Shown here: positions 1 to 64,000 of the stretch, one piece after another | Layout of the letters: every line of letters begins with the position of its first letter | Position numbering within the stretch: the stretch's first letter is position 1 | NCBI GenBank assembly: GCA_965230295.1 | Contig: OZ246001.1 | Coordinates: 3,456,001-3,520,000, forward strand | DNA length: 64,000 nucleotides | Direction: 5' to 3' | Origin: Marinicella sp. | GTDB lineage: Bacteria > Pseudomonadota > Gammaproteobacteria > Xanthomonadales > Marinicellaceae | The notes under the pieces: generated by a model | Seen by the model: the letters and a program-made list of their open reading frames with translations, nothing else | What the model was told of the DNA's origin: nothing | Databases searched by the model: none | Made by a program: the position numbers and the translations under genes

Positions 1-624
1 TATTGATCTTTTAAGTCGATTCAGATTGCTTTGTTGCCAAGCAGATCTGGGTGTTCTGATCTTGCCTTTATCAAAGTCAATCAAATAGACCTCATCTCCT
101 GCCAATAAAATGTTGTTGGCATTCAAATCAGCATGGTAAATGCCTTGGTTGTGGAATTTCTTGATCACCGCACCAATTCTAACCCAAATGTTGTTGTCAT
201 CATTGATTTCAGTCAAATATTGCGCAAAAGTCTGATCATGCTTGATGTGTTCCATGATGAGGTCATTGCGATAAAACAAACCTCTTTTTATGACTTTGGC
301 AGCCACTGGTCTGGGGCTGGGTAAATCCAAGACCTGTAAATGGAGCAATAATTTAAACTCTTTCACGGCTCTGGTTTTGTTGATGCCCGTCCACAAATAA
401 CTGTCTTTACTGATTTTGGCATACAGGCCACCTCTGAAGTAATGACGCAGCACCCACTTGCCCAATTCAGATTTGATGATCCATGCTGAACCGCGACCTG
501 AGTTGGCCCCCAATAAACGGCCTTGGTTCAACCAAAATGCCTGCTCAAACCATGCTTTTTCTATCATGGGTTTGACGGCTTCTTGGCATAAAATCCACAG
601 ATTGTTTTTTTTGATGGCTTGCAA
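1..624 (-). CDS. kdkA: 3-deoxy-D-manno-octulosonic acid (Kdo) kinase, 3' end outside window
   Basis: Manual translation of the minus strand from TTG at 624 gives ...GRGSAW...VLRHYFRGGL...HADLNANNILL...LIDFDK, an open frame running off the window edge. It is divergent from a GT9 gene, as is usual for kdkA. Confidence 0.85.
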   Translation of the reverse strand, partial: MQAIKKNNLWILCQEAVKPMIEKAWFEQAFWLNQGRLLGANSGRGSAWIIKSELGKWVLRHYFRGGLYAKISKDSYLWTGINKTRAVKEFKLLLHLQVLDLPSPRPVAAKVIKRGLFYRNDLIMEHIKHDQTFAQYLTEINDDNNIWVRIGAVIKKFHNQGIYHADLNANNILLAGDEVYLIDFDKGKIRTPRSAWQQSNLNRLKRSI

Positions 625-678
625 AATAGATTTGTAAAACTATGGTGATAGAATGTGCTATTTTAGTTGATTTTATCA

Positions 679-1743
679 ATGACAACAATGCAAGTCGAAG
701 TGCCCAAAACAATTTGTATTTTCCGCATATCTGCGATCGGGGATGTGACTCATGTGGTGCCAGTGGTCAAAACAATCCAAGCCAAATACCCGGGTGCAAA
801 ACTGACCTGGATCATTGGGAAGCTTGAACATCGTTTGCTGAAAGGGTTACCTGGGGTTGAGTTCATTGAATTCAATAAATCTGCTGGGTGGGCTGGTCTT
901 CAATCACTAAAAAGCCAACTCAAAGGCAGGCGTTTTGATGTCTTGTTACAAATGCAGTTGTCATTCAGGGCCAATCTGGTTTCGCGTTTCATCAAAGCCA
1001 AGCGCAGGATAGGCTTTGATAAAATCAGAAGCAAAGAATTACATGGTATAGCGATCAATGAGCGCATTCCATATCTACACCATTGCCACGTGTTAGATGG
1101 CTTGATGCAATTCGCTGAATACCTTGGTTGTGAAGCACTTTTGCATGACTGGCTTATCCCTGTGAGTATGACAGATCAACAGTGGGCTATAGCCCGGTTA
1201 AAGACAGGGCAACCCAATGTCATCATCAGCCCCTGTTCAAGTCATGAACTGAGAAATTGGTCCAACGAACAATATGCCCGGTTGGCTGATTATTTGGTGA
1301 CAGAATACCAGGCTCATGTGATCTTGACAGGCAGTCCGTCACCCAAGGAAAAAGCCACGGTCAATGCGATTGAACAATTGTGTCAGCATCCAGTGACCAA
1401 CCTGGCTGGACAAGACACCTTAAAGCAGCTGTTGAGTTTGATGCAACAGGCAGACTTGGTCATTTCACCAGATTCTGGTCCGTTGCACATGGCGGGCAGT
1501 GTGGGTACACCAGTGATTGGTTTATTGGCTGCCAGTAATTACCTGCGCTCGGGCTCTTATCAATACCCGGAACTCACAGTAGATGCTTATCCAGCGGCTT
1601 GTTTGAAATATCTGAACAAGCCAGTTGATGCGGTCAAGTGGGGGACCAAGACCGAATTTGAGGGCGCCATGGATTTGATCAGTCTTGATGCTGTGATGCG
1701 TAAGGTCGTATTGGCTGACGAAAAGTTTGGCTGGTCAGGTTGA
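679..1743 (+). CDS. Glycosyltransferase family 9 (LPS heptosyltransferase-like)
   Basis: RISAIGDV N-terminal motif and SPDSGPLHMA motif. Start is ATG 679 or 688; the ORF track starts at 667. Confidence 0.9.
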   Translation: MTTMQVEVPKTICIFRISAIGDVTHVVPVVKTIQAKYPGAKLTWIIGKLEHRLLKGLPGVEFIEFNKSAGWAGLQSLKSQLKGRRFDVLLQMQLSFRANLVSRFIKAKRRIGFDKIRSKELHGIAINERIPYLHHCHVLDGLMQFAEYLGCEALLHDWLIPVSMTDQQWAIARLKTGQPNVIISPCSSHELRNWSNEQYARLADYLVTEYQAHVILTGSPSPKEKATVNAIEQLCQHPVTNLAGQDTLKQLLSLMQQADLVISPDSGPLHMAGSVGTPVIGLLAASNYLRSGSYQYPELTVDAYPAACLKYLNKPVDAVKWGTKTEFEGAMDLISLDAVMRKVVLADEKFGWSG

Positions 1744-1760
1744 GCCTTTTGGTTTTGATT

Positions 1761-1878
1761 GTCATCCTGAGTGAAGCGCGAGCGGAATCGAAGGATCTGG
1801 TGATGATTTCGTGATTTTATGGCTAAAACGCTCTTTTGTGTGAAGAGATTCCTCCACTCGTACCTCAGTCGGAATGAC
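1761..1878. repeat. Nested imperfect inverted-repeat element (REP/RPE-like, GTCAT...ATGAC ends)
   Basis: GTCATCCTGA...GAAGGATCT-spacer-AGATTCCTC...TCGGAATGAC lying between convergent genes. Confidence 0.6.
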
Positions 1879-1907
1879 TGAAAATCAGCAAATTTTAATT
1901 TTCAGGA

Positions 1908-2471
1908 TTAATTTCGAGTACCACAGCCATCAATGCGATCATCCGTCGTGGTATCGGCATGTAAATGCTCAACAAAATTACATGGCTTATGGGTACTGTC
2001 TAACTGTTCTTTGAGTATGCTTTCCCAAGCGGTTCGACAGGCATTGGTTGAACCTGGCATGCATGCAATGAGGGTACCATTGGCCATCCCGGCCAGTGCT
2101 CTGGACTGTACAGTTGAAGTGCCAATTTCACCGTAAGATATGTGCCTGAACAATTCTCCAAAACCAGGTACATCTGCCACAAATAATGGTTCAACGGCTT
2201 GTGGTGTGTTGTCTCTTTGGGTAAATCCGGTTCCACCGGTGATCAATACAACCTGAACATCAGCACGGTAAATCCAGTCTGAAACCACAGCCCTGATATG
2301 GAATAAGTCGTCTTTGATGATTTTCCTGTCTGCCAAATGGTGACCGGCTTCGATCAGTTTATCCTGTAACAGCTGTCCAGAAGTGTCGGTGTCTTCATTG
2401 CGGGTGTCACTGACTGTCAAAACGGCTATTTTCAGCGGTTTGAAAGTTGAATTGCTTAAGTGTGAGCTCAT
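1908..2471 (-). CDS. moaB: Molybdenum cofactor biosynthesis protein B
   Basis: IAVLTVSDTR, ITGGTGFT.RD.TP, MPGSTNAC and PCNFV motifs. Start is 2471 or 2477. Confidence 0.93.
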   Translation of the reverse strand: MSSHLSNSTFKPLKIAVLTVSDTRNEDTDTSGQLLQDKLIEAGHHLADRKIIKDDLFHIRAVVSDWIYRADVQVVLITGGTGFTQRDNTPQAVEPLFVADVPGFGELFRHISYGEIGTSTVQSRALAGMANGTLIACMPGSTNACRTAWESILKEQLDSTHKPCNFVEHLHADTTTDDRIDGCGTRN

Positions 2472-2529
2472 GGTCATATTATATTGATACTGTGTGACTA
2501 TTATAATTTAAGTTCGATGAAAGGGTTTT

Positions 2530-2565
2530 AAAAAAGGCCTTCAATTTGTGAGTTTCGAAGGCCTT
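2530..2565 (-). terminator. Rho-independent terminator of the nar operon
   Basis: AAGGCCTTC...GAAGGCCTT stem followed by a U-run on the minus strand, just past the narI stop. Confidence 0.7.
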
Positions 2566-2591
2566 CATTCATTGTGGTTTAATGGTGAGTA

Positions 2592-3263
2592 TTATCCTCG
2601 TTTTCTGACCACTTGATACCCTTTGCGAAACAGGTACTTAGCCGGTGCACTCCAGACATGGACCAGACGGGTGAATGGAAACACCAAAAACATGGTCAAG
2701 CCCAAAAAGATGTGCAGCTTGAAAATCATCGCTTCATGCACAATGAAATCAGCAGCACCTGATCTGAAGGTAACGATGTGCTGGGCCCAATTGGCCAACG
2801 CAATCATAGAACTGCCATCAGGGTGTTGAGCAGAGGCGGGTATGGTTAACAGACCCAGAATCAATTGCACAAACAGCAACAACAAAATAAAAAGGTCAGA
2901 AAACTTGGTGGTGGCCTTGACCCTTGGATTGGTTAAGCGGCGGTGGATCAAGATGACCATGCCAACAAAACAAATGGTACCAAAGATACCACCGGCAACC
3001 ATCGCCATCATTTGTTTGGTCGCTGCTGACATGAAAATATGGTAGATGCTTTCAGGCATCAACAGCCCAACCAAATGGCCAAAAAACAACAATATGATCC
3101 CCACATGGAACAGGTTACTGCCCAAGCGCATGCCTTTGGATGAAAGCATTTGGCTGGAACTGGCTTTCCACGTGTATTGATCACGGTCATACCTGAAAAT
3201 ACTACCGAGTAAAAACACGGTAATGGCAATGTACGGATAGATTCCAAATAAAAATTCATTCAT
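2592..3263 (-). CDS. narI: Respiratory nitrate reductase gamma subunit (cytochrome b)
   Basis: RYDRDQYTWKASSSQ, FHVGI..LFFGH and FPFTRLVH motifs; position in narGHJI. Confidence 0.97.
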   Translation of the reverse strand: MNEFLFGIYPYIAITVFLLGSIFRYDRDQYTWKASSSQMLSSKGMRLGSNLFHVGIILLFFGHLVGLLMPESIYHIFMSAATKQMMAMVAGGIFGTICFVGMVILIHRRLTNPRVKATTKFSDLFILLLLFVQLILGLLTIPASAQHPDGSSMIALANWAQHIVTFRSGAADFIVHEAMIFKLHIFLGLTMFLVFPFTRLVHVWSAPAKYLFRKGYQVVRKRG

Positions 3264-3967
3264 GACATGGCTCCGGTTGAATTAAAGGGGTGACCTTTGG
3301 ACTCTTGAATGTTGACTTTGATTTTTTGGTTCAAGTAATTGCGTGACTTGAATGGGTTTTTACCAAAGGCTTCTGGTTCAACCCATTGTTTATCAATGTC
3401 TTCGAAACTGACATCGTCTTGTTCTTGGGCCACCATTTGTTTGATTTCTTTCCTGTTGACCTTGCCCTTACTGAGTTCGGTCAAGGCGGCAAAAGCATGT
3501 TTATAATCCAGTTTCTTCTTGGCCAGTCTTTCTTTGACCAGCATCAAAACCTTGGCCGTTTCGCCCAGGACTTGACTGGCCTCTGCAGGCGTTCCTGAAG
3601 ATAAAAACTCCAAAAACACCGGCAAATGGTCAGGCAGTTCCGAGGTGGCAATGCCATAACCATTGGCGCTGTACATTTCCATCAAATCAATCATGGCTTG
3701 TCCACGGTCTCTGGATTCTCCATGGATGTGTTCAAACAAATGCAACGAATGTGCAGGGCCACGATCAAAAGTGGCCACATAGTATTCCTGCAGCTCGATC
3801 AAATCATCTGCCTCTAAACGGTCCATCAATTGGCTCAAGCCTTTGATTTTGGCTTTGGATAACAGCTTCTCTTCTTCCAAGACCTGTCTGAATTCGCCCA
3901 AATGATCAAGCCATTCTTGTCTGGGGTAGCTGAGTAATAAACTGAGTACTTTATATGTTTTCATCAT
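3260..3967 (-). CDS. narJ: Nitrate reductase Moco assembly chaperone
   Basis: LFEHIHGESRDRGQAM and ELPDHLP motifs; 4-bp overlaps with narH and narI. Confidence 0.96.
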   Translation of the reverse strand: MMKTYKVLSLLLSYPRQEWLDHLGEFRQVLEEEKLLSKAKIKGLSQLMDRLEADDLIELQEYYVATFDRGPAHSLHLFEHIHGESRDRGQAMIDLMEMYSANGYGIATSELPDHLPVFLEFLSSGTPAEASQVLGETAKVLMLVKERLAKKKLDYKHAFAALTELSKGKVNRKEIKQMVAQEQDDVSFEDIDKQWVEPEAFGKNPFKSRNYLNQKIKVNIQESKGHPFNSTGAMS

Positions 3968-5550
3968 GACTCCTTAGGCAATTCGTTGCTGTTTTGACCC
4001 CTGACCTTACCGTTCATGGTGTTCTTTTGTTTGGTCGAATCAAAAATGTTGAGTTTGAGTTTGCTGCCAGCACCACCATGACAGCCGTTACCGAAACTGA
4101 AACCACAAGAACCACGGTTTTCAAATGCCATTTCATTATCGAAAGGTGTTTCACCTGAGTATTCACGGTGATTGGTGGGGATTACAAAGCGATCTTCATA
4201 GTTAGCTAGTGCAATGGAGCGGTACATTTCATCCATCATTGGTTCATCGACACCATGGTCTTTCAATAACTCAAGGTCAGTGACACCATCAACCGTTTTA
4301 CGACGCATGAATTCCCTGAGCAACATGATGCGTTCCAGGCCCAATCTGATGGGCTCGGTCTGGCCGGCAGTTAACAAGTTGGCCAAGTATTTAACGGGTA
4401 TTCTGAGCTCATCCATTTTGGGGAATACCCCATCGGAGGAAATCAACCCTTTTTGCATGGCTGTTTTGATTGGTGACAAGGGAGGTACATACCAAACCAT
4501 CGGTAAAGTGCGGTATTCAGGATGTAATGGAAAAGCAATTTTCCATTCCATTGCCATTTTATAAACAGGCGATTTCTTGGCAGCTTCAATCCAAGCCATG
4601 GGCACACCGTCAGCCAAAGCTTGTTTTTGAACTTCCGGATCGTTGGGATCAAGAAAGATGTCCAATTGTGATTGGTACAGGTCTCCTTCATCTTCGATGC
4701 TGGCGGCTTCACCAATTTTATCGGCATCGTAAAGCATGACACCCAGGTACCGGATCCGACCCACGCAGGTTTCAGAGCATACTGTAGGTTCACCTGCTTC
4801 AATTCTGGGGTAACAGAAGGTGCATTTTTCAGATTTACCACTTTCCCAGTTGAAATAGATCTTTTTGTATGGACAACCACTGACACACATACGCCAGCCA
4901 CGACATTTATCCTGGTCGATCAGGACGATACCATCTTCTTCACGTTTATAAATCGCGCCTGAAGGACAGGTGGCCACACAGGACGGATTCAGACAATGCT
5001 CACACAAGCGTGGCAGGTACATCATGAAGGTCTCTTCAAACTGGCCGTAGATTTCCTTTTCTATCTCAGAAAAGTTGTAATCTTTGCTGCGCTTTGAAAA
5101 TTCACCACCCAATATTTCTTCCCAGTTGGGACCTTTATCGGGTTTTTCCATTTTTTCACCAGTCAAAGCAGAGTGAGCCCGTGCTGTGGGTGGTGTTTCT
5201 ACTTCCGGGGCATTTTGCAAGTGTGCATAATCGAAGGTAAAGGGTTCATAATAATCATCGATTTCAGGCAAGTCAGGATTGGCAAAGATTTTACTGAGCA
5301 ATTTCAATTTGCCGCCCATTTTGGGTCGGATTTTGCCATTCTTCAGCCGTTCCCAGCCGCCGTTCCATTTGGCCTGATTCTCCCAGTCATCCGGGTAACC
5401 AATACCAGGTTTGGTTTCAACGTTATTAAACCAGGCGTATTCAACCCCTTCACGAGAAGTCCAGACATTTTTACAAGTCACAGAACAAGTATGACAACCA
5501 ATACATTTGTCCAAGTTTAGGACTTTACCTATTTGTGCTCTTATTTTCAT
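3964..5550 (-). CDS. narH: Respiratory nitrate reductase beta subunit (Fe-S)
   Basis: LNLDKCIGCHTCSVTCK and the further Cys clusters CEHCLNPSC, CRGWRMC and CTFC. Confidence 0.98.
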   Translation of the reverse strand: MKIRAQIGKVLNLDKCIGCHTCSVTCKNVWTSREGVEYAWFNNVETKPGIGYPDDWENQAKWNGGWERLKNGKIRPKMGGKLKLLSKIFANPDLPEIDDYYEPFTFDYAHLQNAPEVETPPTARAHSALTGEKMEKPDKGPNWEEILGGEFSKRSKDYNFSEIEKEIYGQFEETFMMYLPRLCEHCLNPSCVATCPSGAIYKREEDGIVLIDQDKCRGWRMCVSGCPYKKIYFNWESGKSEKCTFCYPRIEAGEPTVCSETCVGRIRYLGVMLYDADKIGEAASIEDEGDLYQSQLDIFLDPNDPEVQKQALADGVPMAWIEAAKKSPVYKMAMEWKIAFPLHPEYRTLPMVWYVPPLSPIKTAMQKGLISSDGVFPKMDELRIPVKYLANLLTAGQTEPIRLGLERIMLLREFMRRKTVDGVTDLELLKDHGVDEPMMDEMYRSIALANYEDRFVIPTNHREYSGETPFDNEMAFENRGSCGFSFGNGCHGGAGSKLKLNIFDSTKQKNTMNGKVRGQNSNELPKES

Positions 5551-8500
5551 TGCTCACCTCCTTGGGCCAAGCCATTTTCTTTCCATTCGACGTTCTCCAT
5601 CTTGCGCACCACCACAAATTCATCCCGGTTGGAACCGACGGTGCCGTAATAGTTAAATCCATAGGACAGCTGGGCATAACCACCCACCATATGGGTGGGC
5701 TTAACCACCGCTCTGGTGACTGAGTTGTGGATACCACCCCGGTGGCCAGTGGCCTGGGAAATTGGGGTGTTGATGGTTTTCTCCTGGGCGTGGTACATCA
5801 TGCTCATGCCTTCAGGTACTCGCTGTGAAACCACAGCCCTGGCAGCAATGGCGCCGTTGACGTTATACAACTCGATCCAATCGTTGTCTTCGACACCAAT
5901 TTTTTCGGCATCAACTTCACTGATCCATACCACTGGACCACCACGATTCAGGGTCAACATCAACAAGTTTTCAGAATAGGTTGAATGAATGCCCCATTTT
6001 TGATGCGGGGTGATCCAGTTCAATACCACTTCTTTGTGACCGTTGGCTTTGGCCTGTTGAATCGGGGCCACGGTGCGGGTGTTGATGGGTGGTTTGTAGA
6101 CGCAGAATCCTTCTCCAAAATCTCGCAGCCACTTGTGATCTTGGTAGAAGTGCTGGCGTCCTGTTAAGGTTCGCCATGGAATCAATTCATGCACATTGGT
6201 GTAGCAAGCGTTGTAACTGACGTGCTCGTCTTCCAGGCCTGACCAAGTCGGAGAAGAGATGATTTTTCTGGGCTGCGCTTGGATATCGCGGAACCTGATT
6301 TTTTCATCTTCTTTGGGTTTGGCCAAATGGGTGTGATCACGTCCAGTGAATTTGCCCAGGGCTTCCCAGGCTTTGACAGCGACTTGTCCATTGGTTTCTG
6401 GCGCCAATGACAAGACCACTTCAGTGGCATCGATGTCAGATTCAATTTTTGGCATGCCTTTGGAAACACCTTCTTCGGTGACTTTCTGGTTCAAACGACC
6501 CAAGAATTCCACTTCATTTTTGGTGTCCCAGGCAATGCCTTTACCGCCATTGCCCAGTTTTTCCATCAACGGACCCACTGAAGTGAATTTCTTGTAGGTG
6601 TTGGGGTAATCCCGCTCTACCTCAACCAAATTGGGCATGGTTTTACCGGGAATCGGTTCGCATTCGCCTTTTTTCCATTCTTTAACATCCAGGGCTTGGG
6701 CCAATTCGCCCGGTGTGTCGTGTAATATGGGCACAGTCACCAGGTCTTTTTCGATACCCAAGTGACCCACACAAACTTGCGAGAATTTTTCAGCAAAGCC
6801 TTTGAAAATTTGCCAATCACTCTTAGACTCCCAAGCCGGATCAACCGCTTTGGATAAGGGGTGAATGAAAGGATGCATGTCAGAAGTGTTCAAATCGTTT
6901 TTTTCATACCAGGTGGCGGTTGGTAAAACGATGTCTGAATACAAGCAGGTGGTAGACATCCTGAAATCCAGTGTCACCACCAGGTCCAGTTTGCCCTCGG
7001 GTGCCTGTTCATGCCACCTCACTTCACTGGGTAAGGTTTTACCCATTTCGCCAATGTCTTGGCTCATCACGGCATTTTGGGTGCCCAACAAGTGTTTGAG
7101 CATGTATTCATGGCCTTTACCCGAAGAACCCAAGATGTTTGAACGCCAAATGAACATGTTGCGCGGGAAGTTGTCCGGGTTATCGGGGTCTTCACATGAG
7201 AAGGCCAAATCCCCTGATTTCAACTGCTCAACCGCAAATTCAGCGCAGGATTTTCCCGCGTTGGCAGCGTCTTTGGTCAGTTGTATGGGGTTTTGTTGTA
7301 ATTGTGGTGCTGAGGGTAACCAGCCCATGCGTTCAGAGCGCACATTACAATCAATCAATGAGGTGTTGCTCCATTCACTTTTATCTGCCAATGGCGATAA
7401 AATTTCATCGACTTCTAATTTTTCATAACGCCATTGGTTTGAATGGTTATAGAAAAATGAGGTGGAGTTCATTTGACGTGGTGGGCGGTGCCAATCAAGG
7501 CCAAAGGCCAGTGGCAGCCAACCGGTTTGTGGACGCAGTTTTTCCTGTCCGACATAATGGGCCCAACCACCACCGGATTTACCGACACAACCACACATCA
7601 TCAGCATGTTCATGATGCCTCGGTAGTTCATGTCCATGTTGTACCAATGGTTGATGGCGGCACCCAGGATGACCATGGAACGGCCGCGGGTTTTATCGGC
7701 ATTGTCGGCAAACTCTCTGGCAATCCTGATCACCACGTCTTTATCAACTCCGGTGATTTTTTCTTGCCAAGCTGGTGTGTAGGGCACATCATCATCAAAC
7801 GAGGTGGCACAGTTGTTATCATTCAGGCCTTGGTCAACACCATAATTGGCCATCATCAAATCAAACACAGTGGCAACCAATACTTCGCCATCTACGGTTT
7901 TCACTTTCCTGACAGGTACTTTGCGCTTGATGATTTCATCATGATCTGTGTGTTTGAAAATTTCCTGATCATGTTCTTCTGATGCAAAATAGGGGAATGA
8001 AACCTCAACCACATCATCATGGTTGTTGATCATTGATTTAAGTGGCCAAATTTCAGACCCGTCCTCGGTGTTCTTGGTTTCAAGGTTCCATTTTCCTTTG
8101 TCTTCACTCCAACGAGAACCGATGGTGCCATTGGGGGCGATGATCTGATTGCTCTTTTCATCAATCAACAAGGGTTTCCATTCAGCCTTATCAGCTTGAT
8201 TCAATTTGGCCACATCACTGGCCCTTAATGTCCGTCCAGCAGCATAGCCGGATTCATGTTGGTCCAATTTGATCAAAAACGGCATGTCGGTATAGGTACG
8301 ACAATAATCATCGAAATAATTACTGGGGTTGTCGCGGTGGAATTCAGTGAGGATGACATGTCCCATGGCCATGGCCAAAGCCGCATCGGTACCTTGTCTG
8401 GCTGGCATCCATTGGTCGCACAACTTGGCCACTTCTGAATAGTCAGGCGTTACAGCCACAGTTTTGGTACCTTTGTATCTGGCTTCAGTGAAGAAGTGCG

Positions 8501-9296
8501 CATCTGGTGTTCTGGTTTGAGGTACGTTAGAACCCCAAGCCATGATGTATGAAGAGTTGTACCAGTCAGCACTTTCAGGCACGTCTGTTTGTTCACCCCA
8601 AGTTTGAGGAGAAGAGGGTGGTAAATCACAATACCAATCATAGAAACTCATACAGGCGCCACCTATCAGTGACAAGTACCGACTGCCCGCAGCATATGAG
8701 ATCATACTCATGGCTGGAATCGGTGAGAAGCCTAAGATTCGATCGGGTCCATATTGTTTGATGGTGTGTACGTTGGATGCAGTGATGATTTCATTCACTT
8801 CATCCCATTCCGCACGAACAAATCCTCCTAAGCCCCTGATTGATTTATAAGATTGACAATCATCTTCATTGGCCATGATGGAGGCCCATGCATCCACCGG
8901 GTCAGAATGTTTGGCTTTGGCTTTGCGCCACAAGCGAATCAATCTCCCCCTGATCATGGGATACTTCAAACGTGTTGCACTGTATAAATACCAAGAATAA
9001 GATGCACCACGGGCACAACCACGTGGTTCATGATTGGGCAAATCTTCACGGGTTCTGGGATAGTCAGTTTGTTGGGTTTCCCAGGTGACCAAGCCCCGTT
9101 TCACATATATTTTCCAGCTACAAGATCCGGTACAGTTCACCCCATGGGTTGAACGGACAATTTTATCATGCGCCCAACGGTTGCGGTATGCACGTTCCCA
9201 ATCTCGGTTTTCATCGGTGGTGATGCCATGACCGTCAGAAAATTGTTCTGGTTTCTGTTTGGTTAAGTAAGTTAACCTGTCTAAAAATTGGCTCAT
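5547..9296 (-). CDS. narG: Respiratory nitrate reductase alpha subunit
   Basis: RSTHGVNCTGSCSW (FS0 ligands), FYDWYCDLPP (Mo-ligand Asp) and TPHQKWGIHS; 1249 aa. Confidence 0.99.
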   Translation of the reverse strand: MSQFLDRLTYLTKQKPEQFSDGHGITTDENRDWERAYRNRWAHDKIVRSTHGVNCTGSCSWKIYVKRGLVTWETQQTDYPRTREDLPNHEPRGCARGASYSWYLYSATRLKYPMIRGRLIRLWRKAKAKHSDPVDAWASIMANEDDCQSYKSIRGLGGFVRAEWDEVNEIITASNVHTIKQYGPDRILGFSPIPAMSMISYAAGSRYLSLIGGACMSFYDWYCDLPPSSPQTWGEQTDVPESADWYNSSYIMAWGSNVPQTRTPDAHFFTEARYKGTKTVAVTPDYSEVAKLCDQWMPARQGTDAALAMAMGHVILTEFHRDNPSNYFDDYCRTYTDMPFLIKLDQHESGYAAGRTLRASDVAKLNQADKAEWKPLLIDEKSNQIIAPNGTIGSRWSEDKGKWNLETKNTEDGSEIWPLKSMINNHDDVVEVSFPYFASEEHDQEIFKHTDHDEIIKRKVPVRKVKTVDGEVLVATVFDLMMANYGVDQGLNDNNCATSFDDDVPYTPAWQEKITGVDKDVVIRIAREFADNADKTRGRSMVILGAAINHWYNMDMNYRGIMNMLMMCGCVGKSGGGWAHYVGQEKLRPQTGWLPLAFGLDWHRPPRQMNSTSFFYNHSNQWRYEKLEVDEILSPLADKSEWSNTSLIDCNVRSERMGWLPSAPQLQQNPIQLTKDAANAGKSCAEFAVEQLKSGDLAFSCEDPDNPDNFPRNMFIWRSNILGSSGKGHEYMLKHLLGTQNAVMSQDIGEMGKTLPSEVRWHEQAPEGKLDLVVTLDFRMSTTCLYSDIVLPTATWYEKNDLNTSDMHPFIHPLSKAVDPAWESKSDWQIFKGFAEKFSQVCVGHLGIEKDLVTVPILHDTPGELAQALDVKEWKKGECEPIPGKTMPNLVEVERDYPNTYKKFTSVGPLMEKLGNGGKGIAWDTKNEVEFLGRLNQKVTEEGVSKGMPKIESDIDATEVVLSLAPETNGQVAVKAWEALGKFTGRDHTHLAKPKEDEKIRFRDIQAQPRKIISSPTWSGLEDEHVSYNACYTNVHELIPWRTLTGRQHFYQDHKWLRDFGEGFCVYKPPINTRTVAPIQQAKANGHKEVVLNWITPHQKWGIHSTYSENLLMLTLNRGGPVVWISEVDAEKIGVEDNDWIELYNVNGAIAARAVVSQRVPEGMSMMYHAQEKTINTPISQATGHRGGIHNSVTRAVVKPTHMVGGYAQLSYGFNYYGTVGSNRDEFVVVRKMENVEWKENGLAQGGEQ

Positions 9297-9345
9297 TTTA
9301 AAACCCTCAGTTTAATTAATTTCATAGTTAGTCGACCTCACTCAA

Positions 9346-10962
9346 TCATGGGTTGTGGAATTCTGCATTGCTGCGCATGTAGAACCACCAGTTCAATAAC
9401 AAACAAACTGCATAGAAAATAGCAAATCCATACAAGGCGTATTCTGGTGTGGTTAATTTAATTTGCTCTCCCAGGATTTTTGGAATCAGGAAGGCGCCGT
9501 AAGCCGCGACTGCTGAAGTCCAGCCTAAAACAGGCCCGGCTTGTTCTTTGTTGAAGATCACAGCAATGGTTTTAAAAGTTGAACCATTGCCGATGCCGGT
9601 GGCTGTGAATAACAACAAGAACAGCAAGAAAAATGGTAAAAAATATTCCTCAGGTGTGGCACTGACATAGGCTTGTTGCATGAAATAGGCGACCCCCAAA
9701 GCGCTACCGATCATCACAATGGAAACGTACTGTGTCACTTTCGCGCCACCAATTTTGTCAGCAATGATGCCGCCCACAGGCCTGATCAATGCACCAATGA
9801 AAGGGCCCATCCAGGCATACATCAAAGCGCTGGGACCATTGGCGTTGACGGTGTTGTGGGTCATCACACCATCAACCATGATGTGTTGGTAACCGAAAAT
9901 CACTTTGATGGCCAAGGCGAATCCGGCTGAGTAACCAATGAAAGACCCGAAAGTCATGGTGTAGATAACGGTCATGACCCAAGTGTGTTTGTTGCCAAAG
10001 ATTTGATACTGCCTGGTTAAGTTGCGACCGATAGGTCCAGGAATGATTTTCAATAGAACCACAGTCATCACAATGACAATCGGTAGGACGATGAACTTAT
10101 CTAATTCAATACCTGAACCACCCATTTTGGCAGGTAACATCAACCACAGCCCAAAAGCTGCAGTGGCCAAGCCAATGGCCAACATGAAAAGAATCTTGGC
10201 AAATGCAGGGAAGGGTGAGCCGATATCTGGAGACACGTGTTCATCTTTGATGTTGTTCATGCCCAACCAGGTGGCGAATGCCAATGGCACCAACAACAGA
10301 ACCCAAACAAATCCGGCATTTTGAATGTATGTTTCGGTACCTGCCGCAATTTTGCCAATCAAGGTACCACTGGTGTTTTGCAGCGTCATTGAATCGCCAC
10401 CTAAGGCGCCGAACAAAGCAAAAGTCATCACCAACGGGACCAAAATTTGCATGGTGGTCACACCGAAGTTGCCCAATCCAGCATTCATGCCCAAAGAATA
10501 TCCTTGGACCTTTTTGGGGTAAAAGTAACTGATGTTTGACATCGATGAGGCGAAGTTACCGCCACCAAAACCACTCAACAATGCCCATAATTGGAACTGC
10601 CAAAGTGGGGTGTCTGGGTTTTGTAAAGCAAAGCCAGCACCCAAAGCAGGAATGATCAATAAGGATGTGGTCAGGAAAATGGTATTCCGACCGCCAGCAA
10701 TCCTGATAAAGAAGGTACTGGGTATGCGTAAGGTGGCACCAGAAAGGCCAGCAATGGCAGCCAAAGTAAACAGTTCAGCTTTCTCGAAAGGAAAGCCCAA
10801 GTTCATCATTTGGACGGTGATGATGCCCCAATACAACCAAACGGCAAATCCGCACAACAGTGCGGGTATTGATATCCATAAATTTCTTGTGGCAGTTTTT
10901 TTGCCATAGGCTTCCCATTGTTGTTCGTCTTCGGGATTCCAGCCTGTTAAGTCTTTAGCCAT
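9346..10962 (-). CDS. narK: Nitrate/nitrite transporter, NarK2 type
   Basis: MFS NNP family: GGGNFASSM, GLGNFG and GIGNGSTFK; immediately upstream of narG. Confidence 0.93.
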   Translation of the reverse strand: MAKDLTGWNPEDEQQWEAYGKKTATRNLWISIPALLCGFAVWLYWGIITVQMMNLGFPFEKAELFTLAAIAGLSGATLRIPSTFFIRIAGGRNTIFLTTSLLIIPALGAGFALQNPDTPLWQFQLWALLSGFGGGNFASSMSNISYFYPKKVQGYSLGMNAGLGNFGVTTMQILVPLVMTFALFGALGGDSMTLQNTSGTLIGKIAAGTETYIQNAGFVWVLLLVPLAFATWLGMNNIKDEHVSPDIGSPFPAFAKILFMLAIGLATAAFGLWLMLPAKMGGSGIELDKFIVLPIVIVMTVVLLKIIPGPIGRNLTRQYQIFGNKHTWVMTVIYTMTFGSFIGYSAGFALAIKVIFGYQHIMVDGVMTHNTVNANGPSALMYAWMGPFIGALIRPVGGIIADKIGGAKVTQYVSIVMIGSALGVAYFMQQAYVSATPEEYFLPFFLLFLLLFTATGIGNGSTFKTIAVIFNKEQAGPVLGWTSAVAAYGAFLIPKILGEQIKLTTPEYALYGFAIFYAVCLLLNWWFYMRSNAEFHNP

Positions 10963-10982
10963 TGCTATGCTCCAGTTAAATA

Positions 10983-11017
10983 AAAAGTCCTGAGCAGTTG
11001 ATTGCCAACTGCTCAGG
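10983..11017 (-). terminator. Intra-operonic 12-bp hairpin with U-tract between narK1 and narK2
   Basis: Minus strand reads CCTGAGCAGTTG-GCAAT-CAACTGCTCAGG followed by ACTTTTT. Confidence 0.55.
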
Positions 11018-11027
11018 GGTATTAAAG

Positions 11028-12329
11028 TCAGTGTTTGACGTTGCGTAATTCAGGTAAATATCCGGGTTTGTCCAGATCAGGATTGGCTTCTTTGTCGGCC
11101 CGCAGGATGGCAAAGTGCATCCAGATCAAGGCCACGCCAATGATCACGGTTAACAGCATGAAACAACTGGTCCAAACACCTATCATGTCATTCATCAAGC
11201 CGAACAGTATGGGCAGGATGAAACCGCCCAAACCTCCAATCAAACCCACGATGCCGCCGACTGAGCCAACATTGTTTGGGTAGTAATGTGGAATGTGTTT
11301 GTAAACCGCCGCTTTACCTAATGACATGAAAAATCCCAAGATGATGGTGATGGTTACAAACAACCACAGAGGAATGGTGATGTTGAACTGGATGGGGCCG
11401 TTGATGCCGGCTACGGTGTAGTCGGTTGCAGGGTAAGAGAGGAAGAAGGTGCAAATCACACAGGCAATGAAAGTCCAGTACATGACTTTTCTGGCCCCCA
11501 CTTTGTCTGACAGCCAGCCACCCAAAGCCCTGAAGATGGACCCTGGCAAGGCATAGCAAGCAGCTAAAAAGCCCGCAGTGGCGAGTTCTAAGCCATAGGC
11601 GCCTACATAGTACCTGGGCAACCACAGGGCCAGTGCCACATAGGCACCAAAGACAAAGAAGTAATACAGTGAAAAACGCCAAACCTGGATGTTTTTCAAA
11701 GGTTTAAGCTGTTCCATGAATGGTCTGGCTTTGGTTTTTTCACCTGAGTGTGCAGGGTCGGTTTTGGTGGTCAGGAAGAACAAAATGGCGGTCACTGCCA
11801 AGATGGCGGCGTAGACCAAGACCACATTTTGCCAAACACCGCCTAAGGCAACCAATAAGATAGGTGCTCCAAAGTTGGTGATGGCTGCACCGACATTACC
11901 CACACCAAAGATGCCCAATGCAGTGCCTTGCTTGTTGTCTGGGTACCAAGAAGAAACATAGGCGATGCCGACAGCAAATGATCCACCGGCCAGTCCCAAC
12001 CCCAATGCGCCAAGCAGGTACATTTCATAAGAGGTTGCTTTGGTCAAGAAAAATGCCGCCAAAGCAGTGGTCAACATTTGAATGGTGTAGACAATGCGGC
12101 CACCATATTGGTCGGTCCAAATCCCTAAAAACAAACGACTTAAAGAACCCGTTAATATGGGGGTGGCCACCAAGACACCGAATTGGGTATCTGTCAAGCC
12201 CAATTCGGCTTTGATTTTGATACCAATGATAGAAAAAATAGTCCACACAGCAAAACAAACAGTGAATGCCAGGGTACTGGTTATCAATGCTCTGTTTTGG
12301 TCACTTTGAGGAACTTGATCTAAGTTCAT
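11028..12329 (-). CDS. narK: Nitrate transporter, NarK1 type
   Basis: GLAGGSFAVG, FGVGNVG and SLGKAAVYK motifs. ATG 12329 is preceded by GGAG; the TTG start at 12404 in the ORF track lies inside the promoter. Confidence 0.92.
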   Translation of the reverse strand: MNLDQVPQSDQNRALITSTLAFTVCFAVWTIFSIIGIKIKAELGLTDTQFGVLVATPILTGSLSRLFLGIWTDQYGGRIVYTIQMLTTALAAFFLTKATSYEMYLLGALGLGLAGGSFAVGIAYVSSWYPDNKQGTALGIFGVGNVGAAITNFGAPILLVALGGVWQNVVLVYAAILAVTAILFFLTTKTDPAHSGEKTKARPFMEQLKPLKNIQVWRFSLYYFFVFGAYVALALWLPRYYVGAYGLELATAGFLAACYALPGSIFRALGGWLSDKVGARKVMYWTFIACVICTFFLSYPATDYTVAGINGPIQFNITIPLWLFVTITIILGFFMSLGKAAVYKHIPHYYPNNVGSVGGIVGLIGGLGGFILPILFGLMNDMIGVWTSCFMLLTVIIGVALIWMHFAILRADKEANPDLDKPGYLPELRNVKH

Positions 12330-12395
12330 GTTTGTCACTCCTGGTTTAAAAATCTGGTTCGGGTGACATTTTTGTTGAAACTTGATGCTTTGTAC

Positions 12396-12409
12396 TTGAC
12401 GCAAGTCAA
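12396..12409. promoter_or_regulatory. FNR/DNR-family binding site between divergent narK1 and the NIT-Crp gene
   Basis: Perfect palindrome TTGAC-GCAA-GTCAA. Confidence 0.85.
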
Positions 12410-12469
12410 TAATTTTAATTTAGTCACAGGCTATGATGAAACCATGAGGATTTTCTGTAAAATAAAAGA

Positions 12470-14053
12470 ATGAAAAGCGAAGCCAATCTCAACAGTTTGT
12501 TACATACATTGAGCCAAATCATTCATTGTTTCCAACTTGAGCGTGGTAGTTTATGTTTGTACTTATGCGCCCCCACAGATGAAAACCTAAAAAGATTAGA
12601 GTTAAGTGTAAATAACAGCGATAACCAACTGAATTTACTTAATAAATATTTAAGTTGTTCAAGTTCAAAGTTGAATGATAAGCAATTAAACAGCACACAA
12701 AAATTAGCCCATGCCATTGAGGCATTCCATGTTAAATCTTCTTTTCGCCAAGAGATATCAATGTGTGATCTTGATATTGCTGAGGTGGTACCTTTATATA
12801 CCTACAGTTTAATCATTCACCTCATTTACAAATTAATTGAGCTGGCCTTGTTTGAAGAATCCGTGGTGCCATCAGAAGTCAGTGCCTTATCGAATTACAT
12901 CAACTGGAAAGAACGGATAGGACGAGAAAGGGCTTTGGGTGTCATTGGTTTTACTACCGGAGAATTTGATTCTGATGTTTTTCTCAGAGATTTTAAAATA
13001 CTGCTGGATGAACAAGAAATCAATAAGTCATCATTTTTGGCCCTGGCCAGCCCATCTCAGAGTGCCATGTTTAACAACATGTATTCGACTCAGAAGGACA
13101 TCAAAGCCTTTCACCAACAAATGGATACAGGTGACCAACCCCAGCTTGATGCCGAATTTTGGTTTGGAGTTGTCAGCACCAAGATGGACATGATGCATGG
13201 CATAGAGTTGGCTTTGATTGATCAATTTTCTAAACAAGACAAAGAGAACATAGAACCGCAAAATCACCATTTGTTTGCAGTTGGAGATATTCAAATGGTG
13301 TCTGAATTTCCCATGTTCAGGAATCTGTCAGAAAACATCAAACAGACTTTATTCAAATCAAGCAATTTAAGAAATTATAAAAAGGGCAGTCTGTTGTTTT
13401 TAGAAGGCGAGCAAGCCACCCGTATCTTTGTGGTCGTCAGTGGCTGGGTGAAAATTTATAAAAGTGCCTTGGATGGTCAGGAAAGCATTGAATACATGCT
13501 TACCACAGGAGATGTGGTGATTGAATCGTCGATTTTTACCAGCAGCATATACAACAACAGTGCTCAAGTCAGTTCAGAAGCCAAGTTGCTTTCGTTTCCA
13601 GCCGCCATTTATCGTAATTTGATCAGTAAAGACCTGACTTTGGCATTGAATTCATTGAAATACCTGTCACAAAGTTCTGCCAAATACCAAAGTCAAATTG
13701 ACAGCAATCGATTGAAATCATCAAAAGAACGGGTGGGACAGTTTTTGTTGCGGGAATTTGTAAAACAAAAGAATCCAAATACCATTTTATTACCTTACGA
13801 AAAAACCATCATAGCGTCTGTGTTGGATATGAAGCCTGAAACGTTTTCTCGATCATTGAAATCACTGAAAAAAGAAGGGCTGACGTCTGAAAAACAACAG
13901 ATTCAAGTAAAGAACATCAAAACACTGTGTAGCTTCTGTGATAAAGAGATCGCAGCCAGTTGCCAATTCAAGGATAAACATGACTGCAGTTTCGAAAAAA
14001 ACACTCCTCGATTATCACAAAACGCTAGAGATCCTCTCAGAAGTCGCCCTTAA
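12470..14053 (+). CDS. NIT domain - Crp/Fnr transcriptional regulator fusion with C-terminal Cys4 tail
   Basis: N-terminal NIT motifs IHCFQLERG and WKERIGRERALG; cNMP-fold region LLFLEGE...VVSGWVKIYK; HTH with PETFSR; tail Cx2Cx7Cx7C. Confidence 0.85.
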   Translation: MKSEANLNSLLHTLSQIIHCFQLERGSLCLYLCAPTDENLKRLELSVNNSDNQLNLLNKYLSCSSSKLNDKQLNSTQKLAHAIEAFHVKSSFRQEISMCDLDIAEVVPLYTYSLIIHLIYKLIELALFEESVVPSEVSALSNYINWKERIGRERALGVIGFTTGEFDSDVFLRDFKILLDEQEINKSSFLALASPSQSAMFNNMYSTQKDIKAFHQQMDTGDQPQLDAEFWFGVVSTKMDMMHGIELALIDQFSKQDKENIEPQNHHLFAVGDIQMVSEFPMFRNLSENIKQTLFKSSNLRNYKKGSLLFLEGEQATRIFVVVSGWVKIYKSALDGQESIEYMLTTGDVVIESSIFTSSIYNNSAQVSSEAKLLSFPAAIYRNLISKDLTLALNSLKYLSQSSAKYQSQIDSNRLKSSKERVGQFLLREFVKQKNPNTILLPYEKTIIASVLDMKPETFSRSLKSLKKEGLTSEKQQIQVKNIKTLCSFCDKEIAASCQFKDKHDCSFEKNTPRLSQNARDPLRSRP

Positions 14054-15269
14054 TCACACATCTTTTTGCACCAGTGAATCCATACAAGTGGTTGATGCGG
14101 TTGGTCGCATTGCAGCAGAGGAGGTTACTTCAGGCATTGATGTGCCTTCTTTCAATAATTCAGCCATGGATGGATTTGCGGTGGATGCAACCACAGTGAA
14201 TCAACAATTGCAAAATGCAACTGAGGCCAAGATTCATGTGGTTGGTCAAATTCAAGCCGGCGACAAAAGCGAAATTGACATCAGTGAAGAAGGAAAAAAT
14301 GCCTGGGAAATCATGACAGGGGCACCTGTTCCTGCCATGTTTGATGCTGTGATACCCATTGAACAGATGAAGGTTGAACAGCATGATGAAAGTACTGTGA
14401 TTATCATCAATCAATCCGTTCGTTCAGGTCAAAATGTTCGCATGTCCGGAACAGATTACCAACAAGGACAGAAGGTCATTAGCAAACACACAGTGATTCA
14501 CCCACAACATGTGATGGCATTGGCTACAGTAGGCGCCAAGCAAATTAATGTTCTTAAACAGATACCCGTGGCCATTTTTTCAACTGGGAATGAACTCTCA
14601 GAGCGTTCAAGTAATGAACTGGCTTCCGGTAAAATTTTCAACTCTAATCAACCGTTTCTACAATCCTACTTGCAAGACATCACCTGCCAGCCGGTGTTTG
14701 TCTCCAGTTGTCAGGACATCGAAGGGCAGTTTGAAGAACTGTTGGAAGATGCCAAGAGGCATGAGGTAAAAATTGTTTTTTCGACTGGGGCTGTGTCCAT
14801 GGGGCGGTATGACTTTATTCCGAAAGTCTTAGAGAAAAAAGGGGCTGTTATTCACTTTCACAAAGCCAAAGTACGTCCTGGTAAGCCCATTTTGTTTGCG
14901 GAACTGCCCGATGGCACATTGTATTTTGGCTTGCCAGGCAATCCCATCGCAGCCGCTTCAGGTGTCAGGTTCTTTGCCACACCCTTTATCCGGAAAATGC
15001 AAGGATTGCACGAAGAACCTTTGGTTAAGGCTGTATTGAGTCAAGATGTTGATAAAAAACAAGGGTTCAGAACTTTTGCCAAAGCCCGTGCATGGATATC
15101 TGAAAGTGGGCAACTGAAAGTAGATATGTTGGTTGGTCAGGGTTCATTTCAAACCCATTCTTTTGCGCAATCCAATTGTTGGTTGGTTCTGCCGGAAGAT
15201 GCAGAACACATCAAAGCAGGAGAGTTGGTTGACTTGCTCCCAATGGCGCCTGGTGCTTTGACAGTATGA
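13980..15269 (+). CDS. moeA: Molybdopterin molybdotransferase
   Basis: FNNSAMDGFA, STGNEL, RPGKP and GLPGNP motifs; ATG 13980 preceded by AGGA. Confidence 0.95.
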   Translation: MTAVSKKTLLDYHKTLEILSEVALNHTSFCTSESIQVVDAVGRIAAEEVTSGIDVPSFNNSAMDGFAVDATTVNQQLQNATEAKIHVVGQIQAGDKSEIDISEEGKNAWEIMTGAPVPAMFDAVIPIEQMKVEQHDESTVIIINQSVRSGQNVRMSGTDYQQGQKVISKHTVIHPQHVMALATVGAKQINVLKQIPVAIFSTGNELSERSSNELASGKIFNSNQPFLQSYLQDITCQPVFVSSCQDIEGQFEELLEDAKRHEVKIVFSTGAVSMGRYDFIPKVLEKKGAVIHFHKAKVRPGKPILFAELPDGTLYFGLPGNPIAAASGVRFFATPFIRKMQGLHEEPLVKAVLSQDVDKKQGFRTFAKARAWISESGQLKVDMLVGQGSFQTHSFAQSNCWLVLPEDAEHIKAGELVDLLPMAPGALTV

Positions 15270-15808
15270 ATACAGCGGGTGTGATCTTAAATGGTGGCCA
15301 GTCTAGCCGCATGGGCCAGGATAAATCATTGTTAACCATTCAAGGTATCAGTTTGCTTGAACACAGCAAAAACACACTCAAGGCTGCAGGATTGGATGAT
15401 GTCTTTGTCAGCGGATCGGGAGGAATCCCAGATCGGATCCAGAATGCAGGTCCGTTGTCCGGAATCCATGCAGCATTGTATAAACTTGAAGAATTCAATT
15501 CTTTGGTATTTATCCCAGTGGACATGCCATTATTGAAGCCGGCAATGTTGTCACAGTTAATGGCCCACACTGATCATGATATGGTGCATTATGAAGGGAA
15601 ACATTTTCCCATAATGATGAAAAACATACCTGCTGTCAGAGACCTCATCACTCAACAATTAAAGCAGAATAAATTGGCCATTCACCAATTGATCAAATCA
15701 GCCAGTTGCCAGTCTTTGCCTCACAATTGGTCAGAAGATTGCTTTGCCAACACCAACACCCAAGAGCAATGGCACAGCGTGTTAGCGCAGATAAAAAATC
15801 ACCAATGA
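15266..15808 (+). CDS. mobA: Molybdenum cofactor guanylyltransferase
   Basis: ILNGGQSSRMGQDK, GPLSGI and PVDMP motifs; ATGA overlap with moeA. Confidence 0.92.
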   Translation: MNTAGVILNGGQSSRMGQDKSLLTIQGISLLEHSKNTLKAAGLDDVFVSGSGGIPDRIQNAGPLSGIHAALYKLEEFNSLVFIPVDMPLLKPAMLSQLMAHTDHDMVHYEGKHFPIMMKNIPAVRDLITQQLKQNKLAIHQLIKSASCQSLPHNWSEDCFANTNTQEQWHSVLAQIKNHQ

Positions 15809-15823
15809 TTAAAAATGTAGACT

Positions 15824-16849
15824 TCAACCCATGCTGCGACTGAACAGCTGTTTGACCAAGCCAGACATCACCCATATCCACGCCAATACAGAAACCCATA
15901 ACATCCCAAGTGAAAAATAACTCAAGGGTGTGAATTCAGCGGATAAAGCTAAGTTGTGGGTGGCCACAGTAAACATGCCCAATGGAAAAACGATGCTCCA
16001 CTGCATGGGGTCATAACTCAATTTGACTTTTTTATACCCATGTTTCCATATGCCAAACACGACCAACAATGGTATCCACCAGGTGGCCCATGTCCAAAGC
16101 ATGATTGACATCATTTTAATCACGGCATGCAAGTCGATCAATGTAGGGAAGATGGGGTCAGTTAACAATAAATGAGTGCCGGCATTGGCACTGATGGCCG
16201 CAGCACCCATGATGACCCACATCAAGGGTGAATAATCATCCAGCTGCATTTCTTTGAAGAAGATCCGATAACAAAACAAAGTGACAAAAATGGCATAAAA
16301 CATCAGTCCCAAAGCCCAAAGCATGTGTATCTCCACCATCATGTAGCCAGCAAAATCACCCAACTCGCTGGCGATTTTGGATCCCAATAACACCAATGAC
16401 TGGGTGCCAACAATCAATATCAGCCAACCACCGTGCACCACATTGACGTTGCGGTTAGGGTTGGCAAAACTCAAAGCCGAAAAACTGAAATACATCAACA
16501 AAGACCACACCAAAAAAGCCAAAACCCAACATGATATGGCCAACAACGACAGGCCGTGCTGAAACAACAACAGCCCGCAGATGTTGGTGGCTGCAACAAA
16601 GGTAAAGAAAATGAAGGTGGTTTTGGGGTTCAATAAGTTTTCTAACACTTGTTTGGGAAATAACAACAGTCGCCAGGTATATAAAACAACCAAGACAACC
16701 CATGAGAAAAGAGTGATGAAATAAAACATTTCGGCCCACGACTGCATGGCCCACATGCTTAACCCAACAGAGAGGATACCGGTGGCCATGGTCAAAGAAA
16801 AATATCCAGGATACAAGACTTTCAGCCAGTTGTACTTAGTCGTGTTCAT
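15824..16849 (-). CDS. TDT family (TehA/SLAC1/C4-dicarboxylate) anion channel
   Basis: PGYFSLTMATGILS, FTFVAA, WVIMGAAAIS and WSIVFPLGM motifs; about 10 hydrophobic segments. Confidence 0.88.
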   Translation of the reverse strand: MNTTKYNWLKVLYPGYFSLTMATGILSVGLSMWAMQSWAEMFYFITLFSWVVLVVLYTWRLLLFPKQVLENLLNPKTTFIFFTFVAATNICGLLLFQHGLSLLAISCWVLAFLVWSLLMYFSFSALSFANPNRNVNVVHGGWLILIVGTQSLVLLGSKIASELGDFAGYMMVEIHMLWALGLMFYAIFVTLFCYRIFFKEMQLDDYSPLMWVIMGAAAISANAGTHLLLTDPIFPTLIDLHAVIKMMSIMLWTWATWWIPLLVVFGIWKHGYKKVKLSYDPMQWSIVFPLGMFTVATHNLALSAEFTPLSYFSLGMLWVSVLAWIWVMSGLVKQLFSRSMG

Positions 16850-17001
16850 TTTTGTTGATCATTTTCACAAGATTTATTATAGACGCATAATTGATTTCAA
16901 TGCTGCATGGTTATTCAATAAAACTGTCCACAACAAGCAATGAAAATTAGTAATGACTACTAACACATGCTAATCGTTATGGAAAAATATATACTGATTA
17001 A

Positions 17002-17313
17002 ATGGATACATCCATTGAAATAGCTCATTACACGCCTGAGCAATTAGTCGAGGCATTAATATCTGTTAATGATGAAGTCTATTTTGACAATGCCTTGATG
17101 ATTTATCAAACATTACTAGCTAAAAAAGGTTGGCATCACAATGACACCAATGCTGCTAGATTAGGTCGAGAAAATCATTGGTTGTTAGAACTTTTGCATG
17201 AAGTGGGGCTAGGTACATTCATACTCTCCGGCACCTTGGATGATATATATATGGAAAACCATCATTTGGAAGAAAAGGTACAACGCTTAAATGATTATCT
17301 GAATGCTAAATAA
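17002..17313 (+). CDS. Hypothetical protein
   Basis: 103-aa ORF filling an otherwise empty gap; plausible composition, no family recognised. Confidence 0.6.
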   Translation: MDTSIEIAHYTPEQLVEALISVNDEVYFDNALMIYQTLLAKKGWHHNDTNAARLGRENHWLLELLHEVGLGTFILSGTLDDIYMENHHLEEKVQRLNDYLNAK

Positions 17314-17329
17314 TATCAATCAAAACATG

Positions 17330-17563
17330 GGAAAGCTGCTGAGCAGCTTGACCCGCCGAGCCGGTTGGTGAGCTTTGCGAATCAGAGGCGAAGAGCGCTA
17401 GGTAGCATGTCATGTTCGCCGTGGTCGCTTTCACTTTTGTCAGGAACAGACATGCAGTGCGAAGCAACTGCTCAGACAATAGTCTGTAAAGGTCGGTTTA
17501 TTAGCGCAGCAAATATGAAGACCTGTCAGACCATGAACCAGAATGAAGCCCCAAGAACATTCC
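17330..17563 (+). mobile_element. Mosaic MITE-like repeat, copy 1
   Basis: Left end GGAAAGCTGCTGAGCAGCTTGACCCGCCGAGCCGGTT and right end GAAGCCCCAAGAACATTCC, shared with copies at about 18.4, 31.5 and 41.2 kb. Confidence 0.75.
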
Positions 17564-17588
17564 TTAGCTGTTAAGACTTGTTGAGTAT

Positions 17589-18002
17589 TCACCATACATA
17601 AATCACTTGAGCGTCTACCAATGGATGCGGGTAATCAAGCTCATCTATCTTCTTATTGACCATGCGCTTGACCACACCTGTTATGGTGACTGGTTTTTTC
17701 AGCATGCTGTTGGGTTCTAAGTAAGTGGGTTTACAAGCGATGAATCGGCCTTGGTCGACCCGAATTCTTTTTGATGGACGTGCGACTTTGTCAGGTACTT
17801 TGGCCACCACAGTCAGACAGCTGTGGTCTTCTTTGTTGTCAACGTTGACCACAAAGCCAGTCCACCGCACGTTGAGGTTTTCAATCGGGTTCTTTTGATA
17901 AGCCACAGGACTCACATCACTGTATTCACCCCGCAATGGCTTAGGCGGTTGAATGCATGCGGTTAATGTCAATACCAGCATGGTTGTTACTGTTGTTTTC
18001 AT
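17589..18002 (-). CDS. Slp family outer membrane lipoprotein
   Basis: Lipobox LTAC, VRWTG, QGRFIAC...YLEP and Y.HP.V motifs. Confidence 0.85.
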   Translation of the reverse strand: MKTTVTTMLVLTLTACIQPPKPLRGEYSDVSPVAYQKNPIENLNVRWTGFVVNVDNKEDHSCLTVVAKVPDKVARPSKRIRVDQGRFIACKPTYLEPNSMLKKPVTITGVVKRMVNKKIDELDYPHPLVDAQVIYVW

Positions 18003-18103
18003 GTCCACTCTCATTCAATGAATTGATTCTATTATCACTCATATAGTTGAACACAAACTGAACATTGAAATTTGTTTTTTTACATGTGTGATATTTCATT
18101 GAT

Positions 18104-18361
18104 TCAAGAAAACAGCAAGCCATAGGTCGCAACCATGGTGCCTGTGAAACAACCAACCAAGAGACAAAAACCTAAGAATTCCATGACATAGGTTTTTATT
18201 TTTTTGACGAGCTGGGGGTGGTTGCAAGCCGATTGGATCGCCAGGGCAAGGCATACACTGAAAATGACTGTATAAGCCACCCAGTTGGGTACGGCGAGAA
18301 TGACAAAACAACCACTGATTAACAGTAAAGTGGTCAACACAGGTGTATTTGATTTGATCAT
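18104..18361 (-). CDS. Small hypothetical membrane protein
   Basis: 85 aa with about three hydrophobic stretches. Confidence 0.5.
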   Translation of the reverse strand: MIKSNTPVLTTLLLISGCFVILAVPNWVAYTVIFSVCLALAIQSACNHPQLVKKIKTYVMEFLGFCLLVGCFTGTMVATYGLLFS

Positions 18362-18433
18362 GATGAATCCGATTGGTGAAGAATGTTTAAATTAAATCAC
18401 GGCTTATTCGCAATTCTTGAGAACGCACAATAA

Positions 18434-18638
18434 AGAATGTTCTTGGGCCTTCATGGCTTACTACTTCGAACGAGCTACGGTATTCAAGCAAGGCTCATTG
18501 ACTTCGTCAAATCGCCATGACTACATGTACGCGCTACGGCATTCTAGGTAGGCACCTTCATTTTCGATGAAATTGCCAACCTTTCATCACCTGCACTGCC
18601 TAACCGGCTCGGCGGGTCATGCTGCTCAGCAGCTTTCC
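18434..18638 (-). mobile_element. Mosaic MITE-like repeat, copy 2 (inverted relative to copy 1)
   Basis: AGAATGTTCTTGGGCCTTCAT...AACCGGCTCGGCGGGTCATGCTGCTCAGCAGCTTTCC matches the reverse complement of the copy 1 ends. Confidence 0.75.
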
Positions 18639-18701
18639 ATACAAGGAAGAAAAAGTACATTTTGTTGAACTTCGGTTAATTCATGGTTTAAAATCAATAG
18701 G

Positions 18702-20816
18702 ATGTGTGCAGCTAAAAATATACTGAAGGAAGTTTTTGGGTACGATCAGTTTCGCAATCAACAAGAGGAAATTGTCAATGCCATAGTTGATGGGAAAGAT
18801 GCCTTGGTGCTGATGCCTACCGGAGGGGGCAAATCTTTGTGTTATCAGATTCCGGCCATTGCCAGGGCTGGAGTGGGCGTGGTGGTTTCGCCATTGATTG
18901 CCTTGATGCAGGACCAAGTCAATGCCTTGAAACAACTTGGAGTGAAGGCTGCTTATATCAATTCAACCTTGTCTGCTGCAGATGTAGATGAGGTACAAAA
19001 GCAAGCCATTGATGGTACCTTGGATTTGTTGTATTTATCACCTGAACGACTGTTGGGAGATGAAACCCAGGCCTTTCTTAAAAATGTCGATGTGGCCTTG
19101 TTTGCGATTGATGAGGCCCATTGTGTCTCTCAGTGGGGACACGACTTCAGAAAAGAGTACCAAAAATTATCCATCCTTCATGAGAACTTTCCAGCCGTAC
19201 CTCGAATCGCTTTGACGGCTACTGCTGATGAAAAGGTGAGGGCGGAAATTGTTAAAGAACTGCAGTTGGATGGGGCAGAAATATACGTTTCCAGTTTTGA
19301 CCGCCCTAACATCACTTATGCCATTGAGGAACAGGAAAATGGTAAACAACAATTGTGGCGATTTATCAATGAAAATCATCCAACAGATGCTGGTATTGTT
19401 TATTGTCTGTCTCGACGTAAGGTGGAAGCGGTGGCTGAATTTTTGGTGGGCAAAGGACGCAAAGCACTGCCATATCATGCAGGCTTGTCAAATAAGATTC
19501 GTGAGAAAAACCAAAGCCAATTTTTGATGGAAGACGGGGTGATTATAGTGGCCACCATTGCTTTCGGAATGGGTATAGATAAACCCGATGTGCGTTTTGT
19601 GGCGCACTTCAGTATGCCTAAAAATATTGAATCTTATTATCAGGAAACTGGACGGGCAGGACGTGATGGACAAGTTTCAAATGCCTGGATGGCCTATAAC
19701 TATAAAGATGTTGTGATGCAAAGACAGTTCATCCGTGATTCAGATGCGGCCGATGAGCATAAAAATGTGTTACATAACAAATTAGACTCATTGGTTGATT
19801 TGTGTGAACAATTGGATTGCCGAAGACAAACACTGTTGCGTTATTTCAATGAAACTTTGGAAGAACCCTGTGGTAATTGTGATAACTGTCTGAATCCACC
19901 AGAGAAAATTGATGCTTCAAAAGAAGCACAAATGGCCTTGTCTGCTATATACCGCACAGATCAACAGTTTGGCATCATGTATTTGATAGATGTTTTGTTG
20001 GGCAGTGATGCGGATGAACGAGTGGGCAAATTAAAACATGACCGACTCAATGTTTTTGGCTTGGGGAAAGACCATGTGAAGACCTGGTGGCGACGATTGT
20101 ATCGCCAATTGATCAGTCAGGGATTCATTGATGTAGAAGCCGAGTTTGGTTCTTTGAAATTAACAGAAAAATCCAAATCAATATTGTCGGGTGACAAATC
20201 TTTTTACCTTCGGGATGTGGTTAAGGCCAGCAATAAGTCGAAGAAAAGCGATGAAGTTGATTTGGGTCGGCATGACACCATTTTATGGAACGCCCTGAAA
20301 AAACTCAGAATGGACCTGGCTTCAGATCAAGGTGTACCGCCTTATGTGATTTTCAGTGATGCTTCGTTATTAGAAATGGTCAGGAAACGCCCTGTGGAAG
20401 GTGAGAAATTCATGTACATATCAGGGGTAGGGGAATATAAACTGGCCAAATATGGTGAAGACTTCATTCGAGTGATCAAAGACAACCCATTGCCTGATAA
20501 GTTAGACAACAGGCTTGAAGATGAAGTTAATGTCTCGTTAGATCATTTCTTGGAACACAAGTCTGTTGAAAAAGTGGCAGAGGTTCTTGATCTGAATATC
20601 AATACAGTGTTCATGCATTTATCCAAAGCCATTGCGGTCGGCCTGGTAGATAAAAAGGACGTCACAGGGCTGGAAGATGGCGACATTGATTACATCATAC
20701 AAATGGCAGAGATGACTGGTTACCTTGAAGAAAAGAAACTCAAACCGGTTTTTGATGCACTTGACGGTATGTATGACTATGGTACATTGCGATGTGTACT
20801 TGCCGAGCTCGAGTGA
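18702..20816 (+). CDS. recQ: ATP-dependent DNA helicase RecQ
   Basis: MPTGGGKS, DEAHCVSQWGHDFR, QETGRAGRDG, Zn-binding CRR...CGNCDNC, HRDC domain (VPPYVIFSD) and a C-terminal HTH-like extension. Confidence 0.97.
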   Translation: MCAAKNILKEVFGYDQFRNQQEEIVNAIVDGKDALVLMPTGGGKSLCYQIPAIARAGVGVVVSPLIALMQDQVNALKQLGVKAAYINSTLSAADVDEVQKQAIDGTLDLLYLSPERLLGDETQAFLKNVDVALFAIDEAHCVSQWGHDFRKEYQKLSILHENFPAVPRIALTATADEKVRAEIVKELQLDGAEIYVSSFDRPNITYAIEEQENGKQQLWRFINENHPTDAGIVYCLSRRKVEAVAEFLVGKGRKALPYHAGLSNKIREKNQSQFLMEDGVIIVATIAFGMGIDKPDVRFVAHFSMPKNIESYYQETGRAGRDGQVSNAWMAYNYKDVVMQRQFIRDSDAADEHKNVLHNKLDSLVDLCEQLDCRRQTLLRYFNETLEEPCGNCDNCLNPPEKIDASKEAQMALSAIYRTDQQFGIMYLIDVLLGSDADERVGKLKHDRLNVFGLGKDHVKTWWRRLYRQLISQGFIDVEAEFGSLKLTEKSKSILSGDKSFYLRDVVKASNKSKKSDEVDLGRHDTILWNALKKLRMDLASDQGVPPYVIFSDASLLEMVRKRPVEGEKFMYISGVGEYKLAKYGEDFIRVIKDNPLPDKLDNRLEDEVNVSLDHFLEHKSVEKVAEVLDLNINTVFMHLSKAIAVGLVDKKDVTGLEDGDIDYIIQMAEMTGYLEEKKLKPVFDALDGMYDYGTLRCVLAELE

Positions 20817-21778
20817 GTCAGCAAAAAACTTTATACATCACCAATGGTGACAGTGCAGTTGGCGGGCTAAAAGCTGCTGGTTTTTCTGGAGATTTTTTAC
20901 CCATTCGAGACCCTTTGCACGTTGGCCCCCTGTTGGCTGATGATGATTTTATTTCTGATCTTTCGCCACGGTGTCAATTCATCATAGATGAACAATGGGC
21001 AAGTTCTGAAAAAGTGCTTCAGTTTCAGAAGGAAAGGCGTGAAACCTTAAAGAATATCGACCAATACCAATCCATTCAATTGTGGTTTGAGCATGACCTC
21101 TATGATCAATTACAGTTGTTGTGGGTGTTGCAATTTTTAGCCCAATATGGCGTCAATCCAAAACGAGTAAAACTGGTGGTAACTGACCTTTATTTGGGCC
21201 ATGCTTATGACCATGATTTTTTTGAATTGTTGCGTTTTCAGGAAGCTGTAGAGCCAGAACATTACCAAATCGCGGTTAATTATTGGCAGCTATTGACGTC
21301 TTCAAACCCCAATGATTGGCTGGTGATGATCAAACAACCCCATGCCTTGTTTCCATTTGTAGCTCCTGCCATCAAAAGATTTTGTCAGGAATTTCCTGCT
21401 TGTAACAATGGTTTGGCCTTAACTGCTCAGAGGGTGTTGGAGTTATGTCGCCAGGAAATTTCTTCATTTGATCTGTTCAAAGCCACTCAAAAGCAAGAAC
21501 AAGCGGTTTTTATGGGAGACACCCAGTTTTTCGATGTGGTTGCAAAAATGGCAAACCAATCTGCAGCCTTGTTGGATTTACAATCAACAGATCTGCCGTT
21601 GATACACCCTGACCAATCCCTAAAAATCAACACATTAGGCCTACAGGTTTTGGAGCACAAGAAAGATTATTTAGAACTGGTGGAACCCAATTTTTGGCTG
21701 GGTGGTGTGCACCTAAAGCCAGGTAATATTTGGTGCTATAATGATGAAAAGAACAGCTTCAAACGGAGGGCTTCATGA
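20813..21778 (+). CDS. DUF1835-like protein
   Basis: LYITNGDSA, DPLHVGP, LWFEHDLYDQLQL and WLGGV motifs; GTG start overlaps the recQ TGA. Confidence 0.75.
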   Translation: MSQQKTLYITNGDSAVGGLKAAGFSGDFLPIRDPLHVGPLLADDDFISDLSPRCQFIIDEQWASSEKVLQFQKERRETLKNIDQYQSIQLWFEHDLYDQLQLLWVLQFLAQYGVNPKRVKLVVTDLYLGHAYDHDFFELLRFQEAVEPEHYQIAVNYWQLLTSSNPNDWLVMIKQPHALFPFVAPAIKRFCQEFPACNNGLALTAQRVLELCRQEISSFDLFKATQKQEQAVFMGDTQFFDVVAKMANQSAALLDLQSTDLPLIHPDQSLKINTLGLQVLEHKKDYLELVEPNFWLGGVHLKPGNIWCYNDEKNSFKRRAS

Positions 21779-22209
21779 AATATCAAAATTCAATAACAGT
21801 TAATGTACCCCTGAAGCGGTTTATAGAGTTGTTGGACAACCCTGAAAACATGAAATACTGGCAAAAAGGGCTGCAGTCTTATGAGGTATTAGATGGCACT
21901 CCAGGTGCAGTGGGTTCAACCATGCGCATGAATTACCTGCATGGCAAGCGTGAAGTGTCTTTACTAGAAACCATCACTGCCAACAACCTCCCCAATGAGT
22001 TCTCGGCCACCTATGAATGTAAAGGAGTCTGGAACCTGGTGGAAAATCACTTCACAGAAACCCCCGAAGGACACACCCAATGGGTTTCGTACAGTGAGTT
22101 TAAATTCACTGGCATGATGAGAATCATGTCATGGTTCATGCCCACCTCGATGTTCAAAAAGCAATCTTTTCAAATGCTGGAAGATTTCAAAGCTTTTGCC
22201 GAAAGGTGA
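21775..22209 (+). CDS. SRPBCC/START-like family protein
   Basis: NPENMKYWQKGL and a helix-grip-like pattern; 144 aa. Confidence 0.8.
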   Translation: MKYQNSITVNVPLKRFIELLDNPENMKYWQKGLQSYEVLDGTPGAVGSTMRMNYLHGKREVSLLETITANNLPNEFSATYECKGVWNLVENHFTETPEGHTQWVSYSEFKFTGMMRIMSWFMPTSMFKKQSFQMLEDFKAFAER

Positions 22210-22389
22210 ACACCGAACATTCATTAGCCAATATTTGGCACTTCATGGGTTTTGAATTTGGCCCAGGTCACATTTCTTATTAAATAAAGATAATTTTCAT
22301 GAAATTCAGTATATTATCTATGAAAGTTCAACTGAATCATGCCTTTATTGAGTACAGTAAAATGGTGTGTATTAAGAAAACCTGACTAG

Positions 22390-24561
22390 ATGAAGCAAAG
22401 TGAAATTTCAAAAGACTTGTTGTTAGCCGTACTTGGAGGGTTAATAGCGGCTGGTATCAATCTTTTCAGGTTGCCACTTTTTTTTGAAGCAGAGTTTCTT
22501 TTTGGTCCAGCCGTTGTTTTATTGGTGGCGATTTTTCGGGGCCCCCTGGCGGGTCTTATAGCCAGCATCATTGCCACAGTGCCGGTCATCATGGCTTGGG
22601 GTAGTTTTTGGGCGATGTTGACATTTGGATTAGAAGCCTTGTTTGTGGCGATCATATGCACTCGTTGGCACATCAATGTGATTTTAGTGGTCATGGCTTA
22701 TTGGCTGTTCATAGGCATGCCGGTTTCCTGGTATTCGATTTCTCAATACGAATTGTTTTTGGATTCTCACCGCACCTCAATTCTGATCAAACAATTAACC
22801 AACGCCATTTTGTATGCCCATGTCACTGCATTGGTTATGTTTTTGCCAGCAGTCAGGAATTATTTAACCAGAGTAGATGATCGCAAATCCATTTCAATCA
22901 AAGAGCAGTCATCTCACATCATTGCTTCACTACTGATCACTGTTGGTATCTTGTTTTTCTTTTTTAACTTGAATCAGAACATCAAAATTTCCAGTGAAAA
23001 GTTCAGCCAAATTCATGACACCAAGCATGATAAATTGACCGCTCACTTGAAGTTGATGGTAGACAGTAAATTAACTGCGATGAATGAGTTGAAATACAAC
23101 ATATCGCATGTTTGGAATGACAAGGATGTGCGTCAGAAAGTGTTGCTGGAATTCAATGACAGGCATCCGGAATTTCGCACCATGATCATTGCAAACGCCA
23201 ATGCAGATTTATTACATTCATCACCACCTGAGTTGGTGATTAATGTGCTTTCACAAAATGAAACCATCAATGTAAAAGACCGCGACTATTTTATCAATGC
23301 CATTGACTCCAATCAGGTATACGTATCTCCAGGGTTTGTTGGTAGGGGCTTTGGTAGTGATTTGATTTCAGCTGTCAGTGTTGGTATTCCGGATCCCACC
23401 AATTCGGAGGTCAATATCGGCATTGTCGAAGGCTCTTTTATCTTATCCTCAATGAAAGCCGTGAAAGAATTGATTGATAACATTGATGAATCAGTTGATG
23501 GTATTTTGTTTGACCAATATGGGCAAGCCATCATCGCGTCAAGACAGCTTTTTTTACAACCGTTAGAAACCATTGAATTCAGTAAAGGTGTTGATCAATT
23601 TTATGAGCATGACTTGGTCAATATGGTCAGATCAAACGGAACCAAAGAGCCGGGTATTTATTATTCTCTTGAATCGGATTTTGCATGGGGCTGGAAGTTG
23701 GTTACCTTACAAAATGAAGCCAAGTTTGCTGATGTGATAGAAACGGTGTTGATTACTTTTGCCGTATCAATTGTATTGGTGGTTTTGGTGGCTAAATTAC
23801 TGGCATGGGCCATCAGTAACTCTTGGTCTTATCACATGCAAAGATTGAATGAAATGATAGAACAAGGTGTTGACTTCAACAATGATTTGGTCGAGTTCGA
23901 AGAGAATGATCACTTGCCAGAAGAGGTCAGTAACTTATATCAAGAAATAAAAAGAAGTAAGCAAAAAATCATCACCATGAATCAGGAGTTGCAAAACACC
24001 GTTGCAGAAAGGACTGAAAAATTACAAGTTGCCAATGAAAAACTCAATGTCATGGCTCGAGAAGATGAGTTGACCAAACTTGATAACAGGCGGGTTTTCA
24101 ATGAAACATTGAATCAGTTGTATCAACAATGCCAAAAGGAGTTGTTGCCACTTTCAATGATGATCATTGACATTGATCATTTCAAGAAAGTCAATGATTC
24201 ATATGGGCATCCAGCAGGCGATGACGTTTTGATTTTTTTGGCCCAGGTGTTACAACAATATAAACACAAACCTGTACAGTCAGTTTCCAGGATTGGTGGT
24301 GAAGAGTTTTGTTTGTTATTGAAAGGCAGACAGCATGAACAAGCTTTCGATTTGGCTGAAGACATCAGAAAGCGGGTGGAAAGCATTGATTTCAAAGTGG
24401 GCGCAGATAAAACCATTCAATTAACCATTTCCATTGGTTTGGCATCCATCAATCCAACCAAGTTTACAGCTGCGAAATTGTATCAACTGGCTGATACTGC
24501 ACTGTATGAAGCCAAACATTCTGGCCGCAATCAAGTCAAAAATGCTGACTTCAGTGGTTGA
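22390..24561 (+). CDS. Membrane sensor diguanylate cyclase (TM region, Cache-like domain, GGDEF)
   Basis: Multi-TM N-terminus, DRDYF Cache-like motif, DIDHFKKVNDSYGH and RIGGEEF. Confidence 0.9.
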   Translation: MKQSEISKDLLLAVLGGLIAAGINLFRLPLFFEAEFLFGPAVVLLVAIFRGPLAGLIASIIATVPVIMAWGSFWAMLTFGLEALFVAIICTRWHINVILVVMAYWLFIGMPVSWYSISQYELFLDSHRTSILIKQLTNAILYAHVTALVMFLPAVRNYLTRVDDRKSISIKEQSSHIIASLLITVGILFFFFNLNQNIKISSEKFSQIHDTKHDKLTAHLKLMVDSKLTAMNELKYNISHVWNDKDVRQKVLLEFNDRHPEFRTMIIANANADLLHSSPPELVINVLSQNETINVKDRDYFINAIDSNQVYVSPGFVGRGFGSDLISAVSVGIPDPTNSEVNIGIVEGSFILSSMKAVKELIDNIDESVDGILFDQYGQAIIASRQLFLQPLETIEFSKGVDQFYEHDLVNMVRSNGTKEPGIYYSLESDFAWGWKLVTLQNEAKFADVIETVLITFAVSIVLVVLVAKLLAWAISNSWSYHMQRLNEMIEQGVDFNNDLVEFEENDHLPEEVSNLYQEIKRSKQKIITMNQELQNTVAERTEKLQVANEKLNVMAREDELTKLDNRRVFNETLNQLYQQCQKELLPLSMMIIDIDHFKKVNDSYGHPAGDDVLIFLAQVLQQYKHKPVQSVSRIGGEEFCLLLKGRQHEQAFDLAEDIRKRVESIDFKVGADKTIQLTISIGLASINPTKFTAAKLYQLADTALYEAKHSGRNQVKNADFSG

Positions 24562-24572
24562 ATGATTCTCTT

Positions 24573-25517
24573 TTACCAGTTTTTCAGCAGTGTTAAACCA
24601 GTAAAAGTCAGATCATCTGTGTAGAATTGGCCATATGGAGAATGTCCATCTTGATATTCCAGTAACAGTTGAAACGGTGAATCAGTCCATTGATGAATCT
24701 CTATACCCGCACGCATATTGACATTGATGGTCCAGTCATAGGCACCCCAAGATGTTAAGTCTACCGCCCATATTGGTTTGATGTTATGCCACATTCCGCC
24801 TTGATACTGCCAACCCAGTTGCCACATGCTTTGGTCTAAATTACCCGGCTCAGAACGTGTGATAAAGCCCAAGCCCGCATACAAATCCCAGTTGTTGATG
24901 TTTTTATGAGCAGTCCATTTAATGGTCTCATAGGATAAGTTGATCCTGTCTTGGAGAAAATTTTGGTTATCAATGATGAATTCATCACCCAAATGAGTGC
25001 TCTTGTGGGTGTAACTGAATCGCCAATTCCAGTTTTCTAATGATTGTACGATTTCACCACCAACAAAAAAGTCGGTATTAATCAATGCACCACCACGGTT
25101 GTTTCTGGTGTCTAACTCGTCCACGTCAAACTGAGAACGAATTTGTCCAAACACATTGAATGTCAGGCTGCGCCCATTTTGGAATTCAAAATCCCTGATT
25201 GAATGCCTGATCCCGGCGCCGAATAAAAAAGCATTGAAGTCATCACCAAGAAAATCAAGGGATCCATAACTGACATATAAATTGGGTTCGTTCAGATCTG
25301 CCAATAAAGGAGGGAATTCATTGTCAGTGACTGATGATTGCGTGGATGTTTCTTCTGAATCTTCATCCTGGTTTATTTGATCATAACAAAGCAATCGTTC
25401 TTGATCATCAGTAACTTGGCGGCATTGCGTTAATTGTGCATTGATCTCTGATGCGCTTATGTGGCAAGACATCATCAATAAAAACAACATTGAAGAAATA
25501 TTTGAAGACGTTTTCAT
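24573..25517 (-). CDS. DUF1207-like exported beta-barrel protein
   Basis: Signal peptide, LINTDF, HKSTHLGDEF and GHSPYGQF motifs, terminal Trp. Start uncertain (25517-25544). Confidence 0.7.
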   Translation of the reverse strand: MKTSSNISSMLFLLMMSCHISASEINAQLTQCRQVTDDQERLLCYDQINQDEDSEETSTQSSVTDNEFPPLLADLNEPNLYVSYGSLDFLGDDFNAFLFGAGIRHSIRDFEFQNGRSLTFNVFGQIRSQFDVDELDTRNNRGGALINTDFFVGGEIVQSLENWNWRFSYTHKSTHLGDEFIIDNQNFLQDRINLSYETIKWTAHKNINNWDLYAGLGFITRSEPGNLDQSMWQLGWQYQGGMWHNIKPIWAVDLTSWGAYDWTINVNMRAGIEIHQWTDSPFQLLLEYQDGHSPYGQFYTDDLTFTGLTLLKNW

Positions 25518-25568
25518 GGTTTTTCTCATTTCATGTGCTGACATAAATGGTTTTTACACCATGCCAAT

Positions 25569-25603
25569 AAAAACAGGCAAGGATTTTTTAAACCACTTGC
25601 CTG
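25569..25603 (-). terminator. Terminator downstream of acnA
   Basis: CAGGCAAG...CTTGCCTG stem followed by TTTTT on the minus strand. Confidence 0.6.
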
Positions 25604-25647
25604 ATCAATACAGTTCAAATCTTTAAATACCAGTGATGAGTAATGGT

Positions 25648-28314
25648 TTAAGACGATGCCAGGTTTCTGAGCACATAGTGCAAAATCCCGCCGTGCCTGC
25701 AATACTCAACTTCTTTAGGGGTGTCGATTCTGACATCCACTTCAAAAGTTGTTGATGAACCGTCTTCTCGATGCACTGTCACCTGAGCCGTTTTGCTTTC
25801 GCCATTTTGCAAGCCAGAAACATCATAAGTTTCTTTACCCGTTAGGGCATAAGTGTCGGCATTTTCGCCGGCTTTGAATTGCAAAGGGATCACGCCCATT
25901 CCAACCAGGTTCGACCTGTGGATGCGTTCATAGCTACACACCAACACAGCCTTTACCCCCAGTAAATTGGTGCCTTTGGCAGCCCAATCTCGAGAAGACC
26001 CTGTGCCATATTCAGTGCCACCAATGACCATCAAGGGTACGCCACCTGCTTGGTACTTCATGGCGGCATCAAAAATACTCATTTCTTCGTCTGAAGGTTG
26101 GTGTCGTGTCCAGCCACCTTCGGTACCTGGTGCCAATTGATTGCGTAAGCGAATGTTGGCAAATGTGCCACGCATCATCACTTCATGGTTACCACGTCTT
26201 GAACCATAGGAGTTGAAATTGGCCTTGGCAACACCTTTCTCTTTAAGGTAGCTGCCTGCTGGTGAGTCTTCTGCAATGGCTCCTGCAGGTGAAATGTGGT
26301 CTGTGGTCACAGAATCACCCAGCTTGGCCAGAATACGTGCATTTGTGATGTTATCTATGGTACCCACATCTAAAGTCATACCGGCAAAGTATGGTGGGTT
26401 TTTGATATAGGTTGAGTCGGCTTGCCAATCAAATAATTCAGATTCAGTGGTCTTAACAGCTTCCCAGTTGGCATCCCCTTCAAAAATACCTTCGTAACCC
26501 GCAGCAAAACTTGATTTTGAAACATTGTTTTGGATGGTGTCTGCAATTTCATGATCACTGGGCCAAATGTCTTTCAAATAAACTGGGTTGCCATCTTGGT
26601 CATCACCTAATGACTCATTCTGTAAATCAAAATCCATGGTGCCTGCAATGGCATAGGCAACCACCAATGGTGGAGAAGCCAGGAAATTCATTTGGATGTC
26701 GGCATGGATACGACCTTCAAAGTTGCGGTTACCTGAAAGAACTGATGTGGCAATCAAATCATGATCATTGATGGCTTGTGACAGGGCAGGGTCCAATGGA
26801 CCTGAGTTACCAATACAGGTGGTGCAGCCAAAACCAACGACATTAAAGCCCAGGGCTTCTAAGTCATCCATCACACCAGCAGAATTTAAGTAATGTGACA
26901 CCACTTTCGAACCAGGTGCCAGTGAGGTTTTAACCCATGGTTTAACTTTCAATCCTTTGGCAGCGGCATTTCTGGCCAATAAGCCCGCTCCCAACATCAC
27001 GGCAGGATTTGAGGTGTTGGTACACGAAGTGATGGCGGCTACTGCAATGTTTCCATCGGTAAACTCGTAGGAACCACGTTCTGCAGACACAGGTACGGTT
27101 TTTGGAGGTCTGCCATTTTCAAATTCTTTAAAGTGCTGGTTATAAGTCTCTTTTGCCACATTCAACTCAATGCGATCTTGCGGCCGTTTAGGGCCTGAAA
27201 TACTTGGAACCACAGTGCTCATATCCAATTCAAGCACGGCCGTGTATTCAGCATCAATGCTGTTTTCATCATGGAACATGCCTTGGGCTTTGGCATAAGC
27301 CTCAACCAAGTTCACTTGTTCATCGGAGCGACCTGTCAGGCTTAAATAACGCAAGGATTCATTGTCAACAGGGAAGATACCGCAAGTGGCACCGTATTCT
27401 GGCGCCATATTGGCAATGGTTGCCCGATCTGCCAAAGGCAAATGTTTCAGTCCAGATCCAAAAAATTCAACGAATTTACCCACCACGCCATGTTCACGCA
27501 ACATATCAACCACGGTCAATACCAGGTCAGTGGCGGTGACGCCTTCTTGAAGTTTACCGGTTAATTTAAAACCCACCACTTGGGGAATTAACATGGAAAT
27601 GGCTTGTCCTAACATGGCCGCTTCGGCCTCAATGCCACCAACTCCCCAACCCAATACACCAATACCATTGATCATGGTGGTGTGTGAGTCGGTGCCAACC
27701 ACAGTGTCTGGATAGGCCATCAATTCGCCGTTTTGTTCTGCACCAAAAATCACCCTGGCTAAATATTCCAGGTTGACCTGATGAACAATACCATTTCCAG
27801 GCGGCACCACCTTAAATGAATCAAATGCAGTTTGTCCCCATTTTAAAAATCCATAGCGTTCCATATTGCGTTTAAATTCTATTTGGGTGTTCAAGTCTGC
27901 GGCATCATTGGTTCCATATTTATCTACCTGAACAGAGTGGTCTATCACCAACTCTGCCGGTGATAAGGGGTTGATTTTCTGTACATCACCACCCAGCGAT
28001 TTCATGGCATCACGCATGGCGGCTAAATCCACCACTGCGGGAACACCTGTGAAATCCTGCAGTACCACTCTTGAAGGTGTAAAGGCAATTTCAGTTGAAG
28101 GTTCTGCTTTGGGATCCCAATTACAAATGGCTTCAATGTCAGACACTGTGACATCAATGCCGTCTTCATTGCGCAGTAAGTTTTCTAGCAATATTTTTAA
28201 ACTGAAAGGCAGTTTGCTGATGTCATATTTTTCGGCAATTTTGGCCAAGCTGAAGTATTTGTAAGATTTGTTGTTGGATGCCAATTGCATGGCAGTTTTT
28301 AGCGTATCACTCAT
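25648..28314 (-). CDS. acnA: Aconitate hydratase A
   Basis: [33 protein letters not shown] and [10 protein letters not shown] motifs. Confidence 0.98.
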
Positions 28315-28410
28315 TGATAAACCCCTGTTTGTGGATTCTGTAATAGAAAAGTTCTTTGAATAATTATTTTGATTATTATCGCACTTTTAATTCATAAAAT
28401 ACAACCATAT

Positions 28411-28469
28411 GCAGCGCAGGGGAGGCTGGTTTATTTTGGTTGAATGCGCAGAGGTGTTAACAGGCCCTA
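28411..28469. mobile_element. Truncated copy (one end) of the GGGCCTGTTAACAC-type MITE
   Basis: GTGTTAACAGGCCCTA at 28454-28469 is identical to the 47.3-kb MITE end. Upstream GCAGCGCAGGG resembles its internal GCAACGCAGGG. Confidence 0.6.
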
Positions 28470-28511
28470 GCATGGAATTCAGTTCATCCCATGCTTGTCT
28501 TACAGTTCATT

Positions 28512-28538
28512 GGCTTGATATCTTGATGGCATCAAGCC
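28512..28538 (-). terminator. Hairpin immediately downstream of acnB
   Basis: GGCTTGAT...ATCAAGCC stem; weak U-tract. Confidence 0.4.
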
Positions 28539-28548
28539 GGGTGTGGTT

Positions 28549-31344
<2,796 letters not shown>

Positions 31345-31466
31345 CAAATTCGCTACCATAAAAAAAGAACGGCGTATTATACCTTCATAGGTGTTAAAAG
31401 TTAACTCAAAGCGCGTCGCGAAGAGTCACTGAAATCATTCCTAATGGTTTGCGAACCCTTAATTAA

Positions 31467-31613
31467 GGAATGTTCTTGGGGCTCCATTCACTTTTGTTCC
31501 AGACAAAAGTGAAAACGACCTCGGCGAACATGACTTGCTACCTCGCGCTCTTCGCCTCTGATTCGCTATGCTCACCAACCGGCTCGGCGAGTCAAGCTGC
31601 CCAGCAGCTTTCC
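31467..31613 (-). mobile_element. Mosaic MITE-like repeat, copy 3
   Basis: GGAATGTTCTTGGGGC...CAGCAGCTTTCC flanked by TTAA and TTTA; near-identical to copy 1 without an approximately 90-bp internal segment. Confidence 0.8.
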
Positions 31614-31756
31614 TTTACCCACATTTGAATTCAATGATAATGCACCCAAAATAATGTATGCACATAAAGTTTTGATTTTATAGGCAAAAAATCGATCGCA
31701 GGATTTTCTGATTCATTTTATAAAAATTTCATTGTTTAAAATAACTGCCACATCAA

Positions 31757-31776
31757 ATTCAAACAAACGTTTGAAA
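31757..31776. promoter_or_regulatory. Candidate PsrA (TetR-family) operator overlapping a -35 element
   Basis: ATTCAAAC-AAAC-GTTTGAAA palindrome; overlaps TTGAAA-17bp-TATTTT, which has an extended TG. Confidence 0.55.
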
Positions 31777-31948
31777 ATACATTAAATTTATGTTATTTTA
31801 AAATACGATTTGAATTTATAGACAACCTTACTTAAGAAATTCGTTTCTATAAAATAATTAAAAAAGAAGGTTGTGAATGTGGTGACACATTGCGTGGGGA
31901 CGTTTTTAATTCAAGTTGATTACTAATAAAAACTAGAGGGTTTAATCA

Positions 31949-33898
31949 ATGAATAAAATAAGACTTATGGGCGCGTCTGCGTCTATCTTTTTGGCTGCAT
32001 CAGTAGCCACAGCCAAAGACAATCACTATGCCAAGCACTTGGCAGGTCCTGCAGAAGAAATCGAATTGATGCAAAAATCAAGTCCTGTTGACTCGGCCAT
32101 TGTTTCCAAGCATGCCATGATTGCTGTCGATCTACAGCCAAGTACTGAAGGTGGATATGTTTGGCAAAAATCCATATTGCTTGATGGTGAAAACCCAAAG
32201 GCATTGCTTTTTGCCCCTGAAAAGGATGATTGGCAATTAGAAATCAGAGGCATGGATATGGAGAAAAGTACCCATGATCAATCAATCGAATTTTTTACTC
32301 GTGAAACTGATTTTGGCATGGGTTCTGAGCAGTTTCCAGCGACTCAATTTGAATTACAAAACCTGTCTTCAGGTCAATACAAATTTGATATAGCAGCCAA
32401 CAACAATGCTTCTGGCTACTTATTGGTCAGCAGTGACAGCCCGTACCGAATGAAATCTTATGTAAGCACAGCTGGTGCCTTGTTAGGTGATGTTGTGGAC
32501 ATCAATGCATCGGCATTTACCGATGAGAAATCATTCACCATGGTGAGTAATGATTTACAGTTGATCAACTCTTCATACCTGCGCATCACCAGTCCTGATG
32601 GATCGATCCAAGAAATTTCAATGTTTGATGATGGATTGGCATATGATAAATCGGCTGCTGATGGTGAGTTCAACGGTGCATTTGTTGCAGACCAAGAAGG
32701 GCTTTACCAAGTACAAGTGGTAACTCAAGGCATCACTCCACAAGGAAAACCATTTTATCGAACGGCTGAGCATGTGATTCCAGTGATAGATTCGGATTTG
32801 GTATTGAGCTCGAAACAAGCAGTTGGTAACTACACCTCATCACACAAAATTGATTTAAGTTTTGGTATCAATACTGGCCTAAAAGATGCCAGTTTCAGGG
32901 TTATGGCTGAAGTGTGGGGTACACAGCAAGCAGGAAAATCTTCAACGCAGGAAGCGGTGTCATGGCTTTCTACCATTGCTGAGTTGAAAGGCGGTGAAAT
33001 CACCTTGCAACTGGATGATCGATGGTTGCTGGAAAAAGGCGTGGTGGCTCCATATACCCTTAAAAACATCAGAATCGAAGACACCAGGTATTACATCAAC
33101 ATGTTAGACATAGAGCAGTTACATTTATCATTGCCTGCCATCAAACAACAATCCAAGTCTGCATATCAAGGCGGTATCACAGAGTCGATGCTTCAAGGTG
33201 ATAAGCCTGCACATTTGAAAAACATGGAAAAAGCCGCCGGTGGAAAACTGATGTTGGTCCATGGGTATTGTTCTGGTGATGCTTGGGGGCCCGTTCAATC
33301 TCAATTCAGTAACAACGTGAAATTCACTGACTTCAATAAAAACAGATCTCATGATGAGTTTGCCAGGCTGATTGATAGTTATGGTGATAACTTCCCGTCA
33401 TTTGGTGTGGTTGCACACTCTCAGGGTGGTGCTGCTTCACTTCACTTGTATACCTACTACTGGAGCGGTTTAGACAACGCGGGTTCAGGTCGTTTGATCC
33501 AATCTGTGGGAACACCTTACCAAGGTACACCATTGGCAGGGAATCTCGCTTTGATTGGTGATATTTTTGGTATCGGCTGTGGTTACAATGGTAATTTAAC
33601 CACCTCAGGTGCCGCTTCTTGGTTATCCGGTATCCCAACTTGGGCCAGAAGCAAGGTCAATTATTACACCACGTCATTCACTGATAAATGGTGGCGTCCA
33701 GACTGGTGTAATTTTGCTTCAGATTTTGTTTTATCGGATCCTGAAGATGGCACCACTGAAAAATCCCGAGGTCAACTTTCGGGTGCAAGCAACCGTGGTC
33801 ATAAGACAGGTCAATGTCATACTGAAGGCATGCGGGATATGGCGCAAACCAGGGATGGCGGTCGAAACAGCAGTATGAGCAGCAATGCTGCCAGATAA
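31949..33898 (+). CDS. Secreted protein with beta-rich N-terminal region and C-terminal alpha/beta hydrolase (conditioned medium factor-like)
   Basis: Signal peptide; MFDDG...D..A.DGEF (choice-of-anchor X-like); LVHGYCS, AHSQGG nucleophile elbow and VGTPYQGT. Confidence 0.75.
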   Translation: MNKIRLMGASASIFLAASVATAKDNHYAKHLAGPAEEIELMQKSSPVDSAIVSKHAMIAVDLQPSTEGGYVWQKSILLDGENPKALLFAPEKDDWQLEIRGMDMEKSTHDQSIEFFTRETDFGMGSEQFPATQFELQNLSSGQYKFDIAANNNASGYLLVSSDSPYRMKSYVSTAGALLGDVVDINASAFTDEKSFTMVSNDLQLINSSYLRITSPDGSIQEISMFDDGLAYDKSAADGEFNGAFVADQEGLYQVQVVTQGITPQGKPFYRTAEHVIPVIDSDLVLSSKQAVGNYTSSHKIDLSFGINTGLKDASFRVMAEVWGTQQAGKSSTQEAVSWLSTIAELKGGEITLQLDDRWLLEKGVVAPYTLKNIRIEDTRYYINMLDIEQLHLSLPAIKQQSKSAYQGGITESMLQGDKPAHLKNMEKAAGGKLMLVHGYCSGDAWGPVQSQFSNNVKFTDFNKNRSHDEFARLIDSYGDNFPSFGVVAHSQGGAASLHLYTYYWSGLDNAGSGRLIQSVGTPYQGTPLAGNLALIGDIFGIGCGYNGNLTTSGAASWLSGIPTWARSKVNYYTTSFTDKWWRPDWCNFASDFVLSDPEDGTTEKSRGQLSGASNRGHKTGQCHTEGMRDMAQTRDGGRNSSMSSNAAR

Positions 33899-33919
33899 GC
33901 TGTCACCAAGTGAAAGCCG

Positions 33920-33947
33920 AAAAGCCCAGTCTGACTGGGCTTTTTTT
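33920..33947 (+). terminator. Rho-independent terminator
   Basis: AAAGCCCAGT-CTG-ACTGGGCTTTTTTT. Confidence 0.9.
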
Positions 33948-34162
33948 ATGCCTGTATGAGTTTGCATTTCTGGCACCACAACTTCAGATGAAGGTCTTGG
34001 TTTGAAAATTTTGGTTGAAATTAACCCATGATGGTGTGCAGTTGGATGACATTGAAATGATAGAAGATAACCAACAAATTCAATCAAAAACACAAACAAG
34101 AACTTGTGACTAATCACACTGTCTATAACCTCCAAAATTTGTTCTAATTATTTAAAAAGGAG

Positions 34163-34840
34163 ATGAATATGAAACACATGAAAAAACTTACAGCCATTAC
34201 CTGTTTACTGATAACGTCCTTGGCGTTTGCTGATTACGGCCTTCACTTTGATGACAAGGGTCAAATCATCAAACCAGACCAACATTACCTGTGGTTAGGT
34301 ATTGATGATGAAAGAGATGGCTTCAGAGACTCGGCATTTAAAAACTTTAAACGGTCTGCAGCATTTGGTAACTACCATGCCATGTCGTTGGTTGCTTTGT
34401 ATTACATGCAAGACAAAGATTACCTGTCAGCATATGCTTGGTTCAAACTGATTGATTTAGGAAAAATTCCCAATGCTGCCTATTTGGAAGAAATCATTGG
34501 AAATATAGAAACCGTTTTGAGCAAAGATGAATTAAAACAAGCCGATGACATGCGGTATGATTTGTCCGAAACTTATGGCAGTTATCCAACAATGTTGAAA
34601 AGAGAAGAATGGAAGAACAACATGAAATTCACAGGAACTCACATCAAAGGCTACATTCCGCCATTTTTAAAAATTGAACTGAATTCAGGTTATGTTGTTA
34701 CTGGAAGAGATCTCAAGGAGCAAGTTGAAAAGTTTATCTATGAATATGAATTCAGTTTCGGTCAAGGTGAAGTGACATTGGATGAGATTGAAATCATAGA
34801 AGTGGATGAAACGACTGATCAGGAGCAAAAAGATGAATAA
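34163..34840 (+). CDS. Exported Sel1/TPR-like repeat protein
   Basis: Signal peptide; AFKNFKRSAAFGNYHA and AYAWFKL Sel1-like helices; strong AGGAG ribosome binding site. Confidence 0.7.
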   Translation: MNMKHMKKLTAITCLLITSLAFADYGLHFDDKGQIIKPDQHYLWLGIDDERDGFRDSAFKNFKRSAAFGNYHAMSLVALYYMQDKDYLSAYAWFKLIDLGKIPNAAYLEEIIGNIETVLSKDELKQADDMRYDLSETYGSYPTMLKREEWKNNMKFTGTHIKGYIPPFLKIELNSGYVVTGRDLKEQVEKFIYEYEFSFGQGEVTLDEIEIIEVDETTDQEQKDE

Positions 34841-34866
34841 AAAGTGAGTTGTTTCACCAAGAAATC

Positions 34867-34896
34867 AAGCCTCAGCATAAACACTGAGGCTTTTTT
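34867..34896. terminator. Terminator between convergent genes
   Basis: AAGCCTCAG...CTGAGGCTTTTTT. Confidence 0.8.
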
Positions 34897-34900
34897 AATT

Positions 34901-35509
34901 TCAGGCGCTTAATAATTTTTTGGCTTCTTCAATGTATGCTTTTCTTTTCAGTAAGATTTGCAATTGTCCACCACCGACCTGTTTCCACAAGACAGCCGCA
35001 CGAATCCCTGCCAACAAGATTGCTCTGATTTTTTCTGTTATTGCTTGATCTTTTAGATGGAATGGCTGCCCGGCTACAATCACCCTGGGTTGCATTTGGC
35101 TGATGGTCTTGGAGTAGACTTGTGCCAGTTTAGAAATCACTGCATTGTTAAAAGGTTCTTCTGTGTTTTGTAATACCTTGGAATCACTCAAACCCTTTTC
35201 AATGACTGCCATCATATCGGGTCTTTGTTGTAATTTGCTGGCCAATGACAAAAGTGTGATGGTGTATTTCATCACATTGATGTAATAACTGTCTTTGTTG
35301 AATGATTTAATCAAAGTATTGAATCCAAGAGCCAAACCTGACATGTTGTCTTCAAAGATGTCCTCAGTACTTGAGGCATCAATTTTATACAGGCTTTTTA
35401 AGCTGACTTCCCAGCTCTTTGGATCACGGATTGCACCGGAATTGGCCAATTCGTGAGCCATGGTGGCTGCTTGGTATACAGCTGACAATGCTATGGTTTG
35501 GTCTCTCAT
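34901..35509 (-). CDS. hflD: High frequency lysogenization protein HflD
   Basis: PRVIVAG, IRAILLAGIRAAVLWKQVGG; downstream of mnmA. Confidence 0.93.
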   Translation of the reverse strand: MRDQTIALSAVYQAATMAHELANSGAIRDPKSWEVSLKSLYKIDASSTEDIFEDNMSGLALGFNTLIKSFNKDSYYINVMKYTITLLSLASKLQQRPDMMAVIEKGLSDSKVLQNTEEPFNNAVISKLAQVYSKTISQMQPRVIVAGQPFHLKDQAITEKIRAILLAGIRAAVLWKQVGGGQLQILLKRKAYIEEAKKLLSA

Positions 35510-35513
35510 GCTT

Positions 35514-36623
35514 TCAGGTCTCTCTCAGTTCACAAGTTGAGGTTAATAAATTAGATGATTCTATGATGGCTCCCCCCATGCACACATCCCCCTGATAAAA
35601 AACAACCGATTGTCCTGGGGTGATGGCTTTTTGTGGTTGTTCGAAGATGACTTGAATGGTGTCGGCATTGATGAGATGTACTTGACACTCCTGATCAGCC
35701 TGACGGTACCGTATTTTGGCTTTGCATTGGAGTGGAAAAGCCGGTGGTTTATTTGCTATCCATGTGGCTTGTTTGGCCAGCAGTGTATCATCTTCCATCA
35801 GGTGTTTGTGGTTGCTCTGGCCCACAACCAGGCGATTCAACTGGTGGTCTTTGGCTATCACAAACCAAGGTTCAGCCAGGCCATTTTTAACGCCACCAAT
35901 ACCCAGACCCTGTCGTTGTCCAATGGTGTAATACATCAAGCCATTGTGTTGGCCGACAATTTGCTCATTGGGGGTGATTATTTCACCTGGGTTGGGTTTC
36001 AGGTAAGTTGACAAAAAATCCTGGAAGCGTTTTTCACCAATGAAACAAATCCCGGTTGAATCTTTTTTGTCATGAACGTTAAGACCGAGTGATTCGGCCA
36101 TTTTTCTGACTTCCGGCTTTTCAATTTCTCCAACCGGAAACAAGCTCCGTGACAATTGGTACTGGTTGATGGCGTAAAGGAAGTAGCTTTGATCTTTATT
36201 TTGATCCATGCCCTTTAACAGCTGATATTCACCGTTGGATTCACCTTTTCTCACATAATGACCAGTGGCCATCATGTCTGCACCCAAGTCATCAGCGTGA
36301 TCTAAAAATGTTTTGAACTTTATTTCACGGTTACACAAGATGTCGGGATTTGGCGTGCGGCCTTGCTGATACTCTTCCAGGAATTCAGCAAACACATGGT
36401 CCCAATACTCAGTTGCAAAGTTTCGGCGATGTAGTTTGATGTCTAACTGATCACAAACGGCCTGCGCGTCTTTGACATCTTCGTCAGCAGTGCAGTGTTC
36501 CTGGGTGTCGTCTTCTTCCCAATTCTTCATGAACATGCCTTCTACTTGTAAGCCTTGTTGTTTTAACAACGCCGCACTGACCGAAGAGTCGACGCCGCCT
36601 GACATTCCTGTGATTACTTTCAT
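35514..36623 (-). CDS. mnmA: tRNA-specific 2-thiouridylase
   Basis: [24 protein letters not shown] and DSTGICFIG motifs. Confidence 0.98.
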
Positions 36624-36635
36624 GGTGTGTGGTGG

Positions 36636-37088
36636 TTAATCGTAATAACTGAACACATCTGTGTTGGTTCTTTTGCCGTTGATATGGAGGTCAATGTGAT
36701 GTAAAACAAGTGGAGAACGCAACCTGTGGGCATTTTTTGCCACTTCGTCACGGGTCATCCATTGGGCACAAATGATGCCTTCATCAAGGGTTTGATTGGG
36801 GTCAAATTCAATCACGGTACCTGCAAAGCATGATCTGAGGTAGTGCTTATCACTGTTCTTACTGGTCCATTGAGAAAACTCTATCAAATGGTCAACACTG
36901 ATGTGCCAACCGGTTTCTTCTAAAGTCTCTCGTACAGCGGCTTGGATTAATGTTTCACCTTGTTCCAAATGGCCGGCGGGTTGATTAAGAATTTTTTCAC
37001 CATAAATATCTTCTTCAACCATCAGAAACTTACCGTTTTGTTCAACCACAGTGGCTACGGTAACTCGAGGTAACCAATCTCTGCTCAT
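36636..37088 (-). CDS. nudJ: NUDIX hydrolase (NudJ-like)
   Basis: NQPAGHLE.GE...AAVRETLEETG Nudix box; upstream of mnmA; ATG 37088 overlaps the preceding stop. Confidence 0.85.
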   Translation of the reverse strand: MSRDWLPRVTVATVVEQNGKFLMVEEDIYGEKILNQPAGHLEQGETLIQAAVRETLEETGWHISVDHLIEFSQWTSKNSDKHYLRSCFAGTVIEFDPNQTLDEGIICAQWMTRDEVAKNAHRLRSPLVLHHIDLHINGKRTNTDVFSYYD

Positions 37089-38758
37089 GCGGTTTTTCCT
37101 TTCCAGCGCACACCCAAATACATACCAACTATACCGATGACTATGGCAGCCCATGGCGAAAAGCCGAAGCTGGCAGGGATGATGCCGATGATCACAGCAA
37201 AACCACCCGCATACAAGGCATAGGGGATTTGGGTTCTGACATGTTCGATGTGGTCACAGCCTGATGCCATGGATGACAAAATGGTGGTGTCAGAGATGGG
37301 GGAGCAATGGTCGCCCCATACGGCGCCTGCCAAGATGCTGGCAATGGTGGTGTATATGATGTAGAAATATTCAGGTTCCATGAGGCCTTGAGCCGTCATC
37401 ATGGTCCAAGCCACCGGTACAACCAACGGAATCAATATACCCATGGCGCCCCAGCTGGACCCAGTAGCAAATGCAGTTAATGCAGCCAATAAGAAGGTTA
37501 ATATAGGCAGCCATTGAACGGACAGTGAGTCTGCGATCAAAGAAGATATATACTGGCTGGTTTGTAATTGTTCACTGACGGCTGAAAGTGACCAAGCCAA
37601 AGTCAATATGATGATGGCCAACAGCATGGGCTTGATGCCCTTATACCACGCTTCAACAGTTTCTTTCAGGGTCAAAATGCCTTGCAGCAGGCTGAGGATA
37701 GCAGCCACCAGTACGCCTGCAGTGGTTCCCCATAAAAGCGCTTTGTAGGAGTCTACATTTTTAGAAAATAAAATATCCCGGAAAGTTTGGTCAGGGTTGC
37801 TGGGATCTAATCCGGTGTAATAAATGCCAGCCAGTACAACAAAAATCATGGTTAAAATTGGTAACAGGGCGTTGATCGCTCTGTATGGCTTGTTTTCAAC
37901 TGGAACCACTTCGTCTTCTGGATGATGTGCGGCAGTTTGGCTGGATTCATTCAAGGATCTGGCCGCAAGCTCAGCTTGGTACATCGGGCCGAAGTCTCGA
38001 CCGGTACTGGCTATGATGATGGTTAAAAACAAAGCCATAATGGGGTAAAAACTGTAGGGAATGGTTTGTAAGAATATGGCATATCCTCCCATGTCATTGT
38101 AACCAACTGCCTTAAGGGCATCGTCAATCAAACCAACCTGAAAACCAACCCAGGTAGTGATCAAAGCCAGGCATGCAATGGGGGCAGCCGTTGAGTCGAC
38201 CAAGTAAGCCAGTTTCTCTCTTGAGATTTTCATCTTATCGGTCACCGGGCGCATGGTGTTGCCGACCACCAATGTATTGGCGTAATCATCAAAAAAGATA
38301 CTCATTCCCATACCAATGGTTGCCAATGAAGCCCGTTTGACATTGTTGGCCCATTTTAGTATCAAGTTCACGACACCCTGCATGCCACCGTTGCGTGAAA
38401 TGATGCCTACCATGCCGCCAATCATGAAAGAAAAGACGATGATGGATGCATGGCTGGAATCAGCCAATGCATTGACCGAGTAGAACTGAACGGTTTGTAA
38501 AGGGGCTTTGAAGAATGACAGGAAATCAAGACCGCCTATGACCCACACGCCAAAGACCAGGCCAGTGAATAAAGCGGGTATCACCTGCCTGAATATCAAG
38601 GCAATGGCAATAGCCAGTAAGGGTGGAACCACAGATAACCACGTTCCGGCATAAGAAACAGTCGTTTCGGCTTCAGTGGATTCCTGGGCAAAAACACAAC
38701 CCGTAAATAATATTAAAAACAATAGGATATAGGATATTCTTAAGGTAAATAGTTGCAT
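37085..38758 (-). CDS. Na+/H+ antiporter NhaC family protein
   Basis: FFDDYAN, LAYLVDSTAAP, TGSSWG and GDHCSPISDTTILSS motifs. Confidence 0.9.
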   Translation of the reverse strand: MQLFTLRISYILLFLILFTGCVFAQESTEAETTVSYAGTWLSVVPPLLAIAIALIFRQVIPALFTGLVFGVWVIGGLDFLSFFKAPLQTVQFYSVNALADSSHASIIVFSFMIGGMVGIISRNGGMQGVVNLILKWANNVKRASLATIGMGMSIFFDDYANTLVVGNTMRPVTDKMKISREKLAYLVDSTAAPIACLALITTWVGFQVGLIDDALKAVGYNDMGGYAIFLQTIPYSFYPIMALFLTIIIASTGRDFGPMYQAELAARSLNESSQTAAHHPEDEVVPVENKPYRAINALLPILTMIFVVLAGIYYTGLDPSNPDQTFRDILFSKNVDSYKALLWGTTAGVLVAAILSLLQGILTLKETVEAWYKGIKPMLLAIIILTLAWSLSAVSEQLQTSQYISSLIADSLSVQWLPILTFLLAALTAFATGSSWGAMGILIPLVVPVAWTMMTAQGLMEPEYFYIIYTTIASILAGAVWGDHCSPISDTTILSSMASGCDHIEHVRTQIPYALYAGGFAVIIGIIPASFGFSPWAAIVIGIVGMYLGVRWKGKTA

Positions 38759-38833
38759 AGTTTTTATGGTCGTGTTGGTTGTTATTTCTGTTGTTGGTGC
38801 AGAAACATTATATGTTGAGCAGAGATTCTATCA

Positions 38834-39532
38834 TCACCACTGATTTAATTCATTAAGCCTCTGAATTGTTCCCACATCATGCCACATGCCTTGATGAATT
38901 TGACCTGTGGCTTGTTGATCCTGAATGGCCGCTTTGATATGGGGGACAATGCTGAAAACTTTTTCATGATACGGAGGTTTCAGTATATTTTGATGAAATA
39001 AACCAATACCTGCATAAGTAAAGGCCTCTAAATCAGGGGTTTTAAGTTGCAAATTGCCAGTAAAACTGTCCAGTGAAAAATCACCCAAAGGGTTGTGTTT
39101 TGGGTTATTGACCAACACCAGATTTACCAGGTTATCAGGTGGCAGACTTTGCAGTTTTGAAAAATCAAAATCAGTGAATATGTCTGCATTGACAACAACA
39201 AAGGGTTCAGGGTTATGCTGATCTGAAATCAACATGGGCATGGCTTTAAGCATGCCTCCTCCTGTTTCGAGTGGTTGGTCGGCTTCGATTGAAAATTGAA
39301 TGTTGGCAGTTTTGTAATCATCAAGCTTCATTAAATTGGTAACAAAATCTATGATTTGTTGATGCAACCAACTGACATTGATGACCAAGTCACTGATCCC
39401 GGCTGCAAGCAAGGCTTCAATGTGATATTGAATCAATGGCTTATCTCTGACAACAACCAAAGGTTTTGGTGTGTGATTGGTCAGTGGTTTAAGACGTTCA
39501 CCTCGTCCTGCAGCGAAAATCAGTGCTTTCAT
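38834..39532 (-). CDS. murU: N-acetylmuramate alpha-1-phosphate uridylyltransferase
   Basis: AAGRGERLKPLT..TPKPL, LETGGG and WHDVGT motifs; coupled to amgK. Confidence 0.9.
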   Translation of the reverse strand: MKALIFAAGRGERLKPLTNHTPKPLVVVRDKPLIQYHIEALLAAGISDLVINVSWLHQQIIDFVTNLMKLDDYKTANIQFSIEADQPLETGGGMLKAMPMLISDQHNPEPFVVVNADIFTDFDFSKLQSLPPDNLVNLVLVNNPKHNPLGDFSLDSFTGNLQLKTPDLEAFTYAGIGLFHQNILKPPYHEKVFSIVPHIKAAIQDQQATGQIHQGMWHDVGTIQRLNELNQW

Positions 39533-40512
39533 CCGTGTTTGGTCAGTTTGGGTTGTAAGTCTTGTAGCAATTGCCCGAATGTGGCCAAATCGGGATAGGC
39601 TTTGGCGGTTGTCAATAGGTAATTCATGGTTCTGGGGATGTCATGCAAATAGCCCGATTTGCCGTCTCTATAATTCAATCGACAAAAAATTCCAATGGCT
39701 TTCAGGTGCCTTTGTGCAGCCATTAAATCAAACCAACGTTTAAACGTTTCATAAGGGACCTGTGCGTTGGATACAGCGTTGTGTTGTTGAAGAAAATACT
39801 GGCTTAATCGCTCAATGGTGGCTTCTGGCCAGCAGATATAACAATCTTTTAATAAGGATGCCAAATCATAGGTGAACGGCCCGAAAACAGCATCTTGAAA
39901 GTCAATCACCCCCGGGTGGTTTTCAGCCGTGACCATTAAATTCCTGCTGTGAAAGTCACGGTGTACCATCACCTGAGGCTGTTCAAGCGCATTGTTTAAC
40001 AGTTTTTCATAGGTGACTCTGAGTAAATCAGATTGTTCAGTATTCAGCTGTATGCCCAAGTGTTCCTTCACAAACCAATCACTGAATAAATGCATTTCAT
40101 TCAGCAAAAGATTGGCATCATAAGGAGGTAAATCATGAGCCGCATCTATTCTTTGCATGGATGCAATCACGTCAATCGCGGGTAAGTAATAAGTGTCAAC
40201 AGTTTCTTCATTCAACTCATCCAAATACAGTGTAGAGCCTAAATCTGTCAGCAATAAAAAACCCAGGTCCAAGTCTGAAGCATACAATTTGGGTACATGA
40301 ACTTGATTTTTCCGCAAAATGTTGAGAATTTTAATGAACGGGCTACAATCCTCATGCTCTGGAGGCGCATCCATAAGGATGTAGCTGGCTGATGCTGTGG
40401 TTACTCTGTAGTAACTCCTGAAACTGGCATCAGCCGATGCTGTCATCATTTTAAACGGTTGCTGTTTGAAATACTCAGACAGCCACAACTGCCGTTGGTG
40501 CTCGCGATTCAT
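39529..40512 (-). CDS. amgK: Anomeric MurNAc/GlcNAc kinase
   Basis: DASFRSYYR, MDAPP, HRDFHSRNLM, IDFQDA and GIFCRL..RDGK motifs. Confidence 0.92.
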   Translation of the reverse strand: MNREHQRQLWLSEYFKQQPFKMMTASADASFRSYYRVTTASASYILMDAPPEHEDCSPFIKILNILRKNQVHVPKLYASDLDLGFLLLTDLGSTLYLDELNEETVDTYYLPAIDVIASMQRIDAAHDLPPYDANLLLNEMHLFSDWFVKEHLGIQLNTEQSDLLRVTYEKLLNNALEQPQVMVHRDFHSRNLMVTAENHPGVIDFQDAVFGPFTYDLASLLKDCYICWPEATIERLSQYFLQQHNAVSNAQVPYETFKRWFDLMAAQRHLKAIGIFCRLNYRDGKSGYLHDIPRTMNYLLTTAKAYPDLATFGQLLQDLQPKLTKHG

Positions 40513-40533
40513 CGGTGTTATTTATTGTGTTTT

Positions 40534-40839
40534 TTAGTTTGAACCCAGTCCCAGTTCAGAGGGCTTTGATTTTTTTAAAACAGTGGTGATCACATGTTGA
40601 TGTTCGAAGTAAACCACAAATGTTGGGTAATCCCAACGGGTGATGGGTGGGTTGCCTACAGCGGCATGTTCAGTCACAGGATCGCCGTAGTCAGCCCTGA
40701 CTTGATTCATGGTGGTAGACTTTTGTGGAACATCGATTCCGGCTTTGGCTTCAACTCGGTCAATCAACAACACTTCTGATTGTGAAGAGCAGGAAAAAAT
40801 CATCAGTAATATCAGTATTTTAATTGAAGTTTTACGCAT
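40534..40839 (-). CDS. Conserved small exported protein (SmpA/BamE-like fold suspected)
   Basis: Signal peptide; YGDP...VGNPPITRWDY..FVVYFE. Confidence 0.75.
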   Translation of the reverse strand: MRKTSIKILILLMIFSCSSQSEVLLIDRVEAKAGIDVPQKSTTMNQVRADYGDPVTEHAAVGNPPITRWDYPTFVVYFEHQHVITTVLKKSKPSELGLGSN

Positions 40840-41111
40840 CTCATTGTCCCATCAAAATTGACATTTTAACAACATTCAATTGATTTTGTCACATCTCAAC
40901 TTGTGATGGGGCCAATTGAATGAACCTTTCAAATCTATACAAGCTCTCTGTAAGCTGTGGTTATCATCACAAAAATCACTTTATGACAATCTAAGTTCAC
41001 ATAAAATGAACCAGTTCACAATTCAAAAACCTGATAAATATGTGATTAATAATCAGATCAAACTTTTTTTTGACTACAGGATGAAAAATGAAGTCCCCCA
41101 ACTTATTCATT

Positions 41112-41318
41112 GGAGAACTGTTGGATTGGCGCACCCGGTTGGCGAACCTTCGGTGAGTCAGAGAGTGCAAGAGTAGGTAATGAAAGTATGGTGGTTTGGC
41201 GTTAAGCCAAGAAGCCTTACTTGAATACCGTAGCTCGTCCGTAATTGTAAGTGATGTCCGCCGTGGCCGCTTTCACTTTTGTAGGAAACAAAAGTGAATG
41301 AAGTCCCAAGGACATTCC
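41112..41318 (+). mobile_element. Mosaic MITE-like repeat, copy 4 (degenerate left end)
   Basis: Contains CCGGTTGG, CTTGAATACCGTAGCTCGT (as in copy 2), TTCACTTTTGT...ACAAAAGTGAA (as in copy 3) and the right end GAAGTCCCAAGGACATTCC. Confidence 0.7.
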
Positions 41319-41332
41319 TTTATAATGCAGCG

Positions 41333-42061
41333 ATGAAAGAAATGTTGGGAAATTTATTTCAAATATACGTATGGGTAGTTGTCTATCCATTGGCCTGGAC
41401 GCTGACCATTTTAGTGGCCATATCCGTCAGTGTCTTCTCAATCCTGGGTGCTTCTCGCTTTGCTGGACGTTACATAGCAAAAGTATGGGGTCGGATCATT
41501 ATATGGATCACACCAGGTAGGGTTGTGCGGCATGGATTAGATCATGTTAATGACCAACAATCCTATGTGGTGGTTGCCAACCATCAAAGTACTTATGACA
41601 TTTTATTGGTTTATGGATACTTGCCATTAGACTTTAAATGGGTGATGAAAATAGAATTGAGAAAAATGCCATTTGTAGGCTTTGCCTGCGAAAAAATGGG
41701 ACACATCTATGTTGACAGAAGAAATCGTAAGGCCTCAATTCGGGCCATGCAAGAGGCCAAAGAGCGTTTAGTTAATGGAACTTCTGTGTTCTTTTTTCCA
41801 GAAGGTACGCGCAGTAATGGTTCAGACCTTAAGCCTTTCAAGAAAGGTGCGTTTCGTATGGCCAGGGATTTACAGTTACCGATTTTGCCTGTTTCCATAT
41901 CAGGTGCAGACGGCATCATGCCCACTGGTAGCATCAAAATTTTACCAGGGACCATACAAATGACGTTTCATGACCCAATTTCCATTGAACAAATCAATGA
42001 ACTGGATGATGTAGAGGTCGTTAAGATGGCAGAAGCAGCGGTTGCGGCTGGTATTAACTGA
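41333..42061 (+). CDS. plsC: 1-acyl-sn-glycerol-3-phosphate acyltransferase
   Basis: NHQSTYD (HxxxxD), FPEGTRS and FKKGAF motifs. Confidence 0.88.
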   Translation: MKEMLGNLFQIYVWVVVYPLAWTLTILVAISVSVFSILGASRFAGRYIAKVWGRIIIWITPGRVVRHGLDHVNDQQSYVVVANHQSTYDILLVYGYLPLDFKWVMKIELRKMPFVGFACEKMGHIYVDRRNRKASIRAMQEAKERLVNGTSVFFFPEGTRSNGSDLKPFKKGAFRMARDLQLPILPVSISGADGIMPTGSIKILPGTIQMTFHDPISIEQINELDDVEVVKMAEAAVAAGIN

Positions 42062-42085
42062 CTCATTCAACATATAATGTAAATC

Positions 42086-42409
42086 ATGAGCACGATTAAA
42101 AAAATATTTACAATCATGACAGTTTTGGTGCTGTTAATTGGTGCAGTTGCCATCAGCTCTCTGAATGCAGACTATGCTGCATTGAATTTGTATTGGTATC
42201 AACTTAATTTACCCATGGGTTTTATGTTGCTGCTGTTTGCTTCATTGGGTATGTTGGCTGGCTTGTTTTTGGGTTGGTTGTTTTGGACTTGGCCAGCAAG
42301 CAGGAAAAAAACTTACTGGGAAAGGGAGTACTTCAAATTAAAGCAACAAGAGCCTGTTGTCAAAGAAGCCAAAGAATCCGTCTCAACAGAAGTGGTTAAA
42401 ATTCCATGA
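42086..42409 (+). CDS. lapA: Lipopolysaccharide assembly protein A
   Basis: Small two-TM protein directly upstream of lapB. Confidence 0.75.
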   Translation: MSTIKKIFTIMTVLVLLIGAVAISSLNADYAALNLYWYQLNLPMGFMLLLFASLGMLAGLFLGWLFWTWPASRKKTYWEREYFKLKQQEPVVKEAKESVSTEVVKIP

Positions 42410-43587
42410 ACTCACAGTTTTTGTGGGTTTCACTGGCATTGTTGGCCGGCATACTGATGGGCATATATCTGGCTTATATTTTAAAGTCAGGCAAAACCAA
42501 GAGAACTTTTCAACAGTTAAACCACAGGTATTTTAAAGGTTTAAACTACTTATTAAATGATGAATCAGATAAGGCCATTGATGTCTTCATCCAGTTGGCT
42601 GAAACTTCACAAGAAACTTTTGAACCACAATTGGCTTTGGGAAATCTATACCGCAGAAAAGGTGAAGTTGATCGAGCCATCAAGTTACACCAGGCTTTGA
42701 TTGCACAAGCTGAATTGCCCGAACGATACCGTACCCGAGCTTTGCTGGCTATTGGTAAAGATTACATGAGTGCAGGTTTGCTTGACCGAGCCGAGGTCTT
42801 GTTTTCAGAATTGGTAGAAATTGAAGCCCATACGCCAGAGGCCTTACAATCCTTAGTGGAGATATATCAACAAGAACAAGATTGGCTTCAAGCAATTAAA
42901 TCTGCCAGCCGTTTTCAAAGTGCCACCAACCGCAACATGCAAACACCCATTGGTCATTATTATTGTGAATTGGCAGAATTGTCTTTGCAACAAGATGACA
43001 CTGAACCTGCAGAAAAATACCTGGCCTCTGCCTTGCGGGTCGATGAGAAGTCAGTTCGTGCACGGTTGATTTGTGCCAGGCTAAATCAAAAAAATAAACA
43101 GTGGCAAGCAGCCATAGATGAGTACCAGGCTGCAAAATCGGCTGATCCATCGTTCATTCCTTTGTTCATAAGTGACCTGGCTGACTGCTACATGGCTTTA
43201 AATAAAGGAGCTGAGTTAGAACAAGAATTGTTGGCCTGGATTGAATTTTATCAAGGGGTATCACCGGTGCTGACCTTGGCCAATTATTATGCACAGCATA
43301 ACAGTGAAGCATATGCGACTGAATTTCTGACCAAACAATTGCAAAATAGGGCATCCTTCAAAGGCTTGAATGCTTTGATAGAACTGAATGAAACGGAATT
43401 GAGCCAATTGGGTCATGATTTTGCTTATTTCAATGTGTTGAAAGACCTGATTGATAAACTGCTGAAAAACAAACCCAAATTAAGATGCAGGAAGTGTGGA
43501 TTTGGTGCCAAAGCCTTGCATTGGCAATGTCCCAGTTGTAAGAATTGGGGGGTGGTGAAGCCCATCTATGGACTTGAGTCTGAGTAA
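42406..43587 (+). CDS. lapB: Lipopolysaccharide assembly protein B
   Basis: YFKGLNYLL...DKAID, TPR repeats and C-terminal rubredoxin motif CRKCGF...WQCPSC. Confidence 0.95.
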   Translation: MNSQFLWVSLALLAGILMGIYLAYILKSGKTKRTFQQLNHRYFKGLNYLLNDESDKAIDVFIQLAETSQETFEPQLALGNLYRRKGEVDRAIKLHQALIAQAELPERYRTRALLAIGKDYMSAGLLDRAEVLFSELVEIEAHTPEALQSLVEIYQQEQDWLQAIKSASRFQSATNRNMQTPIGHYYCELAELSLQQDDTEPAEKYLASALRVDEKSVRARLICARLNQKNKQWQAAIDEYQAAKSADPSFIPLFISDLADCYMALNKGAELEQELLAWIEFYQGVSPVLTLANYYAQHNSEAYATEFLTKQLQNRASFKGLNALIELNETELSQLGHDFAYFNVLKDLIDKLLKNKPKLRCRKCGFGAKALHWQCPSCKNWGVVKPIYGLESE

Positions 43588-44536
43588 TTATTGGTTGGCC
43601 AGTGCAGTGACAGCCACAACGGTATTGTTGCTGTTGTGGTGGTATGCGTATTTCAGTAAACTGGCCGTTCTTGACCAACAAGATCAGCGCAGTATGCATC
43701 AGGGCCGGACAATAACCGGTGCTGGCATTTTGATGTTTATTCCATTCAGTTTAGGCGGGTTGGCACTTTACCCTTTATTCATTCCCTTATACATCATCAC
43801 TGCTTTGAGCGTCTTGGGTTTTGTTGATGATCGACATGAACTGTCGTTCCAATTGCGGTTGATGCTACAAGTAGCTGCTGCCCTGATCACTTTATACATC
43901 ATAGGTTTTGATGTTTCCTATGGAGTGCTGTTGTTTTTGGTACTGTGTTTGTTGTGGTGGGTCAATTTGTTTAATTTCATGGATGGAGCCAATGGCATGG
44001 CAGGCCTCCATGCTCTGGTGGCATTGGGCTTTTATGGTTGGATTTTCAACAGCCATTTCACCCATGAAAACGTATTTCATTATTTAACAGTAGCCGGGTT
44101 GTTGATTTTGTTGGTTTATTTGATTTTCAATTTATGGTTGAATAAACTTTTTATGGGAGATTCCGGCAGTTTACCTTTGGCATGGTTGATTGCAACAATG
44201 GCCTTATACAGCATGCATTATTCTTTGTTGACTCAAACACAAATTGCCACCCTTCATGCAGTTTTTATTGTGGATGCAACATGGACTCTTTTTAATCGAA
44301 TCAGGTTGGGTGAAAACATCACCAAAGCACATGCATCCCACCTCTACCAACGGCTCATTAAAAATGGTTTCACACATGTCAAGGTATCAATGATTTACGC
44401 GATGGCAACACTACTTTGCGTTGTGTTGGTTTGGTTTACCCTAACATCCAAAGTGGTTGTACAATATGCAGTCATGTTCTTGGTGTATATGTTTTTCACC
44501 TTAATCTTTATGAAATATTTAAACACTGGGCGGTAA
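43568..44536 (+). CDS. MraY/WecA family glycosyl-1-phosphate transferase (WbpL-like)
   Basis: RSMH, LGFVDD, NLFNFMDGANG, FMGDSGS and AHASHLYQ motifs. Confidence 0.88.
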   Translation: MDLSLSNYWLASAVTATTVLLLLWWYAYFSKLAVLDQQDQRSMHQGRTITGAGILMFIPFSLGGLALYPLFIPLYIITALSVLGFVDDRHELSFQLRLMLQVAAALITLYIIGFDVSYGVLLFLVLCLLWWVNLFNFMDGANGMAGLHALVALGFYGWIFNSHFTHENVFHYLTVAGLLILLVYLIFNLWLNKLFMGDSGSLPLAWLIATMALYSMHYSLLTQTQIATLHAVFIVDATWTLFNRIRLGENITKAHASHLYQRLIKNGFTHVKVSMIYAMATLLCVVLVWFTLTSKVVVQYAVMFLVYMFFTLIFMKYLNTGR

Positions 44537-44545
44537 GATTAATCC

Positions 44546-46441
44546 ATGAAAAATCGCATATTACATTTGAGGCTGGCTGTGGTGTTACATGATTTATTCA
44601 TGACTTGGTTGGCTTGGGTGTTGTGTTTCATGATTCGATACAGCATCTGGCCTGATGCTCCAGAAATACAGTATCCTGAGGTTCAATACTGGTCAGCAGT
44701 CATTTTATCTGTGATTTTGATACAAGGCATTATTTGCTTTGCATTTAATATGTACCGAGGGTTGTGGCGCTTTGCCAGTGTCCCTGACTTAATTAACTTG
44801 ATCAAATCAGCTTCTGTTGGCACCTTGGCCATAGCCTTGTTCTTTTTCCTCTTCAATCGTCTTGAGGGCATTCCAAGAAGTGTTCTATTGATGTATCCGG
44901 TTTTGCTGGTGTTGTTGTGGGGTGGGCCAAGAATTACTTACAGGATGTGGAAAGACAAATACTTCAATTTGGCTGACCGCAATAAACCCAGGGTGTTGCT
45001 GATTGGCGCTGGTCATATCGCCGATTTATTCATTCGCAATGCGGCCAGTAATCAATCATGTCATGTGATCAGCATCATTGATGACAGCAAGGCATTCAAA
45101 GGCACACAACTACGAGGCGTTAAAATCCAATCAGGCACTGAAAATGTAGCTCAAATAGTGCTGGATTACGCTGTCAATTTGGTTGTGATAGCCAAACAAA
45201 ATCCATCTGCAGCATTGATCAAGCAAGTGATTGATGAATTGGCAGATCTTGATGTCACTATTCGTGTTGCCCCTGATCCTGATGATTATGACAATCATTT
45301 AATCAACGTCAATCAATTGGAACCCATCACGGTAGAGGACTTGTTGGGTCGCGATAAAGTGGAATTGGATTGGCAAGCAGTGGCAGCATACATCAAAAAC
45401 AAATCGGTGTTGGTAACAGGTGGTGGAGGTTCAATTGGTTCAGAATTGTGCCGACAATTGGCTCGCATTGGTGTCAGTCAGTTGAGTATCATAGACCATT
45501 CAGAATATAACCTTTATGCCATTGATAAAGAGTTGAACAATGAACACACTTTGATCAATTCACACCTGGGAGATGTGACTAACCAGGCTCATTTGTATCA
45601 CATCTTCAAACAAACCAAACCAGATGTGGTGTTTCATGCTGCAGCTTATAAGCATGTCCCATTGTTAGAGAGCCATGCCAGTGAAGGATTTCTGAACAAT
45701 GTGGTGGGCACACAGAATGTTGCCGATTGTTGTGCTGATTTTAATGTCGAAAAAATGGTTTTAATCTCAACTGACAAAGCCGTGAATCCATACAGTGTGA
45801 TGGGAGCAACAAAACGTTTGGCTGAAAAATACTGTCAATTCAAAAACCAACGCAGTGACACTGAATACTTAACCGTCAGGTTTGGCAATGTTCTGGGTTC
45901 AGCGGGTTCAGTGGTACCTTTGTTTGAACAGCAAATTGCCCAAGGTGGACCAGTAACGGTCACTCACGAGAAAATGGAACGTTATTTCATGACCATAGAA
46001 GAGGCGTGTCAATTGATACTGCAAAGTTTAGTCTTGGGTAATGACAATGAAATTTTGGTATTGGACATGGGTCAACCCGTTAAAATAAAATCATTGGCTG
46101 AGCGAATGATTGCTTTGTCTGGAAAGAGCAAAGAAGTAAAAATCAGCTTCACTGGTTTACGCTCAGGCGAAAAATTGTATGAGGAGTTACATTATGACAT
46201 TGAAAATCTGGAAGCCACCAAGGTCAGCAAGATCAGTGCAGTTAAGAATGTCAGGTCTCAACAAGACCAACTTCCTCAGTTGATTTACCAAGGCCATCAA
46301 ATGGCCTTGAAATTTCATCAAGATAAAGTTAAAAAAATTCTGACTGAATTGGTGCCGGAATTCAAAGGTCATGAGTTAACACTGATACAACAAGATCAAA
46401 TTAAATCTTCTGAATCAAATTCAGGACGAAAAAAGGAATAA
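44546..46441 (+). CDS. Nucleoside-diphosphate sugar 4,6-dehydratase (WbpM/PglF/CapD family)
   Basis: N-terminal TMs, TGGGGSIGSEL, HAAAYKHVP, STDKAVNP..VMGATKR and RFGNVLGS motifs. Confidence 0.92.
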   Translation: MKNRILHLRLAVVLHDLFMTWLAWVLCFMIRYSIWPDAPEIQYPEVQYWSAVILSVILIQGIICFAFNMYRGLWRFASVPDLINLIKSASVGTLAIALFFFLFNRLEGIPRSVLLMYPVLLVLLWGGPRITYRMWKDKYFNLADRNKPRVLLIGAGHIADLFIRNAASNQSCHVISIIDDSKAFKGTQLRGVKIQSGTENVAQIVLDYAVNLVVIAKQNPSAALIKQVIDELADLDVTIRVAPDPDDYDNHLINVNQLEPITVEDLLGRDKVELDWQAVAAYIKNKSVLVTGGGGSIGSELCRQLARIGVSQLSIIDHSEYNLYAIDKELNNEHTLINSHLGDVTNQAHLYHIFKQTKPDVVFHAAAYKHVPLLESHASEGFLNNVVGTQNVADCCADFNVEKMVLISTDKAVNPYSVMGATKRLAEKYCQFKNQRSDTEYLTVRFGNVLGSAGSVVPLFEQQIAQGGPVTVTHEKMERYFMTIEEACQLILQSLVLGNDNEILVLDMGQPVKIKSLAERMIALSGKSKEVKISFTGLRSGEKLYEELHYDIENLEATKVSKISAVKNVRSQQDQLPQLIYQGHQMALKFHQDKVKKILTELVPEFKGHELTLIQQDQIKSSESNSGRKKE

Positions 46442-46442
46442 C

Positions 46443-47309
46443 ATGAAGAAAATAACCAAAGCGGTCTTTCCTGTTGGCGGAATGGGAACCCGATTTTTAC
46501 CTGCCACTAAATCCATACCAAAAGAGTTGTTACCCATCATTGATAAACCACTGATTCAATATGCCGTTGAAGAAGCCATTGAGGCTGGTATTGAAACTTT
46601 GATTTTCATCACCAGCGCTTCCAAGCATGCCATCAGTGATCATTTTGACCCCATGCCGGACTTAAGAGCCAAATTCATGGCCCAAAACAAAAGTCATTTG
46701 GTGAACAAGCTTGATACTTTGCCGTTAGAAATTAAACGCGTTTTCATCCCACAGGGTCAGCCTCTGGGACTGGGGCATGCGGTTTTACAAGCTGAGCCTA
46801 TGATTGAGGATGATGAAATGTTTACAGTGATTCTGGCTGATGATTTTATTCAAGCTGTTGACAACCCGTTAAGTCAGTTGATCAACGCGGCTCAAGACAA
46901 TGGCAAAGCCACCATCAGTGTTGAAGCTGTTCCGGAAGAACGCATTTCCAGTTATGGTGTGATTGAACCTGAAAACTGGGAAGGGGACTTGACGGCTGTT
47001 TGTGACATTGTAGAAAAACCAAGTTCGGCAACGGCACCATCGAACTTTGGTGTAATTGGCCGTTATGTGTTGCCTCAATCTGTGTTTGCTGTTTTGAAAG
47101 AAACTCAAATGGACAAGAATCAAGAAATTCAACTGACTGATGCATTGAAAGAATTGATTCAAATCAATGGCCTACAAGCCGTCCAGTTAAAAGGGCAAAG
47201 GTTTGACTGTGGTAGTCAGGAAGGGTTTGTGATGGCCAATTTACATGTGGCCATGAAAAACCCTGAACTCAAATCACAAATTGTTGATTATTTATCTAGG
47301 GCCTGTTAA
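46443..47309 (+). CDS. galU: UTP-glucose-1-phosphate uridylyltransferase
   Basis: GMGTRFLPATK..PKE, LGLGHAV, VEKP and EIQLTDA motifs. Confidence 0.95.
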   Translation: MKKITKAVFPVGGMGTRFLPATKSIPKELLPIIDKPLIQYAVEEAIEAGIETLIFITSASKHAISDHFDPMPDLRAKFMAQNKSHLVNKLDTLPLEIKRVFIPQGQPLGLGHAVLQAEPMIEDDEMFTVILADDFIQAVDNPLSQLINAAQDNGKATISVEAVPEERISSYGVIEPENWEGDLTAVCDIVEKPSSATAPSNFGVIGRYVLPQSVFAVLKETQMDKNQEIQLTDALKELIQINGLQAVQLKGQRFDCGSQEGFVMANLHVAMKNPELKSQIVDYLSRAC

Positions 47310-47394
47310 CACTCTATGAATGGCAACTGCTGAAACCATATTTTTCAGCGAACAACACACCCTGCGTTGCTCATCACTTAGTGTTAACAGGCCC
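47299..47394. mobile_element. 96-bp MITE with 15-bp perfect terminal inverted repeats and TA target duplication
   Basis: TA|GGGCCTGTTAACACT...AGTGTTAACAGGCCC|TA. Confidence 0.9.
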
Positions 47395-47784
47395 TAATTG
47401 AGCGTGATCAAAGGCTTCAGGTAGCATTTGATTCAGGGTTTTGACCATAAACTCACCTTGTTTGATTTCCAGATGGATTCGGGTATCGGCATTTCCATGT
47501 TCAAAAATGATTTGGCGACAGGCACCACAAGGCGGACATGTTTGTCCCGCTTTACCAATGATCAGGATGTCTTTGATGGTTTTTCCGCCATTGACGATCA
47601 TCTGTGCCACTGCAGACTGTTCTGCACAACAACCGATTGGGTAAGCCGCATTTTCAACGTTGCAGCCACTGTGAATTTGACCATTTTCATCGCATATGGC
47701 TGCACCCACATAAAACTTAGAATAGGGTGCATAAGCCTTTTCTTGTGCTTTCTTGGCATGTTTATAAAGTAATTCAGGATTCAT
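47374..47784 (-). CDS. cdd: Cytidine deaminase (homotetrameric type)
   Basis: AYAPYSKF.VGAA, NVENAAY, CAE and PCGACRQ motifs. Confidence 0.95.
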   Translation of the reverse strand: MNPELLYKHAKKAQEKAYAPYSKFYVGAAICDENGQIHSGCNVENAAYPIGCCAEQSAVAQMIVNGGKTIKDILIIGKAGQTCPPCGACRQIIFEHGNADTRIHLEIKQGEFMVKTLNQMLPEAFDHAQLGPVNTK

Positions 47785-47804
47785 GGTGAAGGATGCTCAT
47801 TGAT

Positions 47805-48341
47805 TTATGAAGGTAAGTAATAAATTTCAGGCAAATGTCTGAGTTTTTCTTCAAGATCCATACCATAACCAAAGATGTAGTGATCAGGAATGCTCAGAGC
47901 CACATAATCAGGTTTGTAGTCAGCATAGGTGCGGTCATGTTCCTTGTGGATCAAAACCACTGATGTGGCAGATAAGGCCCCTTTCGACAAACACCAGGCA
48001 TGGGCTGCCGCTAAAGTATGGCCTTCATCATAAATGTCATCACATAATATGACGTGGTGATTATTCATGTTGATCTCTGGTTGATATTTCCAAACCAACT
48101 GGCCACCTGTTTGACTCTTACCATACCGAGACAGCTGTAAATAATCCATTTCCATGTCTAAATTAAGTCTGGTTGCCAAAGCAGAAGCAAAGATCATACC
48201 GCCATTCATGATGGTTAAGAAGGCCACCTCTTTACCATCAAAATCTTTGTTAATGCGCTCAGCCAAGGCATCAATGGCTTGGTTAATATTGGTTTCGTCG
48301 ATCAACACTTTGCTGTTCGGAGGTAATATTTTCTTATACAT
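47805..48341 (-). CDS. hpt: Hypoxanthine-guanine phosphoribosyltransferase
   Basis: ILCDDIYDEGHTL PRPP-binding loop and YIFGYGMD. Confidence 0.9.
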   Translation of the reverse strand: MYKKILPPNSKVLIDETNINQAIDALAERINKDFDGKEVAFLTIMNGGMIFASALATRLNLDMEMDYLQLSRYGKSQTGGQLVWKYQPEINMNNHHVILCDDIYDEGHTLAAAHAWCLSKGALSATSVVLIHKEHDRTYADYKPDYVALSIPDHYIFGYGMDLEEKLRHLPEIYYLPS

Positions 48342-48505
48342 GGGGTTTCTTGTTTCTCACTTGATTGAAAGTTGATAGAATGTTGCTTTCGTTAAAATGA
48401 TTTTTAAAACAGAAAAGTCTTGTGATCATTGTGGCTTGGTAAATAATATCCTGACTGAAATTTTTCAAATGACCTATAGGTTTTACCAGAATTATTCAAC
48501 CGATC

Positions 48506-48519
48506 TTGATGCATATCAC
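48506..48519. promoter_or_regulatory. Candidate FNR-like box upstream of the peroxiredoxin fusion
   Basis: TTGAT-GCAT-ATCAC, a 9/10 match to TTGAT-N4-ATCAA. Confidence 0.45.
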
Positions 48520-48589
48520 ATGAGAATCAGACTTTCACATCATTTTCTCACAGCTTCATATGTTGTCCCAATTTTTTTAGGAGAATCTA

Positions 48590-49519
48590 ATGTTAAAAAA
48601 AACCACTGCCGTGCTTGTCTTTTCTTTGATTAATTTTATGGCCATTGCCGATAGTATGCAAGGTCAGCCGGCACCAACTTTTAGTTTAGAAGACCAATCA
48701 GGCAAAATGCACCAGTTGAGTGATTATCAAGATCAATGGTTGGTGGTCTATTTTTATCCGAAGAATGACACCACTGGATGTACCATTGAAGCCAAGGCAT
48801 TCAGAGACAACTATGCAACCATCAAGAAACTGAATGCCGATGTTTTAGGCGTTTCTTTAGATGATGCAGAGTCACACCGCGCTTTTATCAGTAAATACGA
48901 TTTGCCATTTAATTTGTTGGTTGATGCCAATAAACAAATGTCTCGTGATTATGGCGTAGATGGTGGCATGGCACTGTTCAGTTATGCCAAAAGACAAACA
49001 TTCATCATCAACCCTGATGGACAGATCGCCAAGCATTTTGAAAAAGTAGACCCCAACACCCATGCAGCAGAAGTGATCGGTGCATTGAAAAACTTACAGT
49101 CTGAAATCAAACCACAATTGTCAAAAGTTACTGAAGTGATTGATGGTAACTCTGTGTACGGTGAACAATGGCCAACCAAAGAATATGCAACTATCAGCAT
49201 TTCAGAAGCCTTGGCGTCACCTGAAAAATATGTCAATCAAACCAATGTGATTTCTGGCAGGGTGACCCAAGTGTGCCAAAAAAAAGGTTGTTGGATGATC
49301 TTGGCTGATGGAGATGCATTTGTACGTGTTGATTTCAATGACCACGCTTTTTATGTCCCAATGAACAGCCAGGGTGAATCATTGGTTTTTGGACGCTTGG
49401 TTGAAAAAACTTTAACCCCTGAACAAATTGCTCATTATGAAGCTGAGGGTGCAAAGAACCTTAAAAACAAAAAGTATGAACTGGTGGCAGATGCCGTACA
49501 AATGATCAGCAAAAGTTAA
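48590..49519 (+). CDS. Exported BCP/PrxQ peroxiredoxin fused to a DUF4920-like domain
   Basis: Signal peptide; FYPKNDTTGCT (PxxxTxxC) and RQTFII; C-terminal domain with GRVTQVCQKKGCWM and F.DHAFYVP. Confidence 0.85.
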   Translation: MLKKTTAVLVFSLINFMAIADSMQGQPAPTFSLEDQSGKMHQLSDYQDQWLVVYFYPKNDTTGCTIEAKAFRDNYATIKKLNADVLGVSLDDAESHRAFISKYDLPFNLLVDANKQMSRDYGVDGGMALFSYAKRQTFIINPDGQIAKHFEKVDPNTHAAEVIGALKNLQSEIKPQLSKVTEVIDGNSVYGEQWPTKEYATISISEALASPEKYVNQTNVISGRVTQVCQKKGCWMILADGDAFVRVDFNDHAFYVPMNSQGESLVFGRLVEKTLTPEQIAHYEAEGAKNLKNKKYELVADAVQMISKS

Positions 49520-49539
49520 CCTAGATAAAGGAGTTTGGT

Positions 49540-50919
49540 GTGGAAGGTGTGATTGGAATTTTGTTGTCACTGGGTTTGCTGATGTATTTGGCATACCGTG
49601 GCATCAGTGTGATTATCCTGGCGCCGGTCTTGGCCATGTTGGCGGTGGTTGTTGCTGGCGAGGGTGGTCAAATGCTTGGCATATATACCCAGATTTTCAT
49701 GGTTAAAATGGGATCATTTGCGGTTAAATATTTCCCTATATTTTTATTGGGCGCTATTTTTGGTAAATTGATGGAAGATTCTGGATCTGCCAAAGTCATC
49801 GCCAAATCCATCATCCAGTCCATAGGTATCAAGCATGCCAGTTTGGCCATTGTTTTGGCCTGTGGGTTATTGACCTATGGAGGTGTTTCTGCCTTTGTGG
49901 TTGCTTTTGCTGTCTACCCATTGGCAGCCGCCTTGTTCAGAGAAGCAGACTTACCTAAACGTTTCATCCCGGCGACCATTGCGTTGGGGGCATTCACCTT
50001 CACCATGACCTGTTTGCCGGGCACATCTCAAATCCACAACATCATACCAGTCAGTTACTTTGGTACTGACATGTACGCAGCTCCATTGATTGGGATTGCA
50101 GCCGGCATATGTATGATGTTAGGTGGCTTGTGGTGGATCAACCGCCGCATCAACAACTCAAGTGCAGAAGGTTACGGCGAAAACCACAGCAATGAACCCA
50201 TTGCTTTTGAAGAACATCACTTGCCACATTTGTTGGTGGCATTGATGCCCATAGTCATGGTGGTGTTGGCCAACTTTCTGTTACAAAAAGTAATGATTCC
50301 CACCTGGGATACCGCTTATTTGGCAGAAGATAAATTTGGTAACATGGATGTGGGTAAGCTGAAATCAATCTGGTCAATGATCATGGCATTGATTTTAGCC
50401 ATCATCACTGTAGTGGCTTTGAATTGGAAAAAATTCAAGGATGTCAATGGTAGCATGACCAAAGGAGCCATGGGGTCCATGTTGCCGACATTCAACACGG
50501 CTTCAGAAGTGGGTTACGGTGGCACCATTGCTTCCTTAGGGGCTTTTCTGATCGTAAAAGAAGCTGTGATTAATATATCACCGGAAAACCCACTCATCTC
50601 TGAAGTGGTTGCGGTTAATGTATTGGCTGGTATCACAGGATCTGCTTCTGGTGGATTGACCATTGCACTGGAGGCATTGGGCAGTACCTATGCTCAATTG
50701 GCTGAACAATTCAGTATCAACCCTGAATGGATGCACAGACTGGCTTCAATGGCTTCAGGTGGCTTTGATTCTCTTCCACACAATGGAGCGGTCATCACCT
50801 TGTTGACCATTTGTGGTTTGTCCCACAAGCAATCTTATAAGGACATTTTTATGGTATCTTTAGCGATTCCAGTGACCGTAACAGCCATAACGGTTGGCAT
50901 ATTAAGCTTACTCATGTAG
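49540..50919 (+). CDS. GntP family permease
   Basis: LLGAIFGKLM, TYGGVS, PGTSQIHN, GITGSASGG and LPHNG motifs; GTG start after AGGAG. Confidence 0.9.
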   Translation: MEGVIGILLSLGLLMYLAYRGISVIILAPVLAMLAVVVAGEGGQMLGIYTQIFMVKMGSFAVKYFPIFLLGAIFGKLMEDSGSAKVIAKSIIQSIGIKHASLAIVLACGLLTYGGVSAFVVAFAVYPLAAALFREADLPKRFIPATIALGAFTFTMTCLPGTSQIHNIIPVSYFGTDMYAAPLIGIAAGICMMLGGLWWINRRINNSSAEGYGENHSNEPIAFEEHHLPHLLVALMPIVMVVLANFLLQKVMIPTWDTAYLAEDKFGNMDVGKLKSIWSMIMALILAIITVVALNWKKFKDVNGSMTKGAMGSMLPTFNTASEVGYGGTIASLGAFLIVKEAVINISPENPLISEVVAVNVLAGITGSASGGLTIALEALGSTYAQLAEQFSINPEWMHRLASMASGGFDSLPHNGAVITLLTICGLSHKQSYKDIFMVSLAIPVTVTAITVGILSLLM

Positions 50920-50943
50920 TTCAATGAAAAAGGCACAGTAGCT

Positions 50944-51702
50944 ATGAAATTAAGCCCAGAAGAAGTACAACAGTTTATGTCAGAAGGATTCTTGGTGTTT
51001 CGGCAATTGATCGATATGGAACTGTTGAATGAAATCAGAACCCAGACTAAAAATCATTTAAGCTTGCGTTTACCGCCATTTGAATTGGAAGCAGAATTAG
51101 GGTACCCCAAAGCACCACAGTCTGTTGATGCGGAGGGCGGTGAGACCATCAGAAGGTTGCTTTTGGCTTTCAGCCGTGATTCATCTTATCGGGAGTGGGG
51201 AAAGAACAGGGTGGTTAAGTCTATTTTGCAGCAGTTGTTCGACTCCGAGAAAATATACTTGGTCCAATCGCACCACAATTGCATCATGACTAAACAACCG
51301 GATTATTCCAGTAAAACCATGTGGCATCGTGATGTCAGGTATTGGAAATTTGCAACGGCTGAACTGATCAATTCATGGTTAGCAATGGGTTCTGAAGTGA
51401 ATGAAAATGGTTGTTTGAAAGTGATTCCAGGTTCTCATCATTGGGAATTAGAAGAAGGTATGGTCGATGATGAATTGTTCTTGAATGTGAATCATGAAAA
51501 ATCAAAACAGTGGGTTGATCAATCTGTTGATGTCCAGTTGAATGCCGGTGATGTTTTATTCTTTCATGCTGGCATTTTCCATGCAGCCAACCATAACCGC
51601 TCTGAACAAGCTAAATTTTCCCTGGTCTATTCGTATCATGGAGAAAAAAACCACCCTCTTAATGATTCAAAATCAACAACATACGAAGAAATTTTAATCT
51701 AA
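50944..51702 (+). CDS. Phytanoyl-CoA dioxygenase (PhyH) family Fe(II)/2OG oxygenase
   Basis: WHRD (HxD), NGCLKVIPGSH and GDVLFFH...FH motifs. Confidence 0.88.
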   Translation: MKLSPEEVQQFMSEGFLVFRQLIDMELLNEIRTQTKNHLSLRLPPFELEAELGYPKAPQSVDAEGGETIRRLLLAFSRDSSYREWGKNRVVKSILQQLFDSEKIYLVQSHHNCIMTKQPDYSSKTMWHRDVRYWKFATAELINSWLAMGSEVNENGCLKVIPGSHHWELEEGMVDDELFLNVNHEKSKQWVDQSVDVQLNAGDVLFFHAGIFHAANHNRSEQAKFSLVYSYHGEKNHPLNDSKSTTYEEILI

Positions 51703-53553
51703 AAAATCAGTCGCTATTTGATTGCGACCATTGTGTTTGGCTTGATACATGGCTTCGTCGGCACATTTCAAAATGTCTCTGAATCTTTGGCTGCCATGGC
51801 TGTGACATATGCCTGCAGACATAGAGACCCTCAGTCCAGGGGCATTGATTTGTACCGGCATGTTTTGAGTATCAATTCTTAACTGGTCAATCAGTTGGTG
51901 TATGTAGTTTGGGGTGCTGCCCTCAAAACCAATCAAAAACTCTTCACCACCCATTCGTCCTACCCATTTGGTGTGAGGTTGTAACTTTGCACACAATTGA
52001 CCGAAGAGTTTCAGGACTTTGTCACCCAGGGCATGGCCGTAGGTGTCATTGATTGTTTTGAAATGATCAAGGTCAATCATAACCAAAGTAAAAGCATCAT
52101 TTTCATTCAATTTATCCAGCTTCCTGCGAATGCTGCCTACGATGTTGCTGCGGTTTCTCAAACCGGAGAGTTCGTCAAAATTTGCCAGTTCATGCAAGCG
52201 CGAACTTTGTTTTTTCAATTTACGATTGAACCCAATCAACACGATAAGAAACCCGGCCATCAGCACTAAAAAAAGTGAAAGTAGCAGGCTCTGTTTTGAT
52301 TGAAATTCTATGGTTTCACCTTGGGCACTGTTTTGTTCAGCCAATAACTGGTTTTTCATGGCATTTTTTTCTACTTCATACCGTGCTCTGATTTCATGCA
52401 ATTTTTCTGTACTGAATTTACTTTCCAACTCAGCTTGTTGTTTGGTGGCAGTCACATAAAGATCAAAGGCTTCCTGGTGATTACCTTGTGCAGACAGGAG
52501 GTGAGCTTTGCGTTTGTTAATGCTGGTTTCACCGTATCTGAAATCACTCTCTTGATTGACTTGTTCAGCTGCTGTGATGTGGTTCTGGGCTTCAGTAAAT
52601 CGCCCTGTGGCTGTTTTTAGCTGACTCAATTGAATTAAATTGTCAAACAACATGTATGAGTTGCCAGCTTGTTTAAACAGGTCCAGAGAAGAAATCAAAA
52701 GTGATTCTGCACGGTCATATGCCTGCTGTTCTATGTGGTGATAAGCCAACTCAGAACTGGCATATGCCACACCCTGGTTATCATCAATGGATTTGGATAA
52801 CTCTATAGATTCTAGCAGTTGATTGATGCCTGATTCATGATTGTTCAGTTCCAGGTTTGCACGGCCCATTTCAAATAACTGGATCGACATGCCTAAGATG
52901 TTGTTGTCACTTTTTTCTTGTTGATATGTTGATTCAAAATAAGGCAAAGCCAACTCGAATTCGTTGCGGTATACATAAATGCCTGCAATATGAGAAGCCA
53001 CATCAGATTGATTGATCAGGCTGCCTTCAATGGGTGCAATTTCTTCGGCTTCCTGCAATGCAATGAGCGCAAGATTATAGTCTTCTATTCGTATATACAG
53101 ATAACTCAGTTGGATCAATGCCAAAGTGGCTAACGAAGCATGTTTTTCATTTTTCGACCATGTAATGATGTTTTTGATTTTGTCAATGTTGCCCGACATC
53201 TGACCTAAACGATCTTCTGCATCCACTTGAGCTATGACCAACAAACTGGCTAACCACGGCTCTGCCTCTGGGTCTATTGCTTGCAACCCAAGCTTGCTGT
53301 GCTCAAGCATTTTTTCAGGGTAATCAAGGGCACCATGGACTTGGCTATAAAGCAGGTGTTGTTGCGCCAGGTCAACTGCTGATAAGGGTTGATACTTTTT
53401 TACAGAATCCAAGGCTTGTTGTGGATCAGATTCAATGGTTTTGAGGACAGCTGATGAATATTCGTTGAGTTGTGTTGTGTAAAACCACTTTGAATCATTC
53501 GCAGATAAGAACGAGGTAAAACACAACAAGACTGTGAGGATTAACAATTTCAT
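51694..53553 (-). CDS. TPR-containing membrane diguanylate cyclase
   Basis: Signal peptide from MKLLIL, TPR-like helices, one TM, DLDHFKTINDTYGH and RMGGEEF. Alternative start at 53610. Confidence 0.9.
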   Translation of the reverse strand: MKLLILTVLLCFTSFLSANDSKWFYTTQLNEYSSAVLKTIESDPQQALDSVKKYQPLSAVDLAQQHLLYSQVHGALDYPEKMLEHSKLGLQAIDPEAEPWLASLLVIAQVDAEDRLGQMSGNIDKIKNIITWSKNEKHASLATLALIQLSYLYIRIEDYNLALIALQEAEEIAPIEGSLINQSDVASHIAGIYVYRNEFELALPYFESTYQQEKSDNNILGMSIQLFEMGRANLELNNHESGINQLLESIELSKSIDDNQGVAYASSELAYHHIEQQAYDRAESLLISSLDLFKQAGNSYMLFDNLIQLSQLKTATGRFTEAQNHITAAEQVNQESDFRYGETSINKRKAHLLSAQGNHQEAFDLYVTATKQQAELESKFSTEKLHEIRARYEVEKNAMKNQLLAEQNSAQGETIEFQSKQSLLLSLFLVLMAGFLIVLIGFNRKLKKQSSRLHELANFDELSGLRNRSNIVGSIRRKLDKLNENDAFTLVMIDLDHFKTINDTYGHALGDKVLKLFGQLCAKLQPHTKWVGRMGGEEFLIGFEGSTPNYIHQLIDQLRIDTQNMPVQINAPGLRVSMSAGICHSHGSQRFRDILKCADEAMYQAKHNGRNQIATDFLD

Positions 53554-53710
53554 TTTTGTGCTGTGATTGATGATGAGTTTAAAAATTTGAACTTCCCACC
53601 CAATGACCATGATAATTATTATATATGAATTCGATTAATTTTGTTTGATCAAGAGATTACGTGTTGTAGCAGCCTACAAAACACCTGTAATCAAAGGATG
53701 GATTTAGGGC

Positions 53711-53743
53711 AAAAAAAAACGGAACCCTGAGGTTCCGTTTTTT
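53711..53743. terminator. Terminator of the csp gene
   Basis: AAAAAAAAACGGAACC-CTGA-GGTTCCGTTTTTT. Confidence 0.9.
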
Positions 53744-53762
53744 CATTGGACTTCAAAACTGA

Positions 53763-53978
53763 TTAAACAGCAACGATGTTTTCAGCTTGAGGACCTTTTT
53801 GACCTTGTGTGATGTTGAATTCAACTTGTTGACCTTCTTGTAAAGTTCTGAAGCCATCTCCATCAGTTACGATTGCACTGTAGTGTGCAAATACATCTGA
53901 ACCTGATGCTTGTTGAATGAAACCAAAACCTTTTGACTCGTCAAACCATTTGACGGTACCTGTTACTTTTTCTGACAT
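53763..53978 (-). CDS. cspA: Cold-shock protein
   Basis: GTVKWF, KGFGFI (RNP1) and VFAHYS (RNP2); long upstream untranslated region. Paralog identity uncertain. Confidence 0.93.
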
Positions 53979-54153
53979 ATGTATACCTTAAATAATAAAA
54001 ATAAAATGTGCTTGAATGGTCGTCACAACGGTCAACTGGTCAACGAATTAAGAATAAAGCTTTGAAAAGGAGAGTTTATTCGGACGAGTCTTCGAGCAAG
54101 TCGCAGTCTATAGATTTGCAACAGTGAAGTCAAACAAAAACCTTGAAATACTG

Positions 54154-54193
54154 TCATATTGCGGTATTTTTTGAAAAAAACACCGCAATATGA
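54154..54193. terminator. Long hairpin downstream of ETF-QO
   Basis: TCATATTGCGGT...ACCGCAATATGA. Confidence 0.6.
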
Positions 54194-54216
54194 ATGGATT
54201 AGAGTGGTTTGTTCAC

Positions 54217-55863
54217 TTACATGTTTGAGTAATTTGGTCCGCCACCACCTTCTGGTGTATCCCAGTTGATGTTCTGAGATGGGTCCTTGATGTCACAAGT
54301 CTTGCAGTGAACACAGTTCTGGGCATTGATGCGAAAGGTCTGTTGGTTGTTTTCTTCCACCACTTCATAAACCGCAGCTGGACAATACCTTTGTGCCGGT
54401 TCTGCCCATTTGGGTAAATTGACTTCAATGGGTTTGTTGGGGTCTGCCAATTGTAAATGACATGGTTGATCTTCTTCGTGGTTGGTACTTGATAAGAAAA
54501 CAGATGACAAGCGGTCGAAAGAGATTTCATTGTCAGGACGAGGGTAGTCAATTGGCTTGGCTTGATCTGCAGGTTTCAGACATGCATGGTCAGGCTTTTT
54601 ATTGCGCCAGGTGAAAGGTAATTTGCCAAAAAATATATTCTGGTCAATGAATGTAAAGGCAGCCCCGAAGAAGGTTCCCAATTTATTCAGTCCAGGTTCA
54701 AAATTTCTGGTTTTATGTAGTTCTTTATATATGGATGATTGTTTGATGTTGTCAGCATATGCAGTCAATTCACCATTGACTTGATCATTCAATAAGGCCT
54801 CTGCAATGGTTTCACCAGCAATGATCCCTGATTTAAGCGCTGTGTGGGTGCCTTTGATTTTTGCGGGATTCAAGAAGCCGGCTTCACAGCCAACCAATAA
54901 CCCACCAGGGAAGGTGAGTTTTGGTAATGATTGATAACCACCCTTGTTCAAAGCCCTGGCACCATAGGAAACCCGTTTGCCGCCTTTGATCACATTCTTG
55001 ATCACAGGATTTTGTTTCCATTGTTGGAATGTTTCAAACGGACTGAGGTAGGGGTTGTCATAGTTCAGTGCCACCACAAAGCCTAAAGCCACTGTGCCTT
55101 TTTCTAAATGGTATAAAAATCCACCGCCTTCAGTGTGGTTATCCAGTGGCCAGCCCAGGGTATGGACCACATGACCAGGACTGGAAACAGATTCATCAAC
55201 CTGCCAAACTTCTTTCAAACCAATGCCATAGTGCTGTGGATCAACGCCTTTTTGCAGTTCAAATTTTTGCATGAGTGATTTGCCCAGCGAACCGCGACAA
55301 CCTTCAGCAAAGACCGTTTGGGGAGCCAGCAGTTCATAGCCCGGTTCAAAGCTGCCTTTTTCGTTTCCAGCTGCATCAATACCCATGTCACCGGTTACAA
55401 TGCCTCTGACAGAGCCGTCGTCATTGTATAAAATTTCTTTGGCAGGGAAACCTGGAAATATATTGACTCCTAAATTCTCGGCTTGTTCACCCAGCCAACG
55501 ACAAAGGTTTCCTAATGAAACGATGTAATTACCATGATTGCGCATGGGTCTTGGGATCAAGAATCCTGGTACCTTGGTGTCCTTTTCTAAGCCACGCAGG
55601 TAATGAAACTCATCATCGGTGACCTGAGTTTTAACCGGTGCTCCTTGTTCTTTCCAATCAGGAAACAATTCAGTCAAGGCGTCGGTTTCTATCACAGCAC
55701 CTGACATGATGTGGGCACCAATTTCCGAGCCTTTTTCAACCAGGGCAATTTGCCAATCTTTACCATTTTCTTGGGACAACTGGGCCAAACGACAAGCAGT
55801 GGCTAGACCTGAAGGTCCTCCTCCCACAATGACCACATCAAATTCCATAGATTCTCTGTTCAT
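54217..55863 (-). CDS. Electron transfer flavoprotein-ubiquinone oxidoreductase
   Basis: VGGGPSG FAD motif, EKGSEIGAHIMSG, YCPAAVYE and NCVHCKTCDIKDP. Confidence 0.97.
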   Translation of the reverse strand: MNRESMEFDVVIVGGGPSGLATACRLAQLSQENGKDWQIALVEKGSEIGAHIMSGAVIETDALTELFPDWKEQGAPVKTQVTDDEFHYLRGLEKDTKVPGFLIPRPMRNHGNYIVSLGNLCRWLGEQAENLGVNIFPGFPAKEILYNDDGSVRGIVTGDMGIDAAGNEKGSFEPGYELLAPQTVFAEGCRGSLGKSLMQKFELQKGVDPQHYGIGLKEVWQVDESVSSPGHVVHTLGWPLDNHTEGGGFLYHLEKGTVALGFVVALNYDNPYLSPFETFQQWKQNPVIKNVIKGGKRVSYGARALNKGGYQSLPKLTFPGGLLVGCEAGFLNPAKIKGTHTALKSGIIAGETIAEALLNDQVNGELTAYADNIKQSSIYKELHKTRNFEPGLNKLGTFFGAAFTFIDQNIFFGKLPFTWRNKKPDHACLKPADQAKPIDYPRPDNEISFDRLSSVFLSSTNHEEDQPCHLQLADPNKPIEVNLPKWAEPAQRYCPAAVYEVVEENNQQTFRINAQNCVHCKTCDIKDPSQNINWDTPEGGGGPNYSNM

Positions 55864-56501
55864 ATTCTGTAACTCACAAATTTCATTATTTTTGACATAC
55901 CAGTCATGACCTGTTTCACAGGCCCTGGTAATTCTACGCCCCCGGCATTTTTAGCATCATTGCCATGCCTGATTTCATCAGCTTGCATTTGCTGTAAAAT
56001 TTTTAATGACTTGGGATCTTGCTCTCCAATGTCATCAATGTGCTCTTGTAGATGTGATTCCACCTGCCTTTCAGTTTCAATCACAAAACCATAACTGATT
56101 TCATCACCAAAAAAAGCCGCCAATGACCCTATGGCAAAAGAGTGCAAGTACCAAAAGGGGTTGGTGATGCTGATGGATTCTCCCAATTCGTCTAATCTGG
56201 ATTGACACCAGTTTAAATGATCATGTTCCTCTTTGGCAGCTTGGATCAAATGTTGCCTGGTATTTTCATCCTTGGCCATCATGGCTTGACCATTGTACAA
56301 AGCTTGAGCACAGACTTCACCGGTGTGGTTGATGCGCATTAAGCCTGCAGTGTGCTTACCTTGTTGATCGGTCAGCTCAGGTTGAGCAACATCAAATCCA
56401 GGTATCGAGGCATCATTTTTGGTGGTGTGATTCAATACTTTGAGCATGCGATCAAATTCAATCATCATTCGGTTGCTCAATGATTCATTCATGGTCTTCA
56501 T
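55860..56501 (-). CDS. coq7: Demethoxyubiquinone hydroxylase (di-iron)
   Basis: LMRINHTGEVCAQALY, EE.DHL, ETERQVE.HL and DE.RH motifs. Confidence 0.95.
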   Translation of the reverse strand: MKTMNESLSNRMMIEFDRMLKVLNHTTKNDASIPGFDVAQPELTDQQGKHTAGLMRINHTGEVCAQALYNGQAMMAKDENTRQHLIQAAKEEHDHLNWCQSRLDELGESISITNPFWYLHSFAIGSLAAFFGDEISYGFVIETERQVESHLQEHIDDIGEQDPKSLKILQQMQADEIRHGNDAKNAGGVELPGPVKQVMTGMSKIMKFVSYRI

Positions 56502-56650
56502 TGTGGATGTGGATCTTTTGTTAAAAGCAGCAACATTTTAACATTTATTGAACAAAATAAGCCTAAAACAAGACATTTAACAATTTGTTTATTGATATTT
56601 ACGGCAGATTCGTTAAATTACGCCATTTAGACAATTTGATCAGGAAAGAT

Positions 56651-57367
56651 ATGAAAAAATCATTATTATGTTTGGCAGTTGCCAGTCTTTACAGTTCTGC
56701 CGGTTTAGCAGATGACGAATCGGGTGTAACTTGGTCTGGTACAGGCCAATTGGGTTTTTCAATGACTTCGGGAAATTCAGACACAGAAAACTTGAGTGCC
56801 GGCTTGGCTGTCAAGCGTGAATCTGAAAAATGGGTCAGTGACGTGTCTTTGGACCTGTTGCGTGCCTCAAGTGATGATGTGGATACCGCTGAACGATTTA
56901 CCATCAATACCAAAACTGGTTATAAGTTCGATGACAATGATTACGTTTATTATGGAACTCGGTACGACAACGATAATTTTTCAGGTTTTGATTATACGAT
57001 GACCACTTCAGTTGGTTGGGGTCATAAATTTCATGACAATGAAGAATCCAGGTTAATTACTGAGCTTGGCATTGGTTACAAAACTGAAGCTTTGGACATT
57101 GATCGCACTGAAAACAATGGTGCCGTTTTTTCTGGCAAACTTGATTACATGCGCCAGATAACTGAAACCACTAAGTTTGAAGACGTGTTATTGGTTGAAG
57201 CGGGCAGTGACAACACATTCGTGCAAAATGACTTGGGTTTTTCATTCAAAGTCAGTGAAAAATTTGCGGTTAAATTGGCTCATCAATACCGTCACAACAC
57301 AGATGCACCTGTTGGTAGAGATTCAACCGACACTTTGGTGTCTGCTAATTTGGTGTACGATTTCTGA
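56651..57367 (+). CDS. DUF481 / YdiY family outer membrane beta-barrel
   Basis: Signal peptide, TSGNSDT, YDNDNFSGFDY and terminal LVYDF. Confidence 0.85.
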   Translation: MKKSLLCLAVASLYSSAGLADDESGVTWSGTGQLGFSMTSGNSDTENLSAGLAVKRESEKWVSDVSLDLLRASSDDVDTAERFTINTKTGYKFDDNDYVYYGTRYDNDNFSGFDYTMTTSVGWGHKFHDNEESRLITELGIGYKTEALDIDRTENNGAVFSGKLDYMRQITETTKFEDVLLVEAGSDNTFVQNDLGFSFKVSEKFAVKLAHQYRHNTDAPVGRDSTDTLVSANLVYDF

Positions 57368-57390
57368 TTTACATCATCATTCAAAGTTAT

Positions 57391-57418
57391 AAAAAAGCCC
57401 GCAGATGCGGGCTTTTTT
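57391..57418. terminator. Bidirectional terminator
   Basis: AAAAAAGCCCGCA-GA-TGCGGGCTTTTTT between convergent genes. Confidence 0.9.
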
Positions 57419-57431
57419 ATATGGTTTTGTA

Positions 57432-58628
57432 TCATCTCAGCTTCACTTTGGCGAACTTGCGCTTACCCACCTGAAACACTTCATGGGTCCCGGCAGGGAA
57501 GTTTTGTTTGGGGTCTTGTAGTTTTTCTCCATTCAGCTTAACAGCACCTTGCTTTACCATTCTGATGGCATCGGATGTGCTGGAACACAAGCCTGCATTT
57601 TTCAGGATATGGGCCAAGCCCATTTCGCCATTTTCTGTGGTCAGTTCAATTTCATCGATGTCATCCGGGATGGCGCCTTTCTGGAACTGGGCTTTGAAAG
57701 CATTGAGCGCCTCTTGAGCGGCATCGCCATCATGAAAACGTTCGATCAACTCCAAAGCCAAATCGAATTTAACATCTCTGGGGTTTTTACCATTGGATAC
57801 GTCGGTTTTGTATTGCTCAATTTCGGCATTGGATTTAAAGCTCAATAAATCAAAGTATCGCCACATGAGGTCATCAGAAATAGACATGACTTTACCAAAC
57901 ATTTCGGTTGGCGCATCTTCTATGCCAATGTAGTTGCCCAAGGATTTTGACATTTTGTTGATGCCATCCAAACCTTCTAACAACGGCATGGTGATGACAA
58001 TTTGGGGGTCTTGACCTGCTTGTGACTGTAAATGCCTGCCCACCAATAAATTGAATTTTTGATCGGTGCCGCCGAGTTCTACATCACATTTCAGGGCCAC
58101 TGAGTCGTAGCCTTGAGCCAGAGGGTACATGAATTCTGATATGGCAATGGATTGGCCGGATTTATAGCGTTTGTTGAAATCATCACGTTCCAACATTCTG
58201 GCCACATTGTATTTGGTAGATAACCTCACCATATCTGCTGCACTCATGTCATTGAACCAGTTCGAATTGAATTCTATGATGGTTTTATCACGGTCCAGTA
58301 TTTTATAAATTTGGTCCTGGTATGTTTTGGCGTTTTCCAACACTTCTTCACGAGTCAAAGCTTTGCGCGTGGCGCTTTTACCCGTAGGGTCGCCAATCAT
58401 TCCAGTGAAATCTCCAATCAAGAAGATGACATCATGTCCCAAATCCTGGAAGTGGCGCATCTTGTTGATTAATACCGTGTGTCCCACGTGTAAATCGGGT
58501 GCTGTGGGGTCAAATCCTGCTTTGACTCTGAGTTTTTTTCCTGCTTTGAGTTTGGTTTCTAATTCTTCAAGTTTAATGACTTCATCTGTGCCTCGACAGA
58601 TCAAATCCAGTGCATCTTGTACAGACAT
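57432..58628 (-). CDS. tyrS: Tyrosine--tRNA ligase
   Basis: [25 protein letters not shown] and a C-terminal S4-like domain. Confidence 0.98.
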
Positions 58629-58830
58629 GTTGAAAGATTCGTTAAAAAGGGGTTAATTCTACAGAAATAAGCCAAATTATAGAACCTCAATTGAACCAAT
58701 GACTGAAAAAATCATCTATAATTTCCAACAATCAACGAAAGTTACTGGAAATTGACCTATCAAAGCACAAGCCATCCGTAAAAAGACCCAGGCCAACAAC
58801 CTGTCGGTAAATTTCAATCAAATCAAATCA

Positions 58831-60123
58831 ATGATCAGTCCTCTGACCTCTGCTAAAAAAATAGGGGTCTTTATGATTGTGGTGTTTGTAATTTATGCCA
58901 TCAGTGACATGATATCTGTTGATGCAGATGCGCACCCTCAAGTGATCAGCGCCAAACAAAACCAACTCATAGATATACCTTCTGTTCCTTTGATGAGTTT
59001 CGCTGAAAATGGGCTGGTCGGTTCTGAACAGTTCATTCACAAAACCATCACCGTGCAAAAAGGGCAGACTTTGTCAGGCATATTTACTGACTTGGGTTTG
59101 TCACAAGCACTGCTGTTGAAAATTGCCCATTTCAATGAAGACAGTAAGAAATTGGTTAAAGTCATGCCTGGTAATGATTTACATTTCACCATGACACCTG
59201 ATGGTGATTTGACCCAGTTACGCTACCAGGCCTCGGTGTTTGAAGAATTGATCATTCACAACGACATGGATCAATTGTCGACTGAATTGATCACCCATGA
59301 CCAACAAATTCGTTTGGTCAGTGCGGAAGGCACCATCACCAATTCATTGTTTGGTGCCGGTAAAAGCGCTGGTTTAACAGATAATATGGTCATGCAACTG
59401 GCCTATATATTTAGTTGGGACATCGATTTTGTGTTGGAGATCAGGGAAGGCGATTCTTTCAGTTTGATTTATGAAAAGATTTATAAGGATGGTGAATATT
59501 TAGCCGAAGGTAAAATCTTGGCTGCCAGCTTCACCAACCAGGGAACCACCTACGAAGCCGTGTTTTATGAACACGAAGAAGGTGATGGCAGTTACTATGC
59601 AGCAGATGGCCGAGCGATGAAGAAGGCGTTTTTAAGGGCGCCATTGAATTTTTCTTACATCAGTTCGAATTTCAATCCCAGGCGCAAACACCCGATTACC
59701 AACCGGGTCAAGGCCCACAGAGGTATTGACTACAGAGCACCCACGGGAACACCTGTTTATGCTGCAGGTGCAGGGCGTGTGACCCATTCTACTTATAATA
59801 AATACAATGGAAACTATGTCTTCATTCAACATCCGAATGGCATCGTGACCAAATACCTGCATTTTTCTAAAAGGGCGGTTAAAAAAGGCCAGCGCGTTAA
59901 ACAGGGTCAAACCATTGGTTATGTGGGCAGTACCGGCTTATCGACTGCACCGCATTTGCATTACGAATTTATTTATCAAGGGGTTCATCGCAATCCCAGA
60001 ACCGTTTCATTGCCTAAGTCAAAGCCATTACCAGATGCAGTCATGCCTGACTTCATGACTTACTCGAAACCATTGCTGACTCGCCTTTCTGACCTCAAAG
60101 AAAATTTAGTGGCGCAAAACTGA
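58831..60123 (+). CDS. M23 family peptidoglycan DD-endopeptidase (MepM-like)
   Basis: N-terminal TM, LysM/OapA-like VQKGQTLS, HRGID (HxxxD) and HLH; conserved tyrS-M23-anmK order. Confidence 0.92.
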   Translation: MISPLTSAKKIGVFMIVVFVIYAISDMISVDADAHPQVISAKQNQLIDIPSVPLMSFAENGLVGSEQFIHKTITVQKGQTLSGIFTDLGLSQALLLKIAHFNEDSKKLVKVMPGNDLHFTMTPDGDLTQLRYQASVFEELIIHNDMDQLSTELITHDQQIRLVSAEGTITNSLFGAGKSAGLTDNMVMQLAYIFSWDIDFVLEIREGDSFSLIYEKIYKDGEYLAEGKILAASFTNQGTTYEAVFYEHEEGDGSYYAADGRAMKKAFLRAPLNFSYISSNFNPRRKHPITNRVKAHRGIDYRAPTGTPVYAAGAGRVTHSTYNKYNGNYVFIQHPNGIVTKYLHFSKRAVKKGQRVKQGQTIGYVGSTGLSTAPHLHYEFIYQGVHRNPRTVSLPKSKPLPDAVMPDFMTYSKPLLTRLSDLKENLVAQN

Positions 60124-61208
60124 TGTATTACATCGGTGTGATGTCTGGCACTTCTTGTGATGGAGTGGATGTGGTGGTGGTTGATTTCACAGAGCAGATA
60201 AACTGCGTAGCCAATGCCCATGTCGCTTACCCAAAGAATACCAGGAATCAGATCCTGAGTTTACTTCAACAACCATCCATATCGCTTCAGGCATTCAGCC
60301 GACTTGATGCTGAGTTGGGTCACCTTTATGCCCAAGTGATACAAACAGTTTTGTCTGAGAACCGCATAGATGCAGAACAAATACACGCCATAGGCCTGCA
60401 TGGCCAAACTGTTTATCATGACCCTGAACATGAATTTGCCAACACCATTCAATTGGGTTCGGCTCCCAGTGTCGCACAGTACACCGGTATACCGACTGTG
60501 GCTAATTTTCGACAAATGGACATCGCCAATGGAGGTCAGGGTGCCCCTCTGGCACCCATTTTTCATCAAACCATGTTTGCCAAACCTGATCAATCTGTGG
60601 CACTCATCAATTTAGGTGGTATTGCCAATATTACGTGGTTACATCATGGACAAGTCATGGGCTTTGATACAGGTCCTGCCAACTGTTTGATGGATGACTG
60701 GATACAGCTTCATCAGCAAATTTATTTCGATCATGGTGGACAATGGGCACAACAAGGTCACGTAAAAACTGACTTGTTGACATCAATGATGACTGATGAT
60801 TATTTTGCAAAAAAGCCACCCAAGAGTACGGGGCGCGAGTATTTTAACCTTAAGTGGTTAGAGCAGCACTTGAGTCAACAGGTGATCAGTCCAGTTGATG
60901 TTCAGCGAACTTTGCTGCAATTGACTGTGGATTCAGTGGTTCAAGACTTAACCTCTTTGGCTACAGATTGGGATCAAATCATTGTCTGTGGTGGTGGCGC
61001 TCACAATCGATTTTTGTTGGCTGAGCTCGGTCAAAAACTGCAACAACCAGTGGTCAGCAGCAGTGACTTGGGAATGGATACAGATTTTGTAGAAGCCACT
61101 ATGATGGCATGGTTGGCACAACAACGGGTGACAGAACAGAGGTTGGACTTAGGCAGCATCACAGGTGCGAAGAAACCACTGTTGTATGGCGTAATTCACC
61201 AACCTTGA
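60123..61208 (+). CDS. anmK: Anhydro-N-acetylmuramic acid kinase
   Basis: MSGTSCDG, HGQT, GGQGAPL, FDTGPAN and PKSTGRE motifs. Confidence 0.96.
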   Translation: MYYIGVMSGTSCDGVDVVVVDFTEQINCVANAHVAYPKNTRNQILSLLQQPSISLQAFSRLDAELGHLYAQVIQTVLSENRIDAEQIHAIGLHGQTVYHDPEHEFANTIQLGSAPSVAQYTGIPTVANFRQMDIANGGQGAPLAPIFHQTMFAKPDQSVALINLGGIANITWLHHGQVMGFDTGPANCLMDDWIQLHQQIYFDHGGQWAQQGHVKTDLLTSMMTDDYFAKKPPKSTGREYFNLKWLEQHLSQQVISPVDVQRTLLQLTVDSVVQDLTSLATDWDQIIVCGGGAHNRFLLAELGQKLQQPVVSSSDLGMDTDFVEATMMAWLAQQRVTEQRLDLGSITGAKKPLLYGVIHQP

Positions 61209-61212
61209 TGGG

Positions 61213-61920
61213 TCAGCCGGTAAATTCCAATATGATGGCAGTGATGTTATCTGACCCACCATTTTCCAGTGCTTGTATCAGCAATTGGTCACCAATTTCT
61301 TTCGGTGACAACGGTTTATTCATGATTTCAGCGATGCGATCGTCTTCAACTTCTTCGGTCAAGCCGTCTGAACACAATAAAAATTTATCACCTGGTTTGA
61401 TTTTTCCATCAGCCAGAGAAACTTTGATTTCACTGTTATCAGTGACACCTAAGGCCTGAGTGACTACGTTTCTGTGTGGATGAGAGCGAGCTTGTGAGGC
61501 AGTGATCAGGTCCTGATCAACCAATTCCTGAACATAGGAGTGGTCAGAACTGATAGGAATCAGTTTTTCTTTTGAGAGCTTATAAATTCGGGAATCACCC
61601 ACCCAAGCACAATCGTAAGCGCTGTTGTTAACTTTTAAAATGGCCACAGTGGTTCCCATGGGTAAGTCACCTGGCTTTTCTAATGAATTGTTGATGATTT
61701 CTTGGTTGGCATTAAGAATGGCTTGCTTGATGGGTATGTTGCTTTTGATTGAGCTTAAAATGTGATCACGCGCTAATGCACTTGCAATTTCTCCATGGTC
61801 ATGACCACCCATACCATCGGCAACTAAAAATAAACCACTTGCCAGGTCAATACCATAAGTATCTTCATTGTGGTCTCTTTTAATCCCTGAGTGAGATGTA
61901 TGTCCTAAAATTATATTCAT
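61213..61920 (-). CDS. PP2C family Ser/Thr protein phosphatase
   Basis: R..NED, VADGMGG, VGDSR, LCSDGL and GSDNIT motifs. Confidence 0.95.
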   Translation of the reverse strand: MNIILGHTSHSGIKRDHNEDTYGIDLASGLFLVADGMGGHDHGEIASALARDHILSSIKSNIPIKQAILNANQEIINNSLEKPGDLPMGTTVAILKVNNSAYDCAWVGDSRIYKLSKEKLIPISSDHSYVQELVDQDLITASQARSHPHRNVVTQALGVTDNSEIKVSLADGKIKPGDKFLLCSDGLTEEVEDDRIAEIMNKPLSPKEIGDQLLIQALENGGSDNITAIILEFTG

Positions 61921-62005
61921 GTGTTTGCAAGTTTTTAGCAATTATAGCATTCACTATATATCTGTTAATTGTAGCATTATGTAAAATGATTTGACTCAGA
62001 AAAAT

Positions 62006-62025
62006 AATGTGATCTGTGTCACAAA
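62006..62025. promoter_or_regulatory. Candidate CRP/Clp binding site upstream of the PP2C gene
   Basis: AA-TGTGA-TCTGTG-TCACA-AA, a perfect TGTGA-N6-TCACA core overlapping the mltF stop. Confidence 0.6.
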
Positions 62026-63446
62026 ATTGATTCGGGCATGTGAGTCTGTCTGATTTCCTTGTTCATCTTCCAATTCATTAGTTGTTTGTAAGTCATGATG
62101 TTGTTTACATATGTAACAGCCGTCTTGCCATCAGCATTGCCGTATCTGAGTTCATGGGCAATGCTGGGATTGTTCAGTTTGGCTAAATAGGGTTCAACTT
62201 CAATCCAGTCGTCCGGGTTTTTATTGGCCCTTTGCGCCAGTATTCGGGCATCTTCAACATGCGCATATCCGATGTTGTAGGCAGCCAATGCAAACAAAGT
62301 TCGGTCAGGCTCTTGAATCCTTTCGGGTATTTTATTATGCATGTTGCGCAGGTATTTAATGCCGCCCACCAAACTTTGTCTTGGATCGGTTCGGTCGACC
62401 ACATCAACTTCTGCAGCCGTACTGGCAGTTAACATCATCAACCCCCTAACGCCTGAAAATGAAACAGCATTGGGGTTCCAATGAGATTCTTGATAACTGA
62501 TGGCAGCCAACATGGCTGGATCAAAGTTATGATTGTCAGCCACTTCATAGACCAAGTCTCTAATCAAGGGCCAATCGGTTTGTAATTTATCGAAAAAAGT
62601 GACGGTGTTGGCCGTGTCAATGTCCGGCAGGTGTAACACAATTTCATTTTTTAATTGATCCAACAATTGACTGTCCCTGGCGCTGTTGATGAATTGATCT
62701 AATTGGGTCTTAAATTCATTTGATCTGTTTTGGCGTATCATCAAGGCCGTATCTGTAGCCGCCGAGACTTGAATGGTTTGGTAAATCCCGGGAATGAATC
62801 TTTGGTAAATGTTGATGATTTCAGAATCACCCAAGGTGTAGTCAATTTCTTTGCTGTTAATTTTTCTGATCAGCTCAAATAATGTCAAATCATCTGTTGT
62901 GCTTAAATCATTTGGACTGAAATCTTCTAAACTTTGGAATAACTCGAGGTAGCTGCTGTTGGCCAAAAGCAGGCCTTTGGTGTTTTCAAACTCTTGAATT
63001 TCTGTTTTATTTCGGTGATCGAAATGGGTCACAAGGTCAATGGCAGTTTGGCTGATAGGGGCGGTAAACTGATACTGTTCCAACCTTTCTTCGGTGATGG
63101 TTAAATGGCCACCAGCAATATCCACTTGTCCATGTTCTAAATCGTTAAACAGTTCGCCGTTGTTGTTATAGACCACAGCCTTTAATTCCAAGCCATGTTG
63201 ATCTGCGAACCTTTTTAGAATTTGATACTCAAAACCAATGATGGCATCATCGTCTTCAAAATAGGATAACAAAGATGTGCGAGTTCCATAGATCAAAACA
63301 CCCCGTTGTTTGATCAAATCCCAAGTTGAAGAAAGTGGAATTGGGCTGTAGATGAAAAAGAACAAAACCACCACCAACACGAACAAAATCAGTGTTTTCA
63401 AACGACTGATTTTTTGCAACAGCTGATTGATTCTTGAATCAGCCAA
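62019..63446 (-). CDS. mltF: Membrane-bound lytic murein transglycosylase F
   Basis: N-terminal solute-binding domain (GFEY) plus SLT domain with YQESHW, GLMMLT and AAYNIG. TTG start. Confidence 0.92.
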   Translation of the reverse strand: MADSRINQLLQKISRLKTLILFVLVVVLFFFIYSPIPLSSTWDLIKQRGVLIYGTRTSLLSYFEDDDAIIGFEYQILKRFADQHGLELKAVVYNNNGELFNDLEHGQVDIAGGHLTITEERLEQYQFTAPISQTAIDLVTHFDHRNKTEIQEFENTKGLLLANSSYLELFQSLEDFSPNDLSTTDDLTLFELIRKINSKEIDYTLGDSEIINIYQRFIPGIYQTIQVSAATDTALMIRQNRSNEFKTQLDQFINSARDSQLLDQLKNEIVLHLPDIDTANTVTFFDKLQTDWPLIRDLVYEVADNHNFDPAMLAAISYQESHWNPNAVSFSGVRGLMMLTASTAAEVDVVDRTDPRQSLVGGIKYLRNMHNKIPERIQEPDRTLFALAAYNIGYAHVEDARILAQRANKNPDDWIEVEPYLAKLNNPSIAHELRYGNADGKTAVTYVNNIMTYKQLMNWKMNKEIRQTHMPESIL

Positions 63447-63549
63447 AGTTTTGTTTTGGGTTATGAGTCAGCAATTTAATGAGGTCTCTGTGTTTCTTAA
63501 CAAGTGTACATTATAATAACCTTTTTTTTATATTGAAAATGGATCAATC

Positions 63550-63954
63550 ATGAGTCTTGGTGGATTTTTACTCCGATGGTTGTGCGCTTTTATACTGGTC
63601 AGCGCCACTTTTAACCCGACTGGATACTCGTTATTCCACTGGATGTGGCCATTGAGTGATGAACAACTGCCATTAAAAATATTGGTGATCATTTTGCTGT
63701 TAGGCAGTTATTTATTTTTCTTATCGGCCACCATGAAATCTTTAGGGGCGTTAGGAATTATCGTGCTTCTGGCATTCTGTGGTACATTGGTTTGGTTGTT
63801 TGTCGATCAAGGCTGGTTGAACCTGGCCAATTCAACCATTTTGGCTTGGATCTTGATATTGATGCTGTCCATCATCTTGGGTTTAGGTATATCCTGGTCC
63901 CACATTAAAAAACGGATCACGGGTCAGTTTGACACCGATGATGTAGGAGAATAA
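63550..63954 (+). CDS. Conserved membrane protein (DUF6524-like)
   Basis: LVSATFNPTGYS..HW, SLG.LG and GISWSHI..RITGQ.D.DD motifs. Confidence 0.75.
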   Translation: MSLGGFLLRWLCAFILVSATFNPTGYSLFHWMWPLSDEQLPLKILVIILLLGSYLFFLSATMKSLGALGIIVLLAFCGTLVWLFVDQGWLNLANSTILAWILILMLSIILGLGISWSHIKKRITGQFDTDDVGE

Positions 63955-63956
63955 AA

Positions 63957-64000
63957 ATGAGTTTAGTAAGTACCCCCATGTCGGTTGGAGAATTGTTGGA
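63957..64000 (+). CDS. Start of a truncated ORF (MSLVSTPMSVGELL...)
   Basis: ATG after AGGAGA, 2 bp after the previous stop; runs off the window. Confidence 0.5.
   Translation, partial: MSLVSTPMSVGELL

Follow-up and report, generated by a model that had tools for sequence, protein, structure and literature searches.

A candidate one-component nitrate regulator combining NIT and Crp/Fnr domains, encoded divergently from narK and narGHJI in Marinicella sp.

The stretch of DNA analysed here (64,000 nucleotides of contig OZ246001.1 from Marinicella sp., hereafter the window) carries a regulator gene with an ATG start, encoding 527 aa, that lies head-to-head with a set of nitrate transport and nitrate reductase genes (Table 1). 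The gene order away from the regulator is narK1, then narK2, narG, narH, narJ and narI. The narK1 product matches Pfam MFS_1 above the cut-off, and the narK1 ATG at 12329 has an AGGAG Shine-Dalgarno sequence upstream; for narK2, the scores for TIGR00886 and NF011608 are both under the curated cut-offs. On the other side, the moeA ATG (13980) overlaps the last 74 nt of the regulator gene, and the best NCBIfam match of mobA is TIGR02665 (MobA), with 80.7 bits under a cut-off of 151.85. Between narK1 and the regulator gene stands the perfect palindrome TTGACGCAAGTCAA, and thus the divergence from narK across an FNR-type box, claimed in a preliminary description of this DNA, was found as described.

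Table 1. Features of the regulator and nar locus, in coordinates of the window.
Feature	Position	Strand	Basis
narI	2592..3263	-	Pfam Nitrate_red_gam
narJ	3260..3967	-	Pfam Nitrate_red_del
narH	3964..5550	-	Pfam Fer4_11 + Nitr_red_bet_C
narG	5547..9296	-	TIGR01580, 2218 bits vs cut-off 1084
narK2, NarK/NarU-type transporter	9346..10962	-	TIGR00886 277 bits, NarU NF011608 306.8 bits
narK1, MFS nitrate/nitrite transporter	11028..12329	-	TIGR00886 226 bits, under curated cut-off 311.7
Putative narK1 -10 hexamer AAAAAT	12368..12373	-	Centre 32 nt from box centre; inferred
FNR-type palindrome TTGACGCAAGTCAA	12396..12409	.	Within 139-nt narK1/regulator intergenic region
Conserved TAAAAT, putative own -10 of regulator, just before ATG	12458..12463	+	Gamma-clade alignment
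NIT-Crp/Fnr-Cys4 regulator gene (P0001)	12470..14053	+	ORF, translation, Pfam domains
NIT domain, residues 17-252	12518..13225	+	Pfam PF08376, E 2e-22
NIT helix-1 motif HCFQLERG, residues 19-26	12524..12547	+	Conservation, NasR alignment
NIT helix-5 motif KERIGRERA, residues 147-155	12908..12934	+	Conservation, NasR alignment
cNMP-fold (beta-roll) domain, residues 301-388	13370..13633	+	Pfam PF00027, E 9e-17
Crp-type helix-turn-helix, residues 420-487	13727..13930	+	Pfam PF13545 (HTH_Crp_2), E 2e-10
Recognition helix PETFSR, residues 456-461, E--SR pattern	13835..13852	+	Conservation
Four-cysteine motif C487-x2-C490-x7-C498-x7-C506 (Cx2Cx7Cx7C)	13928..13987	+	Conservation, 107 homologues
moeA	13980..15269	+	Start inferred: in-frame ATG + MoeA_N profile offset
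mobA	15266..15808	+	Pfam NTP_transf_3 above cut-off

The NIT, cNMP_binding and HTH_Crp_2 matches of the 527-aa regulator all exceed the curated Pfam cut-offs, in line with the three domains attributed to this ORF at the outset; the NIT match, with 81.2 bits where 24.9 are required, covers profile positions 2-237 of 239 (PF08376). The layout is that of the Crp/Fnr superfamily, with a Crp-type helix-turn-helix (PF13545) on the C-terminal side of the cNMP-type beta-roll (PF00027). No Pfam match to an ANTAR domain was obtained in the regulator, the C-terminal half of which is of Crp/Fnr type, and the N-terminal Cys cluster of FNR is not present, the N-terminus being the NIT domain. The NCBIfam Fnr model scores the protein at 29 bits, well short of the required 228, which places it outside the E. 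coli-type FNR group, and the best NCBIfam match, FtrB (NF006901), scores 112.7 bits, below the equivalog cut-off of 211. The absence of a transmembrane segment, also claimed beforehand, agrees with a maximal 19-residue Kyte-Doolittle mean of 1.45 and with an AlphaFold model in which the helical NIT domain begins at residue 7. What the preliminary description overlooked, while giving the NIT, cNMP and helix-turn-helix parts correctly, is a C-terminal four-cysteine tail.

The motifs HCFQLERG, KERIGRERA and PETFSR named in the same description are all present in the translation, and their conservation was assessed in an alignment of 107 homologues that are 29-70% identical. In the helix-1 motif of the NIT domain, Q22, E24 and R25 do not vary, and H19 and G26 show conservation of 90% or more; in the helix-5 motif, K147, G151 and R154 are invariant and E148, E153 and A155 at least 90% conserved. 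The family profile aligns with the structure of the nitrate receptor NasR (4AKK) with an E-value of 1.4e-26 over profile positions 12-265, so that HCFQLERG falls on LQCERG of NasR, and KERIGRERA on GKELAGQERALG (the GQERALG motif of NasR). In the recognition helix, E457, T458, S460 and R461 are invariant, and an E--SR recognition helix reads TTGA half-sites. The Arg-containing motifs of helices 1 and 5, which form the proposed anion pocket of NasR, are both kept in the regulator, and the cited passages of PMC7496416 describe that pocket as built with arginines of these two helices. This points to nitrate or nitrite as the probable ligand of the NIT domain. Note that a NIT domain does not always bind these ions: that of PA4520 was found to bind neither of the two, and the authors suggested NIT to be a superfamily with differing ligands, as stated in the cited part of PMC6381276.

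Structure prediction yielded a confident model, which is all-helical over residues 7-255 (the NIT part) and contains strands in the cNMP-fold domain. The linker between the NIT and Crp parts is of low confidence (pLDDT 60-77 over residues 251-270; pTM 0.66), and the model therefore does not show how the two parts are coupled. A Foldseek search of the PDB gave TM-scores of 0.65-0.86 to Crp-family structures; all matches listed are Crp-family chains and NasR is not among them, so that fold support for the NIT half comes from the sequence profile match. Prediction of a homodimer (residues 7-506, two copies) gave a score of 0.39 against a mark of 0.42.

The C-terminal tail is a conserved element in its own right. 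C487, C490 and C498 are invariant and C506 is at least 90% conserved among the 107 homologues, and the region is modelled by AlphaFold at a pLDDT of about 88-90. Among solved structures, the nearest relatives that have no NIT domain (3FX3, 3H3Z and DNR) do not carry it. Short relatives of residues 268-527 were first sought by a word-based search, which gave only two matches, both likely fragments, and an exhaustive HMMER search uncovered standalone Crp relatives without NIT that also end in the Cys tail. In a Crp-module tree computed with FastTree only, with a midpoint root and many weak forks, all 44 long Cys-tailed rows fall inside one clade of 87 rows (support 99), which also includes 35 short Cys-tailed proteins; the tail is thus a family trait independent of NIT. 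HcpR2 was considered as a precedent for C-terminal Fe-S ligation and dropped; PMC4534486 is silent on its cysteines.

A search of 185,579 species genomes gave 505 tblastn-confirmed relatives, from which 80 loci were retained, and the NIT-Crp/Fnr architecture is present at full length in the best 80 of the 505. All three domains occur in 118 of the 120 homologous database clusters listed, which makes this a conserved family, and the carriers are marine Alpha- and Gammaproteobacteria, the culturable Kordiimonas lacus and Marinicella rhabdoformis among them. Where more than 3 kb of upstream flank was available, narK/narG lie upstream on the opposite strand in 66 of 70 loci and are absent in 4; a divergent narK-type gene starts within 600 nt in 62 of the 80 loci. 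Within the genus of the window, the regulator is encoded in 3 of 19 genomes (G000, G010 and G023) and narG in exactly those three. Among the records of a plasmid collection, 300 match via the Crp half alone and none covers at least 80% of the protein. The window stretch was also found in two DNA-type runs belonging to one study, and no RNA-type run is listed for it. As to the earlier statement that no characterised protein of this architecture was known, a literature search found no publication on it, which leaves that statement standing. The name 'nitrate- and nitrite sensing domain-containing protein' is already in use for proteins of this kind in databases; the architecture is unstudied, yet already catalogued.

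The box itself has to be judged comparatively. In the window alone this type of box has 9 matches versus 4.1 +/- 1.9 in shuffles, which is not beyond chance, whereas 64 of 77 loci have a perfect TTGA-N6-TCAA in the 330 nt that precede the regulator (shuffles: mean 0.65, maximum 4, n=200); conservation across relatives is thus far beyond chance and only the comparative data carry weight. The FNR-type box is conserved at narK: 58 of 63 narK/regulator intergenic regions have a perfect one, 5 do not, and 54 of the 58 have a single box. Towards narK, 39 of these 58 regions have a YANNNT hexamer whose centre is 31-32 nt away from that of the box, and the position homologous to the narK1 -10 reads TAAAAT in the alignment of gamma-clade intergenic regions. 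Towards the regulator, equal offsets give a YANNNT count of 0-1 across the 58 regions. These counts suggest that the box stands in class-II register for the narK promoter only. The putative -10 of the regulator itself contains invariant columns in the gamma-clade alignment (G127, T128, A130 and A132), and a promoter-like scan pairs this TAAAAT with ATGAAA over a 16-nt spacer; as this promoter is out of register with the box, the box is not obviously autoregulatory. TATGAT at 12432-12437, which as the regulator -10 would have put the box at -41.5 for class-II autoregulation, was rejected: it is unconserved in the gamma clade and no hexamer peak was seen on the regulator side.

The genome, one contig estimated at 97.9% completeness, was also inspected for other regulators. 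The replacement of NarXL proposed beforehand is in keeping with the absence of a NarX-like sensor: the sole match to the PilJ/NarX sensor domain (PF13675) is a chemoreceptor, and the NarX model, with a cut-off of 578, reaches 49.7 bits at best, in a match confined to the kinase core. In the genome G035, narG is present without a NIT-Crp gene, and the best NarX-model match there reaches 98.6 bits, again in the kinase core only. The genome of the window does encode an FNR-like protein (P0121) with an N-terminal Cys cluster and an EETLSR helix, and a DNR-like protein (P0122) with a PETFSR helix, the gene of the latter lying beside nirS. That an E--SR helix would read the TTGA box was a sound point as regards the pattern, but the two proteins with the same helix had been overlooked. 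The box could belong to the FNR-like or the DNR-like regulator, or be shared; with two further E--SR proteins and mostly a single box, the site is not ascribable to one protein. By analogy, this layout of an FNR, a DNR and a nar-specific regulator resembles that of FnrP, NNR and NarR in Paracoccus, where, according to the cited section of PMC3541799, nar is under the dual control of FnrP and NarR, with NNR as a paralogue.

The reading that we favour, with a probability of about 0.68, is that the protein is a one-component, nitrate/nitrite-responsive nar activator in which the NIT domain directly gates the Crp/Fnr module. The regulator gene would encode a cytoplasmic transcription factor whose N-terminal NIT domain binds nitrate and/or nitrite imported by narK1/narK2, and ligand binding would either relieve an inhibitory contact or reorient the Crp/Fnr-type dimer. 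Its E--SR helices would in turn bind the palindrome TTGAY-N4-RTCAA, the centre of which would lie some 41.5 bp upstream of the start site of narK1, and the bound regulator would act as a class-II activator of narK1-narK2-narGHJI; in alphaproteobacterial relatives, a second box suggests activation of moaA too. The NIT-Crp protein would thereby perform the job of NarX-NarL in E. coli and of NarR in Paracoccus. We infer activation as the direction of regulation; the NIT-Crp protein, rather than FNR, would presumably occupy the box, and an allosteric route would lead from the NIT domain to the Crp module.

A TTGAT-N4-ATCAA-type box is the standard FNR target, and the conserved box might be read as the site of FNR (or DNR), with the NIT-Crp protein acting elsewhere, or competing or repressing at this palindrome until relieved by nitrate. 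The FNR-like E--SR protein encoded in the genome, the joint control of Paracoccus nar described above and a regulator promoter out of register with the box all lend this some weight; we regard it as unlikely, since the invariant E--SR helix of the NIT-Crp family argues for a TTGA half-site target of its own, the box is the only element conserved beside the gene across Alpha- and Gammaproteobacteria, and regulator and narG strictly co-occur in the genus. More improbable still is that the NIT domain senses another cue (a different oxyanion, say, or some metabolic signal) or now serves for dimerisation or as a scaffold: the residues aligned with the Arg-containing motifs of NasR are invariant, and nitrate transporter and reductase genes are linked to the regulator in nearly all loci (66/70).

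The four-cysteine tail may constitute a second (metal/redox) input, making the protein a two-input sensor, and this bears on how the main reading might be extended. On the fuller form of this idea, which we consider tentative, NIT would sense nitrate or nitrite and the tail would hold an oxygen- or NO-labile Fe-S cluster, so that 'anoxic AND nitrate' would be read at one box; a strict logic gate, in which only a dimer satisfied by both nitrate/nitrite and the O2/NO-labile tail would activate the single narK-narGHJI box, seems slightly more doubtful. Conservation of the cysteines, confident modelling, absence of the tail from 3FX3, 3H3Z and DNR, and its nature as a family trait (44 long and 35 short rows in one clade) are consistent with this two-input reading, as is the [4Fe-4S] cluster of B. 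subtilis and B. cereus Fnr, ligated by a C-terminal Cys extension according to the relevant part of PMC3520743; one box in 54 of 58 regions would suit a single protein integrating both signals. However, the Cx2Cx7Cx7C spacing is unlike both the Cx2Cx4C plus aspartate of Bacillus Fnr and ferredoxin motifs, a structural zinc site would account equally well for four cysteines in one short knuckle, the FNR-like protein with its N-terminal Cys cluster could already give the oxygen signal, and the tree behind the family-trait argument has the weak forks and midpoint root mentioned above. The two-input reading merges the roles of FNR and NarXL, and it extends the main explanation rather than excluding it.

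To our knowledge, nitrate sensing for respiratory nitrate reductase is poorly understood in bacteria without NarX/NarL or NreABC. The family described here offers a readable mechanism, namely a known nitrate-receptor fold that would be wired directly to an FNR-type DNA-binding module, and it seems to be common among the marine Alpha- and Gammaproteobacteria taking part in oceanic nitrate reduction. It could also find use as a cytoplasmic nitrate biosensor that is compact and needs a single gene. Should the Cys tail turn out to be a redox-sensing cluster, a single Crp/Fnr output would be flanked by two sensory inputs, an arrangement rare in nature; were the two-input gate true, many marine Alpha- and Gammaproteobacteria would have the FNR plus NarX/NarL circuit collapsed into a single protein.

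Among known systems, NarR of Paracoccus pantotrophus and P. denitrificans, a nitrate/nitrite-responsive activator of nar, is likewise a Crp/Fnr-family protein dedicated to respiratory nitrate reductase, and narR reportedly lies divergently beside narK in Paracoccus. A Crp/Fnr gene adjoining and divergent from narK-narG is also what was found in the window and in the 66 of 70 loci. NarR is, as far as we know, of plain Crp/Fnr size and without a recognisable nitrate-binding domain, and we know of no established sensing mechanism for it; differently from NarR, the NIT-Crp protein has a 255-residue NIT part in front and the four-cysteine tail behind. According to the cited section of PMC3541799, NarR works alongside an FNR that senses oxygen and an NNR/DNR paralogue that senses NO, as would be the case here.

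NasR of Klebsiella oxytoca (NIT-ANTAR, 4AKK) is likewise a cytoplasmic one-component sensor with an N-terminal NIT domain, but its output is an ANTAR RNA-binding antiterminator serving nitrate assimilation, as described in the cited passages of PMC7496416, whereas here a Crp/Fnr output stands beside respiratory nar. The Fnr proteins of Bacillus subtilis and B. cereus carry cysteines in a C-terminal extension, as does the NIT-Crp protein; in the portion of PMC3520743 referred to, these form Cx2Cx4C plus an aspartate, without NIT, whereas the cluster in the NIT-Crp protein (Cx2Cx7Cx7C) is only putative. Of the solved structures, those nearest to the Crp module are DNR of Pseudomonas aeruginosa (3DKW) and 3FX3/3H3Z of Ruegeria pomeroyi, with Crp-module profile E-values of 1.2e-39 (DNR) and 1.8e-50 (3FX3/3H3Z), both being top Foldseek matches; they have the PET/ESxSR helix in common with the regulator and lack NIT and the Cys tail. 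FNR with NarX-NarL in E. coli, and ANR with NarXL in Pseudomonas, perform the same task of turning on narK/narGHJI with nitrate, and use the same TTGA-N6-TCAA motif type in the class-II register seen in the NIT-Crp loci. In E. coli and Pseudomonas this takes two systems, three proteins and a periplasmic P-box sensor, whereas here a single cytoplasmic polypeptide would do.

The preliminary description of this locus had proposed a NIT domain devoid of transmembrane segments, bearing the motifs HCFQLERG and KERIGRERA and fused to a cNMP-fold domain and a Crp-type helix-turn-helix (HTH) with a PETFSR recognition helix, in a gene that diverges from narK across a TTGA-N6-TCAA box. All of these features were recovered: three Pfam domains score above their curated cut-offs (see table), the motifs occupy residues 19-26, 147-155 and 456-461 of the translation, no membrane segment was seen in the regulator (the 19-residue hydropathy mean peaks at 1.45), and the perfect palindrome TTGACGCAAGTCAA separates the two genes. 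FtrB is the top-scoring NCBIfam model, yet it stays under its cut-off (112.7 vs 211), and the Fnr and CRP models give less than 30 bits each. In profile searches against PDB sequences, the NIT half matches NasR (4AKK, E 1.4e-26) with both Arg-containing motifs aligned, and the Crp half matches best a Ruegeria pomeroyi protein (3FX3/3H3Z, E ~2e-50) and also Pseudomonas DNR (3DKW, E 1.2e-39). Structure prediction had also been proposed, along with an architecture search and gene-neighbourhood analysis, and all three were carried out. The AlphaFold2 model, built from an alignment of 107 homologues (mean pLDDT 88.4, pTM 0.66), predicts an entirely helical N-terminal domain (residues 7-255), a poorly confident linker (~251-270), and then a beta-roll, a long helix and the HTH; a compact cysteine region (pLDDT ~88-90) precedes a tail predicted to be disordered from residue 511 onward. 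Solely Crp-family chains were found among the matches listed by Foldseek. Note also that G+C content dips to 0.387 over the regulator gene (12001-14000), the nar and moeA genes on either side having 0.44-0.48.

Coordinates of the regulator, its domains and neighbouring features (nucleotide positions in the window unless residues are indicated)
Feature	Position	Strand	Remarks
MoCF_biosynth (Mog/MoaB-like) gene	1908-2477	-	after narI
narG	5547-9296	-	TIGR01580, 2218 bits
narK2	9346-10962	-	
narK1	11028-12329	-	true ATG at 12329, AGGAG ahead
Putative -10-like hexamer AAAAAT	12373-12368		32 nt from box centre
Box TTGACGCAAGTCAA	12396-12409		inside 139-nt narK1/regulator intergenic region
Regulator ORF	12470-14053	+	527 aa, ATG start
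NIT	residues 17-252		Pfam, E 2e-22, 81.2 bits vs curated cut-off 24.9
cNMP_binding	residues 301-388		Pfam, E 9e-17
HTH_Crp_2	residues 420-487		Pfam, E 2e-10
moeA likely start	ATG 13980	+	in-frame; overlaps regulator's final 74 nt
SLAC1/TehA-type anion channel gene	15824-16849	-	right after mobA, convergent, at nar-module edge
RecQ helicase gene with C-terminal HTH_40	18702-20816	+	2 kb past nar module

The architecture defines a conserved family. Searched by word index, 5.8 billion proteins yielded 123 matches, 120 of them listed; all three Pfam domains are present in 118 of these 120, the other two being shorter and carrying just NIT and cNMP. The NIT-Crp/Fnr arrangement is already auto-annotated in databases, where a few entries are titled 'nitrate- and nitrite sensing domain-containing protein', and the named carriers are Marinicella rhabdoformis (52% identical), Kordiimonas spp., Emcibacter, Robiginitomaculum and Henriciella. 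Scanning one genome per species gave 505 confirmed relatives, the best 80 of which all align over approximately residues 7-506; these 80 retained loci comprise MAGs of Gammaproteobacteria, at 52-57% identity, and many Alphaproteobacteria, at 30-38%. Among the 107 aligned homologues, Q22, E24, R25, K147, G151 and R154 of the NIT domain and the DNA-reading residues E457, T458, S460 and R461 are invariant. An Emcibacteraceae MAG (L020) has two tandem NIT-Crp paralogues adjoining narK1 (4919-6448 and 8001-9527), and another locus, L087, shows an additional partial match (17198-17542) 8 kb further downstream.

The minus-strand nar set upstream of the regulator also includes narH, narJ and narI, and moeA followed by mobA lies 3' of it on the plus strand. 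As the likely moeA start falls within the coding end of the regulator, a regulator-moeA-mobA operon with translational coupling is suggested. The overlap (13980-14053) coincides with the weakly conserved, predictedly disordered tail past C506, and the junction is likewise tight or overlapping in relatives of the gamma clade. In that clade, including the window, moeA-mobA directly follow the regulator; in the alpha clade the first downstream gene is of the moaA type (radical SAM). Among loci with more than 3 kb of upstream sequence, narK/narG lie upstream on the opposite strand in 66 of 70, the exceptions without upstream nar genes being L009, L066, L069 and L082, and a divergent narK-type gene starts at most 600 nt away in 62/80 loci. 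Within the genus, the regulator occurs in three of 19 genomes (G000, G010 and G023), which are exactly those carrying narG. With this matching synteny and co-occurrence, the nar cluster and the regulator behave as a single accessory module; in G035, a genome from the same order, narG is present and the regulator absent. The three congeneric regulators share just 52-54% identity, and related gamma-clade loci are 82-90% identical to the window in narG vs 52-57% in the regulator; the nar module is patchy, and its regulator is fast-evolving.

A perfect TTGA-N6-TCAA is found no more than 330 nt ahead of the regulator in 64/77 loci (shuffle control, n=200: mean 0.65 loci, maximum 4). It is present in 58 of 63 narK/regulator intergenic regions, window counted, only four of which hold more than one box, and the 46 boxes tabulated give the consensus TTGAY-N4-RTCAA, with Y at position 5 and R at position 10. 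Towards narK, 39 of the 58 box-bearing regions have a YANNNT hexamer whose centre lies 31-32 nt from that of the box (strict TANNNT: 19 regions); towards the regulator, just 0-1 regions have one at equal offsets. In the class-II activator register the box stands at -41.5, which gives the narK-side spacing observed; the box is placed as expected of a class-II activator site for the narK promoter. The gamma-clade intergenic alignment conserves the box, the -10-like element and a separate GTAAAAT just before the regulator ATG, whose distance to the box varies, and the regulator probably has its own, box-independent promoter. This GTAAAAT (window 12457-12469), conserved in the gamma clade, stands only 6-14 nt ahead of the predicted start codon, where no Shine-Dalgarno sequence can be seen; the regulator may be transcribed as a leaderless or almost leaderless mRNA. 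A second perfect TTGA-N6-TCAA recurs in the alpha clade just 3' of the regulator stop, ahead of moaA (e.g., L045, 9569-9582, with the moaA-type gene at 9686-10723; approximately 9570-9630 in many loci).

We favour, with a probability of roughly 0.68, a cytoplasmic one-component nitrate/nitrite sensor-regulator that activates narK1-narK2-narGHJI from TTGAY-N4-RTCAA. The ligand, the occupant of the box, activation as the effect and the allosteric route are what we infer, as follows: nitrate or nitrite brought in by NarK would occupy the NIT domain, and the signal would reach the Crp/Fnr dimer, perhaps by freeing an inhibitory contact, as PMC7496416 proposes for NasR; the dimer would then sit on the box at approximately -41.5 and switch on narK1-narK2-narGHJI. 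The preliminary description had the regulator replacing NarXL. No NarX-like sensor was found in the one-contig, 97.9% complete genome, where the lone match to the PilJ/NarX sensor domain PF13675 is a chemoreceptor and the NarX model scores at most 49.7 bits, on the kinase core only. PF13675 was likewise unmatched in four of five named alphaproteobacterial carriers. Two points run counter to the simple reading: according to PMC6381276, PA4520 has a NIT domain to which neither nitrate nor nitrite bound, and other proteins of the same genome could claim the box. HTH_Crp_2 has four matches elsewhere in the genome: CRP, a weak one (28.4 bits) in a 151-aa open frame, the FNR-like P0121 (N-terminal NCGDCELC cluster, EETLSR helix) and the DNR/FtrB-like P0122 (PETFSR helix, no Cys cluster). 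With the FNR-like and DNR-like rivals present, sequence alone cannot assign the box to the NIT protein. The P0122 gene lies between those of an ankyrin-repeat protein and the cytochrome cd1 NirS (C1:3062103-3065312, L003), and a search of the genome for copper nitrite reductase found none. Since nirS is present with P0122 beside it, the organism appears to be a nirS denitrifier whose E--SR regulators form three tiers, a layout paralleled by FnrP, NNR and NarR of Paracoccus (PMC3541799).

A further input might reside in a Cx2Cx7Cx7C tail directly after the HTH, which the preliminary description omits and in which C487, C490 and C498 are invariant and C506 is at least 90% conserved across the 107 homologues. 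The structures 3FX3/3H3Z, DNR 3DKW and NasR 4AKK, in contrast, lack it. Residues 268-527, searched exhaustively with HMMER, gave 8902 relatives at E <=0.001 (76 at <=1e-30); the best 150, three family members and two genome paralogues (155 rows) were classed by a Cx2C...C...C pattern into 44 long and 45 short (~180-365 aa) Cys-tailed proteins, 31 short ones with other Cys-rich tails and 30 short ones without cysteines. Nine long proteins compared with Pfam had NIT in seven, none in one and tandem Crp in one; the short P0132 is a plain Crp bearing the tail. In a quick, midpoint-rooted FastTree of the Crp modules, many forks of which are weak, an 87-row clade (support 99) includes all 44 long and 35 short Cys-tailed rows, with a sister group bearing other Cys-rich tails and Cys-free proteins outside. 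This topology suggests a tail older than the fusion to NIT; some of the short forms may be fragments, or derivatives that lost NIT recently, and in each of five carrier genomes P0132 matches the NIT-Crp gene itself best (47-73% identity). Two standalone sets stand out, neither of which seems to have been described before: NIT-less Crp/Fnr proteins of ~240-270 aa with a CxxCD-x6-C-x7-C tail (P0132, P0133, P0136, P0140, P0142, P0144, P0163 and others), and a sister set with CCxxCS...FPC-type tails. It is possible, but rather doubtful, that the tail serves as a second input that senses redox state and so makes the regulator an AND gate; a structural zinc site is just as good a fit. A C-terminal Cys extension holds a [4Fe-4S] cluster in Bacillus Fnr, as PMC3520743 describes, but the spacing of its cysteines is unlike that of the regulator.

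In the full-text literature searched, with subscription journals mostly outside its coverage, no paper on a NIT-Crp/Fnr protein was found, in line with the earlier statement that no characterised protein of this architecture is known to its author. The component domains are already known, as are the one-component principle of NIT proteins (NasR) and Crp/Fnr regulators dedicated to nar (NarR); to these the window adds a member from the Gammaproteobacteria whose gene is overlapped by a moeA-mobA operon, the co-occurrence of regulator and narG at genus level, the promoter-register analysis and the placement of the regulator among standalone Cys-tailed Crp relatives.
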